Positions 1 through 56,709 of a DNA stretch of 56,709 bases are shown piece by piece. Both the position numbers and the translations under genes were made by a program. Source of the stretch: Ignavibacteriaceae bacterium (GTDB lineage: Bacteria; Bacteroidota; Ignavibacteria; Ignavibacteriales; Ignavibacteriaceae). The DNA lies in the NCBI GenBank assembly GCA_046704565.1, contig JBJKRP010000148.1:1-56709 (forward strand). The letters run 5' to 3'. Under the pieces are notes generated by a model. It had not been told where the DNA came from. It did no database searches and was given only the letters and a program-made list of their open reading frames with translations. The number at the start of each line of letters is the position of its first letter. Position 1 is the stretch's first letter.

Positions 1-334
1 TAGCACGCTGATCGGAAGTTAAAATGTTTTCGATTGCCATGTTGGCTTTGGTTATTATCTGCTGCCGTTGTTGCGTACCGGCAGCCATGCTTAACTGCTG
101 GTTGGCAGATGTTAGTATTGAGTCGACCGTAGTTACCTGGCCGGCTGTTAAATCGAGCTTGTTCTTTAGCTCTTCGGTTGTAAAAAGTGAATCTTCCATT
201 CTTTCCCCGCTTATAACTATGTTAGAACTGCAATAGATAAGAGATAATTTTGCTGATTCGGATCTCTTACTCATCGCATTCGACCCGGCAATAAAAGTCA
301 GGGCTAATATCGCCGACATGATTATTGCTTTCAT
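1..334 (-). CDS. Secreted LTxxQ-motif (Spy/CpxP-like) protein, C-terminus cut by window edge
   Basis: Open frame on the minus strand from the ATG at 334-332 to the window edge; it is absent from the ORF track because it has no stop. Translation begins MKAIIMSAILALTFIAGSNA (signal-peptide-like) and contains LTAGQ and LTSDQ, which are LTxxQ motifs. Confidence 0.45.
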   Translation of the reverse strand, partial: MKAIIMSAILALTFIAGSNAMSKRSESAKLSLIYCSSNIVISGERMEDSLFTTEELKNKLDLTAGQVTTVDSILTSANQQLSMAAGTQQRQQIITKANMAIENILTSDQRA

Positions 335-580
335 CTTACACCTCTCTAATTTGTTGAACATAATCAAATTAATTATCGCTAAGTGTAGCGGGGGCAATTT
401 TAGCTACCACTCATCTTGTAATCAATGGAATATACAGGCAATGAAAATCTGTTGACGGATGTTTATTTCAGGGATGAAAGCTGCATGCGATTTTTTACAC
501 ACCTAACCTTTTCTTAAAACAAAATAATCTTTAACTTTTGTGAGAATCTTTTATACATTCGAAATTATCCGGGAGGAAGC

Positions 581-1033
581 ATGGCTCGTAAAATAATCGG
601 TTTAATTGCGGGATATATTGCAATGGCTATATTTTTGTTCGTCACATTCTCAATCCTGTATTCGGTACTGGGTGCCGACGGATCTTTTAAGCCGGGCTCA
701 TTTCAAATCTCCACCAACTGGGCTGTGTTTAGTATTATCCTGACATTTCTTGGCGCCATTGACGGCGGCGTTGTTTGTATGCTAATCGCAAAACATAAAG
801 GAACTGTATTGGTATTGGCTGCCTTTATACTTGTTGTCGGTATTGCATCCGCCGTACCCAAGCTTGTCTCGCCGGAGTCAGCCGCAAACAAAATACGAAT
901 AGGAAACGTAACCAATCTTGAAGCCATGCAGAATGCCGAGCAGCCTGTTTCGATTTTATTGATCAATCCGGTATTAAGTGCAGCCGGAATTTTTCTCGGA
1001 GGAAGCTTGATTAAATCAAAGAAAAAAAGTTAA
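581..1033 (+). CDS. Hypothetical integral membrane protein (about 4 TM helices)
   Basis: ATG preceded by a GGGAGGAA RBS. The sequence is strongly hydrophobic with helix-length segments. No recognisable catalytic motif. Confidence 0.55.
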   Translation: MARKIIGLIAGYIAMAIFLFVTFSILYSVLGADGSFKPGSFQISTNWAVFSIILTFLGAIDGGVVCMLIAKHKGTVLVLAAFILVVGIASAVPKLVSPESAANKIRIGNVTNLEAMQNAEQPVSILLINPVLSAAGIFLGGSLIKSKKKS

Positions 1034-1120
1034 CAGGCGGTTGTCCTTGGATAGTCGCTGCAGGGAATATCAGCTTTCATATTTAGCCTCAATTTAAAAA
1101 GAATTTATATAGAATTAAAA

Positions 1121-1148
1121 AAGCGGTCGCAATGACCGCTTATTTATT
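1121..1148. terminator. Bidirectional intrinsic terminator between convergent genes
   Basis: Stem AGCGGTC (1122-1128) pairs with GACCGCT (1134-1140) around a 5-nt loop. An A-run lies upstream and a T-rich tract downstream. Confidence 0.5.
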
Positions 1149-1172
1149 ATGTTTGGCAATTTATCCGGGTAA

Positions 1173-1715
1173 TTAAATATTAAAATTTTGAGTGAACCAG
1201 AATTGGAGCGTATCGTTAACAGGGATCAGTAAAAGCGAAGGGCGCTTTATTTTAAATTCCGTAAGACTAATGTCAAACTTTCCGTTAACAGTAAGCTTGT
1301 TATTCTTCCAAACGACTGCGGCAGGAATATAAATTTTTTTAGTAACCCCATGGAAAGAAAGGCTGCCCCAAATCTGAAGGCTGTCTCCTTTCTGTGTTAC
1401 CGAACTGCTTATAAACCTTGCGTCGGGATAATAGATCTCTTCAACAACCTCCATTGCATGGGAATCACGGTTGGAATTACCGCTGTCGAACGAATTCACG
1501 GGAACCTGTACTGCAACGTCTTTTATCAGCTTCGCTTTCACATCGGCATCTATTGCACAGTAAACGTCCTTGCTGACCGCTACAACTTCGTGGAGCGGAT
1601 GCGTTAGCTTGTACTTAATAAATGAATCCGACTTATCGGCAAGGTAGCGTTTAACCTGTCCCAATGATAAAGTAAACGGTATAATTAATAACAAAAAAAA
1701 TAATTTCGTCTTCAT
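1173..1715 (-). CDS. YceI-like periplasmic polyisoprenoid-binding family protein
   Basis: N-terminal signal peptide, about 180 aa, with an FDSGNSNRDSH motif typical of YceI-like proteins. Confidence 0.65.
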   Translation of the reverse strand: MKTKLFFLLLIIPFTLSLGQVKRYLADKSDSFIKYKLTHPLHEVVAVSKDVYCAIDADVKAKLIKDVAVQVPVNSFDSGNSNRDSHAMEVVEEIYYPDARFISSSVTQKGDSLQIWGSLSFHGVTKKIYIPAAVVWKNNKLTVNGKFDISLTEFKIKRPSLLLIPVNDTLQFWFTQNFNI

Positions 1716-1728
1716 AACATTCTCCTAA

Positions 1729-2520
1729 TTAAAAAACTATAACCAGCATTGAAGCCGTAAACACCGCAGTTGTAATATAACCGGCAACCTGATGGAAGTG
1801 TGCCTGATCCATATTGAACACGCGGTGATGCCTGATTGTAGAGCCGATAATCGGAGTAACAATCATCCCGATTAGGTGAATCCATGCAAGAGTTTTATGT
1901 ATAGCCACAGTACCGCCTTCATCTCTCCTGATCATCGGAGGGGGAGAAAGTACTGCAAGCAGACCGGTAGCGGCATAAGAAAGAATAGTCGCCGTAATAA
2001 TAGTCTGATGAATGTCTCCCATGCGTCTGTCTCCGTCAATTGTTCGTTGACCGAAATAATCTGCAGTAAGCATTAAAGCGAGAGTAGTAAATCCGCCTAT
2101 CTGGTGTGCAGTCAACATCGTTCTTCGCAGCCGTAGTTCACTCATTCTTTCTTGAGGTGAAAGAGGCGGCTCAATTCCAAGTGTGTGAACCAGACCGTTT
2201 TCGCCCCAAAGAATTCTCTCGCCGAAGCTCAAATTTTTAGGAAGAAGCCTTGGTTTGTCGGGCGGCGGAAGCAGGTTCTGTGCAGTCGAATCGGGTACGG
2301 TATATGATTCAGCAATAACCGTGCTGGGATTCATGAAGGCAAGGCTTGTCCTTTTAACAGGATGTAAAGAATTTTCCTGTGCAAAGGAATTTGAGCAGAT
2401 GAACAATAAAAAGATCAAGTAGAAATAGACTAAGCTTTGTTTTTTCCGGCAGCTTAATTTTATTGGAGTAAAGTCGGCTGCCGGTTGAATAATCCGGATG
2501 TCTCTCCCTATAATTTTCAT
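1729..2520 (-). CDS. Membrane protein with His-rich TM helices, function unknown
   Basis: Hydrophobic helices carry many histidines (HQIGG, HQTIIT, HKTLAWIH, RHHRVF, HFHQVAGY). It sits immediately upstream of the YceI-like gene, with a 13-nt gap. Confidence 0.5.
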   Translation of the reverse strand: MKIIGRDIRIIQPAADFTPIKLSCRKKQSLVYFYLIFLLFICSNSFAQENSLHPVKRTSLAFMNPSTVIAESYTVPDSTAQNLLPPPDKPRLLPKNLSFGERILWGENGLVHTLGIEPPLSPQERMSELRLRRTMLTAHQIGGFTTLALMLTADYFGQRTIDGDRRMGDIHQTIITATILSYAATGLLAVLSPPPMIRRDEGGTVAIHKTLAWIHLIGMIVTPIIGSTIRHHRVFNMDQAHFHQVAGYITTAVFTASMLVIVF

Positions 2521-2708
2521 TTAGCCTCTCAGGATGTTTAAAAATAAAAAAGCAACGGTACAACAATTATTAAAAGCCTTCTCTTGCCGAAAAGAAAGGA
2601 CTTTTAACAATTTACTATACTCGTTGCTTTCTAAAATTTGTTTACTGAAACTTAGGAACTGTTACCATAGTAAACAATATGCCTAAGACATAAATGATTA
2701 CAAGCACA

Positions 2709-4688
2709 TTAATTTGCCCTCAAATGGAAATACACCTTTACAATGGTTCCCTTCCCTTCGATGCTTTCTATTGTAATGCTGCCGTTAATCCTGTCTAACA
2801 ATCTTTTGGAAATTGCAAGTCCTAATCCTATGCCTTCATACCTTCTTGAAAGACCTTCGCTTAGCTGTCTGAATTCCTGGAATAAAAGATTTTCTTTATC
2901 TTTAGGAATTCCAATTCCCGTATCGCTGATCTCAATAACGGCTTGTCTTTTATTTTTAACGGAAGTTGAAATGCGAACGCCTCCCTTTTCCGTAAACTTA
3001 ATTGCATTGTCCATTAAGTTATCGAGAATATCCCTCAAAAGTATTTTATCGGTATTAACAATAATAGGGTCTTCCCGGAAATCAACATTCATTATCAGTT
3101 TTTTCTGGTTAGCAGAATTCTGAAATGAACCGGCAACGTGTCTGACTATTTCATTTAAATTGTAATACTCAAAATGAGGAAGGAAGTTATTCGCCTCAAG
3201 ATATGAAAGATTAAGAAAAAGGTTTATCATCCTTAGAAGTCTTTTACCGTTGTCATAAATATTATTCAGATCTTCCAGAATTTCCGAATCTTCCAGTTTA
3301 TCCTTTATTATTTCGGAATAGCCGAGGATGCTCTGCAGCGGAGTCCTGAGCTCATGGCTTAAATTGGAAAGAATAATATGCTTCAGTTCTTCGATCTCAT
3401 CGGATTTCCTATCGGCTTCTCTTAATTTCTTTTCAATCTCTACCCTATCGGTAATATCTCTTGATACTGAAATAATTTCTTTCTCCCCGGAAATCTGGTC
3501 TCCCGGAATAATCTTAGCCGTGCTTTCAAGCCAGAGATATCTGCCCTGGAAATTTTTAATTCTGAACCTTGTTTTGTAATGAGCCGTTTCCACCATGTTC
3601 TGGATACCGCTGCTAATCCTTGCCTTGTCGTCCGGATGCATGAAATTGAAAATATTTTCTGCAATAAGAAAGCTCGGTTTATAGCCAAGCAGTTTAAGCG
3701 AGACAGGCGAAGCATAATTTATTTTCCCTTCCGCCGTTTGTCTTATAATCAAATCCGTAGAGTTAGCTGCGACAAGCTTGTAGTTGTTTAGGCTTTCCTC
3801 AAGCAGCTTAAATGTTAGTCTCTTTTCAGTAACATCATGGATAATGATAAAGTAAAGAGAATTGTTAATGTTCTTAAAAGGCTGGAAGTACATTTCAACA
3901 TCAATTATTTTATTATGCTTGGTAATATGTGTTGACTCAAAGCGGTTGTAGCACTCTTCCCTGATTGATCTGAAAATCCTGTAGGCATTCTCCCCTTCCA
4001 CAGGGTGATATAAATTGTTGAAATGCATATTAAGGAACTCATCCTGCGAATAGCCGTACATTCGGATTGCCCCATCATTGACCTGGAGTATCCTCATAGA
4101 GGCTTCGTCCGCAACTATCATCGGCACAAGGTTCTTTTTTACGGCATGACGGAAGAAACAATTTGTCAGCGTTTCCTTGCCTTGCTCTATATCGTGCATA
4201 ATTAAAGGCGAGACGATTATATAATAATACAGCTCGCCGCAGTCGATTATACTTGTTATATAAAGTTCTGCGGGTAGCTCGGTACCGTCTTTCTTCCTTA
4301 TTGTAGTAAACACCTCGTGTCCGTTTTTCCCGGAGGCAAGTGTAAATAATTCAATTTGATTAAAGGAAGGACAAACTTCGTTTATGTTTCTGCCGATTAA
4401 TTCTTCTTCGGTAAATTGGAACTCCTTTTCCGAAGTCAAATTTGCTGAGTAAAAACTATTATCATCGGACCTAAGTACCCACACAGGGTAAGGATGCGCA
4501 TTAACAGTTCTCTCATAAAAAGGTACACCAAGTTGCTTATTCATGGCTGCATACTCCAAAAAAATAATATGATGCGATATAGAAAATTCAGCCTGCTGAA
4601 AAGGAATAGAAAATAACCGTAAGCACCCTCTTAAGAGTACCGTAAATTTCCGTAAAATTTTTTCGATAATCAACTCCCGGAATTTCAC
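2709..4688 (-). CDS. Multi-PAS sensor histidine kinase
   Basis: H-box LSHELRTPLQSILGYSE, N-box DNLMDNAIKFT, G-boxes SDTGIGI and GIGLGLA, and PAS-like repeats upstream. The true start may be the ATG at 4544 (MNKQLGV...), which follows a GGAG. Confidence 0.85.
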   Translation of the reverse strand: MKFRELIIEKILRKFTVLLRGCLRLFSIPFQQAEFSISHHIIFLEYAAMNKQLGVPFYERTVNAHPYPVWVLRSDDNSFYSANLTSEKEFQFTEEELIGRNINEVCPSFNQIELFTLASGKNGHEVFTTIRKKDGTELPAELYITSIIDCGELYYYIIVSPLIMHDIEQGKETLTNCFFRHAVKKNLVPMIVADEASMRILQVNDGAIRMYGYSQDEFLNMHFNNLYHPVEGENAYRIFRSIREECYNRFESTHITKHNKIIDVEMYFQPFKNINNSLYFIIIHDVTEKRLTFKLLEESLNNYKLVAANSTDLIIRQTAEGKINYASPVSLKLLGYKPSFLIAENIFNFMHPDDKARISSGIQNMVETAHYKTRFRIKNFQGRYLWLESTAKIIPGDQISGEKEIISVSRDITDRVEIEKKLREADRKSDEIEELKHIILSNLSHELRTPLQSILGYSEIIKDKLEDSEILEDLNNIYDNGKRLLRMINLFLNLSYLEANNFLPHFEYYNLNEIVRHVAGSFQNSANQKKLIMNVDFREDPIIVNTDKILLRDILDNLMDNAIKFTEKGGVRISTSVKNKRQAVIEISDTGIGIPKDKENLLFQEFRQLSEGLSRRYEGIGLGLAISKRLLDRINGSITIESIEGKGTIVKVYFHLRAN

Positions 4689-4800
4689 GGGTGGTTTTGA
4701 TCACCTGACTAACTAATTATAAATAATGATTCGTTGCGGAAAGGTAAGATTATATCGTGTACAGTTTACACATATTTGATTTTATGTTGAGTGCTGAATA

Positions 4801-4842
4801 TTGAGAATTGAATGTTGATAAACCTCAACATTCAACTCTCAA
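4801..4842 (-). terminator. Long hairpin downstream of amtB (putative terminator)
   Basis: 18-bp arms TTGAGAATTGAATGTTGA / TCAACATTCAACTCTCAA with 1 mismatch and a 6-nt loop. The trailing U-tract is weak. Confidence 0.4.
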
Positions 4843-4912
4843 GCTTCATTTCCTCTTTTATAACACTGGTTCGCAGATAGAAGGATTAGTTAAAGAGTAA
4901 ACTGGCAAATCA

Positions 4913-6220
4913 CTAAAATGAATAACCACTCTCGCCGTGCTGGCTTAAATCAAGTCCTTCCATTTCATCCTCCGGATCCACCCGGATTCCCATAGTTTTA
5001 TCCAAAACCTTAAGGATGACCCACGTTACTATAAATGAATATCCGATTGCGGCTACAACGCTGACTGCTTGAATGCCAAGCTGCATCGGGTTCCCGAAAA
5101 ACAAACCGTTGGCTCCTGCCGGGTTAATTAAAGTTGAGGCAAATAATCCCGTTGCCAATGCTCCAAACGTACCGCCGACGCCGTGAACTCCCACAGCATC
5201 AAGAGTATCATCATAGCCAAGTTTGGACTTAATATTCACAGCAAAATAACAGAGCACTCCAACACATAAGCCAATTATTAAAGCGGGCATCGGACCAACA
5301 AAACCCGAAGCAGGAGTGATGGCAACTAATCCGGCAACGGCTCCGGAAGCGGCACCTAGAACTGTCGGTTCCCCGCGGTGTATCCATTCAGTCAGCATCC
5401 ACGATATTGTTGCTGCAGCGGCGGCAATATGAGTAACTACAAATGCAGATACTGCGAGTGAGCCGGATGCTACTGCGCTGCCCGCATTGAATCCAAACCA
5501 TCCGAACCACAGAAGCGCCGCTCCCGTTAATGTCATTGTCAAATTATTCGGTTTTGAAAGCTCATCTAAATGAACTCTTCGCTTGCCTATCATTAAAGCT
5601 GCTACAAGCGCAGAGACGCCGGAACTGATGTGGACAACAAGCCCGCCCGCAAAGTCAAGCGCGCCGAGATTTCTTATCCACCCGCCTACTCCCCATACCC
5701 AGTGTGCAATAGGCGCATAAACAAAAGTCGACCACAGGATAACAAATATCAGGTAGGTTTTAAATTTAAATCTTTCCGCAAAGGCACCCGTAATAAGAGC
5801 CGGCGTAATTACGGCAAACATCATTTGAAAAATCATATAAGCTTCATGAGGAACAGTCGGCGCATAATCAGGATCTGGCGCTAGCCCCACTCCGTTCAGC
5901 CCAAACCATTTTAAGCTGCCGATAACATGACCGACGTCGGGACCGAAGGCAAGACTGTATCCCCAAAGCATCCATACAATTGATACAACACCGAGCGCAA
6001 TAAAGCTTTGCATTATTGTTCCAAGAACATTCTTGCGTCTAACCATTCCTCCGTAGAATAATGCCAAGCCCGGTGTCATCAGCATTACAAGAGCGGTTGA
6101 GATCAATAACCACGCGGTATCGCCTTTATCAATTGCGGCAGTGGCTGCCGGTGCAGCAGCATAAGCCGCATTAATGCCCGCTGCAAAAATTAATAAGAAG
6201 CTCAACCTGAAATATTTCAT
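4913..6220 (-). CDS. amtB: Ammonium transporter (Amt family)
   Basis: Signal peptide plus 11-TM profile. Amt signature stretches are present: DFAGGLVVHISSG, FGWFGFNAGS, HGVGGTFG. Confidence 0.95.
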   Translation of the reverse strand: MKYFRLSFLLIFAAGINAAYAAAPAATAAIDKGDTAWLLISTALVMLMTPGLALFYGGMVRRKNVLGTIMQSFIALGVVSIVWMLWGYSLAFGPDVGHVIGSLKWFGLNGVGLAPDPDYAPTVPHEAYMIFQMMFAVITPALITGAFAERFKFKTYLIFVILWSTFVYAPIAHWVWGVGGWIRNLGALDFAGGLVVHISSGVSALVAALMIGKRRVHLDELSKPNNLTMTLTGAALLWFGWFGFNAGSAVASGSLAVSAFVVTHIAAAAATISWMLTEWIHRGEPTVLGAASGAVAGLVAITPASGFVGPMPALIIGLCVGVLCYFAVNIKSKLGYDDTLDAVGVHGVGGTFGALATGLFASTLINPAGANGLFFGNPMQLGIQAVSVVAAIGYSFIVTWVILKVLDKTMGIRVDPEDEMEGLDLSQHGESGYSF

Positions 6221-6423
6221 TATATTTTCCTCCTTGCTTTTTTAATTCAAAAAAATAATTATCATTATATAAAAGAAATTCCGGCTGAATTAATATAGAA
6301 CGGAAAGTAAATTGTCTGTAATCTGTCTTTTGTTGTAATTAAACAGATGCGCCTGCACTTGTAATACAATTCTACCACGGTAGTCTTATTTTCATGATTT
6401 GTAAACATGTCTAAATAAAGTCT

Positions 6424-6762
6424 CTAAAGGATCCCTTCGCCGGATTCTTCCGTCCTTACTCTAACCGCACCTTCAACAGGAAGAATAAAAATTTTACCGT
6501 CGCCCACTTCGCCCGTCTTTGAGTTCTCAATTATTATTGATAACGCCTGTTCGGCTCTTTTGTCGCTGCAAACTATTTCCAGCTTTACTTTGGGTACAAA
6601 TTCAATTTTGTACTCGGCACCTCTGTAGACTTCCGTATGCCCTTTCTGCCTGCCGTAACCTTTAACTTCGCTGACCGTAAGCCCGCTGAAGCCTGCCTCC
6701 TGCAATGCATGATGGACCTCATCCAGTTTGTGAGGTCTTATAACTGCCGTTATTAATTTCAT
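6424..6762 (-). CDS. glnK: Nitrogen regulatory protein P-II
   Basis: MKLITAVIRPHKL..., with a T-loop GRQKGHTEVYRGAEY that includes the conserved Tyr. From the ATG at 6762 the protein is 112 aa; the ORF-track start at 6810 adds 16 atypical residues. The gene lies upstream of amtB. Confidence 0.9.
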   Translation of the reverse strand: MKLITAVIRPHKLDEVHHALQEAGFSGLTVSEVKGYGRQKGHTEVYRGAEYKIEFVPKVKLEIVCSDKRAEQALSIIIENSKTGEVGDGKIFILPVEGAVRVRTEESGEGIL

Positions 6763-7261
6763 ATTAATACTTGCCCTAATTAGATTTTGCAAAAAACTGC
6801 CGGTATTCATTTAGTAAATAAGCTAAATTCAGGAACCAGCTTCCAAATATACTAAATATTTTGATTTTCACCTTACTATTTTAGGAATGTTTGATAAATT
6901 AATTTATTAATTAAAAATGCATGCCAGCTTTTTGAAATAAAATCAATCAATTATGAATTTTTAGCAATTATCACAATTATTTTTTTTGAGGTGACATCGT
7001 GTGTTTAGAAAGCATATTATTTCTTAAGAGTAAATATTTATTTCTTTTGCTGCCATGCCAATTCCTCTAAACAGCTTACCTTCACATTATCTTTGGACAG
7101 AATTTTTTATTCGTCAGCAGCCATATTTAAGATGTCGAAACAATGTTGGGAAAGCTCTCAACTTATTTCAATCCTTTAGAATTATATTCTTACAAATACG
7201 TTGGCATTCCATCGACCATTGCTTCTCCCTAATTTGCCGTCACAGTCACCAAACTTTTTTC

Positions 7262-7290
7262 TTGACAAATTTTTTCGAAGGATGTATATT
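7262..7290 (+). promoter_or_regulatory. Sigma-70-type promoter of groESL
   Basis: TTGACA (7262-7267), a 17-nt spacer, then TATATT (7285-7290). The -10 element abuts the CIRCE element. Confidence 0.5.
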
Positions 7291-7315
7291 AGCACTCGCT
7301 TTTTGAGAGTGCTAA
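7289..7315 (+). promoter_or_regulatory. CIRCE operator (HrcA binding site)
   Basis: Perfect TTAGCACTC-N9-GAGTGCTAA inverted repeat, 41 nt upstream of the groES ATG. Confidence 0.85.
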
Positions 7316-7355
7316 TATATAAACAATAAGTAATCAATTATCAGGAGGTTAAAAT

Positions 7356-7652
7356 ATGGCAAAAATTAATTTAAAGCCGCTGGCTGACAGAGTAATAGTA
7401 AAGCCAAGCGAGGCTGAAGAAAAGACAAAGGGCGGAATCATACTGCCGGATACGGCAAAGGAGAAACCAATAGAAGGAACCGTTGTTGCAATCGGTCCTG
7501 GCAAAACAGCAGATGACGGAAAGGTTGTTAAGCCGGAAGTAAAAGTCGGCGATAAAGTTTTGTACGGCAAGTACAGCGGTACCGAAGTCACCGTTGAAGG
7601 TGAAGAGTATTTAATTATGAGAGAAAGCGACATTTTCGCTATTATCGGTTAA
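7356..7652 (+). CDS. groES: Co-chaperonin GroES
   Basis: 98 aa; [12 protein letters not shown]...[13 protein letters not shown] mobile loop; AGGAGG RBS. Confidence 0.97.
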
Positions 7653-7692
7653 TCAGATAAGCCAAAGGCTTACAAGGAATTTAATAAACTAA

Positions 7693-9345
<1,653 letters not shown>

Positions 9346-9428
9346 AAAGTTTAAGCTTGCCATACGAAGCTTTAGCGGGTATGGATCAAGACTAACTTTA
9401 AGAACAGGAACAGTACATTCTTTTCATA

Positions 9429-9460
9429 AGGCGGAAGTAATATTCCGCCTTTTTATTTTT
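9429..9460 (+). terminator. Intrinsic terminator of groESL
   Basis: Stem AGGCGGAA / TTCCGCCT with a 7-nt loop, followed by TTTTATTTTT. Confidence 0.7.
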
Positions 9461-9640
9461 AAATCTCGAAAAAAAAATAGTTTACATTGAAATTTTAACG
9501 CTTTGCTCCATGCCTCCAGAAAACTATCCCAATTTTTCTACCTATGACATAAAATATTTTGTGCAAAACATCATAGTGTCAAAAACTATTATTTCATTAC
9601 TTCGTGCCGCACTTATGTTTAATATTTACGGAGATACTAT

Positions 9641-10204
9641 ATGTTGAAGAAACAGGTGTTAGTATTGTTTGCGGTTCTGTTTATTACTGCTTTTATAAAA
9701 GCGCAGGGTCTATATTTAGGACCGCAGGTCGGATGGCAGAAAGCTTCAAGCGCTGACGACGGCAAATTCATGTTCGGTGCTGCCGTTAGAATTAAGCTTT
9801 CCGACGCATTAGGCGTAGAAGGCTCTATCAATTACAGACAGGAAAATTATAACAACGGAAACGTAACAGTTACAAGCTACCCGGTAATGGTTACAGGAAT
9901 GATTTATCCAATAAGCATAGTTTACGGCGCTATTGGATTCGGCTGGTATAATACTTCGATTGCCTACTCGCCTTCACTCCATCAATTGGGAATAACTGAC
10001 CAGACCGAACAAAAGGTCGGATGGCACTTCGGCGCCGGAGTTGAGCTTCCGCTAAGCGGCTCAGTCAGTTCCCCAAATACTATTCTGACTGCAGATATAA
10101 GATATGTCTTTTTAAATTATGATTTCCAGCAGTTTCCCGGTTCGGGTAATCTGAAAAGTGATTTTATTGTACTTACAGCCGGGTTGCTCTTCAACCTTGA
10201 ATGA
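9641..10204 (+). CDS. Small outer-membrane beta-barrel protein
   Basis: Signal peptide MLKKQVLVLFAVLFITAFIKAQ, alternating amphipathic beta-strand pattern, and aromatic-rich strand ends. Confidence 0.55.
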   Translation: MLKKQVLVLFAVLFITAFIKAQGLYLGPQVGWQKASSADDGKFMFGAAVRIKLSDALGVEGSINYRQENYNNGNVTVTSYPVMVTGMIYPISIVYGAIGFGWYNTSIAYSPSLHQLGITDQTEQKVGWHFGAGVELPLSGSVSSPNTILTADIRYVFLNYDFQQFPGSGNLKSDFIVLTAGLLFNLE

Positions 10205-10475
10205 ACATCTCGGCTGCGGAACTTCAACTTAATAAAAAGAAGTTTCTAAATGCTCATAATGTTTTGCCGGTAAACAGGTATAGTGCAAATCGTACGCCTT
10301 ATGCCTGTATACCGGTATACCTTAGCCATCTTAAAATAAATATATCCCGGCACATTTAAATTAAAGTTTGTACGAATACAGGCTCCCCTTTATTCCTTTC
10401 ACAATAAATTGCTATATTGTATATCAATTGAAGAAAATATTTTTGTGAAGAGAATCTTACAGTGGAGAATAATAT

Positions 10476-13400
10476 TTGACGCCCGAAGAGCTCGATGATT
10501 TACTAAAGGAAGCTTACGAACATCTGAGGCAAGGCAGATACCGCATGGCGTTAACTGCCGCCAAACAAGTTTATGATGAGAGGCAGTACGATTACAACGC
10601 AGCCTCTTGTTTAGCTTGGGCGCTGCTGGAAAACGGTTATCCCTCCCAGGCGCTTGAGATGGCAAATCTTGCAGTGCAAATAAGCGGAGAAGACGTAAAC
10701 TCCAGGTTGTACCGCGGCTTTCTTTTAATGAGGATGAGCATTTTTGATGGTGCAATTTCGGACCTCGACTGGGCAATCAGGAAGAAGCCGGACCAGCTTG
10801 TTTGGGCACATCTAAATAAAGCAAGAGCACTGGGAGGATTGGAAAGATTCTTTGAAGGTCTTGAAGAAATTAATAAAGCAATCGAGATTGATAAAGGCGA
10901 AACACAAAAGCTATCAAAAATCAGGGACTGGTTTAGAAAAACTCTCGGATATGACGAAGGATTTTTCAGCGGAATCTTTTCAAAGAAAAGATCTTTAATG
11001 AAAGAAGGCGAAGAAGCTCTCGGCGATAAGGAAGCGTGGTTTTCTCTTTGGGTTGCAAGAGATACTCTTAACACACCTTCATTAAAGGATGAACATGAAG
11101 ATGCTCATTTATTGGAGCTGAAATCATTATTAGAAATGTTCCAGATCAAAAATGCTTTTCAGAAGGCTGAGTCTGTAAAGGCAATTTTGCAGGATGATGT
11201 TCGTTTTAAGGCTCTGTATGCTAAAATCCTTAAGCAGTACAGCGGCGAACCCTCAGAAATATTTGAGGAAGAATTAATTGAGCCAGTCCAAAAACGCACT
11301 GATGCCGAAATTTATGAAAACAAACTTTTTCACGTTTACCAGGTTAAAACTTACGACTTAATTGAAAACCTGAGAGCAGGAAAGAGAACTTATCTGTTAC
11401 AGTTCAGCGAAGAGACAATCCGTTATATAGGAGTTGAAATTGTTCTTGACAATCCATTTTCCGGGAACAAGAGCATTGATGTTGAAGGCACCGCAATCTG
11501 GTATTTGAACGAAGCCGAGGTAGGTCAGCATCATTTTACGCTTGGAATGGAGAAAGACTGGAAAGTTGTTGAGTTTGTTCAAAGCTGGGGAACCGAGAAG
11601 CCGGGCTTCTGGAAGGAAGGTCAAGGGAAGGTTGATATATATTTGGACAACTATCTCGTTTGCAGCCGCTGGTTCCTGGTAGGTCAATCAGAGATTTTTA
11701 ATTTCGAAGAAGCTCAGGTTCATCTTGATGAATCGGAGCCGCTTGAAAAGCCGGTTACAGAACAGCCTACCGAGGTGAGCTCATCTTCCTTAAAGCCGCA
11801 GGAAGAAAAATCCCTTGAAGAATTATTGGCTGAGTTAGATACTTACATCGGTCTGCAAGGCGTAAAACAATCGATGAGAGACTTTGTCGATTATTTAAAA
11901 TTTCTAAACGAAAGAAAAAAGCTTGGATTAAAGACGCAGGAAAGCTTCAGCGTTCATTCTGTATTCCTCGGTAATCCGGGAACCGGCAAGACATCAATTG
12001 CGCGTTTGCTTGGTAAAATTTTTAAGGCAATGGGGCTTCTTAAAAACGGACATGTTATTGAGGTCGACCGCTCCGGTATTGTTGGGCAGTACATCGGCGA
12101 GACGGCGCAGAAGACCAACAAGGTAATTGACGAGGCAATCGGCGGACTTCTATTCATAGATGAAGCTTACATGCTGAAGAAAGAGGGTAACGCCCAGGAT
12201 TTCGGTCAGGAGGCAATCGACATTTTACTGAAGCGAATGGAAGACGGCAAGAGTGAGTTTGCTGTTATTACCGCCGGTTACCCGGAGGAAATGAATTCAT
12301 TCATCAATTCAAATCCCGGACTGAAATCGCGCTTCAGCCATTTATTTAATTTTGATGATTACACGCCCGAAGAACTCGTGGAAATCTTTAAGCTCTTCGC
12401 GGACAGAGAAGAATACTCAGTGCATGAACAGGCATTAGAAGCCCTGAAAAAACAGTTCACCAATCTTTACAGGAAGAGAGACAAATCGTTCGGCAATGCA
12501 AGACTTGTTAGAAATTATTTCAACGAATCTAAAATCCATCTCAGCAAGCGCTATTTGAAGATACCCGAAAATGAGCGCAACAAAGAATCGATGACAACTA
12601 TTCTAAACGAAGATGTTCTTGCAATTATTCAAAGCGGAGGAATTAAAGATGCAAAGATTGGAATTGACGAAGAAGCTTTGACCAAGGCGTTAAACAAACT
12701 AAATAACCTAATCGGTATGGAGCCGGTAAAAAAAGAAATAAACGAGCTTGTGAAGCTGGCAAAATTTTATTCCGAGCAGGGCGAGAATCTTCACGACAAA
12801 TTTTCTTCACACATAATTTTTCTCGGGAACCCGGGAACCGGAAAGACGACGGTTGCCAGGCTCTTCAGCGAAATTTATTCTGCGCTCGGTATTCTACCAA
12901 AGGGACATCTTGTTGAAGTGGACCGGCAGGGCTTGGTTGCAAGCTTTGTCGGACAAACTGCGGAGAAGACAAAAGCAGCAATAGATAAGGCAATCGGCGG
13001 AACGTTGTTTATAGATGAAGCATACACTCTGATCAAATCGGGCGAAGGCAGCGGAGCGGATTTCGGCAAAGAAGCGCTTGATACTCTTCTTAAAAGAATG
13101 GAAGACGACAGGGGAAAATTTGTTGTAATTGCTGCGGGCTACACAAATGAAATGAACAGCTTCATCAACTCGAACCCGGGGCTTCAATCCCGCTTTACAA
13201 AAAGAATATTCTTTGAAGATTATTCACCGGAAGAACTGATGCAGATAACCGAAAATCTTTTTGAAAGCAAAGGACATATTCTTGACGAAGAAGCACGTGA
13301 GCCGTTAAGAAAATATTTCAACAAGATCTACCGCAGCCGCGATAAGACATTCGGAAATGCAAGGCTTGTTCGAGACCTGGTAGAAAGCACGTTGAAAAAC

Positions 13401-14357
13401 CAGATGCTTCGCGTTGCCGACATTCCGTCGGAAGAACGCCATGAGGAAGTACTAAAGTATATCCTTACTGAAGATGTAAGCAGTTTAATCGAACGCAAAA
13501 AGGAAAAGCAATCTGCAAAGATCGAAGGCGACCCGGAGCTTTTAAATAAATACTTATCTGAATTATCACAACTACCTGGTCTTGAATCTGTTAAAAAATC
13601 GGTTGAAAAACTTATAAGTAGCTTGAAGGTGGCAAAGCTCCGGAAACAGCGGGGGCTGAAAGTTATTCCCAAAAATTTAAATTCTGTTTTCACCGGAAAT
13701 CCGGGAACAGGTAAAACAACCGTTGCAAGATTGCTGAGCAAAATTTATAAGGAGCTTGGAATTATAGAAAAGGGGCACTTGATCGAAGTAGACCGCTCAA
13801 ATTTAGTTGCGGGCTACCAGGGGCAGACGGCATCAAAAACAAACGAAGTGATCAATAAATCACTCGGCGGTACTTTGTTTATCGACGAAGCCAATACCCT
13901 TATCCGCGGCATTTCGGATTTTGGTCAGGAGGCGGTTGATACACTTCTAAAAAGGATGGAAGATGATCACGGCAAGTTTGTGGTTATTGTTGCCGGCTAT
14001 ACTGATGAGATGAAAGATTTTCTAAATTCTAATCCGGGTGTTGAATTAAGATTTCCTAATATTTTTAATTTTGAAGATTACACTCCGCGGCAAATGCTGG
14101 AGATTGCAAATATTATAAGCGAAAAGAACGGCTACAAGCTTGATGAAGGCGCATGGCAGCTTCTCCTGGAAATCTTTACGGACTTATACGACAGGCGTGA
14201 TAAAAGCTTCGGTAATGCAAGGACGGTAAAAAATATTTTATATAAGGCAATAAGCAACCAGGAAGAAAGAATCCTTACCCTGCTTAACCCGGATGATAAT
14301 GACCTGATGACTATTTCATTCGAAGATGTGGATAAGATTGAGTTGAATGAAATTTGA
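10476..14357 (+). CDS. TPR-repeat protein with three tandem CbbX/SpoVK-type AAA+ ATPase modules
   Basis: TTG start after a GTGGAGA RBS, with N-terminal TPR-like repeats. There are three Walker A motifs GNPGTGKT, at nt 11970, 12825 and 13695. Each is followed by GG(L/T)LFIDEA (Walker B), LLKRMED, (I/V)xAGY, NSNPGxxxRF and FGNAR. Confidence 0.8.
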   Translation: MTPEELDDLLKEAYEHLRQGRYRMALTAAKQVYDERQYDYNAASCLAWALLENGYPSQALEMANLAVQISGEDVNSRLYRGFLLMRMSIFDGAISDLDWAIRKKPDQLVWAHLNKARALGGLERFFEGLEEINKAIEIDKGETQKLSKIRDWFRKTLGYDEGFFSGIFSKKRSLMKEGEEALGDKEAWFSLWVARDTLNTPSLKDEHEDAHLLELKSLLEMFQIKNAFQKAESVKAILQDDVRFKALYAKILKQYSGEPSEIFEEELIEPVQKRTDAEIYENKLFHVYQVKTYDLIENLRAGKRTYLLQFSEETIRYIGVEIVLDNPFSGNKSIDVEGTAIWYLNEAEVGQHHFTLGMEKDWKVVEFVQSWGTEKPGFWKEGQGKVDIYLDNYLVCSRWFLVGQSEIFNFEEAQVHLDESEPLEKPVTEQPTEVSSSSLKPQEEKSLEELLAELDTYIGLQGVKQSMRDFVDYLKFLNERKKLGLKTQESFSVHSVFLGNPGTGKTSIARLLGKIFKAMGLLKNGHVIEVDRSGIVGQYIGETAQKTNKVIDEAIGGLLFIDEAYMLKKEGNAQDFGQEAIDILLKRMEDGKSEFAVITAGYPEEMNSFINSNPGLKSRFSHLFNFDDYTPEELVEIFKLFADREEYSVHEQALEALKKQFTNLYRKRDKSFGNARLVRNYFNESKIHLSKRYLKIPENERNKESMTTILNEDVLAIIQSGGIKDAKIGIDEEALTKALNKLNNLIGMEPVKKEINELVKLAKFYSEQGENLHDKFSSHIIFLGNPGTGKTTVARLFSEIYSALGILPKGHLVEVDRQGLVASFVGQTAEKTKAAIDKAIGGTLFIDEAYTLIKSGEGSGADFGKEALDTLLKRMEDDRGKFVVIAAGYTNEMNSFINSNPGLQSRFTKRIFFEDYSPEELMQITENLFESKGHILDEEAREPLRKYFNKIYRSRDKTFGNARLVRDLVESTLKNQMLRVADIPSEERHEEVLKYILTEDVSSLIERKKEKQSAKIEGDPELLNKYLSELSQLPGLESVKKSVEKLISSLKVAKLRKQRGLKVIPKNLNSVFTGNPGTGKTTVARLLSKIYKELGIIEKGHLIEVDRSNLVAGYQGQTASKTNEVINKSLGGTLFIDEANTLIRGISDFGQEAVDTLLKRMEDDHGKFVVIVAGYTDEMKDFLNSNPGVELRFPNIFNFEDYTPRQMLEIANIISEKNGYKLDEGAWQLLLEIFTDLYDRRDKSFGNARTVKNILYKAISNQEERILTLLNPDDNDLMTISFEDVDKIELNEI

Positions 14358-14369
14358 GCTCACAGTCCG

Positions 14370-16409
14370 CTATTCACCAAGCTTCTTCAGCACCATTCCC
14401 GTTGAAGGCTGCAATTCAACTTTAGTTGAAACTTCGGTTAAAGGCTTTATCCCCGCTTCGTTTTGATTGACCAGAACTTCCCAATCCCCTTCAGGTAAAA
14501 TAAAGCTCTCAGGTTTTTCTCTATTCGCATTTAACAAGACGACAAAGTGTTCGTCCTTATAATCAAGCCGGTAGCCGAGTGCAAATGTGGTATCATTTGT
14601 ATCAAAAAACCTGATGTCGTTATATTCGGCTCTCCGGAATACAGCATACTTTTTACGCAAGGCAATCAATCCTTTATAATAATCTACAAGCTCCGAGTTT
14701 ATTTCTGCGTGTTTATAGTTGATGTAATTTACCGCGTTGTCTTTATTGTAGCTGTTGTCGTCAATCTTTCCGTTATTTGCATCCGGAACCGTTTCATCGT
14801 AAGGAATTATTTTTGCCCTTGCAAACTCAGCCCCTTCCTGCATCATTGTTATTCCTTGCGATGTAAAAAGGAACAGTGCACCAAGCTTATTTAACTTCAT
14901 CTCCGGCAGCGTAAGTTTTACAAATGAATCCACGTCCTTTATTACTTCGTCCTGTTTTGCGGCGCCTGTTCCCAAACGAATAAAATCACCAAGTGTACAG
15001 CCGTCATGCGATGCAAGATAGTTTACGGAGTGCTCTTTCTTCTGAAATAGCCCGGACAAATCTCTGATTAAAGTTCCTTTAACGTAGCTTTTGATTCTTT
15101 CAGGATTGTTGTTGCCGTACCAGCGTCCGAAAATCCATCCCTGTCCGTTAAAAGGATTTTCTCCCTTGATGCCGTTTCTTATTTGATCGTTCCAGCTTGC
15201 CCAGCCGCGCAGAGAAAATCCCGCAAGATCATATCCTCCGCCCCAGGGTTCGGCAATTAAAACTACTTTTGGATTTATCTTTTTTGCTTCGTGAGTAATC
15301 TCTTCAACAGTCTGCCAATCGATTAATTTTGCAAGGTCAAATCGGAAACCGTCTACATGGTATTCTTTCATCCAGTAAAGAACGCTTTCAACAATCATCC
15401 GCCGCACCATCGAACGCTCTGTTTTTAAATCGTTGCCGCAGCCGCTCTGCGAGATGTAATTGCCGTGTCTATCCAGACGGAAATAATAATCTCTGTCAAT
15501 CTCCTTCAGGTTACCAAGTTCGTATTCGGAAAGATGGTTGTAAACAACGTCCATAATAACGCCGATACCTTCTTTATGGAAGGCTTTAACCATATCCTTA
15601 AATTCATTTATTTGTTTACCGGAAGTTCCTTCCCACTTATTCCATTCAAGCTTGCTGCCGCAGTAATAAGATTCAGGTGCAAAGAAAGCGGCAGTCATAT
15701 ATCCCCAATGGTTTCGCTCATAAGGATTCCAGGTATTGAATTTTCCTTTTAACGAATCTTCAAAAGGAAGCTCTATGTTTGCAAACTCCTGTGAGGGAAG
15801 CAGTTCAACGGTATTAACGCCAAGAGATTTTATGTAATCAATCCCGCCCTTTATTCCATGCTGAATTAGTCCTTTATAAGTACCCGGTTTGCTTGCGCCG
15901 GAAGATGGGTCAGCAGTCATATCCCGGATATGCATTTCATAGATAATTAAGTCCCGCCAATCTCTCTGTATCCACCTGTCGCCGTTCCAGTTGTAGTTAT
16001 CATCTTTAACTACAATTGCACGGCGCGGAGTAAAGTAAGTATTGTAAGAGGCAACGGCTTTCGCGTAAGGGTCAAGACAAATTATGTTTTTTGTTGAAGG
16101 ATGTTTCGGGTTAAAAACCTTGAAGCCGTAAAACAATCCGTAATGCTCACCTTCGACTGATGCTTCCCAAACACCTTCACCGTCTTGCTGCATCGGATAT
16201 TCTGTTCCGGTTTTATCTTCGGGATTATTAAAGGTTACAAGTACAACGCTCTCGGCACCGGGAGTAAATAGCCTGAAAAATGTCTTTCCGTTCTCGATAA
16301 AAGATCCAAGCCTTTTTGATGAATAATATTTATCAATATCTTTTTTACCGGTAACGAAGTCCGGATTTGCCGCTGTCTGATGGGATTTACTTTTGTCGCT
16401 AACGAACAA
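14370..16409 (-). CDS. GH13 pullulanase-type alpha-glucan debranching enzyme
   Basis: GH13 conserved regions VIMDVVYNH, DGFRFDLA, IAEPWGG and YLASHD, plus an N-terminal CBM48-like segment. The start is TTG as in the ORF track. Confidence 0.8.
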   Translation of the reverse strand: MFVSDKSKSHQTAANPDFVTGKKDIDKYYSSKRLGSFIENGKTFFRLFTPGAESVVLVTFNNPEDKTGTEYPMQQDGEGVWEASVEGEHYGLFYGFKVFNPKHPSTKNIICLDPYAKAVASYNTYFTPRRAIVVKDDNYNWNGDRWIQRDWRDLIIYEMHIRDMTADPSSGASKPGTYKGLIQHGIKGGIDYIKSLGVNTVELLPSQEFANIELPFEDSLKGKFNTWNPYERNHWGYMTAAFFAPESYYCGSKLEWNKWEGTSGKQINEFKDMVKAFHKEGIGVIMDVVYNHLSEYELGNLKEIDRDYYFRLDRHGNYISQSGCGNDLKTERSMVRRMIVESVLYWMKEYHVDGFRFDLAKLIDWQTVEEITHEAKKINPKVVLIAEPWGGGYDLAGFSLRGWASWNDQIRNGIKGENPFNGQGWIFGRWYGNNNPERIKSYVKGTLIRDLSGLFQKKEHSVNYLASHDGCTLGDFIRLGTGAAKQDEVIKDVDSFVKLTLPEMKLNKLGALFLFTSQGITMMQEGAEFARAKIIPYDETVPDANNGKIDDNSYNKDNAVNYINYKHAEINSELVDYYKGLIALRKKYAVFRRAEYNDIRFFDTNDTTFALGYRLDYKDEHFVVLLNANREKPESFILPEGDWEVLVNQNEAGIKPLTEVSTKVELQPSTGMVLKKLGE

Positions 16410-16584
16410 ATTAGAGCCTTTCAGAATATTTATTTATAAAGTAAAAACTAAAATCGTAAAAATTGTTTTAATATATTTTATTTCCCGTGACTATGTTAAT
16501 AATCGTCGGAAAATAGGTAGGAGTTTAACATTTATCTCCTGCTGAAATTTAAAATCAGTTTACAGAAACACTTATAGTATGATC

Positions 16585-16917
16585 TCATTTACCGGCAATA
16601 ATTTTTCCGTCGACGACCGGCGTAACGCATATTATCGGATTCTGCGGCACCTTAAAGTTCTCAAAAATCTCCTCGAACAACTGGTACTGCATCCCCTGGC
16701 TTTCTAGCCTTGAGAACTTGGGATATTTCATAAATTTTCCCCGCTTGTTTTTAGGTGCACTAAAACGGTAGGATTTCTGAAAATCATCAACCGCTTTGCT
16801 TTTCAAAAATTTTATTTTGTTATCGTCTCCGCCTTCAATCTCATATGCAATTGCACGGAACTCGACGACATAACCTTCATTTATTATAAGATAGATATTC
16901 AGAATTATTTCATTCAT
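16585..16917 (-). CDS. Hypothetical protein
   Basis: 110-aa ORF that starts 5 nt after the stop of the upstream membrane-protein gene. No recognisable motif. Confidence 0.4.
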   Translation of the reverse strand: MNEIILNIYLIINEGYVVEFRAIAYEIEGGDDNKIKFLKSKAVDDFQKSYRFSAPKNKRGKFMKYPKFSRLESQGMQYQLFEEIFENFKVPQNPIICVTPVVDGKIIAGK

Positions 16918-16921
16918 AGAC

Positions 16922-17587
16922 TTACTTATTATTTACAAGAGCAAAATATGCCAGGCAGATTGCATATACAAATGCAAACTTGCATGTGATGCTTTCAATT
17001 ATCCCCAGCAATTGACCGCTGCCTGAAGCCCACAAAGCAAATGCAGCAATTACCGGGAGCGAAGTAAATAACAGACCCGACAGTAGTGTTTTTAAAAGTT
17101 TAACCCGAACCGCATCTGTCTGTCCGTTAATTTCAATTACGATCGAAATAATTGAAGCAGCAATCGGTGCGTAATAAAAGAAAGCATACCAGCCGCCTAA
17201 CGGGTAGTTGTAGGAGGCGTCAAGAACCGAACATGCGGTGACGGCAAATTTATCAATAACCAAGAAGTAATAAACAACAAATACAATTGCGGGGAGAAAT
17301 ATCATCTTTAGCAGCTTATTCCTGTAACCGGAATAATGAAAGATAAAATAAAAGTTCAACGGCGGCAGGAAAGAAATATCCGCAAAGGCAAGATAAGCCA
17401 TAAATGAATATCGTAATCTTAAAGTGCATATCATAAATTCAAGTGACTGGTAAACCGTGAGCAGCGCAATTAGAACGAATGCCATAACATTGTCTCCATT
17501 CTTCCGTGCAAAGATGAGCAAATTAATAAGAAGAATAAATTCCAGGCACGCAAGCAGAAGTGAAAGAAGACCGTCCCAATTAATCAT
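16922..17587 (-). CDS. Hypothetical polytopic membrane protein (6-7 TM)
   Basis: Continuous hydrophobic helices. No recognisable motif. Confidence 0.5.
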   Translation of the reverse strand: MINWDGLLSLLLACLEFILLINLLIFARKNGDNVMAFVLIALLTVYQSLEFMICTLRLRYSFMAYLAFADISFLPPLNFYFIFHYSGYRNKLLKMIFLPAIVFVVYYFLVIDKFAVTACSVLDASYNYPLGGWYAFFYYAPIAASIISIVIEINGQTDAVRVKLLKTLLSGLLFTSLPVIAAFALWASGSGQLLGIIESITCKFAFVYAICLAYFALVNNK

Positions 17588-17814
17588 AATTCACCTTTTA
17601 TTTTTTTAAATTGACCGCATCTCCGAAAAGATTAGAAACTTCCTGTATTCCGTCAGAAATCATATTTTGGGATTCCAGGATTTATTTAATTCCGATCCTG
17701 AAGCGCAATGGCGTACCCGTCCTTAACAGCCAGGTACACCATTGATTAGTTACATATTTCTAAAAGTCATTAGCAGCACTGCCTGAATTTAATCGAGAAA
17801 AAAACTTCTCTGGC

Positions 17815-19215
17815 TTATGTCTTTGGTCCAATCATTTTTTCAGGGCGAACTACTTCATCAAACTTTTCTGCCGTGAGCAAATTCAATTCGACTGCTGCCT
17901 GCTTTAAGGTTTTATTTTCCTTGTGTGCCTTTTTCGCAACCTTTGCCGCATTATCATAACCGATATGAGGGTTAAGCGCAGTAACAAGCATCAGCGAGTT
18001 CTCAAGGTTCTTCTTTATGTTTGCCTCGTTCGCCTTAATTCCAACAACGCAGTTGTCCGTAAAGCTTTCACATGCGTCTGCCAGAAGCCTCATTGACTGC
18101 AGTACATTAAAAATTATTACAGGTTTAAAAACGTTAAGCTCAAAGTTCCCGCTTGCGCCGGCAAAAGTCACTGTTGTGTCGTTACCGAAAACCTGCACGC
18201 ATACCATCGTCATTGCTTCTGATTGGGTAGGATTTACTTTACCCGGCATAATCGAACTTCCGGGCTCATTTTCGGGAAGAAGCAACTCACCTATTCCTGA
18301 GCGGGGACCGGAACCAAGCCAGCGAATATCGTTCGCAATCTTCATCAATGAAGCAGCAAGAGTCTTTAGTACTCCGCTTGTTTCTACAAGAGAATCGTGA
18401 GTCGCAAGCGCTTCAAATTTATTTCTCGACGAGACGAAAGGCTTGCCCGTAAGCTCGGCAATTTTCTTTGCGGCTTTAACTGCGAACTCAGGATGAGTGT
18501 TTAAGCCGGTACCAACTGCCGTTCCGCCGAGGGCAAGTTCGTAAAGATGAGGGAGGCAGCCATTAATTCTTTCAAGTCCGTTCGTCAATTGCTGAACATA
18601 CCCGGAAAACTCCTGTCCAAGCGTAAGAGGCGTTGCATCCATTAAATGGGTTCTGCCGATCTTAATAATATTTTTAAACTCTTCTGATTTTTTTGCCAAA
18701 GCGTCGCGTAGCTTTGTCACCATCGGAATTAAGCGGCGGTGAATTTCTTCAACCGCGGCAATGTGCATTGCAGTGGGAAAGGTATCGTTGGAAGACTGCG
18801 CTTTGTTTACATCGTCATTTGGATGAATAGGCTTTTTGCTTCCTAACTGTCCGCCCGCAAGTTCAATCGCACGGTTCGAAATAACTTCATTGGCATTCAT
18901 GTTTGTTTGAGTTCCGCTACCGGTTTGCCATACAACAAGAGGAAAATGTTCGTCAAGCTTTCCTTCAATTACCTCGTCGGCAGCTTTGATAATTAAATCG
19001 GCTTTATCCGGCGGTAAGAGTCCAAGTTCTTTATTTGTTATTGCAGCAGCTTTTTTTAAGGTACCGAGCGCCCTTATTATTTCCCGAGGGAATCTTTCTC
19101 CGCCAATTTTAAAGTTCATTAAAGAACGTGCGGTCTGTGCGCCGTAGTATCTATCGGTTGGGACTTTAATCTCGCCCATACTGTCGGTTTCAACTCTGTA
19201 TTCCATGCTTTTCAC
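17815..19215 (-). CDS. fumC: Class II fumarate hydratase
   Basis: 466 aa with the signature [16 protein letters not shown]. The PTQ supports fumarase rather than aspartase. [11 protein letters not shown] motif is also present. Confidence 0.93.
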
Positions 19216-19696
19216 CTTTAGAGTTTTGTTGATTTACATCGGTAATGAATCTAATTACCAAAGTCTGAAAAATGTTTTATGAAATTTACAAAAATTTTTT
19301 AGACTATAAATCGAAAAATAAATATTGTATCCGAAAAATTGTCTGGCATGGAACCGTGATTAAATTTAAAATGCATACAGCTCTTAAATTCCCGAAATGA
19401 AACCAAGCAACTTTACAATTTTAATTTTCCCAAATCATCTGCTCTCGCCTCTCATATCTAATTCAGAGGCGGCTTTGCCTTAACCCAACGGCGAAATGTT
19501 TCCAATCACAGCAGAAAATTTCTAACTGATATATTTATACAAATGTTTTTGAAACGATTTTCTCTTGTTAATGTATAAGATAGTAACCGTTTGCTTTATA
19601 AATTTGTTACACGGAAAATCATTTGCGGGAATATTTGTTGAACTTCCCCAATATTCAATTTATAGAATGTCGCACCGACGTTAGGAAGAAAGTATA

Positions 19697-20428
19697 ATGC
19701 TCGTTAAAGGTCCTTTTGAGAAGGCAAAATTATATATAGAATCACATCCTAAAATATCCGATACTTCTGCGGCTAAAAAGAAAGAATCATGCGGCGGACC
19801 ATGCATTACAATCTCGCGCGAAACAGGAGCTCATGCCGATATAATAAGCGAAAGGCTCGTGGGCTTTTTTCAAAGATATAATTTGGCGAATCAAATGCCA
19901 TGGGTAGTGTTCGATAAAAATTTAATTGAAAAAGTAATACAGGATCATCATCTGCCTCAGAGCTTAAGCAGGCTTATGGGAGAGGAGAAATATTCCGCCG
20001 TTAAATCTATAATGATTGAACTTCTCGGAGGACAGCCTCCCATTTTTACCCTCGTTCATAAGACTACGGAAACGATCCTTCAATTAGCTCAAATTGGAAA
20101 CGTTATTATACTTGATAGAGCCGCTAATATTATCACTTCAAAACTGAGTAATACGTTTCACGTAAGGCTCGTATCGCCCATAGAGTACAGGATAGAACAT
20201 GTAAGGGAGCTTTTTAATTATTCCCGTTCGGAAGCTATTGATTTTATTAAGCATGAAGATCACGATAGGAAGGATTTCGTGCAGACATATTTCCATAGGG
20301 ATATTAATGACCCGCACCTTTATCATCTCACAATAAATTCATTTATAATTTCAGATGACGAAGCTGTTGAGATGATAGGCAGCGCAGTTGTTCAAAAATT
20401 TCCGGAAGTGTTCGAGCTGGGAGACTAA
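19697..20428 (+). CDS. Cytidylate-kinase-like family protein (degenerate P-loop)
   Basis: The N-terminal ITISRETGAHAD resembles the ITISRxxGSGG start of the cytidylate-kinase-like family. This is a weak assignment. Confidence 0.35.
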   Translation: MLVKGPFEKAKLYIESHPKISDTSAAKKKESCGGPCITISRETGAHADIISERLVGFFQRYNLANQMPWVVFDKNLIEKVIQDHHLPQSLSRLMGEEKYSAVKSIMIELLGGQPPIFTLVHKTTETILQLAQIGNVIILDRAANIITSKLSNTFHVRLVSPIEYRIEHVRELFNYSRSEAIDFIKHEDHDRKDFVQTYFHRDINDPHLYHLTINSFIISDDEAVEMIGSAVVQKFPEVFELGD

Positions 20429-20678
20429 AGGATTTTTATTAAAAACTAATACCGCACATTTGCTGCAAGCTGCATAATTTCTTCCTTGCTAAGATTTGCA
20501 GTTGATGCTAACTTTGCATAGTTGAAATGTTTCTCATATTCTTTATAACAAACCGTAAGTTTTTATATATTTAGGATCATAAGTATTTAAAAAACTTTAA
20601 TTTGTCCGATAATATTACAGTAAGATTTTTTTGATTGTAAGTAATAAATTTACTAATCTATAATATGGAGAGGCTTTA

Positions 20679-21092
20679 ATGGAATTTACTCAACTAGACA
20701 GGAGTAACTACTTAAAGGGACTTTTAGTTGTCGCAAAGAAGGATAACCGTCTAACGGAACCCGAAAAAGTTATTCTCAAAGGGATAGCAAAAAAACTGGG
20801 CTTTGCTTCCGATTTTTATGAAGACACTATCCGCGGGCTTCTTGCAAACAAATATATTTCCGAAAGCCCCATAAAATTCTCCGACAGAAAAATAGCCGAA
20901 TCATTTGTAGTTGACGGACTTAATCTGGCGTTTGCGGATAATCTTCCAGCAGAACAAGAAATTGATTGGCTGCGTTCAACTGCCTTCGTAAATGAATTAA
21001 AACAGGATTGGTTTGACTTAAAGATGAAAAGTCTAAAAGAGGTAATGAAATCAAAACCGGACAGCGACATGGCTCTGTTTTCAATAATTTAA
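20679..21092 (+). CDS. TerB/DjlA-N-like small helical protein
   Basis: LKGLLVVAKKDNRLTEPEKVILKGIAKKLG resembles TerB-like repeat helices. Weak assignment. Confidence 0.3.
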   Translation: MEFTQLDRSNYLKGLLVVAKKDNRLTEPEKVILKGIAKKLGFASDFYEDTIRGLLANKYISESPIKFSDRKIAESFVVDGLNLAFADNLPAEQEIDWLRSTAFVNELKQDWFDLKMKSLKEVMKSKPDSDMALFSII

Positions 21093-21343
21093 CATCTCAA
21101 GCTTTTACCTTTTCTTTCTTTTTAATGAAAGAGACTTCCTTTTTTAAAGCACCTAACCTCTCCTCATATAGGGGTTCTTAAAAATTTCCTATAAGGATGG
21201 CTGATTCGTGCGATTGTATATTCAAATCACCTTACAGTTGTTGTTTAATTTTCATATCTCTAATTTTGACCACACAAACTTTAATAGTTTTAATACACTA
21301 AACAGGTTCAAAATAACCTCTAAAATTTTATCAAGGATAACAA

Positions 21344-22378
21344 ATGAAAAAGATGAAAGCGCTTGTTAAAAAAAATGCCGAGCCAGGGCTATGGCTGGAA
21401 GAAGTGCCCGTGCCGGAAGTCGGAGTGAATGACGTTCTAATAAAAATCCACAAGACATCAATTTGCGGAACAGACATTCACATCTATAATTGGGATGACT
21501 GGGCAAAAAAAACCATCCCGGTGCCAATGGTCGTCGGACATGAATATGTTGGAACAGTCGAAGCAATCGGAAGCAACGTACAGGATGTAAAAATAGGAGA
21601 GTTAGTAAGCGGCGAAGGGCATATTGTATGCGGCTATTGCCGCAACTGCCGCGCAGGCAGAAGACACCTTTGCCCAAACACTAAAGGAGTTGGAGTTAAC
21701 AGACCCGGCTGCTTTGCAGAATACTTGAGCATCCCTGTTTCGAACGTATGGCACTGCGACCGCTCGATTCCCGAAGACATTTTTGCTATATTCGATCCAT
21801 TCGGCAATGCAACACACACGGCGCTTTCGTATGATGTTCTTGGCGAGGACGTTTTAATTACCGGCGCAGGACCAATCGGAATAATGGCTGCAGGAATTGT
21901 TAAACATGCAGGCGCCCGCTACGTAGTTATTACGGATATAAACCCCCGGAGACTTGAGCTTGCAAAAAAAATGGGGGTAACGCGTACAGTAGATGTAACA
22001 AAAGAAAAGCTTGCAGATGTTATGTACGAGCTTGGAATGAAGGAGGGATTTGATGTTGGTCTGGAAATGTCCGGCAATACAGAAGCATTAAAAAGCATGC
22101 TATCGGCAATGTGCCACGGCGGAAAAATTGCGCTGCTTGGAATTCTTCCTAATAATGCAGCGATTGATTGGGAAACCGTTGTATTCAACGGATTAACTTT
22201 GAAAGGAATATACGGAAGAGAAATGTTCGAAACTTGGTACAAAATGACTGTAATGATCCAGACTGGATTGGACATTTCGCCGATCATTACGAACCGGTTT
22301 CCATTTGAAAAATTCAAAGAAGGGTTTGAATTAATGAAATCCGGAAATTCAGGAAAAATTATATTAAAATGGATTTAA
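21344..22378 (+). CDS. tdh: L-threonine 3-dehydrogenase
   Basis: Zn-ADH fold with [12 protein letters not shown], a structural-Zn Cys cluster [15 protein letters not shown], and GAGPIG. It is adjacent to kbl. Confidence 0.93.
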
Positions 22379-22474
22379 AATTTTAGTATTGCAGCTTCTC
22401 GTCTTAGCGGTAAAAAAAAAGACCGCTGAAACTACAAGCTGCTAAGAAACACAATTTCTAAGAAAGGAATACTT

Positions 22475-23659
22475 ATGAAAGAATCAATAAAAAAGTTTTA
22501 TACAAGTCAGCTTCAACAAATAGAAAGCGAAGGCTTATTTAAAGGTGAAAGAATTATTGCCGGTCCGCAGAGCGCAAGGATTAAAGTTAAAGACGGACAG
22601 CAAGTCTTAAATATGTGCGCCAATAATTATCTTGGTCTTGCCAATCACCCGGAGATAATAAAAGCCGCAAAAGAAAGCTATGATAAATGGGGCTACGGAC
22701 TTTCATCGGTACGCTTCATATGCGGTACCCAGGAAATACATAAAGAACTCGAAGAAAAAATTTCCGCTTTCCTCGAAACCGAAGACACAATTCTTTATAC
22801 CTCATGCTTTGATGCAAACGGCGGATTATTCGAGACAATCCTTTCCGAAGAAGATGCAGTAATCAGCGATGAATTAAACCATGCAAGCATCATAGACGGA
22901 GTTCGTCTTTGTAAAGCACAGCGCTACCGGTATAAAAACAGCGACATGAACGACCTCGAGGAAAAACTTAAAGAAGCCTCGAATGCAAGGATAAAACTGA
23001 TTGCCACCGACGGAGTATTTTCCATGGACGGTTTCATCGCAAAACTGAACGACATATGCAGCCTTGCGGATAAGTATAACGCACTGGTCATGGTCGATGA
23101 CTCGCATGCAGTCGGTTTTATGGGAAAGCGCGGCAAAGGCACACATGAATATAATGATGTGTTAGGAAAAGTTGATATAATAACAGGAACACTCGGTAAG
23201 GCGCTGGGCGGTGCAAGCGGCGGCTATACTACCGGAAGGAAAGAAATTATCGATATGCTTAGACAGCGATCGCGTCCATATCTGTTCTCCAATACCGTTG
23301 CTCCGAGTATTGTCTCAGCTTCGTTAAAAGTACTTGAACTTTTAAAATCATCAACGCAGCTAAGGGACAGGCTTGAAGAGAATACAAAATATTTCCGCGA
23401 AGGTATTACCAAGGCGGGCTTGACGATTAAACCAGGTGTTCATCCTATAGTCCCGATTATGATTGGCGACGCCTCACTTTCACAAAAGATGGCTGCACGT
23501 CTGCTTGAAAAAGGAGTTTATGTAATCGGCTTCTTCTACCCGGTAGTTCCGAAGGGAACTGCGAGAATAAGAGTTCAGGTTTCAGCGGCGCATTCAAAAG
23601 AAGATTTGGAATTTGCAATAGCTAAATTCAAAGAAGCGAAAGAAGAGTTCGGAATTTAA
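22475..23659 (+). CDS. kbl: Glycine C-acetyltransferase (2-amino-3-ketobutyrate CoA ligase)
   Basis: Alpha-oxoamine synthase family: [19 protein letters not shown], and the PLP-Lys context GTLGKALGG. Confidence 0.93.
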
Positions 23660-23685
23660 AACGCACTGGGAATTTCTTTTTTTCA

Positions 23686-25032
23686 TCACTGCCGCAGGTT
23701 ATATCTTTTTATCTTATTGTACAGGGTAACTCTGTCAATCTCCAGCACCTGAGCACTGCGCGAAATATTCCATTTGTTTTCATTCAGCACTTTGTAGATA
23801 TGCTTTCTCTCTATAGCGGAAAGGCTCATGTCGCCGTCATCTACTTCAAAATGAATTGAAGAAATTCGGATCGGCAAGTCTTCAACATTAATTTCATCAT
23901 ACCTTCCAACAACAACAGCACGCTCAATCGCATTCTCAAGTTCCCGTACATTGCCGGGCCAGTCGTAATTAACAAGAAACTCTGCGGCTTCCGCGGATAT
24001 ATCTCTTGCAGGTTTATTTAATCTATTCGAAAATTTTTTTATGAACGCCTTAGCCAGCAGAATTATATCTTCCCGCCTATCACGTAAAGGCGGAACCAAA
24101 ATTGAAAAAACCTTGAGCTTATAAAACAGATCCTCTCTGAACTTGCCTTCATTCATTAACTTTTCGAAATTTGAATTCGCAGCAGCTATCAATCTAAAGT
24201 TTGTGTTTACGGGTTCGCTTCCGCCAATACTTAAGAACTTATTTGTCTCGAGCACCTTTAATATCTCAACTTGAATCTTCGGCGAAATTGAATTTATCTC
24301 GTCAAGATATAGAGTACCGCCTTCTGCCAATTCAAAGCTGCCTTTCTTCCGCAGATGAACTCCTCTTTCCACGTCCGGTTCTTCTCCGAACAATTCCTGC
24401 TCAAGCATTGCTTCGGTCAAGGCTCCGCATTTTACTGAAATAAACGGAAAATATTTCCTGCTGCTGTTGGTATGAATTACTTTTGCCAGCAGCTCTTTTC
24501 CCGTGCCGCTTTCTCCAAGTATCAGTGTCGAGGCATCCGTTGCGGAAATTGTACTTATCGTCTCAAACAATATTTTCATTTGCATATTTTCTCCGATAAG
24601 TAAATCCGGCTTTGAAATGCTTGCGATATTTTCTTTCAAGGACCTGTTCTCAATCTGAAGCTTTCTTTTGTCAATTGCCTTCTCAACAAGGATAGTCAGC
24701 TCATCCGGGTCTACCGGTTTAGTGACATAATCATAGGCGCCTTCCTTTAAAGCTGCAATGGCTGTAGGAACGGATGCAAAAGCAGTAATCATAATAACTA
24801 TTGAATCTTGATCCAATGCTTTAATTTCTTCTAATAACTGCAGTCCGCTTATTCCGGGCAATTTTAAGTCAACCAATACAACATCATATTTTTGCTTTTG
24901 AAATTTTTCCAAGCCGGATTCGCCGTCCCCGGCAATTTCAACAAGATAGCCTTCGTTCTCGAACCAGTTAAATAAAGATTCCCGAATAATCTTTTCGTCA
25001 TCAACAACCAATATTCTCTCTCTTTTATTCAT
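23686..25032 (-). CDS. NtrC-family response regulator (REC + AAA+ + Fis-type HTH) lacking the GAFTGA loop
   Basis: REC domain (DDE...VDLKLPG...KP), Walker A GESGTGKE, Walker B LYLDEI, GNVRELEN, and C-terminal HTH ISRSAQVLEIDRVTLYNKI. Where GAFTGA is expected the sequence reads ELFGEEPDVERGVH. Confidence 0.85.
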   Translation of the reverse strand: MNKRERILVVDDEKIIRESLFNWFENEGYLVEIAGDGESGLEKFQKQKYDVVLVDLKLPGISGLQLLEEIKALDQDSIVIMITAFASVPTAIAALKEGAYDYVTKPVDPDELTILVEKAIDKRKLQIENRSLKENIASISKPDLLIGENMQMKILFETISTISATDASTLILGESGTGKELLAKVIHTNSSRKYFPFISVKCGALTEAMLEQELFGEEPDVERGVHLRKKGSFELAEGGTLYLDEINSISPKIQVEILKVLETNKFLSIGGSEPVNTNFRLIAAANSNFEKLMNEGKFREDLFYKLKVFSILVPPLRDRREDIILLAKAFIKKFSNRLNKPARDISAEAAEFLVNYDWPGNVRELENAIERAVVVGRYDEINVEDLPIRISSIHFEVDDGDMSLSAIERKHIYKVLNENKWNISRSAQVLEIDRVTLYNKIKRYNLRQ

Positions 25033-25724
25033 TTCAATTCTTTCCCAATTTATTAAAAGAATGTTAAGATTTTATAGCCGGCTTTTATGATTGGAAATGT
25101 ACTAATAGAACCGGCAGCAAAGATTTTTTCGTAGTACACTTTAAAATAAAGGGTCATCACGATTTTAATTAAACGGTATTCATCTTTCTGAGCCCAGGAA
25201 TGCATTTTCGAAAAGTGAATTTCGGATGAAAAATATTTCATTATATCTAACGAGTTCCCAGCCATTAAAAGCCCCTTTCAAACCTTCCAAAATTATCTGA
25301 AGTCATTAATACAAACTGCGAGCCAATTCATTCTTAGATATCTCTCGCTCCCATAGTTATTCTTAAATAGGTAGGCAGTTTTTCTGCAATTTCAAGACAT
25401 AAGGGTTAGAATTTGTGGGAATATAGTTAATAGGTTTACAATTTTTTCTGATTACCAAAGAATTGTTTGCCTCTGGCAATTATTGGCAAACATTCAATAT
25501 CCCGATTATAAAATCAAAAAATTCTTGAACACAAGGAATCTACAAGCCACAAACTGCCGGTTTTGTTTCTCACTAACAGCAAACTTTTTTTACCTGTATT
25601 GCCACGGATGAGAAAGATTAATTCACTTATCCATACAAAAAATTTTAATTTCATTAAAAAGTGAGAGAGGCTAATTGAAAGTCTCTATAGAAATAAATCA
25701 GCCGTGTAATCGCATTAAAAACTA

Positions 25725-26264
25725 TTAGCTGCAGAAATATTTGTAGGCTTCAACATGATCGGCGCAACTTCGGCAGTAACCGTTTCCTTTTATATCCACT
25801 TCTTCAATACCGGGAGAAGAATGCATTACACAATCCCAATCAGTACAATGACGAAGACCGAAGTTATGACCGAGTTCATGCAGTATTTCTTTCATCGTTC
25901 TTTCCAAAAGCAGATTGTTGTTAGATTTACCGGAATAAAATTCTTCGTGCAGCCTGCATACAGAGACTATAGAATGCTTTCCGTCGAGCTGAGCCTCGCC
26001 GAAAACAAATGTAAGCACGGGGACAAAAATATCTACGTCGGTTATTAAAATTATTTTGCCGTCTACGTTATTCGTTAGCTCCATTGCCCTGGCAATTACG
26101 CCGGTAGAATAGTATTGCCCCCTTTCTTTAGAAAGGAAATTTTCAAGCTCCAGGTTCAATTCTAATAATTGCACCTGAGAGGTAAACATTTTAGATAGAT
26201 TAACTAAAATGTTTTTGAGCAGCCAGGCGTTCGAAAATCTTACCGGAACAATAAAGATGTTCAT
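25725..26264 (-). CDS. Archaemetzincin-type zinc metalloprotease (peptidase M54-like)
   Basis: HELGHNFGLRHCTDWDCVMH...CRSC matches HExxHxxGxxxCxxxxCxM...CxxC. The start codon overlaps the upstream regulator's stop by 1 nt (TGATG). Confidence 0.7.
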   Translation of the reverse strand: MNIFIVPVRFSNAWLLKNILVNLSKMFTSQVQLLELNLELENFLSKERGQYYSTGVIARAMELTNNVDGKIILITDVDIFVPVLTFVFGEAQLDGKHSIVSVCRLHEEFYSGKSNNNLLLERTMKEILHELGHNFGLRHCTDWDCVMHSSPGIEEVDIKGNGYCRSCADHVEAYKYFCS

Positions 26265-27619
26265 CAGTCGGCATTTTTTTGAAGGTTATATTTATTGATT
26301 TTATTATAGAGAGTAACACGGTCAATTTCCAACACCTGAGCGCTGCGCGAAATGTTCCAATTATTTTCGTTCAGTATTTTGTTGATGTATCTCTTTTCCA
26401 TAGCAGCAAGGCTTTTGCACTCCTCATCAAAGTATAAGTTGTTTAACGAAACATGGAACGGCAAATCTTCAACAAGGATAGAGTCCGTCTTTCCAACGAC
26501 CATTGCTCTCTCAACAGCATTTTCAAGCTCGCGAACATTGCCCCGCCAATCATAATTAATTAAGAAATCCATAGCCTCCTTTGAAACACCTTTTACCGAC
26601 TTGTTCATCATTAATGAAAATTTATTGATAAAGAAATTTACCAGCAGCGGTATGTCATCTCGCCTTTCGCGCAGCGGAGGTATAATAATAGAAAAAACAT
26701 TCAGCCGGTAATATAGGTCTTCCCTAAACTTTCCTGCTTTCACGAGCTCTTCAAGAGGTTCGTTGGTCGCAATAATAACTCTGAAGTCGCTTTTAATAAG
26801 TTCGTTGCCGCCTACCCGGTTAAATTGCTTTGTTTCTATCACACGCAGCAGCTCTATCTGCATTTTGATTGAGATAGAACCGATCTCATCAAGAAAAATA
26901 GTCCCGCCGTCTGCAAGCTCAAACTTGCCTTTGCGCCTGAACTGCGCACCCGTAAATGCGCCCTTCTCATGACCGAACAGCTCGCTCTCAAGAATTGTTT
27001 CTGCTAAAGCCCCACAGTTAACCGGGATTATCGGAAAATATTTTCTCTTACTGTTAATGTGGATTGCCTTTGCTACAAGCTCTTTACCGGTTCCACTCTC
27101 GCCTCTTATCATTACAGTAGTGTCTGTCGGCGCAACAGTTTGAATAAGATCATAAATTTTCTTCATCTGGTAGCTCTCGCCGATCAAATTGTCCGGTCTG
27201 ATGATCTCGTCGATGCTTTCCTTCAAGTGAATATTTTCAATCTTCAGCGCTCTCTGCTCAAGAGCCTTTTTTACCAGGTGAGCAAGCTCGTCCGGGTCGA
27301 CCGGCTTGGTAACATAATCATAGGCGCCGTTTTTAAGAGCAGCTATTGCAGTCGGAACGGATGCGAAAGCGGTAATAAGAATTATCACCGAGTCTTTATC
27401 GATTGATTTAATCCTGTTCAATAGTTCAATACCGCTCATCCCGGGCATTTTCATGTCAACCAGGAGAAGATCAAATTTAGTCTCTTCATATTTCTGCAGA
27501 GCTATTTCTCCATCCCCGGCAGTATCAACATCGTATCCTTCTTCTTCGAACCAGTGGAAGAGAGATTCTCTTACGATCTTTTCATCATCCACAATTAATA
27601 TTTTTTCCTTTTTATCCAT
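26264..27619 (-). CDS. Sigma-54-dependent response regulator (NtrC family)
   Basis: REC domain, GESGTGKE, an intact ELFGHEKGAFTGAQ, GNVRELEN, and HTH ISRSAQVLEIDRVTLYNKI. Confidence 0.9.
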   Translation of the reverse strand: MDKKEKILIVDDEKIVRESLFHWFEEEGYDVDTAGDGEIALQKYEETKFDLLLVDMKMPGMSGIELLNRIKSIDKDSVIILITAFASVPTAIAALKNGAYDYVTKPVDPDELAHLVKKALEQRALKIENIHLKESIDEIIRPDNLIGESYQMKKIYDLIQTVAPTDTTVMIRGESGTGKELVAKAIHINSKRKYFPIIPVNCGALAETILESELFGHEKGAFTGAQFRRKGKFELADGGTIFLDEIGSISIKMQIELLRVIETKQFNRVGGNELIKSDFRVIIATNEPLEELVKAGKFREDLYYRLNVFSIIIPPLRERRDDIPLLVNFFINKFSLMMNKSVKGVSKEAMDFLINYDWRGNVRELENAVERAMVVGKTDSILVEDLPFHVSLNNLYFDEECKSLAAMEKRYINKILNENNWNISRSAQVLEIDRVTLYNKINKYNLQKNAD

Positions 27620-27627
27620 TTAATTAC

Positions 27628-29220
27628 CTAAGAAATATTCTCGTTTGCAGGCAAGATCAATCTGAATGTCGTTCCTTTAAGCGAAGTCTTTTCAACCTCT
27701 ATTGAGCCGTTGTGGTTTGTAACAATTCCGTAAACTACCGCCAGCCCAAGACCGGTTCCCTTTGAAGCTTCCTTAGTGGAATAGAACGGCTCGAAAATAT
27801 GCGGAAGGTCTTTGTTCGAAATGCCTGTCCCCTCGTCAATTATCCTGATAACCGCAGCATTATTTTCCCAGGCAAGTCGAACAACTATCTTACCTCCTTG
27901 CGGCATTGCTTCAATCGCATTAATTAGCAGGGACATTAAAGCCTGTTGAACTTTCTGTGCGCTGCAGTTAATCTCAATTGTCTCAACAGGATATTCCTTC
28001 TCAATTGCAACGTGATAGATTTCAAGATGGTGCTGTATTACCGTTATGCTCTTGTCTATTATCCTGGTAAGATTCTCCCTTGAAAACTCATCTCTTTCTT
28101 CATGAGAGAACAGCAGCAGGTCTTTTACTATTTTCCCGCAGCGCGAGGATTCGCCTGAAATCAGCTCAAGATATTCTATTAATCTCGAATACTCCGAATC
28201 TCTCTGCATCGATTGAAGCTTCCTGGTAATCAGCTTGCTGTAAGTCAAAATACCTTCCAGCGGATTGTTAAGCTCGTGTGCAACTGTTGCTGACAGCTTT
28301 CCTAGCGATGCAAGCTTTTCAATCTGATTTACCTGGTTATAAATATTTTTTAGCTCTTCCGTCTTTTCATTCACCTTATCATTTAAGGTCTCGGACCAAT
28401 TTTTAATTTCCTTGTATGCATCATCAAGTTTTACAGACATATCATTAAATCTATGCGCAAGCTGTCCGAGTTCATTTTGGGTATCGAGATCAATTTTATA
28501 TGAAAGATTCCCCTTGCTGATTTCTTCAATCCCTTTGGTAAATTTTTTAATCGGTCTATTGACAAGTACAGTAATGAATAGTCCGCAGAAGAAAGAAATT
28601 ACAAGGGTAATCAATAATGCATTTAGAATAATTTCCCTGGTATTCTTCGCTATAATCGCATCAAGCTTGTCCAGCCCTACCACAACATCAAGTACACCAA
28701 GTATTTGAACATTGGGTGAATGCGCATGGCAGGCGGCATTGTAGCAGTCAGGCTCATTCTGGATCGGATTAATTAGACCGAGCACTCTTTTGTTTTCAGG
28801 ATTCCTGTAAATACGGATTTTGTTTTGATTGTTTAAGCTGTTTAAAGGCACATTACTATTGTGGCAAACAATGCATGCCTCGGCTGACATGTCTACCTTT
28901 TTCATTATTTCTGCAGTATCAGTCGAGAATATTATCATCCCCTGCTTATTGTAAATTCTGATATTATTAACACCCATCTCGGTTCCGAGTGTCTTAATAA
29001 TTTCATGTACGTCTTCACGGCGGTTCAGGAGCATGCTGTAACGCGTCGACTTCTTAATCAAGTCGCTGATATTGTATGCACTTTCAAGACGTGATTCGGT
29101 TAAATATCCGTCAAGATTCCTCACGATAAAATATGTGTACGCGGCAAGAATGCTGAAGAGTATCAGAGAGATGGAAACTATAAGTCTTACACTTAATTTA
29201 TTTATCAACTTAGTTGTCAT
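27628..29220 (-). CDS. Sensor histidine kinase with periplasmic c-type heme-binding motifs, HAMP domain
   Basis: TM1, then a periplasmic domain with CIVCH (CxxCH) and CYNAACH (Cx4CH), then TM2 and a HAMP domain. Kinase motifs are H-box VAHELNNPL, N-box LLINAIEA, DEGTGI and GTGLGLA. Confidence 0.85.
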   Translation of the reverse strand: MTTKLINKLSVRLIVSISLILFSILAAYTYFIVRNLDGYLTESRLESAYNISDLIKKSTRYSMLLNRREDVHEIIKTLGTEMGVNNIRIYNKQGMIIFSTDTAEIMKKVDMSAEACIVCHNSNVPLNSLNNQNKIRIYRNPENKRVLGLINPIQNEPDCYNAACHAHSPNVQILGVLDVVVGLDKLDAIIAKNTREIILNALLITLVISFFCGLFITVLVNRPIKKFTKGIEEISKGNLSYKIDLDTQNELGQLAHRFNDMSVKLDDAYKEIKNWSETLNDKVNEKTEELKNIYNQVNQIEKLASLGKLSATVAHELNNPLEGILTYSKLITRKLQSMQRDSEYSRLIEYLELISGESSRCGKIVKDLLLFSHEERDEFSRENLTRIIDKSITVIQHHLEIYHVAIEKEYPVETIEINCSAQKVQQALMSLLINAIEAMPQGGKIVVRLAWENNAAVIRIIDEGTGISNKDLPHIFEPFYSTKEASKGTGLGLAVVYGIVTNHNGSIEVEKTSLKGTTFRLILPANENIS

Positions 29221-29318
29221 AAAAGCCCTATTCCCTTGCCGTAAAATTAGGAAGAACTTTTTCTACTTCCAACTTTATGACGATCAGACCTAAAAGCACA
29301 AAGATTAAGCAAAGTCTT

Positions 29319-30044
29319 TTAGCTGATTAGAGCTTGAAGTATGCCGACGTATTTTTCCCGCCCAACAAGTTGATGTAAATATTTAACTTGATCGCCTCCG
29401 TCAAGCATAGTAAGCCCGACTTCCGGATAGTTTGATTTAATCTCTTCGACAATCCCAAATGATTTTTTCTGTAGCACCTGCCATTCGCTATGTTCTATCC
29501 TCCCGGCAGAAACTTCCTGCTCAATAGCACCGATTATAGCTATCCATTTTGACTTTGCAAGATCATCGGCTGGATTATTAACCTTATCGTAGATGGAAAA
29601 GTTCATCGGTGCGGTTAAGGAGCTTGTTCCCCACTCACCGAAGAACTGAACGACGGGCTGCCCGCTTAAGATGCTTCTGCTTTGACTAAAATCCATAATT
29701 ATTCCGACATGATCGAGGAATGAAATGAAGAGAGGATTAACCCCGAGATAATAAGTATTTGGCAAAACCTGTTTGATAATAAAACAATGCTTTAAGTAAA
29801 TAAATTTTTCATCATACTTAATTGATTTCAGTCTTCTTTCAACTAAGTTGACGGCGCTCAGGATGTTATTTGTCTGCATCTCATTCTCGCCGTAGTTTCT
29901 CATTACTTTATCGAACCGGCAATTTTCACAGTCAAACTTTTTATCGCACAGCTTGTATTCAATAACATTAGACGCCATCCATATGCACTTCAGCAAGCCG
30001 TAAGAGTTATCGGAATAAAAATTATCTTCGTTCATTTTACTCAC
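29319..30044 (-). CDS. Cys-rich N-terminal domain fused to a GcvH-like (lipoyl-fold) domain, no lipoyl lysine
   Basis: N-terminal C-x12-C-x5-C-x2-C motif (CIWMASNVIEYKLCDKKFDCENC). The C-terminal half aligns by eye to GcvH (LGVNPLF..., SGQPVVQFFGEWGTSSLTAPMNF, KWIAII), with Trp at the lipoyl-Lys position. Confidence 0.5.
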   Translation of the reverse strand: MSKMNEDNFYSDNSYGLLKCIWMASNVIEYKLCDKKFDCENCRFDKVMRNYGENEMQTNNILSAVNLVERRLKSIKYDEKFIYLKHCFIIKQVLPNTYYLGVNPLFISFLDHVGIIMDFSQSRSILSGQPVVQFFGEWGTSSLTAPMNFSIYDKVNNPADDLAKSKWIAIIGAIEQEVSAGRIEHSEWQVLQKKSFGIVEEIKSNYPEVGLTMLDGGDQVKYLHQLVGREKYVGILQALIS

Positions 30045-30210
30045 TTAAAATTAATCGTTTAGATTTTGCCTTACTATTTCTTTTTTGTCTTTGAAAGAAG
30101 AAAGCCCCCATTAAGATCTCAAGATATATTTGGCATCAATTATTGCAGAAGATATAAAAGCATTGCTACGGAAATTACAGCCATTATTTTTCTTTGATTC
30201 GAAAATTATT

Positions 30211-30483
30211 TTATTCGCTTTGATTTTGTTTCTTATTAGTCTCAGCAGTTTTTTCATCTGTAATATCAATCCCGGAGCTTTTATTCACCTCTTTGTTTTC
30301 TTTCGATTTACCGCCGTCATACATTGTGGCTCCTACGAGACTAATGATAGGCTCTGTATTACTTGTTGAAATTTTTTCCATACGCTTACCCTTTGACTTT
30401 AACGCCATCGGATTAATTATAAGTTGAACGAAAAGGTCAACTGCAGCAAAGACAAGGATTAGAACTAATATAAACGTAAGCAT
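30211..30483 (-). CDS. Small single-pass membrane protein, hypothetical
   Basis: The ATG follows AAGGAA. The N-terminal TM helix is MLTFILVLILVFAAVDLFVQLI, followed by a charged tail. It competes with an antisense ORF at 30130-30369. Confidence 0.35.
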   Translation of the reverse strand: MLTFILVLILVFAAVDLFVQLIINPMALKSKGKRMEKISTSNTEPIISLVGATMYDGGKSKENKEVNKSSGIDITDEKTAETNKKQNQSE

Positions 30484-31086
30484 GACATATTCCTTATTTC
30501 TATCTGTTACTTTATCCTAAAAAATCAATTAATATACCATAAAGAAAATATGATTTCCCCTTTTCGTAAGAGTATGACAGGTAATGAGTTATAGAGTTTC
30601 CGGAGAATATCTAAATAGAATGGAATTAAAAAAATGTAGGCATATTCAACAGTCTTATGTTGAATTTTCCGTCAAACAACGGAGTCTTTCATTACTGCGC
30701 TTGCATCTTTTTCCTGCAGAATTATAATCGTAGGCGAGAAAAAATTAATTGCGCATTAACAACTATTTTTATTTAGCAATTGAAATAAGTATACCAGACG
30801 AAAAAAAGGATCAGAGAATTTCTTTACAAATCCCAAAATAAATTCTCAAATACAACAATAGAAACCGAGATGTGTTGCCATTGGTGAGAAGCCTTTTATT
30901 ACATTAAACAGAAAAAATTTTTCAAAGGTTTTATTCCATTTAAATTTTAATGTTTATAAAAATTAAGAAATAGAAATATTGCAGGTAACAGTTCTTGGCA
31001 TACTTTTATATAAACTTCAAAGGTCGAATTAACTAAATAATAGGACATAAGTAAAAAATTAATTTTTCACGAAGAAAGAGGGTAAG

Positions 31087-31986
31087 GTGGAAAAACAGAA
31101 TAGAAGAGAATTCTTTAAGACTTCAGCATTATTAGGCACTGCAATCACGGGTTTATTTTCAGGTACGACAAAGGCAGCCCCGAAAAATATTTTATCCGAA
31201 GATAGAATGGGAGTTCTTGTCGATACAACCGCGTGCATAGGCTGCAGAAGCTGTGAATGGGCATGCAAGAATGCACATGGAATTGAAACACCGCCTCTTG
31301 AAAAATACAGCGACAGATCGGTATTCAAAAAAATGCGCCGCCCTGATGTAAACGCTCTTACTGTTGTTAATGAATATTCAAATCCTCAGAACGCTGAACT
31401 GCCAACAGATATAAAAGTACAATGCATGCACTGCGATCATCCCGCATGTGTATCCGCATGTATTGTCGGGGCGTTTTCAAAGCAAGAGAACGGTTCGGTT
31501 ATCTGGGATACGAAACGCTGTATCGGATGCCGCTATTGCATGGTAGCCTGCCCTTTCCAGGTGCCTTCATTTGAATATGACAAAGCAATAAATCCGGAAA
31601 TTAAGAAATGCGATTTTTGTTTTGAAAGAACCAGAGCCGGCAAGCTTCCCGCGTGCGTTGAAATTTGTCCTGTTGAAGCGCTGACCTACGGACCGCGCAA
31701 CGACTTAGTTAAGATCGCTCGTGAAAGGATTAAAAGAAACCCGGAAAAATATTTCAATTACATATACGGCGAATATGAAGTCGGCGGAACTGCATGGATG
31801 TATATAGGGAACGAGGATCTAAGAAAGAAAGCATTTCCAAAGCTCGGGGACAAGCCCGCACCCGGCGTATCCGAAGCAATCCAGCACGGAATCTTTGCTT
31901 ATTTTGTTCCGCCGGTTTCGCTTTACGCCCTTCTCGGCGGCATAATGTGGATAACTAAAAACAGAAAAAATTCAGAGGAGGAATAA
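31087..31986 (+). CDS. Tat-exported 4x[4Fe-4S] ferredoxin-type subunit (HybA/NrfC/DsrO-like) with C-terminal TM anchor
   Basis: GTG start after AGAGGGTAAG and a twin-arginine signal NRREFFK. The four Cys clusters are CIGCRSCEWAC, CMHCDHPACVSAC, CIGCRYCMVAC and CDFC...CVEIC. A C-terminal hydrophobic helix is present. Confidence 0.85.
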   Translation: MEKQNRREFFKTSALLGTAITGLFSGTTKAAPKNILSEDRMGVLVDTTACIGCRSCEWACKNAHGIETPPLEKYSDRSVFKKMRRPDVNALTVVNEYSNPQNAELPTDIKVQCMHCDHPACVSACIVGAFSKQENGSVIWDTKRCIGCRYCMVACPFQVPSFEYDKAINPEIKKCDFCFERTRAGKLPACVEICPVEALTYGPRNDLVKIARERIKRNPEKYFNYIYGEYEVGGTAWMYIGNEDLRKKAFPKLGDKPAPGVSEAIQHGIFAYFVPPVSLYALLGGIMWITKNRKNSEEE

Positions 31987-31989
31987 ATC

Positions 31990-33234
31990 ATGGTATCTTA
32001 TATGAAACCGTCTCCGATTACTAAAAAATTTCTTACGCCCGGAGTTTTTGTTTTAATTCTTCTTGCGGTAAACGGACTTTGTTTCCTGTTTGCCCGATTG
32101 TTTTTTGGAATTGGGGCAGTCACGAATCTTAATAACCAATATCCGTGGGGAATCTGGATCGGAGTTGATGTTGCGGCAGGTGTTGCTTTAGCAGCAGGCG
32201 GTTTTACTACAGCAGCGCTCGGTCATGTTATGCACCGTACACACTATCACGATATTGTAAGACCTGCATTATTAACAGCAATGCTCGGATACACATTTGT
32301 CGCATTGAGTGTCTCAATTGATATTGGAAGATGGTATTACATCTGGCATCCTCTAATAATGTGGAATGGAACTTCTGCGCTCTTTGAGGTAGGAATTTGC
32401 GTGATGATTTATCTAACCGTTTTGTATATCGAATTTCTTCCAATAGTCACCGAAAGGTTTATCAATCATGTAAACTTTAAAGGCGCAATTTCCTTCTTAA
32501 ACAAACCTGTTGAAAAACTCCTCGTGGTTTTAGATAGAGGATTATCAAAAGTAATGTTTGTATTTATTATCGCCGGTGTTGTACTTTCAAGTCTGCATCA
32601 ATCCTCTCTCGGAACATTAATGGTTATTGCAGGACCGAAAATGCATCCGTTATGGCAGACACCCATTTTGCCTCTGCTATTTTTATTGTCGGCAATCTCT
32701 GTTGGGTTTCCAATGGTAATTTTTGAATCGATGATCGCCGCACGTTCATTCGGTTTAAAGCCTGAAATGGAAGTATTGTCCAGGTTGGGTTCAATAGTAG
32801 CGCCTATTCTTGGAGTATATCTTGCTTTCAAGTTAGGCGATATGTTTATCAGGGAAACGTTTGTTTATCTTAGAAGTTTCAATACGCAAAGTGTAATGTT
32901 CACAATTGAAGTTTTGTTCGGGATAATAATCCCGCTTAGGATGTTTCTATCCAAAGCCGTTTTAAAATCACCCCTTTGGTTGTTTGTCGCTTCGTGCCTG
33001 GTAATTTTCGGAGTTCTGATAAATAGAATAAATAACTTTGTTACGGCTTATACGCCTCCTTATTCATTCGGCTCTTACTTCCCCTCGTTTGGAGAAATTT
33101 CAGTGACTGTCGGATTCATTTCTCTACTCGTCTTATTGTACCGGGTTATTGTCTTTAACTTCCCGGTAATCAGCGTCTTCGACAGGTATCGTACCCCAAG
33201 AACCAAATACACAATTAGAGGCAGCGAGCTATGA
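31990..33234 (+). CDS. NrfD/HybB/PsrC-like polytopic quinone-interacting membrane subunit
   Basis: 414 aa with about 10 TM helices. It starts 3 nt after the FeS subunit's stop, and its stop overlaps the cytochrome start as ATGA. Confidence 0.8.
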   Translation: MVSYMKPSPITKKFLTPGVFVLILLAVNGLCFLFARLFFGIGAVTNLNNQYPWGIWIGVDVAAGVALAAGGFTTAALGHVMHRTHYHDIVRPALLTAMLGYTFVALSVSIDIGRWYYIWHPLIMWNGTSALFEVGICVMIYLTVLYIEFLPIVTERFINHVNFKGAISFLNKPVEKLLVVLDRGLSKVMFVFIIAGVVLSSLHQSSLGTLMVIAGPKMHPLWQTPILPLLFLLSAISVGFPMVIFESMIAARSFGLKPEMEVLSRLGSIVAPILGVYLAFKLGDMFIRETFVYLRSFNTQSVMFTIEVLFGIIIPLRMFLSKAVLKSPLWLFVASCLVIFGVLINRINNFVTAYTPPYSFGSYFPSFGEISVTVGFISLLVLLYRVIVFNFPVISVFDRYRTPRTKYTIRGSEL

Positions 33235-34394
33235 GAAAAATAATATTCATAAACGCTCTATTATTTACAGCTGTTCTTATTGGGCAAACAAAGCCTCCCA
33301 AAGGTCATGAACTCTTAACAAAGCTGACATGCAAAACATGCCATGGATGCGAAGTCCCGACGAAGCAAGACCCTTGTCTCACTCCATGTCCAAGAAATCA
33401 GATGGTGACAGTTCATCAATCAGCAGACAAGACTGTCAATGTAGTCAAGCTTGATGAGCTGTCAAAAAAATATTTACATGTTGTTTTTCCGCATAGAGCT
33501 CATGCTCAAATGTCGGAAATGTCGGGCGGCTGTATGACATGCCATCATTACAACACGAGCGGACCAATACAGCCATGTAAGAATTGCCATCAAGCCCAAA
33601 GGAACAGAGCCGATATCAGCAAGCCGGACTTAGAGGCAGCATACCACCGGCAATGTATTAACTGCCATCGCGAGTGGAGCCACGAGAATAGCTGCGTTTC
33701 ATGCCATGCATTAAGGACAAAAGATAGCGCCGTACATGTTACTACGGCTAAAAATTCTGAATCTATAAATCATCCTAAGATAGAAGAACCGGCAAAAGTT
33801 ATTTATAAGACAACCAGCAGTAAAGGCAAGCTTGTTACATTCTATCATGATGAACATTTTAATTTATTCGGCATAAGCTGCATCAAGTGCCATCAGCAGG
33901 AAAACTGTACAGAGTGTCATGACAAACAAAAAACCTCAATGCCTCAAAGGCAGGCAAATGTTCCTATAGAAATTCACAAGCCGGCGGCCCAGCATCATAA
34001 GCCTTGCTTTTCTTGCCATAGCGAGGATAAGTGCACTGTATGCCATTCAAACAAGCCTGAAGGTCCCTTTGACCATTCGGAAAGAGCAGGTTGGGCTTTG
34101 AATAAATTTCATAAAGTGCTGGCTTGTTCGCAGTGTCATGGTACTTCAGGTAGATTCACCAGGCTTGATAACAAGTGCGAGAGCTGCCACAACAATTTTG
34201 CTGCGGGTAAGTTCGATCATAGTATAACCGGTCTTAAGCTGGATGAAAATCATAAGGACGCCGACTGCGTTGATTGTCATCTTGAAAGGAATTTTTCGAA
34301 TCCTCCGTCATGCAAAAATTGCCATGATGATAAAAGTTATCCTAAAAATAAGCCCGGCAAGGAAGTTAAGGTTTCGTTAAAAAAGGAAAAATAA
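33231..34394 (+). CDS. Periplasmic multiheme cytochrome c (13 CxxCH motifs)
   Basis: A signal peptide followed by 13 CxxCH motifs, counted directly: CKTCH, CMTCH, CKNCH, CINCH, CVSCH, CIKCH, CTECH, CFSCH, CTVCH, CSQCH, CESCH, CVDCH, CKNCH. The spacing is cytochrome c3/c7-like, for example FPHRAH...CMTCHH. Confidence 0.9.
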   Translation: MRKIIFINALLFTAVLIGQTKPPKGHELLTKLTCKTCHGCEVPTKQDPCLTPCPRNQMVTVHQSADKTVNVVKLDELSKKYLHVVFPHRAHAQMSEMSGGCMTCHHYNTSGPIQPCKNCHQAQRNRADISKPDLEAAYHRQCINCHREWSHENSCVSCHALRTKDSAVHVTTAKNSESINHPKIEEPAKVIYKTTSSKGKLVTFYHDEHFNLFGISCIKCHQQENCTECHDKQKTSMPQRQANVPIEIHKPAAQHHKPCFSCHSEDKCTVCHSNKPEGPFDHSERAGWALNKFHKVLACSQCHGTSGRFTRLDNKCESCHNNFAAGKFDHSITGLKLDENHKDADCVDCHLERNFSNPPSCKNCHDDKSYPKNKPGKEVKVSLKKEK

Positions 34395-34449
34395 AAGTAA
34401 CAAAGTTGATTTAATTCTCGTAGATTTCTGTTGGTAATTAAAGAAATGT

Positions 34450-36333
34450 TTGCGCTTTGGGAAAATTGAAAACATGTTCAGGAAAATCGGTTTCAAGTTA
34501 ATATTAGCTGTCGGGGTTACGGCGCTTATTACAATAGGTATTTTTGCTTATTTCAATATACAGTCCCATACCAGCAGTTTACTTGCAGAAGTCGAACGGA
34601 GCGCAAACCAGCTCAGTGAAACTGTAAAGCATAGTACGCGCTACGACATGCTTCTGAACCAGCGTGACCGTATTCATAAAATTATTAATACTATTGGCGA
34701 GCAGCCAGGGATTAGAGATGTGAGAGTCCTTAATAAAATGGGAGAGATTATTTATTCTTCTCACACTGAAGATATCGGCAAGATGGTTGATAAGAAAACC
34801 GAAAGCTGTTATAAATGCCATGCCGCCGACAAGCCTCTTGAAAGACTTCCGATTAGAGACAGGACAAGAATTTTTAGAATAAGCCCCGACTCATCCAGGA
34901 TTATGGGAATCATAAGCCCCATTTATAACGAGCCTTCTTGCTGGCAAGCCGACTGCCATGCCCACTCTAAAAGCCAGACGGTACTCGGCGTTCTTGATGT
35001 TACAATATCTTTAAGCGATGTTGATGCTCAAATCAAAAAAGGTGAAATCGAAATTGTAATCTTCGCGATTTCAGGTGTGATTGCTTTAAGCTTCATCGTT
35101 GGATTTTTTGTACGAAGATGGGTTGACAAGCCTGTAAAAGAATTATTGAATGCTACCAACCAGGTTGGAGTCGGGAACCTTAATTATACTATTAAGGACA
35201 GACGCGATGACGAACTTGGAATGCTTGCCCGTTCATTCAACAATATGACAAAGAAACTTTCTGAAGCCCGCATGCAGCTTTTCCAATCGGATAAAATGGC
35301 TTCGCTCGGAAGACTTGCCGCCGGAGTTGCACACGAAATAAATAATCCTCTGACCGGAGTCCTGACTTACAGCAGCTTTCTTTTAAAACGTACTCAAAAC
35401 AATCCCGAAATGCAGGAAGACTTGAAGGTGATTGTTCGGGAGACCAAAAGAAGCCGTGAAATTGTAAAAAGCCTTCTTGATTTTGCGCGTCAATCAATTC
35501 CTAAAAAGAATGATGCAAACATAAACGATATTATTCTTCACGCTGTTAGCGTTGTGGAAAACCAGCTTGCTATCGATCATATTAAATTAATAAAAAATCT
35601 TGACCCCGATCTTCCAAACACAACGATAGACTCCAACCAGATACAACAGGTTATAATCAATCTTCTGGTAAATGCGCATGATGCAACCGGAAAGGAAGGC
35701 GGTACAATTACTATTTCTTCCCTTAAGATAAGCCTCTCGCCATACGGGATTACTCATATTAAAAAGGCTCTATGTCCTAAACGCCATGATATGATGGATA
35801 ATGAAGTAAAGATCGAAGGTATGGCTTCAATAAAAGTAAAAGTACGCTCGAACGGCAGCGAAGGTTTTATTAATTTAGATCCTGTTTATGGAAAGACCAG
35901 GCACCAGTACGGAATTGAGCCCGATATCAAAAAAGGTATTGCAATGATGTGCCCGCAGTGCAGTCAATCCTTAATTATCGAGGGAAAGAAATGCCCGAAG
36001 TGTGAGGCACCGGTTTATAGTTTCGAGATCCCGTCTCAAGGTTTTTTTGAAGGCTGTACAAGGAAAGGCTGTGGATGGCAGAAATGGGATTACGTTGATG
36101 TCGGCGGTAAGAAAGAATATATTGAAGTAAAAATATCCGATACCGGGTGTGGAATTGCAAAAGAAGATTTATCAAAAATATTTGAGCCTTTTTTTAGTAC
36201 AAAGGGACAAAAAGGAACCGGACTTGGTTTGGCGGTTATTTGGGGAATTATCGATAACCACAACGGGACTATTGGTGTTGAAAGCGAATTAAATAAAGGA
36301 ACGGAATTTACCATAAGGCTGCCGCTTATATAG
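34450..36333 (+). CDS. Sensor histidine kinase with periplasmic heme-c motifs, HAMP, and a Cys-rich insertion in the ATPase domain
   Basis: Paralog of the 27628-29220 kinase, with CYKCH and CWQADCH in the periplasmic domain. Kinase motifs are H-box VAHEINNPL, N-box NLLVNAHDA, and G-boxes DTGCGI and GTGLGLA. About 130 extra residues lie between the N and G1 boxes. The ATG at 34474 (MFRKIG...) is a plausible alternative to the TTG start at 34450. Confidence 0.85.
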   Translation: MRFGKIENMFRKIGFKLILAVGVTALITIGIFAYFNIQSHTSSLLAEVERSANQLSETVKHSTRYDMLLNQRDRIHKIINTIGEQPGIRDVRVLNKMGEIIYSSHTEDIGKMVDKKTESCYKCHAADKPLERLPIRDRTRIFRISPDSSRIMGIISPIYNEPSCWQADCHAHSKSQTVLGVLDVTISLSDVDAQIKKGEIEIVIFAISGVIALSFIVGFFVRRWVDKPVKELLNATNQVGVGNLNYTIKDRRDDELGMLARSFNNMTKKLSEARMQLFQSDKMASLGRLAAGVAHEINNPLTGVLTYSSFLLKRTQNNPEMQEDLKVIVRETKRSREIVKSLLDFARQSIPKKNDANINDIILHAVSVVENQLAIDHIKLIKNLDPDLPNTTIDSNQIQQVIINLLVNAHDATGKEGGTITISSLKISLSPYGITHIKKALCPKRHDMMDNEVKIEGMASIKVKVRSNGSEGFINLDPVYGKTRHQYGIEPDIKKGIAMMCPQCSQSLIIEGKKCPKCEAPVYSFEIPSQGFFEGCTRKGCGWQKWDYVDVGGKKEYIEVKISDTGCGIAKEDLSKIFEPFFSTKGQKGTGLGLAVIWGIIDNHNGTIGVESELNKGTEFTIRLPLI

Positions 36334-36342
36334 GCGAATGGA

Positions 36343-37149
36343 ATGAATAAACAATTCGACATATTGATTATAGACGACGAGCAAGTTATTACCGAAGCAG
36401 TAAACAAAATCTGTTCGGCGGAAGGATACAGGGTCGACTCGAGCCTTGATGCCGCAGATGCAATCATTAAACTTGAAACGAATTTTTACCGCTTGATATT
36501 ATGCGATATAATGCTTCCGGGGATGGACGGATTCCAGTTTCTCGATGAGGTCTCTAAGAAAAAAACTATTTCGCCCGTTATAATGACTACTGGGTTTTCG
36601 ACAGTAGAGAATGCCGTTAAATCATTATACAACGGGGCAATAGATTTTATACCGAAACCGTTTACAGCCGATGAATTACTTTCATCCGTCTCACGCGGCT
36701 TAAAATATTTGGAAATTCAAAAAAAATTATTCGAGACGGGAAGCCGCAGGAATGATGAATCTATAATCTATGTTCCATGTCCGGCTAAGTATTACAGACT
36801 TGGTTATTCAAGCTGGGTTAACTCAGATACCTCAGGCTCTGCTGTTGTAGGAGTTACGGATTTATTCCTTAAGACCATCGCTTCAATAAACGGAATTGAC
36901 TTGCTAAAGGTCGACGGCGAAATAGTGCAGGGAAATTCATGTGCTCAATTAAGCTCAAAGGAATATTATTCCCATGCAGTGTTAAGCCCGGTCAGCGGGA
37001 GAATAATAGAAAGGAACGAAAGCCTGATTGAAGAAATTAACACCATCGAAAAAGACCCGTACTTTAACGGATGGCTTTACAGAATAATACCATCCGATTG
37101 GCAGTACGAAATACAAAACTTAATACCGTGCAGTTCGGATAGAATGTAA
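36343..37149 (+). CDS. Response-regulator receiver fused to a GcvH-like domain
   Basis: REC domain: IIDDE, LCDIMLPGMDG, MTTG, PKPF. The C-terminal stretch VVGVTDLFLKTIASINGIDLLKVDGEIVQGNSCAQLSS...SPVSGRIIERNESL...DPYFNGWLYRI aligns to the GcvH core VGITxxAQ...PVSGxV...PYxxGW. Confidence 0.7.
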   Translation: MNKQFDILIIDDEQVITEAVNKICSAEGYRVDSSLDAADAIIKLETNFYRLILCDIMLPGMDGFQFLDEVSKKKTISPVIMTTGFSTVENAVKSLYNGAIDFIPKPFTADELLSSVSRGLKYLEIQKKLFETGSRRNDESIIYVPCPAKYYRLGYSSWVNSDTSGSAVVGVTDLFLKTIASINGIDLLKVDGEIVQGNSCAQLSSKEYYSHAVLSPVSGRIIERNESLIEEINTIEKDPYFNGWLYRIIPSDWQYEIQNLIPCSSDRM

Positions 37150-37198
37150 ATAGAATTATAATAAACGAGAGGAAGAAAAACTCTAAGGAGAATACAAT

Positions 37199-38356
37199 AT
37201 GCCACTTTTAATTATTGCAGTTATATTATTTGTTATCGCCGATGTATTGATAAGATACTCGGGTAAAAGGATACAGGAAAAGAAGCTACGCAAAGACCGC
37301 GAAGCCGCTTTAAACGTAAGTTTGAATCTTGATTTTACAAGAGAGGCAAAGTCCTTAAAACGCGTTGAAGTTGAAAGTCCTAAAGCTAAAATTTTATGTG
37401 TTGATGACGAGCCGGTAATACTCGACAGCTTCCGGAAAATTCTTGTGCTTGAAGGATATTCGGTTGATACGGTTGAAAACGGAAAGGAAGCAGTAGGGCT
37501 GGTTCAAACACATCATTATGATTTCGTTTTCACCGACTTAAAGATGCCGGAAATGGACGGAGTTGAGGTTACCAAGTCCGTAAAGCACATAAGACCCGAT
37601 ATTGATGTTGTAATCATAACCGGGTACGCTACTGTTGAAACCGCCGTTGAGTGTATGAAGTTCGGTGCAATGGACTATGTACAGAAGCCTTTCACCGAGG
37701 ATGAACTGCTTGACTTCGTTAAGAAAATTTTAATTAAACGGCAGGATAGAATTCAGAAACAGTTGAAACCGCAGGTTCACATCACTCACTTCGCCGAATC
37801 TAAACATTTTATGACTTACGAGTTCGCTATTCCTGGAGGAGTTTTCATCTCCGCAGGACACTGCTGGGCAAGCATGGAACAGGACGGCGCCGCAAAAGTA
37901 GGTATCGATGACTTTGCCAAAAAGCTCATTGGTAAAATTACCGGTATCGAGCTTCCCAACCTGGGAATGGTTGTTAAAGCCGGACAGCCGTTGTTTACAA
38001 TTAAACAGGATGACCGCAGTGTCGCATTCAATTCGCCGTTGAGCGGCAAGGTAATTAAAATTAATACTATCCTGCCGACAAATCTTGAAGTCCTTGATGT
38101 TACCTCATATAATACCAACTGGATTTGTGTAATTGATACTGAAGATTTAGATAGTGAACTAAAAACCCTGAATATCGGCAAGAGCGCAGTCACTTTCTAT
38201 CAGGATGAAATAGACAGGTTCATTCAGCTTAGGAAAAATATTCCGGTTAAGGATAGTTCGCAGACCCAGAGGAACAACGAACTTTATATAGGAGAATTTG
38301 AAAAGCTTGATAATGCCGACTGGGACAAGATGGTCACAGAGTTATTCAAAAAATAA
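37199..38356 (+). CDS. Membrane-anchored receiver domain fused to a GcvH-like domain
   Basis: N-terminal TM helix MPLLIIAVILFVIADVLI, then a REC domain (CVDDE, FTDLKMPEMDG, ITGY, QKPF). The C-terminal stretch KVGIDDFAKKLIGKITGIELPNLGMVVKAGQPLFTI...SPLSGKVIKIN is GcvH-like. Confidence 0.7.
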   Translation: MPLLIIAVILFVIADVLIRYSGKRIQEKKLRKDREAALNVSLNLDFTREAKSLKRVEVESPKAKILCVDDEPVILDSFRKILVLEGYSVDTVENGKEAVGLVQTHHYDFVFTDLKMPEMDGVEVTKSVKHIRPDIDVVIITGYATVETAVECMKFGAMDYVQKPFTEDELLDFVKKILIKRQDRIQKQLKPQVHITHFAESKHFMTYEFAIPGGVFISAGHCWASMEQDGAAKVGIDDFAKKLIGKITGIELPNLGMVVKAGQPLFTIKQDDRSVAFNSPLSGKVIKINTILPTNLEVLDVTSYNTNWICVIDTEDLDSELKTLNIGKSAVTFYQDEIDRFIQLRKNIPVKDSSQTQRNNELYIGEFEKLDNADWDKMVTELFKK

Positions 38357-38379
38357 TTTTATTTTTTATTGAATATGTT

Positions 38380-38433
38380 GCTTCGATGAGCTGAAGGCAT
38401 GTTATACGGGCTTGTCGAAGCGCAATTTTTTTT
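38380..38433 (+). terminator. Intrinsic terminator after the kinase/REC-GcvH operon
   Basis: GCTTCGA (38380-38386) pairs with TCGAAGC (38415-38421), and AGC/GCT extends the stem. A T8 run follows at 38426-38433. Confidence 0.5.
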
Positions 38434-38465
38434 ACTTTAATGAAAACGCTGCCGGATTGTTAACT

Positions 38466-38993
38466 ATGGTAACTTCATTCAAAGATAGAATTGAAATTCT
38501 TAAGGGCGACATAACTAAATTAAATGTTGATGCCATAGTTAATGCTGCAAACTCATCGCTGCTTGGCGGTGGAGGCGTGGATGGCGCGATCCATCGCGCT
38601 GCAGGTCCCGGGCTTTTAGACTATTGCAGAAAGCTGAATGGCTGTCCAACCGGTGAAGCTAAAATAACTCCCGGGTTTAATCTACACGCAAGGTTTGTTA
38701 TTCACACTGTTGGACCTGTTTGGCGGGGAGGTAATTACGATGAAGCAAACCTTTTGTCGAACTGTTACAAGAATTCACTCCGTCTTGCCGTTGAAAATAA
38801 CCTGGTGAGTATAGCTTTCCCGGCTATCAGTACTGGCATTTACGGCTACCCACTCGAATATGCGGCTAAGACCGCCCTAAAAACTGTCAAAGAATTTTTA
38901 TCATCAGACAACTCTATCGAAAAAGTAATTTTTGTCTGCTTCAGCCACTTTGACTTTGAAATATATAAGGAACTCTCTGCAAAGCTGGTTTAA
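38466..38993 (+). CDS. Macro-domain protein (O-acetyl-ADP-ribose deacetylase, YmdB-like)
   Basis: [24 protein letters not shown] and [13 protein letters not shown] prefer the ATG at 38466 because the TTG start at 38412 would lie inside the upstream terminator hairpin. Confidence 0.85.
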
Positions 38994-39168
38994 GCTTAAC
39001 ATAAACTATCCAGTAGTTTCATCCTCCCAATTTTTGTTTAATAAAATATTCAGCCTGTCTATAAATATTAACAAGCTATATGATGGCAAAGTGAATTTCG
39101 CTTTCTAAGAAGACTGTCTTGTGGCATTCAAATTGAGTTGAGCACTATGATTTTCGGAAGAAAGCGAG

Positions 39169-39891
39169 ATGTTTAAAATAATTATTTCATCTTTAGTCCT
39201 TTTATTTATAATTGGCTGCGCGCCTGTGCCGGTTTACAGACTAAATTCTATAGAAAAAAACAAAGACTTTTATAACGGTATGGAGACAGTAATGAGAAAT
39301 GATTCAACTGCCAGAATAATGTTGAGATTCGATAATCAGTCACAATATAATTATGCATTTTATCTTTCGGTTACGAATAATACTTCGGGAGACATAGTGT
39401 TTGACCCCAAAAATATCTATTCTGAAAAGGCTGAAGGCAGCGAAGAACAGTCAGATGAAAAATTTTTCGCGATAAATCCTGAAGAGAAATTAAGAAACAT
39501 CGACCACGATATAAATGGAACCATTGCTCAGAAAAAGACTGATGACGGAATAAATCTTTTCATTGGCTTTTTAGATTTAGCCTCTACGGTAGCAACAATC
39601 GGAAAGGAAAAGTCTGACGAAGAAATTCAGAAGCAACAGGAAACAAGAGAAGATTTCTACCAGACAGTGAATAATGAAAATATAGATTTCAATAATAAAA
39701 TGAATTCTCTAAAGGATGAAAAAGTATATTGGGAAGAAAGAGTTTTAAGAATTACTACACTCTATTCGGGGGACGAAATAGACGGAGAAGTTTTTCTTCC
39801 GATAATTCCCGGCGCAGATACAGTAAAAATTGTAGTACCGGTGGCTGGAAGAGAATACAATTTTCTATTCAAACAAACTTGTTCTGATTAA
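39169..39891 (+). CDS. Hypothetical lipoprotein
   Basis: Lipobox LLFIIGC after a hydrophobic signal sequence. No other motif. Confidence 0.5.
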   Translation: MFKIIISSLVLLFIIGCAPVPVYRLNSIEKNKDFYNGMETVMRNDSTARIMLRFDNQSQYNYAFYLSVTNNTSGDIVFDPKNIYSEKAEGSEEQSDEKFFAINPEEKLRNIDHDINGTIAQKKTDDGINLFIGFLDLASTVATIGKEKSDEEIQKQQETREDFYQTVNNENIDFNNKMNSLKDEKVYWEERVLRITTLYSGDEIDGEVFLPIIPGADTVKIVVPVAGREYNFLFKQTCSD

Positions 39892-39894
39892 TAT

Positions 39895-40782
39895 TTATCT
39901 CAAGAACAAAATTGCAACGCCGGCGACGGCTAAAACAGCCCCTCCTATTGCTCTCCAGTTTAGTCTTTCTTTATAAACATAATGCGCTATAGGCAGCATT
40001 ATAATCGGTGAGGTCGTCATCAACGTGGCTGCTATACCCACTTTAGCATGAGCTACTGCAAGAAGACTGAATGTTACTCCAAAATACGGACCTAATATTG
40101 TCCCGGTTAACGTGGATGTAAACGCCTTAACATCTCCTGATAATACCTTAACCGGATTTTTAAATCTCCCGGAAAGAATCATCATCGGAAGCAGAATAAT
40201 TACTGCCGAGGCTATTCTTATAAAAGAAGCTGCAAATCCGTTTATGTCGCCAAGGTTAAAAGCTTCTTTCGTAAATATCATGCCTACGGCTTGTCCAACG
40301 GCTCCGAGAATACCGAACAGAATTCCTATCTTGCTGATCTTGTATTTCCCGGAGGGAATTTCCTTCCGTTCAAAAACAACCAGCGTAACTCCGCCGATTG
40401 TAATAAAGATACCTGCTATTCCCCAGGACGTAATAATTTCTCCCAGGAAAATGAATGCAAGCAAGGCGCTTATCAGCGGAGTAAGCGACATCAGCAGCAT
40501 TCCGATTCTTGCACCTATATGCTGAAAAGCCTTAAAGAGAAACGAATCGCCAAAAACAAACCCGATGACTCCGCTTATTGCAAGGTTCATTATTTGCGGC
40601 GATGAAAGCTTCAAGCTTATTCCCAGCGCAAAAATTGTAATGAAAAGGAATATACCAGCAAGAATCAGCCGGAGGATATTTAGCTGCAGCGAGCCAAGCC
40701 GCTTCGACGCTTCCGTAAAGGCAAAAGAAGAGCCTGACCAGCAAAAGGCTGTTACAAGAGCAAATAGTTCGCCGATCAACAT
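39895..40782 (-). CDS. EamA/DMT-superfamily transporter
   Basis: 295 aa with about 10 TM helices in two internally similar halves, which is typical of EamA proteins. Confidence 0.75.
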   Translation of the reverse strand: MLIGELFALVTAFCWSGSSFAFTEASKRLGSLQLNILRLILAGIFLFITIFALGISLKLSSPQIMNLAISGVIGFVFGDSFLFKAFQHIGARIGMLLMSLTPLISALLAFIFLGEIITSWGIAGIFITIGGVTLVVFERKEIPSGKYKISKIGILFGILGAVGQAVGMIFTKEAFNLGDINGFAASFIRIASAVIILLPMMILSGRFKNPVKVLSGDVKAFTSTLTGTILGPYFGVTFSLLAVAHAKVGIAATLMTTSPIIMLPIAHYVYKERLNWRAIGGAVLAVAGVAILFLR

Positions 40783-40784
40783 TG

Positions 40785-41774
40785 TCAGGTATTCTCACTC
40801 CGTAAATTTTTTATCAGGTTAATTATGTCCCCGGGCAGCTCGGAATCGAATCTGACTAATTCTTTTGTACGGGGATGAATGAAACCGAGCGTCTTTGCAT
40901 GCAGCGCCTGACGAGTCATAACCTCGAGAAGATTTTGTACCCGGCTTTTCATCTTTGGAAGATTTGAGCCGTAGACAATTTGTCTGCCGCCGTAAGTTGC
41001 ATCACCGAACACCGGGTGATGTATGCTTGAAAGATGAACCCTGATTTGATGTGTTCTCCCGGTCTTCAAATTTATCTTTAACAAAGAAGCAAACTCAAAC
41101 TCTTCAAGTACCTCATAAAAAGTTATTGCAGTCTTGCCTTCGGAAGCGCTGACGGAAAATTTTTTTCTATCGGATTTGCTTCTGGCTATATTCAAATTTA
41201 TCTCACCTTTCTTTTCTTTAAACAATCCCCAGGCAACAGTCCAATATTCTCTTTCTATTGTATGTTTTGAAAATTGCTCGGCAAGCTTTGCATGTGTCCA
41301 GTCGTCCTTTGCTACTACGAGAAGTCCGCTGGTATCTTTATCTATACGGTGAACAATTCCCGGTCTGCCGGCTTCATGCAGATTGCTTAGCTTTTGAGAA
41401 TGATGCAGCAACGCATTAACAAGTGTGCCCGTATAGTTTGCAAAAGCCGGATGTGCAACCATACCTGCAGGCTTATTAACCACCAGAAGAAATTCATCCT
41501 CATAAACAATATCCAGCGCAATCTCTTCGGGCTCGGCTTCTTCCGGGTGTGGGGAAACAGGCACTGCTGCTTCAATAACATCGCCCGGAAGTACTTTGTA
41601 GCTCGGTTTTACAAATCCTCCGTCTACAGTAACCAGTTTAGCTTCGATCAGTTTCTGAACTTTGGTGCGTGTTGCATTTTCTATCTGGCTGGCAAGAAAG
41701 ATATCAAGGCGTTCCTTCTTTTTCCCTTCAGGAATTTTTATCCTGTACTTCTTTTCCGTTATCAGGTTCGCCAT
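40785..41774 (-). CDS. rluD: 23S rRNA pseudouridine synthase, RluD subfamily
   Basis: N-terminal S4 domain (ERLDIFLA...), catalytic HRIDKDTSGLLVVAK, and the RTHQIRVH motif. Confidence 0.9.
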   Translation of the reverse strand: MANLITEKKYRIKIPEGKKKERLDIFLASQIENATRTKVQKLIEAKLVTVDGGFVKPSYKVLPGDVIEAAVPVSPHPEEAEPEEIALDIVYEDEFLLVVNKPAGMVAHPAFANYTGTLVNALLHHSQKLSNLHEAGRPGIVHRIDKDTSGLLVVAKDDWTHAKLAEQFSKHTIEREYWTVAWGLFKEKKGEINLNIARSKSDRKKFSVSASEGKTAITFYEVLEEFEFASLLKINLKTGRTHQIRVHLSSIHHPVFGDATYGGRQIVYGSNLPKMKSRVQNLLEVMTRQALHAKTLGFIHPRTKELVRFDSELPGDIINLIKNLRSENT

Positions 41775-42465
41775 TGCTTAAATCATCTTTAGTTTCTTTC
41801 TTTCCGAACTCTCTAATTTCTCCGCTGCCGTTTCTTCCGGTCTCATCTTCAACATCTGACATGTCGTCTACTTCGGAATTTACATTTGAAGACGAGACGC
41901 CGACTTCAGGTTCAAGATATTCTTCCGTTTTATTTTGTCTATAAAAGAAGAGTAAAATTAAAACGCCGATTGTTACTGCCGCATCGGCAAAATTAAAAAT
42001 AGGCCAGCGGTCAAAGCTTCTTCCGAATAAACTGAAATTAAAAAAATCGAAATCAAGGAAGTCTACAACTCTGCCGTAAAACAGCGGGGCATAATGATAA
42101 AAGACTCCGTAGAACATTCTATCGATCAGGTTGCCGACCGCACCGCCAAGTATAAAAGCAATTGCAAGCCTTAGAGATAAGCTTTTCTTTCTGATAATAT
42201 AAAGATAAATAAGCAAGCCTATGCTGGCAACAAGAGAGAAGACCGAAACCCACAGCTTCATATCAATGCCCGGGTCAAAGCCGAAAGCCATTCCGGGATT
42301 TTCAATAAAGGTAAGCCTGAAGAAATTTCCTATGATCGGTATTCTTTCACCTTCATACATTCCCGCATAATGAAGATGCAGGAAAGGGATTGAAAATCCT
42401 TTTACAAGTAATTTCGAAGCCTGATCAATTATTACGATGGCAAGCGAGACAAATAAAATTCTCAA
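41728..42465 (-). CDS. lspA: Lipoprotein signal peptidase II paralog with acidic C-terminal extension
   Basis: GNLIDR and FNFAD (catalytic Asp motifs) are present. The start is TTG, 1 nt after the upstream lspA stop. The last roughly 70 aa are acidic and low-complexity, and the 3' end overlaps the rluD start by 47 nt. Confidence 0.75.
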   Translation of the reverse strand: MRILFVSLAIVIIDQASKLLVKGFSIPFLHLHYAGMYEGERIPIIGNFFRLTFIENPGMAFGFDPGIDMKLWVSVFSLVASIGLLIYLYIIRKKSLSLRLAIAFILGGAVGNLIDRMFYGVFYHYAPLFYGRVVDFLDFDFFNFSLFGRSFDRWPIFNFADAAVTIGVLILLFFYRQNKTEEYLEPEVGVSSSNVNSEVDDMSDVEDETGRNGSGEIREFGKKETKDDLSNGEPDNGKEVQDKNS

Positions 42466-42466
42466 T

Positions 42467-43057
42467 CTAATCCTTATTCTCAGCTAATAATTCTTCAACG
42501 CCGGCTTCCCCGGATTCAGCTCTCTTCTCTATACCAAGTATGATTAAAAAGCTGATGACTCCCGCAGTAACAGCAAAATCTGCAAAGTTAAAAACGTAAC
42601 TTCCGAAGACCCGGTTCAGAATAAATATATTAAAGAAGCGGATATTAAAGAAGTCAACTACATTTCCATAGAAAAGCGGCGCATATCCGTAAATGACTCC
42701 ATAGAAAATGCGGTCAATCAGGTTTCCAATAGCACCTCCCAGGATTAATGCGAGAGACAGTCTGAAGCCTAATGGCTTTGCCCTGCTTATAAAAATATAA
42801 ATGAATAAAGCTGCGCAAGCCACAAGCGAAAATAAAGGGATAAGAATTCTTATTGAGTTGCCGGGATCAATCCCGAATGCAATACCGGGATTTTCAACAA
42901 AGGCGATATTTAAATTATTACCGATCAAATGTATCCTTTGACCAATATCCATCCCTGACAAATTAATTTTTAGGAATGGAATTGAAATACCTTTCACTAC
43001 CAGCTTGGTTACCTGGTCTATTAGAACTACGATAAACGTAACGAAGAGTACTCTCAC
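42467..43057 (-). CDS. lspA: Lipoprotein signal peptidase II
   Basis: GTG start, with VENPGIAFG, GNLIDR and FNFAD. 196 aa. Confidence 0.85.
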   Translation of the reverse strand: MRVLFVTFIVVLIDQVTKLVVKGISIPFLKINLSGMDIGQRIHLIGNNLNIAFVENPGIAFGIDPGNSIRILIPLFSLVACAALFIYIFISRAKPLGFRLSLALILGGAIGNLIDRIFYGVIYGYAPLFYGNVVDFFNIRFFNIFILNRVFGSYVFNFADFAVTAGVISFLIILGIEKRAESGEAGVEELLAENKD

Positions 43058-43243
43058 AGAATTCCTATTGAATTCATAAATAACTTTTCTTCAAATAAAC
43101 TTTAGACAAATACCCCCGTATTATTAAACGGAATGACGGAATATTGCAATGATGGAGAAAGATTGGATACACCACGCACCTATTCCATAATTCCAATAAC
43201 CCATCACTCCAAAGTAAACTTAGAATGGACCGGCAAATACAGG

Positions 43244-43990
43244 TTACCGCTTCTCCTGTCTCTGCTTTATCGGAAGACAAAGCTGGCTGTGAGGAACTGC
43301 TTCCAGCCTCGCTTTCGGAATAAGCGGACACGTCTCACACAGGTGCTGCGGTTCTTCGATACACTCTATACAAATTCCGTATGTTCCGGCGTCTATTCTC
43401 TTAAGTGCGTCTTCGAGATATCCCAAGAACTTGTTTTCTCTCTGTGCGTACAAAAAGGTCTTCTCTCTTTCCATGGCATCAGTTCCCTGTTCCGCCATGT
43501 GAAGAGAATACGGTGAATTTTCATTTATATATTCGCCCGTAGTAGGGTCAAGCATCTGTTCCTTTAAGTTCTGAAGCTGTTCGATTATCTCATCGCGCTT
43601 CGCTAAAATTATTTCTCTAAAATGTTCTAAGTCTTTTTGACCGTACCCCTTAATTTTAACTACCGGTTTTACTTTTTCCACAACAATAGTCTGGGTTTCC
43701 TTCACTTCAACTGTTTCTTTTACTGCTACCTTCTTCCTTGGCATTTCTTTCTTTAATCCTGTCTTTCTTTCTATAGGTTTCTTTTTAATTAATTTCTTTT
43801 TCACACTCTTGGTTTTCTTTACAACAGCAGCCTTCTTAACAACTTTTTTTACAGCAGCTTTTGCGGCACTCTTTTTAACGGGTGTCGGACTTTTCTTCTT
43901 AACAACTTTTTTCGGCTGTGTATTTTTCTTTGCAGCCTTAACAGTTGCCTTCTTTGCCGCGGTTTTTTTAGTAGTAGATTTTTTAGCCAT
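43244..43990 (-). CDS. DksA/TraR-family zinc-finger protein with Lys/Ala-rich histone-H1-like N-terminal extension
   Basis: The C-terminal ...AGTYGICIECIEEPQHLCETCPLIPKARLEAVPHSQLC matches the TraR/DksA pattern CxxC..IPxxRLxAxP...C. The first roughly 110 aa are KKxxAKK repeats. The gene sits between ileS and lspA. Confidence 0.7.
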   Translation of the reverse strand: MAKKSTTKKTAAKKATVKAAKKNTQPKKVVKKKSPTPVKKSAAKAAVKKVVKKAAVVKKTKSVKKKLIKKKPIERKTGLKKEMPRKKVAVKETVEVKETQTIVVEKVKPVVKIKGYGQKDLEHFREIILAKRDEIIEQLQNLKEQMLDPTTGEYINENSPYSLHMAEQGTDAMEREKTFLYAQRENKFLGYLEDALKRIDAGTYGICIECIEEPQHLCETCPLIPKARLEAVPHSQLCLPIKQRQEKR

Positions 43991-44006
43991 AATGGTCTCC
44001 TTTTTA

Positions 44007-47000
44007 TTAGGGATTAACCTTTTCTATGTGGATTGAACAATTATATTCGCCTATCTGCCATTCTTGATTATATCCGCCGTTAAGACGGGCTTCATTAACA
44101 AGCTGCTCTGCCAGCGTCTCGTTTGAGATATAATCATTAAAAATCATTATCGCGTCAACAAGATTTTTGCTGCCGTTAAATTTTATTTTAATTCTGTCTG
44201 TAACTTCAAAGCCGGCATCCTTTCTCATATTCTGAACCCGGTTTACAAACTCTCTTGCCAGCCCTTCGTTTATCAATTCACCGCTTAACTCCGTATCGAG
44301 AGCAACCGTTACGCCCTCTTCTGCTTCGACAATCCAGCCTGTTATTTCGGAGCTTATAATCTCAACGTCGTCTCTCGTAATGTTTATCTGTTCGCCTTCA
44401 ATTTGAATCTTTACTTCGCCGCCTTTTTCAACCGTACTTATTTCATCCTTACCAAAATTCTTAATCGCATCGGCAACCGGGTTAACCTTCTTGCCGAACT
44501 TCGGTCCGATCGATTTAAAGTTTGCCTTTGCCGTTTTGCTTACAATTCCCGAATCGTCTGCAAGAACTTCAAGCTCTTTAACATTTATCTCATCCAGGAT
44601 TACTTCTTTCATCTTTCCAAGAGCTTCTCTTTTTTCTTTATCGACAACAACCATTATTTTCTTCAGCGGCTGCCTTACCTTCAAATTATTCTTCGCTCTC
44701 ATCGCCCTTGTAAGATATACAACTTTCTGAGCAATTTCCATTTTTTCTTCAAGTTCTTTTTCAAAATATGAAGGTCCCGGAAACTCCGTCAGGTGTACCG
44801 ATTCAATTTTTTCTTTTTTCGTGACAGAGTTCAAATTTTGATAAAGCTCTTCGGATATAAACGGCGCAAATGGCGAAGTAAGCTTTGCTGCTGCTACCAG
44901 GCATTCATACAAAGTTTGATAAGCCGAAAGCTTATTCTCATTCATCTCGGATTTCCAGAACCGCCTCCTGCATCTTCTAACATACCAGTTTGATAGATGA
45001 TCGATCGTAAAATCTGAAACCGCGCGGGCAGCCTTTGTTACATCATAATCGTCCATCAGCTTTTTATAGTCGGCAATTAACGAGTTCAGCTTCGAAATAA
45101 TCCAGCGGTCAATCTCCGGTCTCTTTTCGTAAGGAACGGAGGTTTCCGCAAATTCAAACCCGTCTATATTAGCATAAAGTGCGAAGAAGGAATAAGTGTT
45201 AACCAGCGTTCCGAAAAACTTACGCTGAACTTCAATAAGACCGTCTTCATCAAACAGAGTAGGACGCCAGGGCGGGCTGTTCGTTACAAGATACCATCTG
45301 GTTGCATCTGCGCCGTACTTATCAAACAGCACAAACGGGTCGACCGTGTTGCCGCGCGACTTGGACATCTTCAGTCCCTTCTTGTCCAATATCAGTTCGT
45401 TTACAATTATATTTTTGAAAGCTACGCTGTCGAAAAGCATAGTCGCTATCGCGTGCAGCGTATAGAACCAGCCTCTCGTCTGGTCAATTCCTTCGCAGAT
45501 AAAGTCAGCCGGGAAAGAATGCTTCTCAAACAGTTCCTTATTTTCAAACGGATAATGATATTGAGCGAAAGGCATTGATCCTGAATCGAACCAGACGTCT
45601 ATCAGCTCAGGAGTTCGTTTATAAATTTTCCCGTTCTTCTCATAGAAGATTTTATCAACGAAAGGTTTGTGAAGATCGATGTCCGCAATATCCTTTACGT
45701 AAACTCTCTTGCCGTCTTCTTCAACGAAGCCTTGCTTTAATTCTTCAACACTTCCGACAGCAAACATATCGCCGTCATCGCTCACCCAGATCGGCAGCGG
45801 CGTCGCCCAGAATCTGTCGCGCGATAAAGCCCAGTCCTTATTTTCTTCAAGCCAGTTACCAAAACGTCCAGAGCCTACTTCGGGCGGCTGCCAATTAATA
45901 GTCTTGTTAAGTTCAACCATTCTACCGGCAACCGATGTTGTTCGTATGAACCACGACTCGCGAGCATAATAAATAACCGGAACATTTTCATGACGCCAGC
46001 TAAAAGGATAAGAGTGAGTTATTGTTTCTTTCCTGAAAAGCTTTCCCTCTTCCTTCATCTTCTGAATGATTCCCTTGTCCGCATCCTTCACAAACTGACC
46101 TGCAAAGTCGGTTACTTCCGGAGTAAACAAGCCGCCCCTCGTTACCGGTTGAAGCATAGGAAGATCGTATTGCTTGGAAAGATCATAATCGTCGGCTCCA
46201 AATGCCGGCGCGATGTGAACAATGCCTGATCCGTCCTCCGTGCTGACAAAGTCTCCGAGACATACGAAGAATGCCTTCTTGTCTGCTTTTAAATAATCGA
46301 AGAACTGCTCGTATTCAATCTTCTCTAAATCTTTGCCTTTCATTTCTTCGATGACTTCATATTCGCCGTCGATAACCGATAGACGTTCCTTGGCAAGAAT
46401 AATCTTTTTGCCGTTGTGGTTTATCTTAACGTAGTCAACGTCCTTGCCTACTGCAAGAGCAACGTTGGAAATAAGAGTCCAGGGAGTTGTAGTCCAGACT
46501 AAAAAGTATTCGTCCTTATTTTTAATTTTAAAAAGCACATAAACGGAGGGATCTTTCGTCTCCCGGTAGCCAAGGGCAAGCTCGTGCGAAGAAAGGACTG
46601 TTTCCGACTTGGGATCTTGCGGAACAATCTTATAATCCTTATAGATCAATCCTTTATCGAAGAGCGTTTTTAGCGCCCACCAGACGGATTCGATGTAATC
46701 ATTTTTCAGAGTAATGTATGCGGATTTCAGATCGACCCAGTAGCCCATCCGGGTTGTCATCTTTTCCCAGAGATCAAGATAGGTAAAAACAGATTCACGG
46801 CATGCCTGGTTATATTTTTCTACTCCGTATTCAAGCACTTCGCTCTTATGCTTAATGCCGATCTTTTTCTCAACTTCAATTTCTACGGGGAGCCCGTGGG
46901 TATCCCATCCGCCTTTTCTCTCTACACGAAATCCCTGGAGTGTCTTATAACGGCAGACAAGGTCCTTCAGCGTTCTCGCCATTACATGGTGAATTCCCGG

Positions 47001-47162
47001 TTTGCCGTTTGCCGTCGGCGGTCCTTCGTAAAATGTAAACGGTTTATTTTCATCTCTTGTAGAGATGCTTTTCTGGAAAATTTTATTGTCTTCCCAGAAC
47101 TTTAATATCTTCTCTTCAATTTCAGGATAATTTATTTTTTCTAAGTTTTGCTTAAACATCAA
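44007..47162 (-). CDS. ileS: Isoleucine--tRNA ligase
   Basis: 1051 aa with a HIGH-region PPTANGKPGIHH, KMSKSRGN, and a CP1 editing domain. Confidence 0.97.
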   Translation of the reverse strand: MMFKQNLEKINYPEIEEKILKFWEDNKIFQKSISTRDENKPFTFYEGPPTANGKPGIHHVMARTLKDLVCRYKTLQGFRVERKGGWDTHGLPVEIEVEKKIGIKHKSEVLEYGVEKYNQACRESVFTYLDLWEKMTTRMGYWVDLKSAYITLKNDYIESVWWALKTLFDKGLIYKDYKIVPQDPKSETVLSSHELALGYRETKDPSVYVLFKIKNKDEYFLVWTTTPWTLISNVALAVGKDVDYVKINHNGKKIILAKERLSVIDGEYEVIEEMKGKDLEKIEYEQFFDYLKADKKAFFVCLGDFVSTEDGSGIVHIAPAFGADDYDLSKQYDLPMLQPVTRGGLFTPEVTDFAGQFVKDADKGIIQKMKEEGKLFRKETITHSYPFSWRHENVPVIYYARESWFIRTTSVAGRMVELNKTINWQPPEVGSGRFGNWLEENKDWALSRDRFWATPLPIWVSDDGDMFAVGSVEELKQGFVEEDGKRVYVKDIADIDLHKPFVDKIFYEKNGKIYKRTPELIDVWFDSGSMPFAQYHYPFENKELFEKHSFPADFICEGIDQTRGWFYTLHAIATMLFDSVAFKNIIVNELILDKKGLKMSKSRGNTVDPFVLFDKYGADATRWYLVTNSPPWRPTLFDEDGLIEVQRKFFGTLVNTYSFFALYANIDGFEFAETSVPYEKRPEIDRWIISKLNSLIADYKKLMDDYDVTKAARAVSDFTIDHLSNWYVRRCRRRFWKSEMNENKLSAYQTLYECLVAAAKLTSPFAPFISEELYQNLNSVTKKEKIESVHLTEFPGPSYFEKELEEKMEIAQKVVYLTRAMRAKNNLKVRQPLKKIMVVVDKEKREALGKMKEVILDEINVKELEVLADDSGIVSKTAKANFKSIGPKFGKKVNPVADAIKNFGKDEISTVEKGGEVKIQIEGEQINITRDDVEIISSEITGWIVEAEEGVTVALDTELSGELINEGLAREFVNRVQNMRKDAGFEVTDRIKIKFNGSKNLVDAIMIFNDYISNETLAEQLVNEARLNGGYNQEWQIGEYNCSIHIEKVNP

Positions 47163-47281
47163 CGCACTAAAATTACATTAGGATTAAATACTTTTTAATA
47201 AATAAAATTTTCTAGCTTAAAACCCGACCGGCATGATTGAATGATGGTCATACAGCCTACGTCCATACAATCATGCTGTGT

Positions 47282-47896
47282 TCAGTCTATATTTTCATAT
47301 TTCTTTATCAATTCTTTCTCAGCCTGAATAAACTCTTTGAGTTCTCTTTCAATTCTTTCCTTTTTAAGAATCGTATTCTTCGCGCTCAGCTCGGCGTCCG
47401 CAACAATCTTTTGTGCAGTTAGCTTTGCCTCTCTAAGCTCAAGTTCGGCTTCTTTCTTAAAGTCCTTTGAGACATCTTCGTAAGTCTTAATCTTTTCCCT
47501 GGCAACAAAAAGATCTTTCTGAAGAGTAAGAATTTCTACAACAGCCATCCCGAAAAATGCCATCGCGCCGAGAGTTATATCGCGAAGGCTGTACAGGATC
47601 AGGTTCTCTGTCAGCAGATCGTTCGCGGCAAAATAATCGCGGAAGAAAGAGATCATCAATACACTGATAATTGTAACTGACACTATCATTGCAAACACAA
47701 CCTTTCCGCCGTACCGCCAGCCAAGTGTTTTGTTAATAAACCAGCCGCAGGCAAAACACAATACTGACAGGACAAACCAGACCGTAAAGTTGTTTCCGCC
47801 GAACTTAAAAAAATCGGTATTAAGGAAATTTGATGCGAACATTAAAACGCAGAGCAGAGCCGGCGTAAAATAATTTAAGAGCCTCTTCATTTCCAT
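47282..47896 (-). CDS. Membrane protein (4 TM) with C-terminal coiled coil, hypothetical
   Basis: Four hydrophobic helices followed by a charged heptad-like tail (KEAELELREAKLTAQKIVADAELSAK). Confidence 0.5.
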   Translation of the reverse strand: MEMKRLLNYFTPALLCVLMFASNFLNTDFFKFGGNNFTVWFVLSVLCFACGWFINKTLGWRYGGKVVFAMIVSVTIISVLMISFFRDYFAANDLLTENLILYSLRDITLGAMAFFGMAVVEILTLQKDLFVAREKIKTYEDVSKDFKKEAELELREAKLTAQKIVADAELSAKNTILKKERIERELKEFIQAEKELIKKYENID

Positions 47897-48718
47897 CTAC
47901 AGCCTCTTAATAACTTCTTTCATAATCAGCGTCATTCTCGGTTCGGCTTCCATTGCGGCAGCAATAATTTCATTCACATCGGCAGGCTTCAGTGAATCCG
48001 GGAAACATTCATCTGTTATAATACTGATTCCAAGCACTTTCAAGCCCATGTGGTTGGCAACAATATTTTCCGGGATGGTTGACATACCTACTACGTCCGC
48101 ACCTGTTGCGCGTAAGAACCTGTATTCGGCTTTTGTCTCAAGGTTTGGTCCGGGAACCGCTACGTAAACGCCCTTTTGAACTTTAACTTTATTTTCAAGA
48201 GCAACTTGTTCGGCAAGCTTTATTAGTTCAAGGCTATACGGCTCGCTCATATCGGGAAAGCGCGGTCCGAGCTCGTCTTCGTTCCTTCCGATAAGCGGGT
48301 TATCTCCGAGCAGATTTATGTGATCAACCATCAGCATAATATCTCCGCGCCTGTACAGCGGATTCATTCCTCCGCATGCATTCGATACAAGCAGCGACTT
48401 CACTCCCAGAAATTTCATTACCCTGACAGGAAAAGTTATCTGCTGCATCGTGTAGCCTTCGTAATAATGAAAGCGTCCCTGCATAGCCACAACTTTTTTC
48501 CCGTTAACCTCTCCAAATATCAATTTCCCTTTGTGAGATTCAACTGTAGATAAAGGGAAATGCGGAAGGTCTGCGTAATCGATCTCAAAATCAATTTTGA
48601 TTTCCTTAACCAGTCCGCCTAACCCTGTGCCTAAAATAATCCCAACGGGATAATCATCTTTTGTTTTGGTTCGAATGACCCTTAGGGTCTCATTTATTTT
48701 GTCGATTAAATCACTCAT
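47897..48718 (-). CDS. Purine nucleoside phosphorylase (trimeric PNP/MTAP family)
   Basis: ILGTGLG, GRFHYYEG, VGMSTIPE, and SNACGGMNP. Confidence 0.9.
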   Translation of the reverse strand: MSDLIDKINETLRVIRTKTKDDYPVGIILGTGLGGLVKEIKIDFEIDYADLPHFPLSTVESHKGKLIFGEVNGKKVVAMQGRFHYYEGYTMQQITFPVRVMKFLGVKSLLVSNACGGMNPLYRRGDIMLMVDHINLLGDNPLIGRNEDELGPRFPDMSEPYSLELIKLAEQVALENKVKVQKGVYVAVPGPNLETKAEYRFLRATGADVVGMSTIPENIVANHMGLKVLGISIITDECFPDSLKPADVNEIIAAAMEAEPRMTLIMKEVIKRL

Positions 48719-48724
48719 TGATCT

Positions 48725-49261
48725 TTATAAAAGTTTATTGACAATATCATCGATGTTTACCTCCATCCTGGCAGCCTGTTCAGGAGTTTTTACTTCCACG
48801 GCTTCTTCGCCTGCATCTTCAACTTTTATTTCCAGAAGACGCGACTGGGAACCGATTATCGACTTTAAATTCGCTACGATTAAATCTCTTTCTTCTCTTA
48901 AGTTAATTACTGCGTTGCGTATCTCGTTCGCATTCTCTCTTGCTTTCTCAAGTATCTGAGAAGCCTTTATCTCTGCTTCCTTAAGCATCAGGTTTGCCTG
49001 CTTTTTTGTCGACTCAATCGACTTGGTAGAAGATTCCTGTGCTTTCAGCAAAGTATCCTGCAGGTTCTTTTCGATCTTTCTGAACTCGGAAACTTTCGTC
49101 TTTGCTTCTTCGAGCTCGGATTTCAGAGTTTCATTTTCTTTCTGAAGCAAATCGAATTCGTCAGCCAGCTTGTCCAGGAAAGCCTGCACTTCATCTTTGT
49201 CGTAGCCTCTTACCGACTTGCTGAATTCCTGTCTCTTAATATTTAAAGGAGAAAACTTCAT
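48725..49261 (-). CDS. DivIVA-domain protein
   Basis: The N-terminus LNIKRQEFSKSVRGYDKDEVQAFLD is the DivIVA signature, followed by a coiled coil. Confidence 0.8.
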   Translation of the reverse strand: MKFSPLNIKRQEFSKSVRGYDKDEVQAFLDKLADEFDLLQKENETLKSELEEAKTKVSEFRKIEKNLQDTLLKAQESSTKSIESTKKQANLMLKEAEIKASQILEKARENANEIRNAVINLREERDLIVANLKSIIGSQSRLLEIKVEDAGEEAVEVKTPEQAARMEVNIDDIVNKLL

Positions 49262-49965
49262 AGATTTTCCCTCCAGTCTTTTGAATAATCTCTTTCGCCG
49301 AAAACTGCCGAGCCTATCCTCAACATTGTAGCACCTTCTTCAATTGCAATTTCAAAGTCCGACGTCATCCCCATCGAAAGCTCTTTTACATTTGGAAGCC
49401 CGTCGCTGTTCAACCTGTTCTTCAACTTCCTAAGCCGGCTAAAGCTTTTTCTTATCAGACTGGTATCGTCAGTCAGCGGACCGATCGTCATTAACCCGAC
49501 CAAATCGAGGCTGGGAAAATTGCTGCAATATCCCGCCAGGTCCTTAATCTCGCTATAGTCCGTTAAACCGGACTTGGTTTCTTCTTCCGACGTATTTATC
49601 TGTAAAAGAATCTTCTGCATCTTGTTGACTGCCGCTGCGCGTTTATTTATTTCGGTTGCAAGCATTAGCGAATCTACCGAATGAATATAATCTGCGCAGT
49701 TAACGGCAAACCGGACTTTGTTCCTTTGAAGACTTCCGATGAAATGCCAGGAAATTTTATTGCCTAAACGGGAAAATTTTATGTCAAGCTCCTGTGCTCT
49801 GTTTTCACCAAAGTCCCGCAGCCCTAAATTGTAAGCCTCATTTATCTCATCGGTGCCGAAATTCTTCGAAACAGCGATCAGCTTAATCCCGGCAGAATCG
49901 CGCCGGCTTTCATTACATTTCTTATTGATCCGCTCTTTAACTTTACGGATATTTTCAGCTATCAT
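49258..49965 (-). CDS. yggS: YggS-family pyridoxal-phosphate homeostasis protein
   Basis: LIAVSKNF (PLP Lys), HFIGSLQRNK, and MGMTSDF. An ATGA overlap links it to the downstream DivIVA gene. Confidence 0.9.
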   Translation of the reverse strand: MIAENIRKVKERINKKCNESRRDSAGIKLIAVSKNFGTDEINEAYNLGLRDFGENRAQELDIKFSRLGNKISWHFIGSLQRNKVRFAVNCADYIHSVDSLMLATEINKRAAAVNKMQKILLQINTSEEETKSGLTDYSEIKDLAGYCSNFPSLDLVGLMTIGPLTDDTSLIRKSFSRLRKLKNRLNSDGLPNVKELSMGMTSDFEIAIEEGATMLRIGSAVFGERDYSKDWRENL

Positions 49966-50133
49966 ATCAAAATTAAGATTGTGAATTTATAGGTTTTAAA
50001 ATCAATAATCAACGAGATTTAACTAATATCTTTACTACTTTTTTTACACTTGACCTTTAATTATAAACATTTTGTTTGTAAAATTCACTAATTTTGAGGT
50101 GTTAATTATTTATTCATTAACCGGGGTTAATTT

Positions 50134-51111
50134 ATGGAAAACCAATTACTAAAAAATATAAAAGAAAAGGCTTCAAAATCCAGGAAAACGATTGTGCTTC
50201 CGGAATCTCATGACGAAAGAGTTCTGCAAGCCGCCGAAATTCTTACAAAAAATAAGATAGTTTCAGTCATCACTTTGGGTGATGAAAATAAAATTTCTTC
50301 GGATGCTTCCAGGCTGGGAGTAGATTTATCCGGTGTTAGAATTATCAATCCGGCTAAATCGGAAAAGCTGTCCGATTTTACAAATATCTTTTTCAATTTA
50401 AGAAAGAAAAAAGGAATCTCTATAGACGAAGCAAGAGAGACCGTTTCGAAGGATTTATTTTTCGGCGATATGATGGTCAGAGAAGGAATGGCAGACGGAA
50501 GCGTAGCAGGCTCAACTGCATCTACAGCAGATGTTCTTCGCGCGGGCATTCAATGCGTCGGCATGCCGGAAGGAATTTCAACTGTTTCAAGCTTCTTCCT
50601 TATGGTATTTCCCGACAAAGCTTATACTTTCTCGGACTGCGGTGTTGTTCCTAATCCCAATGCCGGGCAGCTTGCAGACATAGCAATATCCGCCGCTGAA
50701 AACCATTCAAAGCTTACAGGCGAGAAGGCATATATTGCAATGCTTTCTTTTTCTACTAAAGGAAGCGCGGAACATGAAATGGTGGATAAGGTATTAGAGG
50801 CTCTGAAGATTGCAAAATCAAAGAGACCAGACCTTACTATCGACGGCGAGCTTCAGTTCGATGCCGCTATCGTTGATTCAGTCGGGAAAAGAAAGGCGCC
50901 CGGCAGCGAAGTAGCCGGCAGAGCCAACGTACTTGTCTTCCCGGACCTGAATGCCGGAAACATCGGTTACAAGATTGCACAGCGCCTTGGCAAATGCGAA
51001 GCGATCGGTCCTTTAGTGCAGGGATTAAAGAAGCCTTGCTTCGATTTAAGCCGCGGATGCAACGCTGATGATATTGTCAACGCCGCTGCAATAGCCGCTC
51101 TTATGAGCTAA
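50134..51111 (+). CDS. pta: Phosphate acetyltransferase (short PTA_PTB form)
   Basis: 325 aa with VLPESHDERVL, SFSTKGSA, and FPDLNAGNIGYKIAQR. Confidence 0.9.
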   Translation: MENQLLKNIKEKASKSRKTIVLPESHDERVLQAAEILTKNKIVSVITLGDENKISSDASRLGVDLSGVRIINPAKSEKLSDFTNIFFNLRKKKGISIDEARETVSKDLFFGDMMVREGMADGSVAGSTASTADVLRAGIQCVGMPEGISTVSSFFLMVFPDKAYTFSDCGVVPNPNAGQLADIAISAAENHSKLTGEKAYIAMLSFSTKGSAEHEMVDKVLEALKIAKSKRPDLTIDGELQFDAAIVDSVGKRKAPGSEVAGRANVLVFPDLNAGNIGYKIAQRLGKCEAIGPLVQGLKKPCFDLSRGCNADDIVNAAAIAALMS

Positions 51112-51136
51112 GTAAATTATTGTTCATTTCAAAAAA

Positions 51137-51209
51137 TATTCTGAATTCAATATGGATTTGTTCTGCATTCAGTTCCAATAATAGAATGCAGAACAAATGA
51201 ATTCAGAAT
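51137..51209. repeat. Long interrupted inverted repeat downstream of pta
   Basis: ATTCTGAATTCA-(ATATGG)-ATTTGTTCTGCATTC, a 13-nt loop, then GAATGCAGAACAAAT-GAATTCAGAAT. Pairing is about 26 bp with one bulge, and no trailing T-tract follows. Confidence 0.6.
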
Positions 51210-51495
51210 GCATATAACTCCACGTCCAAGTTGTCCGAAAATACCTTTATTTGATATTGAGTTAAGTCTTGTCTGCCGTCACCAATAAAGCTACAGATTT
51301 TTAGTAAAATTTTTTATAATTAACGTAGGTTGATTTTACATCATTGCGGATATTCTAAAATAACTAAGCTTTCTCTTTTTTTAGAGAGATATAATGTGCT
51401 TTTGCTTAAATATATTTTTTACTTAACAAGCTTTAAACTCAGCATAATAAAAGTAAAAAAAATTTTCTTTGTGAAGCTCTAATACTTTTACAGAA

Positions 51496-53811
51496 ATGTT
51501 TATCGAAAATACTTCTCCATCACGAAACGACGAACAGTATAAAATACTATTCGAATCGAACCCGTTCCCGATGTGGATATATGAGATGGATACGTTAAAA
51601 TTTTTAGAAGTCAATGATGCAGCAATTAAAACATACGGCTACACCAAAGAAGAATATCTAGACCTGACTCTAAAGGATATTAGACCGGAAGAAGAAGTAA
51701 AGCTTCTTCTTGATAATGTAAAAAGGGAAAAGTCTTCATACCAATGGTCGGAAGGATGGCGCCATAAAAAGAAAGACGGGAGTATTATAGAGGTTGAAAT
51801 TATTTCACACGAAATATTGTACAACGGCGTTAATGCAAGATTTGTTATTGCAATAGACGTAACGGAAAAGAAGAGGGCTCATGAGAACTTCAGGCTTGTT
51901 ATTGAAGCTTCGCCTAATGCAATGGTTTTGACTAACAAAAGAGGAATTATAACTCTTATAAATAAACAAACAGAAATATTATTTGGATACATTAGAGATG
52001 AACTTATCGGCAAGCCGCTTGATCTTCTAATTCCTCCCAGGTTTAAAAATACTCATAGAAAGGATGAGCTAAATTATTTTAAGAACCCGGGTCCAAGAGA
52101 AATAACTCACAGGAAAGAATTATACGGTCTGCATAAAAGCGGGAAAGAAATCCCACTTGAGATCGGTCTTAGCCCGCTGGTACTGGATGATGGTCTGTCG
52201 GTTATAGCCAGTGTAATCGACATAACGGAAAGAAAACAAACACAGGAAAAATTAATTCAAGCCGAAAACCGCTACCGCTCTACATTAGAACACATGGCGG
52301 AAGGATTCCAGATTATCGGGAACGACTTCAAGTATCTTTACATAAACAAGGCTGCGGCTGAACATGGAAGGAAAGCTAAAGTAGAATTACTTGGCAATAC
52401 CATGAGCGAAGTTTATCCGGGAATTGAAAACACTGAAATGTTTTCGAAGCTTACCGAATGTTTGAAGAAAAAAATCCAAATAACTATGGAGAACGAATTT
52501 ACGTATCCGGATGGAGGAAAAAGCTGGTTCATTCTGAATATGGAACCGGTGCCTGAAGGCGTTCTAATTTTATCCAGAGACATTACTCATGAAAAAGAAT
52601 CCGACGAAGAGCTGAGCCTTTACCGGAATAATCTTGAAAAGCTGGTGGTAGAACGTACTCTTCAGCTTGAAATGAAAACTGACGAGCTTAATACCTCACT
52701 GGAACAGCAGCTAAAAGGCGAAGAGAACCTCAGGCTGATATTCGAATGTATAAATGACTATGGGATTATCCCTATGGATATAAACGGCTTTATAAAGGAC
52801 TGGAACACAGGCTCCGAGAAGCTTACGGGATTTAAACAGGATGAAGTAGTGGGAAAGCATTTCTCAATATTGTTTCCTTCTGAGGACCAGCTAAAGCTGC
52901 TGCCAAAGAAAGAATTGGACGTAGCTCTAAACCAGGGGAAAGTTGAAGCAGAGGGATGGAGGGTAAAGAAAGATGGGACCCGTTTCTGGACACTTAGTAC
53001 GATTAATGTCTTAAAGGATAAGAACGGCAGTATAACCGGCTTTATTAAGATAATAAAAGATACGACCGAAAAAATGAAAGCCTCGGAAGAATTGAGAGAG
53101 CATTCTCTCAAGCTTGAAGAGCTGAACAAAGAGCTTGAATCATTCAGCTACAGCGTCTCTCATGACCTCCGGGCTCCTTTAAGACATATAGCCGGTTTTA
53201 TCCAATTGCTGGAGAAAAACATCGGCTCAAGCCTGGAAACAAAGGATAAAAAGTATTTCAACTATATAACCGGCTCGGTTAAGAGGATGGGAATGTTGAT
53301 AGATGATCTGCTTTCATTCTCAAGAATGAGCCGTACTGAGCTCATAAGGTCTAATGTCAATCTTAATCAATTAGTCAAAGAATGCATTGATGATTTATCA
53401 GATGATTTAAAAGAAAGGAATGTGAAATGGAATCTGGAAAGCCTTCCGGTGGTATGTGGCGACAAAGCCTTGCTTAAGCAGGTATTATTGAATCTGATCT
53501 CCAATGCAGTAAAATATACAAGCAAAAAGGAAGAAGCGATAATTGAGATCGGAGCCATATCAAAGGCTCGCGAGTATGAGTTTTACGTAAAGGATAACGG
53601 AGCAGGTTTCGAGATGAAATATGTCGATAAGCTTTTCGGCGTCTTTCAGCGGCTTCACAGCGACAGCCAGTTTGAAGGCACCGGCATAGGGCTGGCAATA
53701 GTGAAAAAAATTATCAGCCGCCACGGGGGCAAGGTGTGGGCTGAAGGAGAAGTAGACAGCGGTGCTGCATTTTACTTTACACTGAATAGAATTGAGGAAA
53801 ATTATGAATGA
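51496..53811 (+). CDS. Multi-PAS sensor histidine kinase
   Basis: Four PAS-like repeats, each ending in DITE(K/R)K. Kinase motifs are H-box SHDLRAPLRHI, N-box LISNAVKYT, DNGAGF and GTGIGLA. Confidence 0.85.
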   Translation: MFIENTSPSRNDEQYKILFESNPFPMWIYEMDTLKFLEVNDAAIKTYGYTKEEYLDLTLKDIRPEEEVKLLLDNVKREKSSYQWSEGWRHKKKDGSIIEVEIISHEILYNGVNARFVIAIDVTEKKRAHENFRLVIEASPNAMVLTNKRGIITLINKQTEILFGYIRDELIGKPLDLLIPPRFKNTHRKDELNYFKNPGPREITHRKELYGLHKSGKEIPLEIGLSPLVLDDGLSVIASVIDITERKQTQEKLIQAENRYRSTLEHMAEGFQIIGNDFKYLYINKAAAEHGRKAKVELLGNTMSEVYPGIENTEMFSKLTECLKKKIQITMENEFTYPDGGKSWFILNMEPVPEGVLILSRDITHEKESDEELSLYRNNLEKLVVERTLQLEMKTDELNTSLEQQLKGEENLRLIFECINDYGIIPMDINGFIKDWNTGSEKLTGFKQDEVVGKHFSILFPSEDQLKLLPKKELDVALNQGKVEAEGWRVKKDGTRFWTLSTINVLKDKNGSITGFIKIIKDTTEKMKASEELREHSLKLEELNKELESFSYSVSHDLRAPLRHIAGFIQLLEKNIGSSLETKDKKYFNYITGSVKRMGMLIDDLLSFSRMSRTELIRSNVNLNQLVKECIDDLSDDLKERNVKWNLESLPVVCGDKALLKQVLLNLISNAVKYTSKKEEAIIEIGAISKAREYEFYVKDNGAGFEMKYVDKLFGVFQRLHSDSQFEGTGIGLAIVKKIISRHGGKVWAEGEVDSGAAFYFTLNRIEENYE

Positions 53812-54256
53812 GTTGAAGCGTATACTTTATGCCGAAGATGACGAAAGGGATATAGAGTTAACTCTTTCGGCATTGAATGAGTTTAATCTTGCTAACGAGG
53901 TTGTTGTTGCCAACGACGGAGAAGAAGCTCTTGATTATTTGTTCTACCGCGGAAAGTTTGCAGAAAGAACAAACGGTTACCCGGCTTTGATATTGCTTGA
54001 CATTAAGATGCCGAAAGTAACCGGTTTGGAAGTATTAAAACAAATTAAGACCGACGACAAACTTAAAACAATACCAACGGTAATCCTGACTTCTTCCCGT
54101 GAAGAAAAAGACCTGGTGGAAAGCTACAAGCTTGGAGTTAATGCGTACGTTGTAAAACCGGTAGACTTTGAAGAGTTCCTGCGTGCCGTTAAGGAACTTG
54201 GACTATTCTGGGCGGTAATAAACGAGCCGCCGCCCGTTAGCATTAATAAAAAATAA
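53804..54256 (+). CDS. Single-domain response regulator (CheY/Rcp1-like)
   Basis: AEDDERD, LLDIKMPKVTG, LTSS, and VKP. The ATG at 53804 overlaps the kinase stop in ATGAATGA. The ORF track starts at the TTG at 53792. Confidence 0.85.
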   Translation: MNELKRILYAEDDERDIELTLSALNEFNLANEVVVANDGEEALDYLFYRGKFAERTNGYPALILLDIKMPKVTGLEVLKQIKTDDKLKTIPTVILTSSREEKDLVESYKLGVNAYVVKPVDFEEFLRAVKELGLFWAVINEPPPVSINKK

Positions 54257-54315
54257 AAACAATTACAGAGTATTATTATTTAGATAGATTTTTTACTGAT
54301 TGACCCGGGGGTTAA

Positions 54316-56709
54316 ATGAACAAAATCATAAATATTCTTCATCTTGAAGATGATGAAGAGGATGCAATATTAATTCATGAAACAATTAATACTGAACTAA
54401 CATTCTGCAAGATCAAAAGGGTGGAAAATAAATCCGACTTTACGCAATCGCTAAAGGACGAAACCTTCGATTTAATTATTTCGGATTTTGCGCTCCCTTC
54501 GTTCAACGGTCTGGAAGCATTGAAGCTTGCAAAGGATTTGGCTCCGGATGTCCCTTACATTTACGTCTCCGGTCATATAGGTGAAGAGCGTGCAATAGAA
54601 GCATTGAAAATGGGAGCCACTGATTATGTTCTAAAGGACAAGCCTGCCAAACTCGTCCCCGCAATAAATAGAGCCTTACGTGAAATTGAAGAAATAGAAA
54701 AACGGCGTCAGGCTGAATCGGCACTTCATGAGTCTCTAAGGTTTTCCAAATCAACTCTGAATTCAATAAGGACTCATCTTGCAGTTATGGAAGAAAACGG
54801 CGAAGTAATTTTCATCAATAAGACGTGGAAAGAAAAAGCTGTAAAGAACTCACCTGTTCCTCAAGGGGTTATAGAAGGTGAGAACTATCTTGCAAGATGC
54901 AGCGAAACTCCCGAAGGCAGAAAGTTTGCAGCAGGTATTCTATCCGTTATAAAGGGAAATGAAAAAGTATATCTTCAAGAATATTCATGTACCTCAGGTA
55001 AAGGACTGCAATGGTTTCTGAGCACGATAAATAAGTTTGGAGATGAAGGTCCGGTTAGACTCGTTATTAATCATGAGGATATCACCGGACGTAAAGATGT
55101 GGAAGAAAGAATAAGGAAAAACAACTTACAGCTCGAAACGGTTATTTCGGTTGAGCAAAATATTCTTTCTTCAAACTTCGATATTGAGAATATAATGGAA
55201 ATTATATTAAAGAATGCTCAAAATATAACTCAAGCAGACGGCGCAACTATCGGTACGATAGAAGGCGAAAACATAAACTTTAAGGTATCATCAGGTATTT
55301 ATAAAGATTTCAATAATCTTAGTCTTAACATCAACAGCAGCCTTTCTGGTCAATGTTACAAAACCGGTAAGTTTATTATTTGCCAGAACACGGATAAAGA
55401 AGGGCAGGTAGACCATACAGTTGCCGGAATGATGAATATCCGTTCTTTACTGATATTTCCTTTATACTATAACAATAAAATTACCAACATTATAAATATT
55501 TGTTATAGGCGTCCCGGCTCAATTAAGGAAGAATATGTGAGCTTAATGAAGCTGCTCTTAGTCTTCCTGGCTTCGGTGATGAGTCTTGCCGAAAAGTTCG
55601 AGACAAACAAAAAGCTTACAGAAGAAAAGACAAAGGCACTTGAACAGCTAAAGGAAAGCGAAGCTTTGTATAGGAACTTATTTGAATCGGCTCCAATCGG
55701 AATTGCAAGAGTTTCTCCGGACGGAATGTATTTAGAGACAAATTCGGCGCTGGAGAGATTAATCGGCTATTCGGAAAAAGAGCTGGTAAATATGAGCATT
55801 TATGATATTACCCCGGAAGAAGATAAAGAATTTACAAGACAGAAATTCCAGCAGACAAAATCTCCGAACAGTCAAATAATAAATTTCGAAAAAAAATATA
55901 TTACCAAATCAGGCGGAAAAATCTGGATTAATTTGACGGCTACAACAGTCAAAAACGTGCAAGGCGAAATTCTTTATCACCTAACCCTAATCGAAAACAT
56001 AAGCGACAAAAAAGCTGCAGAGCTTGCACTAAAAGAAAGCGAAGAGAAATACAGGATGCTCTTTGAGAAAAATTTAGCGGGCGTTTACCTTTCCACCATA
56101 GAAGGAAAAATAATTTCCTGCAATCAATCATTTGCAAATATTTTCGGGTATGAAACACCTGAAGAAATTCTCAGCGTTGACGCTAAAAATCTTTATACCC
56201 AAAATTCCGAAAGGGACCAGTATGTTGAAATTTTAGTTAAGGATAAAGCTTTAAGAAATTTCGAATTCATAGGAAAGAAAAAGAACGGTGATACCTTGTG
56301 GCTGCTTGAAAATGTCGACCTGGAGAATGATTTTAACGGAAATCCCGCTTTTATATTCGGGACATTGCTGGATATTACAGAAAGGAAAAAAGCCGAACAG
56401 GAAATACTGCTGGCAAAAGAAAGAGCCGAAGAGATGAGCAGGCTGAAGACGAGCTTTCTTGCAAACATGAGTCATGAACTCCGCACTCCGCTGATCGGCA
56501 TCCTCGGCTTTTCACAAATATTAAACGACGAACTGAAAAATAAAGAACAAAAGGAAATGACCGAGACAATTCTTGTAAGCGGCAACAGGCTCCTCGAAAC
56601 CTTCAACCTCATCCTCGATCTATCCAGAATTGAAGCGGATAAGCTGGAGCTTGTAGCCGAGCAGTTCGACGCCATCGGGTGCGTGCGAGATATCCTTAGA
56701 CTAATGAAG
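54316..56709 (+). CDS. Hybrid REC-PAS-GAF-PAS-PAS histidine kinase, 3' end beyond window
   Basis: I read this frame codon by codon from the ATG at 54316 to the window end (798 codons) and found no stop; it is absent from the ORF track for that reason. It has a REC domain (LEDDEED, ISDFALPSFNG), a GAF-like segment, PAS repeats, and the H-box MSHELRTPL near 56470. Confidence 0.8.
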   Translation, partial: MNKIINILHLEDDEEDAILIHETINTELTFCKIKRVENKSDFTQSLKDETFDLIISDFALPSFNGLEALKLAKDLAPDVPYIYVSGHIGEERAIEALKMGATDYVLKDKPAKLVPAINRALREIEEIEKRRQAESALHESLRFSKSTLNSIRTHLAVMEENGEVIFINKTWKEKAVKNSPVPQGVIEGENYLARCSETPEGRKFAAGILSVIKGNEKVYLQEYSCTSGKGLQWFLSTINKFGDEGPVRLVINHEDITGRKDVEERIRKNNLQLETVISVEQNILSSNFDIENIMEIILKNAQNITQADGATIGTIEGENINFKVSSGIYKDFNNLSLNINSSLSGQCYKTGKFIICQNTDKEGQVDHTVAGMMNIRSLLIFPLYYNNKITNIINICYRRPGSIKEEYVSLMKLLLVFLASVMSLAEKFETNKKLTEEKTKALEQLKESEALYRNLFESAPIGIARVSPDGMYLETNSALERLIGYSEKELVNMSIYDITPEEDKEFTRQKFQQTKSPNSQIINFEKKYITKSGGKIWINLTATTVKNVQGEILYHLTLIENISDKKAAELALKESEEKYRMLFEKNLAGVYLSTIEGKIISCNQSFANIFGYETPEEILSVDAKNLYTQNSERDQYVEILVKDKALRNFEFIGKKKNGDTLWLLENVDLENDFNGNPAFIFGTLLDITERKKAEQEILLAKERAEEMSRLKTSFLANMSHELRTPLIGILGFSQILNDELKNKEQKEMTETILVSGNRLLETFNLILDLSRIEADKLELVAEQFDAIGCVRDILRLMK

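Follow-up and report, generated by a model that had tools for sequence, protein, structure and literature searches.

What might a response regulator do when its receiver is followed neither by a DNA-binding domain nor by an enzyme, ending instead in a relative of the glycine-cleavage H protein (GcvH)? Two adjacent genes, here called P1 and P2, raise this question in a 56.7-kb stretch of DNA from an Ignavibacteriaceae bacterium, the whole of which we refer to as the window. Response regulators nearly always act on DNA, second messengers or motors. P1 and P2 carry an H-protein-like domain that has lost its lipoyl-lysine, and their output is most likely a phospho-switched docking module acting on a presumed partner, the respiratory quinone complex encoded in the same operon.

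Two receivers joined to an H-protein fold

P1 and P2 are collinear paralogues (31% identity) with the following features.

36343..37149, + strand: P1, soluble response regulator, 268 aa
36361-36690 (aa 7-116), + strand: P1 receiver (REC); Pfam Response_reg 89.5 bits, cut-off 30.2
aa 109-132, + strand: P1 long alpha-5/linker helix (AlphaFold2 model)
C146 (VPCP) and C263 (IPCSSDR), + strand: P1 clade-specific cysteines (orthologue alignment)
36808-37104 (aa 156-254), + strand: P1 lipoate-free GcvH-like domain; Pfam GCV_H 62.2 bits, cut-off 22.2
aa 196-219, + strand: P1 hairpin, bearing Q196, C200 and H211
37199..38356, + strand: P2, membrane-anchored response regulator, 385 aa
aa 1-19, + strand: P2 transmembrane (TM) helix; mean hydropathy 2.58, D15 and R19 invariant
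37391-37720 (aa 65-174), + strand: P2 REC; Pfam Response_reg 113.3 bits, cut-off 30.2
37856-38203 (aa 220-335), + strand: P2 lipoate-free GcvH-like domain; Pfam GCV_H 61.3 bits, cut-off 22.2
aa 336-385, + strand: P2 helical C-terminal extension

An earlier note, made from the sequence alone, credited both proteins with complete receivers, and so they prove to be: the active-site residues (D11, D12, D55, T83 and K105 in P1; D69, D70, D113, T141 and K163 in P2) are invariant across 52 orthologues of P1 and 47 of P2. The same note had recognised GcvH-like C-termini by eye. Pfam GCV_H, sequence search and Foldseek all confirm this: the C-terminal domains match solved GcvH chains in sequence at E ~3e-12 to 5e-12, phmmer giving ~1e-12 for the family relationship, and the AlphaFold2 models, as predicted structures, match GcvH structures (3a8i, 3ab9, 1onl and 1htp among them) at TM(target) 0.72-0.80 for P1 and 0.83-0.90 for P2. 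That neither protein has a DNA-binding or enzymatic output also holds, with Pfam and NCBIfam giving only REC and GCV_H, and structure searches with the two models matching receivers and H-proteins only. One copy is indeed soluble and the other anchored, P2 having a single N-terminal hydrophobic helix and P1 none.

Whether NCBIfam, PDB sequences or Foldseek are consulted, NtrC1/DctD/NtrX-type receivers come out as the closest, and in both AlphaFold2 models a long helix follows beta-5; the packing of the domains against one another is modelled without confidence (pTM 0.60 for P1, 0.48 for P2). The exact P1 sequence, when sought elsewhere, was found on no other contig.

Loss of the lipoyl-lysine

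HMMER alignment places D272 of P2 in the column of E. coli GcvH K65, just as the earlier note had claimed for the lipoyl-lysine position. In P1 the residue in this column is E207 (HMMER) or Y208 (MAFFT), and the hairpin is longer than that of GcvH by one residue. The lysine said to lie close by in P1 is present as K206, 1-2 residues upstream, and is found in 30 of 52 orthologues; because it is not conserved we reject it as a shifted lipoylation site. Residues at the hairpin tip differ even among close orthologues, where an attachment lysine would be invariant, which weakens the case for lipoylation. Indeed, the supposition that these domains probably cannot be lipoylated is strengthened by the family at large: the lipoyl column holds lysine in just 2 of 96 receiver-fused representatives. 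These representatives have acquired conserved hairpin residues of their own, namely Q196 (91/96), H211 (77/96) and C200 (60/96). Finally, a scan of the window's ORFs of at least 150 aa, covering all except a few near the 3′ end, found no lipoate ligase, lipoyl synthase, GcvT, GcvP or sirtuin.

A respiratory operon with its own kinase

The genes immediately upstream of P1 are these.

31087..31986, + strand: HmcB/HybA-like 4Fe-4S protein with a twin-arginine (Tat) signal (RREFFK) and a C-terminal hydrophobic tail anchor
31990..33234, + strand: NrfD/HybB/HmcC-type integral membrane quinone-interacting subunit (NF008133, E 1e-104; HmcC, E 8e-77)
33231..34394, + strand: periplasmic multihaem cytochrome c with 13 CxxCH motifs
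34450..36333, + strand: HK_a, presumed cognate histidine kinase (TM, periplasmic domain, TM, HAMP, HisKA, HATPase)

The class of tail-anchored Tat FeS proteins to which the first belongs has been described (bioRxiv 10.1101/2023.11.02.564894). HK_a ends 9 nt before P1 begins; its periplasmic domain carries haem-type motifs, CxxCH at C120 and Cx4CH at C164, and its ATPase domain a conserved Cys-rich insertion (aa ~430-550).

This arrangement is strikingly stable. Among 80 loci with P1 identity of 51-75%, the order FeS protein, NrfD, cytochrome c, HK, P1, P2 is kept in essentially every locus that is long enough, and HK, P1, P2 in at least 74; the search for these loci was seeded with 12 closer sequences, a diverse alignment of 46 sequences having no stretch conserved enough. 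The same operon, with a pair comprising one short and one long TM-anchored protein, recurs at ~34-38% domain identity (L086 and a JGI contig), and it is carried by cultured relatives such as Melioribacter roseus. Across genomes the Cys-rich GcvH-like protein described below and the FeS/NrfD complex – the partners that the earlier note had proposed – co-vary with REC-GcvH proteins. Directly after P2 comes a macrodomain gene of MacroD/YmdB type (NF001664, 239 bits; cut-off 200), a linkage found only in close relatives (37/80 loci).

More distant loci have respiratory and signalling neighbours, L088 lacking the respiratory ones. In L082 a kinase is followed by two REC-GcvH genes, one of them fused to an HdrC-like FeS domain, and then by a CCG protein; an Aerophobetes locus (L084) has HK, REC-GcvH, Rrf2, multihaem cytochromes and cytochrome b; and L087 combines REC-GcvH with a REC-cytochrome b fusion, a multihaem cytochrome and HdrBC-like genes. 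NtrC-type genes lie directly upstream in L087 and L088.

A widespread family built from reusable parts

The architecture is common rather than rare. The family comprises 1303 matches at E<=1e-3, with members in Ignavibacteria, Calditrichia, Aerophobetes, Elusimicrobia, Aminicenantes and many other lineages, and the clade of the short protein (P1) alone accounts for 333 loci in a one-genome-per-species collection. Among the best 150 of the family's 50%-identity representatives 100 carry REC (phmmer); when 144 of those 150 were aligned and scanned, 96 matched Pfam Response_reg and 140 GCV_H. Searching 5.8 billion proteins with a profile contributed little, the matches being for the most part fragments and canonical GcvH, and a search of plasmid proteins gave ordinary gcvH genes only.

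The earlier note did not recognise this output as characterised, and our searches agree: automated names go no further than 'response regulator' or 'CheY-like / glycine cleavage H', the 25 best NCBIfam matches include no model dedicated to REC-GcvH, and a literature search found no paper combining 'GcvH-like' and 'response regulator', nor any published characterisation.

The lipoate-free domain is also used without a receiver, in proteins that are TM-anchored, capped by a Cys4 motif or placed behind a periplasmic binding domain, and TM helices like that of P2, with a conserved Asp, recur among family relatives. Receiver-less modules of the P2 type adjoin FeS/NrfD genes (L041, L033, L039, L089 and L092), and occur in FeS/NrfD operons that have no two-component genes at all. 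The domain is fused to HdrC-like FeS domains as well; family fusions join it to FeS domains, not to DNA-binding domains.

A neighbouring sigma-54 module

Upstream of the operon, and largely on the opposite strand, lies a second set of signalling genes.

26264..27619, - strand: NtrC-type sigma-54 activator (REC-AAA+-HTH_8)
27628..29220, - strand: HK_b, a kinase paralogous to HK_a and sharing its haem-motif periplasmic sensor
29319..30044, - strand: Cys4 (C-x13-C-x6-C-x2-C) plus GcvH-like plus 'MLDGG' extension protein, 241 aa
30211..30483, - strand: small membrane protein, TM helix with conserved Asp and 'ATMYDGG' motif
30996..31011, + strand: conserved sigma-54-like element (TGGCATACTTTTATAT), 91 nt upstream of the FeS gene

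A second copy of the NtrC-type sigma-54 activator is found at 23686-25032. The Cys4-GcvH-like protein travels with HK_b and the NtrC-type regulator, and this module stays beside the operon in varied arrangements (the window; L066, L080). BLASTP of the Cys-rich 241-aa protein against P2 gave no match; profile-profile comparison does relate it (88.6% probability). The small membrane protein appears to be related to the TM-GcvH-like proteins, though it has no GcvH part.

In a comparison of 59 orthologous upstream regions a TGGCA/TGGCT element proved to be conserved; its -12 part is degenerate and non-canonical in this clade, the canonical -12 GC being absent in the window. A scan of the window with the strict sigma-54 consensus found nothing above chance. 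The conserved element, together with the adjacent NtrC-type activators, means that transcriptional control need not come from P1 and P2.

A proposed mechanism and its alternatives

A central issue is how such a domain could serve as an output. On balance, and by a modest degree, we consider it probable that P1 and P2 serve a single two-component system as its pair of response regulators, that their lipoate-free H-fold domain works by docking, rather than by catalysis or DNA binding, and that P2 is a phospho-switched accessory subunit of the complex encoded with it. HK_a would read the periplasm through a haem-c-type sensor domain, as suggested by conservation of its CxxCH and Cx4CH motifs, and would phosphorylate D55 of P1 and D113 of P2; we infer this phosphotransfer because the genes adjoin within the operon and the active sites are intact. 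With NtrC1/DctD/NtrX-type receivers and a long alpha-5/linker helix behind them, the most likely effect of phosphorylation would be to re-arrange a dimer, altering the presentation of its two GcvH-like domains.

P2 would be held at the membrane by its N-terminal helix with the conserved Asp, and its GcvH-like domain plus C-terminal extension is the very module found without a receiver as an FeS/NrfD accessory gene; anchoring and shared module together make a phospho-switched subunit of the complex its most likely role. There it may tune, post-translationally, either electron flow or assembly in the complex of Tat FeS protein, NrfD-type subunit and 13-haem cytochrome c, both the docking partner and the direction of the effect being conjectural. 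P1, the soluble partner, might have its target in the cytoplasm, for instance the Cys4-GcvH-like protein or the NtrC module; alternatively, P1 and P2 might be rivals for phosphoryl groups. The HK_b/NtrC sigma-54 system next to the operon probably sees to its transcription independently. The docking surface on the complex would be small, since the FeS protein and the cytochrome are periplasmic and the cytoplasm faces only the loops of the NrfD-type subunit and short tails; and the non-respiratory setting of L088, like the missing canonical -12 GC of the sigma-54-like element, counts against this proposal as a whole.

A broader generalisation, which we offer tentatively and consider doubtful, is that a 'pseudo-H-protein' with (in the membrane type) a C-terminal 'DGG' extension belongs to NrfD/FeS and Hdr-like modules as a subunit dedicated to their regulation. 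It would dock where a carrier or partner would, and one input could be exchanged for another in driving it: phosphorylation of a receiver, a Cys4 motif responding to redox state or metal, or a domain that binds a ligand in the periplasm.

Several other explanations deserve consideration. The phosphorylated GcvH-like domain might instead modulate a DNA-binding regulator – the NtrC-type activators here, an Rrf2-type repressor in other lineages – so that P1 and P2 would be partner-switching co-regulators of the respiratory operon, a minority view to which we still give some weight. Consistent with it are the constancy with which the HK_b/NtrC/Cys4-GcvH-like module keeps beside the operon, the NtrC-type genes upstream in L087 and L088, and the Aerophobetes member adjoining Rrf2 and cytochrome genes, which echoes rrf1-rrf2 of Desulfovibrio hmc; these Rrf2/NtrC neighbourhoods suit a transcription-linked role equally well. 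However, the membrane is an odd place for a soluble transcription factor to find its cofactor, the P2-type module is found in FeS/NrfD operons without two-component genes, and fusions are to FeS domains with none to DNA-binding domains. Rather improbable, to our minds, is a cofactor-bearing redox sensor, in which a Cys/His set (C200 and H211; in the P1 clade also C146 and C263) would bind a metal or Fe-S cluster, so that the regulator would integrate what the kinase reports with the redox or metal state of the cytoplasm. The frequencies of H211 and C200 in the receiver-fused representatives are in keeping with this, as is a Cys4 motif in the sister protein at 29319-30044; C146 and C263 are both present in 19 representatives, both absent in 64 and present singly in 10, a co-occurrence that may nonetheless come from a single clade. 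The two are invariant in the 52 orthologues, yet lie in segments with pLDDT <50 (AlphaFold2), a combination that could mark a site needing a ligand or partner. But P2 and its clade lack these Cys/His residues, so the mechanism would not be general, and such sensing is compatible with docking rather than exclusive of it.

It is also conceivable that the receivers merely drain phosphoryl groups from the kinase, the GcvH-like part being a functionless relic. Two receivers per kinase is a layout known from sink systems, and the sequence reveals no output activity; we nevertheless think this very improbable, because the GcvH-like domains are clearly under constraint, being conserved between Ignavibacteria and relatives ~35% identical and having family-specific residues that hardly vary, and because they are reused with other input modules. 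Least credible of all is a genuine acyl or lipoyl carrier with a shifted lysine (K206 in P1; K/R273 or K269 in P2), delivering or sequestering a swinging-arm cofactor under phosphorylation control. K206, 1-2 residues off the canonical column in a longer hairpin, could reach the turn, and position 273 of P2 is always basic; but that position is Arg in 28 of 47 orthologues, and K206, besides its variability among orthologues, falls in a column with lysine in 13 of 96 representatives, against 2 of 96 for the canonical column. To our knowledge, lipoylation of lipoyl domains does not tolerate a one-position shift of the lysine, and the lack of lipoate-handling, GcvT, GcvP and sirtuin genes among the scanned ORFs points the same way.

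Significance

Two-component systems that control a respiratory membrane complex directly, after translation, are, so far as we are aware, poorly documented, and the conserved context of this family suggests a direct bacterial means of tuning respiration. Were the broader 'pseudo-H-protein' generalisation correct, P1 and P2 would form a two-component system that gates a quinone-linked electron-transfer complex at the level of protein, not of gene expression. The family's genes keep company with multihaem cytochrome/NrfD/FeS and Hdr-like modules, the machinery behind metal, sulfur and extracellular electron transfer in sediments. Identifying what the lipoate-free H-protein domain binds would give a function to a common, unannotated output domain, would account for an accessory gene that keeps recurring with NrfCD-type quinone modules, and would show how signalling came to use the fold of an ancient swinging-arm carrier. 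Cultured carriers of the operon, M. roseus among them, make the docking proposal testable.

Comparison with known systems

With GcvH (PF01597) the C-terminal domains of P1 and P2 have in common both the fold and a recognisable sequence family. GcvH has E-S-V-K where the P1-type hairpin, one residue longer, has Q..C...H and no lipoyl-lysine; and, unlike GcvH, the domain is fused to a receiver (in P2 to a membrane anchor also) and stands beside respiratory genes rather than gcvT/gcvP. P1 and P2 have the fold of a functional H-protein and neither its lipoyl-lysine nor, among the scanned ORFs of the 56.7-kb window, a link to GcvT, GcvP or a ligase. As response regulators they have the active-site residues and, by adjacency, a partner histidine kinase, and lack an output of OmpR, NarL, NtrC, LytTR or GGDEF type.

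CheY, CpdR, RssB and PhyR are likewise receivers that act by protein contact, not by transcription or catalysis; we know of none among these, or Rrf1, with an H-protein-fold output such as that of P1 and P2. Rrf1 of D. vulgaris offers a parallel in gene context, being a response regulator encoded with the multihaem/FeS/NrfD-type Hmc complex, and a lead, no more, is that Rrf1 (DVU_0530) might itself be a REC-GcvH protein. One preprint aligns Rrf1 with single-domain CheY-like receivers, which argues against a GcvH-like C-terminus, and the Rajeev 2011 supplements do not mention DVU0530. According to bioRxiv 10.1101/2023.11.02.564894 (citing Keon 1997), the products of rrf1-rrf2, downstream of the Desulfovibrio hmc operon, are regulators of hmc expression. 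NtrC1, DctD and NtrX, with their coiled-coil linker, have similar receivers and a long helix; in P1 and P2 there is no AAA+ or HTH domain, and the linker leads into the GcvH-like domain.

LbpA of the sHdr systems of sulfur oxidisers is a GcvH-like lipoate carrier that works with Hdr-like CCG/FeS proteins. It keeps and needs its lipoyl-lysine and has dedicated ligases, whereas P1 and P2 lack the lysine, and genes for Hdr proteins or ligases are absent from the window. Since HdrC/HdrB-like proteins are fusion partners or neighbours of certain distant family members, a functional analogy with LbpA is possible. A further lipoate carrier outside glycine cleavage, likewise dependent on its lipoyl-lysine, is the GcvH-L of the SirTM/macrodomain operon (PMC4518038). 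LbpA, GcvH-L, P1 and P2 are all H-protein paralogues in redox or stress systems. The SirTM module unites a SirTM sirtuin, an LplA2 ligase, a Zn-macrodomain and a lipoylatable GcvH-L in one operon; we reject membership of it for P1 and P2, whose macrodomain neighbour is of the ordinary O-acetyl-ADP-ribose deacetylase type and linked only in close relatives, no sirtuin or ligase having been found.

The N-terminal domains of NqrA and RnfC, lastly, have a lipoyl-like fold and no swinging arm; in membrane redox machines their role is structural or one of interaction. P2 has a weak Pfam cross-match to NQRA_N (E 3e-4), and a related triple-GcvH fusion one to RnfC_N. These domains are permanent parts of catalytic subunits and have no receiver to control them; P1 and P2 are, in sequence, clearly nearer to GcvH.

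Two receivers joined to an H-protein fold

The soluble regulator P1 and the membrane-anchored regulator P2 are encoded by real, adjacent open reading frames on the same strand:

36343-37149, + strand: P1, 268 aa; receiver (REC) at aa 7-116, GCV_H at aa 156-254 (Pfam)
37199-38356, + strand: P2, 385 aa; REC at aa 65-174, GCV_H at aa 220-335 (Pfam)

The two are collinear paralogues with 31% identity. Their active sites – D11/D12/D55/T83/K105 in P1 and D69/D70/D113/T141/K163 in P2 – are invariant across 52 and 47 orthologues, respectively, and both proteins are bona fide response regulators. Pfam GCV_H scores (62.2 bits for P1, 61.3 bits for P2) are nearly three times the curated cut-off of 22.2; NCBIfam returned receiver matches and only a sub-threshold GcvH match, with no dedicated family model among the 25 best matches listed. 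In sequence searches the isolated C-terminal domains match solved H-proteins (E about 3e-12 to 5e-12), and AlphaFold2 models (mean pLDDT 76 for P1 and 79 for P2) matched only receivers and H-proteins in the PDB, with TM(target) to GcvH of 0.72-0.80 for P1 and 0.83-0.90 for P2 (rmsd 1.7-2.2 Å for P2). A hydrophobic helix (aa 1-19) followed by a basic run is found at the N-terminus of P2 alone, which by the positive-inside rule places its receiver and GcvH-like domain in the cytoplasm. The earlier note had described two complete receivers with GcvH-like C-terminal domains, one soluble and one anchored, and had proposed profile and structure comparison as the check: Pfam, the invariant active sites and the PDB matches bear out the architecture and the GcvH fold, and the helix confined to P2 bears out the difference in location.

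That note also read an Asp at the lipoyl-lysine position of the second protein, and this is correct: the HMMER alignment sets D272 of P2 against K65 of E. coli GcvH (initiator Met counted). In P1, where the hairpin is one residue longer than that of GcvH, the column holds E207 (HMMER) or Y208 (MAFFT). The lysine noticed nearby exists as K206, 1-2 residues ahead of the column, yet only 30 of 52 orthologues have it. The hairpin tip of P2 is likewise variable, and at the adjacent position 273 Arg occurs in 28 of 47 orthologues and Lys in the other 19. Because an attachment lysine would be invariant, neither protein looks lipoylatable on the strength of these alignments. With the defining lysine and the metabolic partners both absent, the output domain has the GcvH fold, yet is no functional H protein.

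The family to which P1 and P2 belong is large. When 1.84 billion 50%-identity representatives were searched exhaustively by HMMER, the P1 C-terminal domain had 1303 matches at E<=1e-3. A receiver is present in 100 of the best 150 representatives (phmmer); among the 144 of these that were aligned, Pfam found Response_reg in 96 and GCV_H in 140. The suspicion that such domains probably cannot be lipoylated extends to the receiver-fused set, where the lipoyl-lysine column is mostly G, E or D and is K in 2 of 96; lysine is kept in a few stand-alone matches that resemble true GcvH. Newly conserved in the receiver-fused representatives (P1 numbering) are Q196 (91/96), H211 (77/96) and C200 (60/96). 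The names carried by family members are automatic – 'response regulator', 'CheY-like chemotaxis protein/glycine cleavage system H lipoate-binding protein', 'glycine cleavage system protein H' – and this, together with a literature search that yielded no description, agrees with the view that the architecture had not been characterised: as far as the available literature search reaches, a receiver with a lipoate-free GcvH output is undescribed.

A conserved respiratory operon

Searching one genome per species for the motif EKDPYFxGW identified 333 loci, of which the best 80 were examined; these come from Ignavibacteriales, Melioribacteraceae (including a Melioribacter roseus MAG), Calditrichaceae and related bins, with P1 identity of 51 to 75%. 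Essentially every sufficiently long locus shows the same order: FeS protein, NrfD-type subunit, multihaem cytochrome c, kinase, P1, P2. Intergenic distances in the window's copy run from -4 to 55 nt. The FeS protein carries a twin-arginine signal and a C-terminal tail anchor (best NCBIfam matches HmcB and HybA), the membrane subunit is HybB/HmcC-like, and the cytochrome c has 13 CxxCH motifs. The Melioribacter genome paper describes complexes with an NrfCD pair as quinol:acceptor reductases feeding periplasmic multihaem cytochromes (PMC3534657); that pair is probably the counterpart of the FeS/NrfD pair seen here. The REC-GcvH architecture is common in databases, where it is annotated by domain, and it is strongly linked to respiratory complexes.

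Directly after P2 lies a macrodomain gene of the O-acetyl-ADP-ribose deacetylase type (38412-38993, +), above the NCBIfam cut-off and with no sirtuin or ligase nearby. It occurs near the cluster in 37 of the 80 loci, in varying arrangements (for example L049, L066 and L073), and is absent in deeper relatives. Elsewhere in the window, 10476-14357 (+) encodes a protein of 1293 aa that has three AAA modules and as many AAA_lid_6 domains and is unrelated to P1 and P2.

In the presumed cognate kinase, HK_a, two TM helices flank a periplasmic domain in which a CxxCH (C120), a Cx4CH (C164) and H172 (region 34807-34965, +) are 97-100% conserved in 70 orthologues. The paralogous kinase HK_b (27628-29220, -) has an equivalent region with one CxxCH, one Cx4CH and a conserved His. 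These motifs suggest a sensor with covalently bound haem. HK_a also gives a weak match to a haem-containing Geobacter chemoreceptor sensor family. The ATP-binding domain of HK_a also carries an insertion of about 120 aa (35737-36099, +) with a zinc-ribbon-like pattern (C442, H446, C501, C504, C515, C518, C536 and C541) that 68 of 70 orthologues retain; the insertion is absent from more distant kinases, which are 518-521 aa long.

Members at about 30-38% domain identity, each viewed in its own contig, extend the association. In L086 the cytochrome c, FeS and NrfD genes diverge from a kinase and REC-GcvH proteins of 266 and 388 aa, the longer matching P2 in its hairpin and its Asp-bearing TM helix; a JGI contig holds the full operon again (kinase 625 aa, regulators 266 and 380 aa). 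In L082 the second of two tandem REC-GcvH proteins beside a kinase is fused to an HdrC-like 4Fe-4S domain (3347-4684); a CCG (HdrB-like) protein and flavoproteins are encoded after it. In L084 (Aerophobetes) the genes next to a kinase and REC-GcvH encode Rrf2, multihaem cytochromes and a cytochrome b; in L087, REC-GcvH adjoins a fusion of a receiver with a membrane Ni_hydr_CYTB cytochrome b (9996-11159), a multihaem cytochrome and HdrC/HdrB-like genes. Among the distant relatives examined, only L088 is without respiratory neighbours.

The module without a receiver

The P2-type GcvH-like domain, with its C-terminal extension, also occurs without a receiver. Proteins of one form are 224-238 aa long, with a TM helix like that of P2 (…VIDxxV/R…) and the motif '(A/V)TMYDGG … W.EF..F' towards the C-terminus; in another, the P2-type domain and extension follow a periplasmic PBP-like domain and TM helix; in a third they are capped by C-x13-C-x6-C-x2-C. 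The window encodes the third form and a small ORF:

29319-30044, - strand: Cys4-GcvH-like protein, 241 aa
30211-30483, - strand: small TM ORF, 90 aa, conserved in at least 7 related loci

The 241-aa protein is without a Pfam match; its central domain aligns with the receiver-fused GcvH-like profile (hhalign probability 88.6%, E 2.6e-6), between the N-terminal Cys motif and a C-terminal 'GLTMLDGG' extension, and it always lies beside the HK_b/NtrC module. The small ORF has no GcvH-like domain; with an Asp-bearing TM helix (MLTFILVLILVFAAVDLFV) resembling the P2 anchor and the 'LVGATMYDGG' motif common to TM-GcvH-like proteins, it looks like a minimal relative of that family.

In L033, L039 and L041 a TM-GcvH-like gene precedes genes for a signal-less, tail-anchored FeS protein and NrfD; L089 has the same series followed by a counterpart of the 241-aa protein, and in L092 a PBP-TM-GcvH-like gene is followed by a Tat-signal FeS protein. 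Another unusual fusion, the related protein P0170, combines three GcvH-like domains with FAD oxidase, FeS and CCG domains. Since receiver-less forms lie beside FeS/NrfD genes, respiratory gene clusters reuse the lipoate-free H-protein fold as a module whose input parts can be exchanged. The HmcB-like FeS proteins of L033, L039, L041 (about 230-1700, minus strand) and L089 (6693-7436) have no signal peptide but keep the tail anchor, which presumably puts their clusters on the cytoplasmic side.

Transcription of the operon

30996-31011, + strand: sigma-54-like -24/-12 element, TGGCATACTTTTATAT, 91 nt upstream of the FeS gene

Relatives share a conserved sigma-54-like element that precedes the FeS gene by about 45-105 nt. 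Of 59 orthologous upstream regions, 23 contain 'TGGCA' and 19 a second motif class, TGG(C/T)NN…TTT(T/G), for which shuffles gave a mean of 0.54; the form in more distant loci is TGGC(T/G)T-N5-TTG(T/C). This clade lacks the -12 GC, and the element at 30996-31011 escaped a strict consensus scan. NtrC-type activators and the paralogous kinase stay adjacent to the operon, whose transcription seems to be handled separately from P1 and P2; with the -12 part in the window non-canonical, we put this no higher than something we infer. Between the two NtrC-type genes lies a Peptidase_M54 (archaemetzincin-like) gene (25725-26264, -), and this association may be real because L087 repeats it (1215-1811, between kinase and NtrC gene).

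Proposed mode of action

In NtrC1/DctD-type receivers phosphorylation re-arranges the dimer. Since the receivers of P1 and P2 resemble those of NtrX, NtrC1, DctD and AtoC, with a long helix after them, we propose that phosphorylation by the haem-sensing kinase would change how the GcvH-like domains are presented to a putative partner. P2 would then be a membrane-located, switchable accessory subunit of the quinone-interacting complex, and P1 would be the soluble arm.

The main alternative is that P1 and P2 control transcription indirectly, through NtrC or Rrf2 partners. In the P1 clade, C146, C200, H211 and C263 may form a metal or cluster site: C146 and C263 tend to occur together (both in 19 representatives, neither in 64, one only in 10), and lie in low-confidence AlphaFold2 segments; such a site would supplement docking of the GcvH-like domains rather than replace it. 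Lipoylation at a shifted position is unlikely given the patchy distribution of K206 and the prevalence of Arg at position 273, and a role as pure phosphate sinks is unlikely too.

The proposed docking of the GcvH-like domains has its nearest functional parallels among protein-binding regulators such as CheY, RssB, PhyR and Desulfovibrio Rrf1. A further parallel is offered by the lysine-bearing GcvH paralogues of Hdr-like or ADP-ribosylation systems, to which P1 and P2 do not themselves belong.
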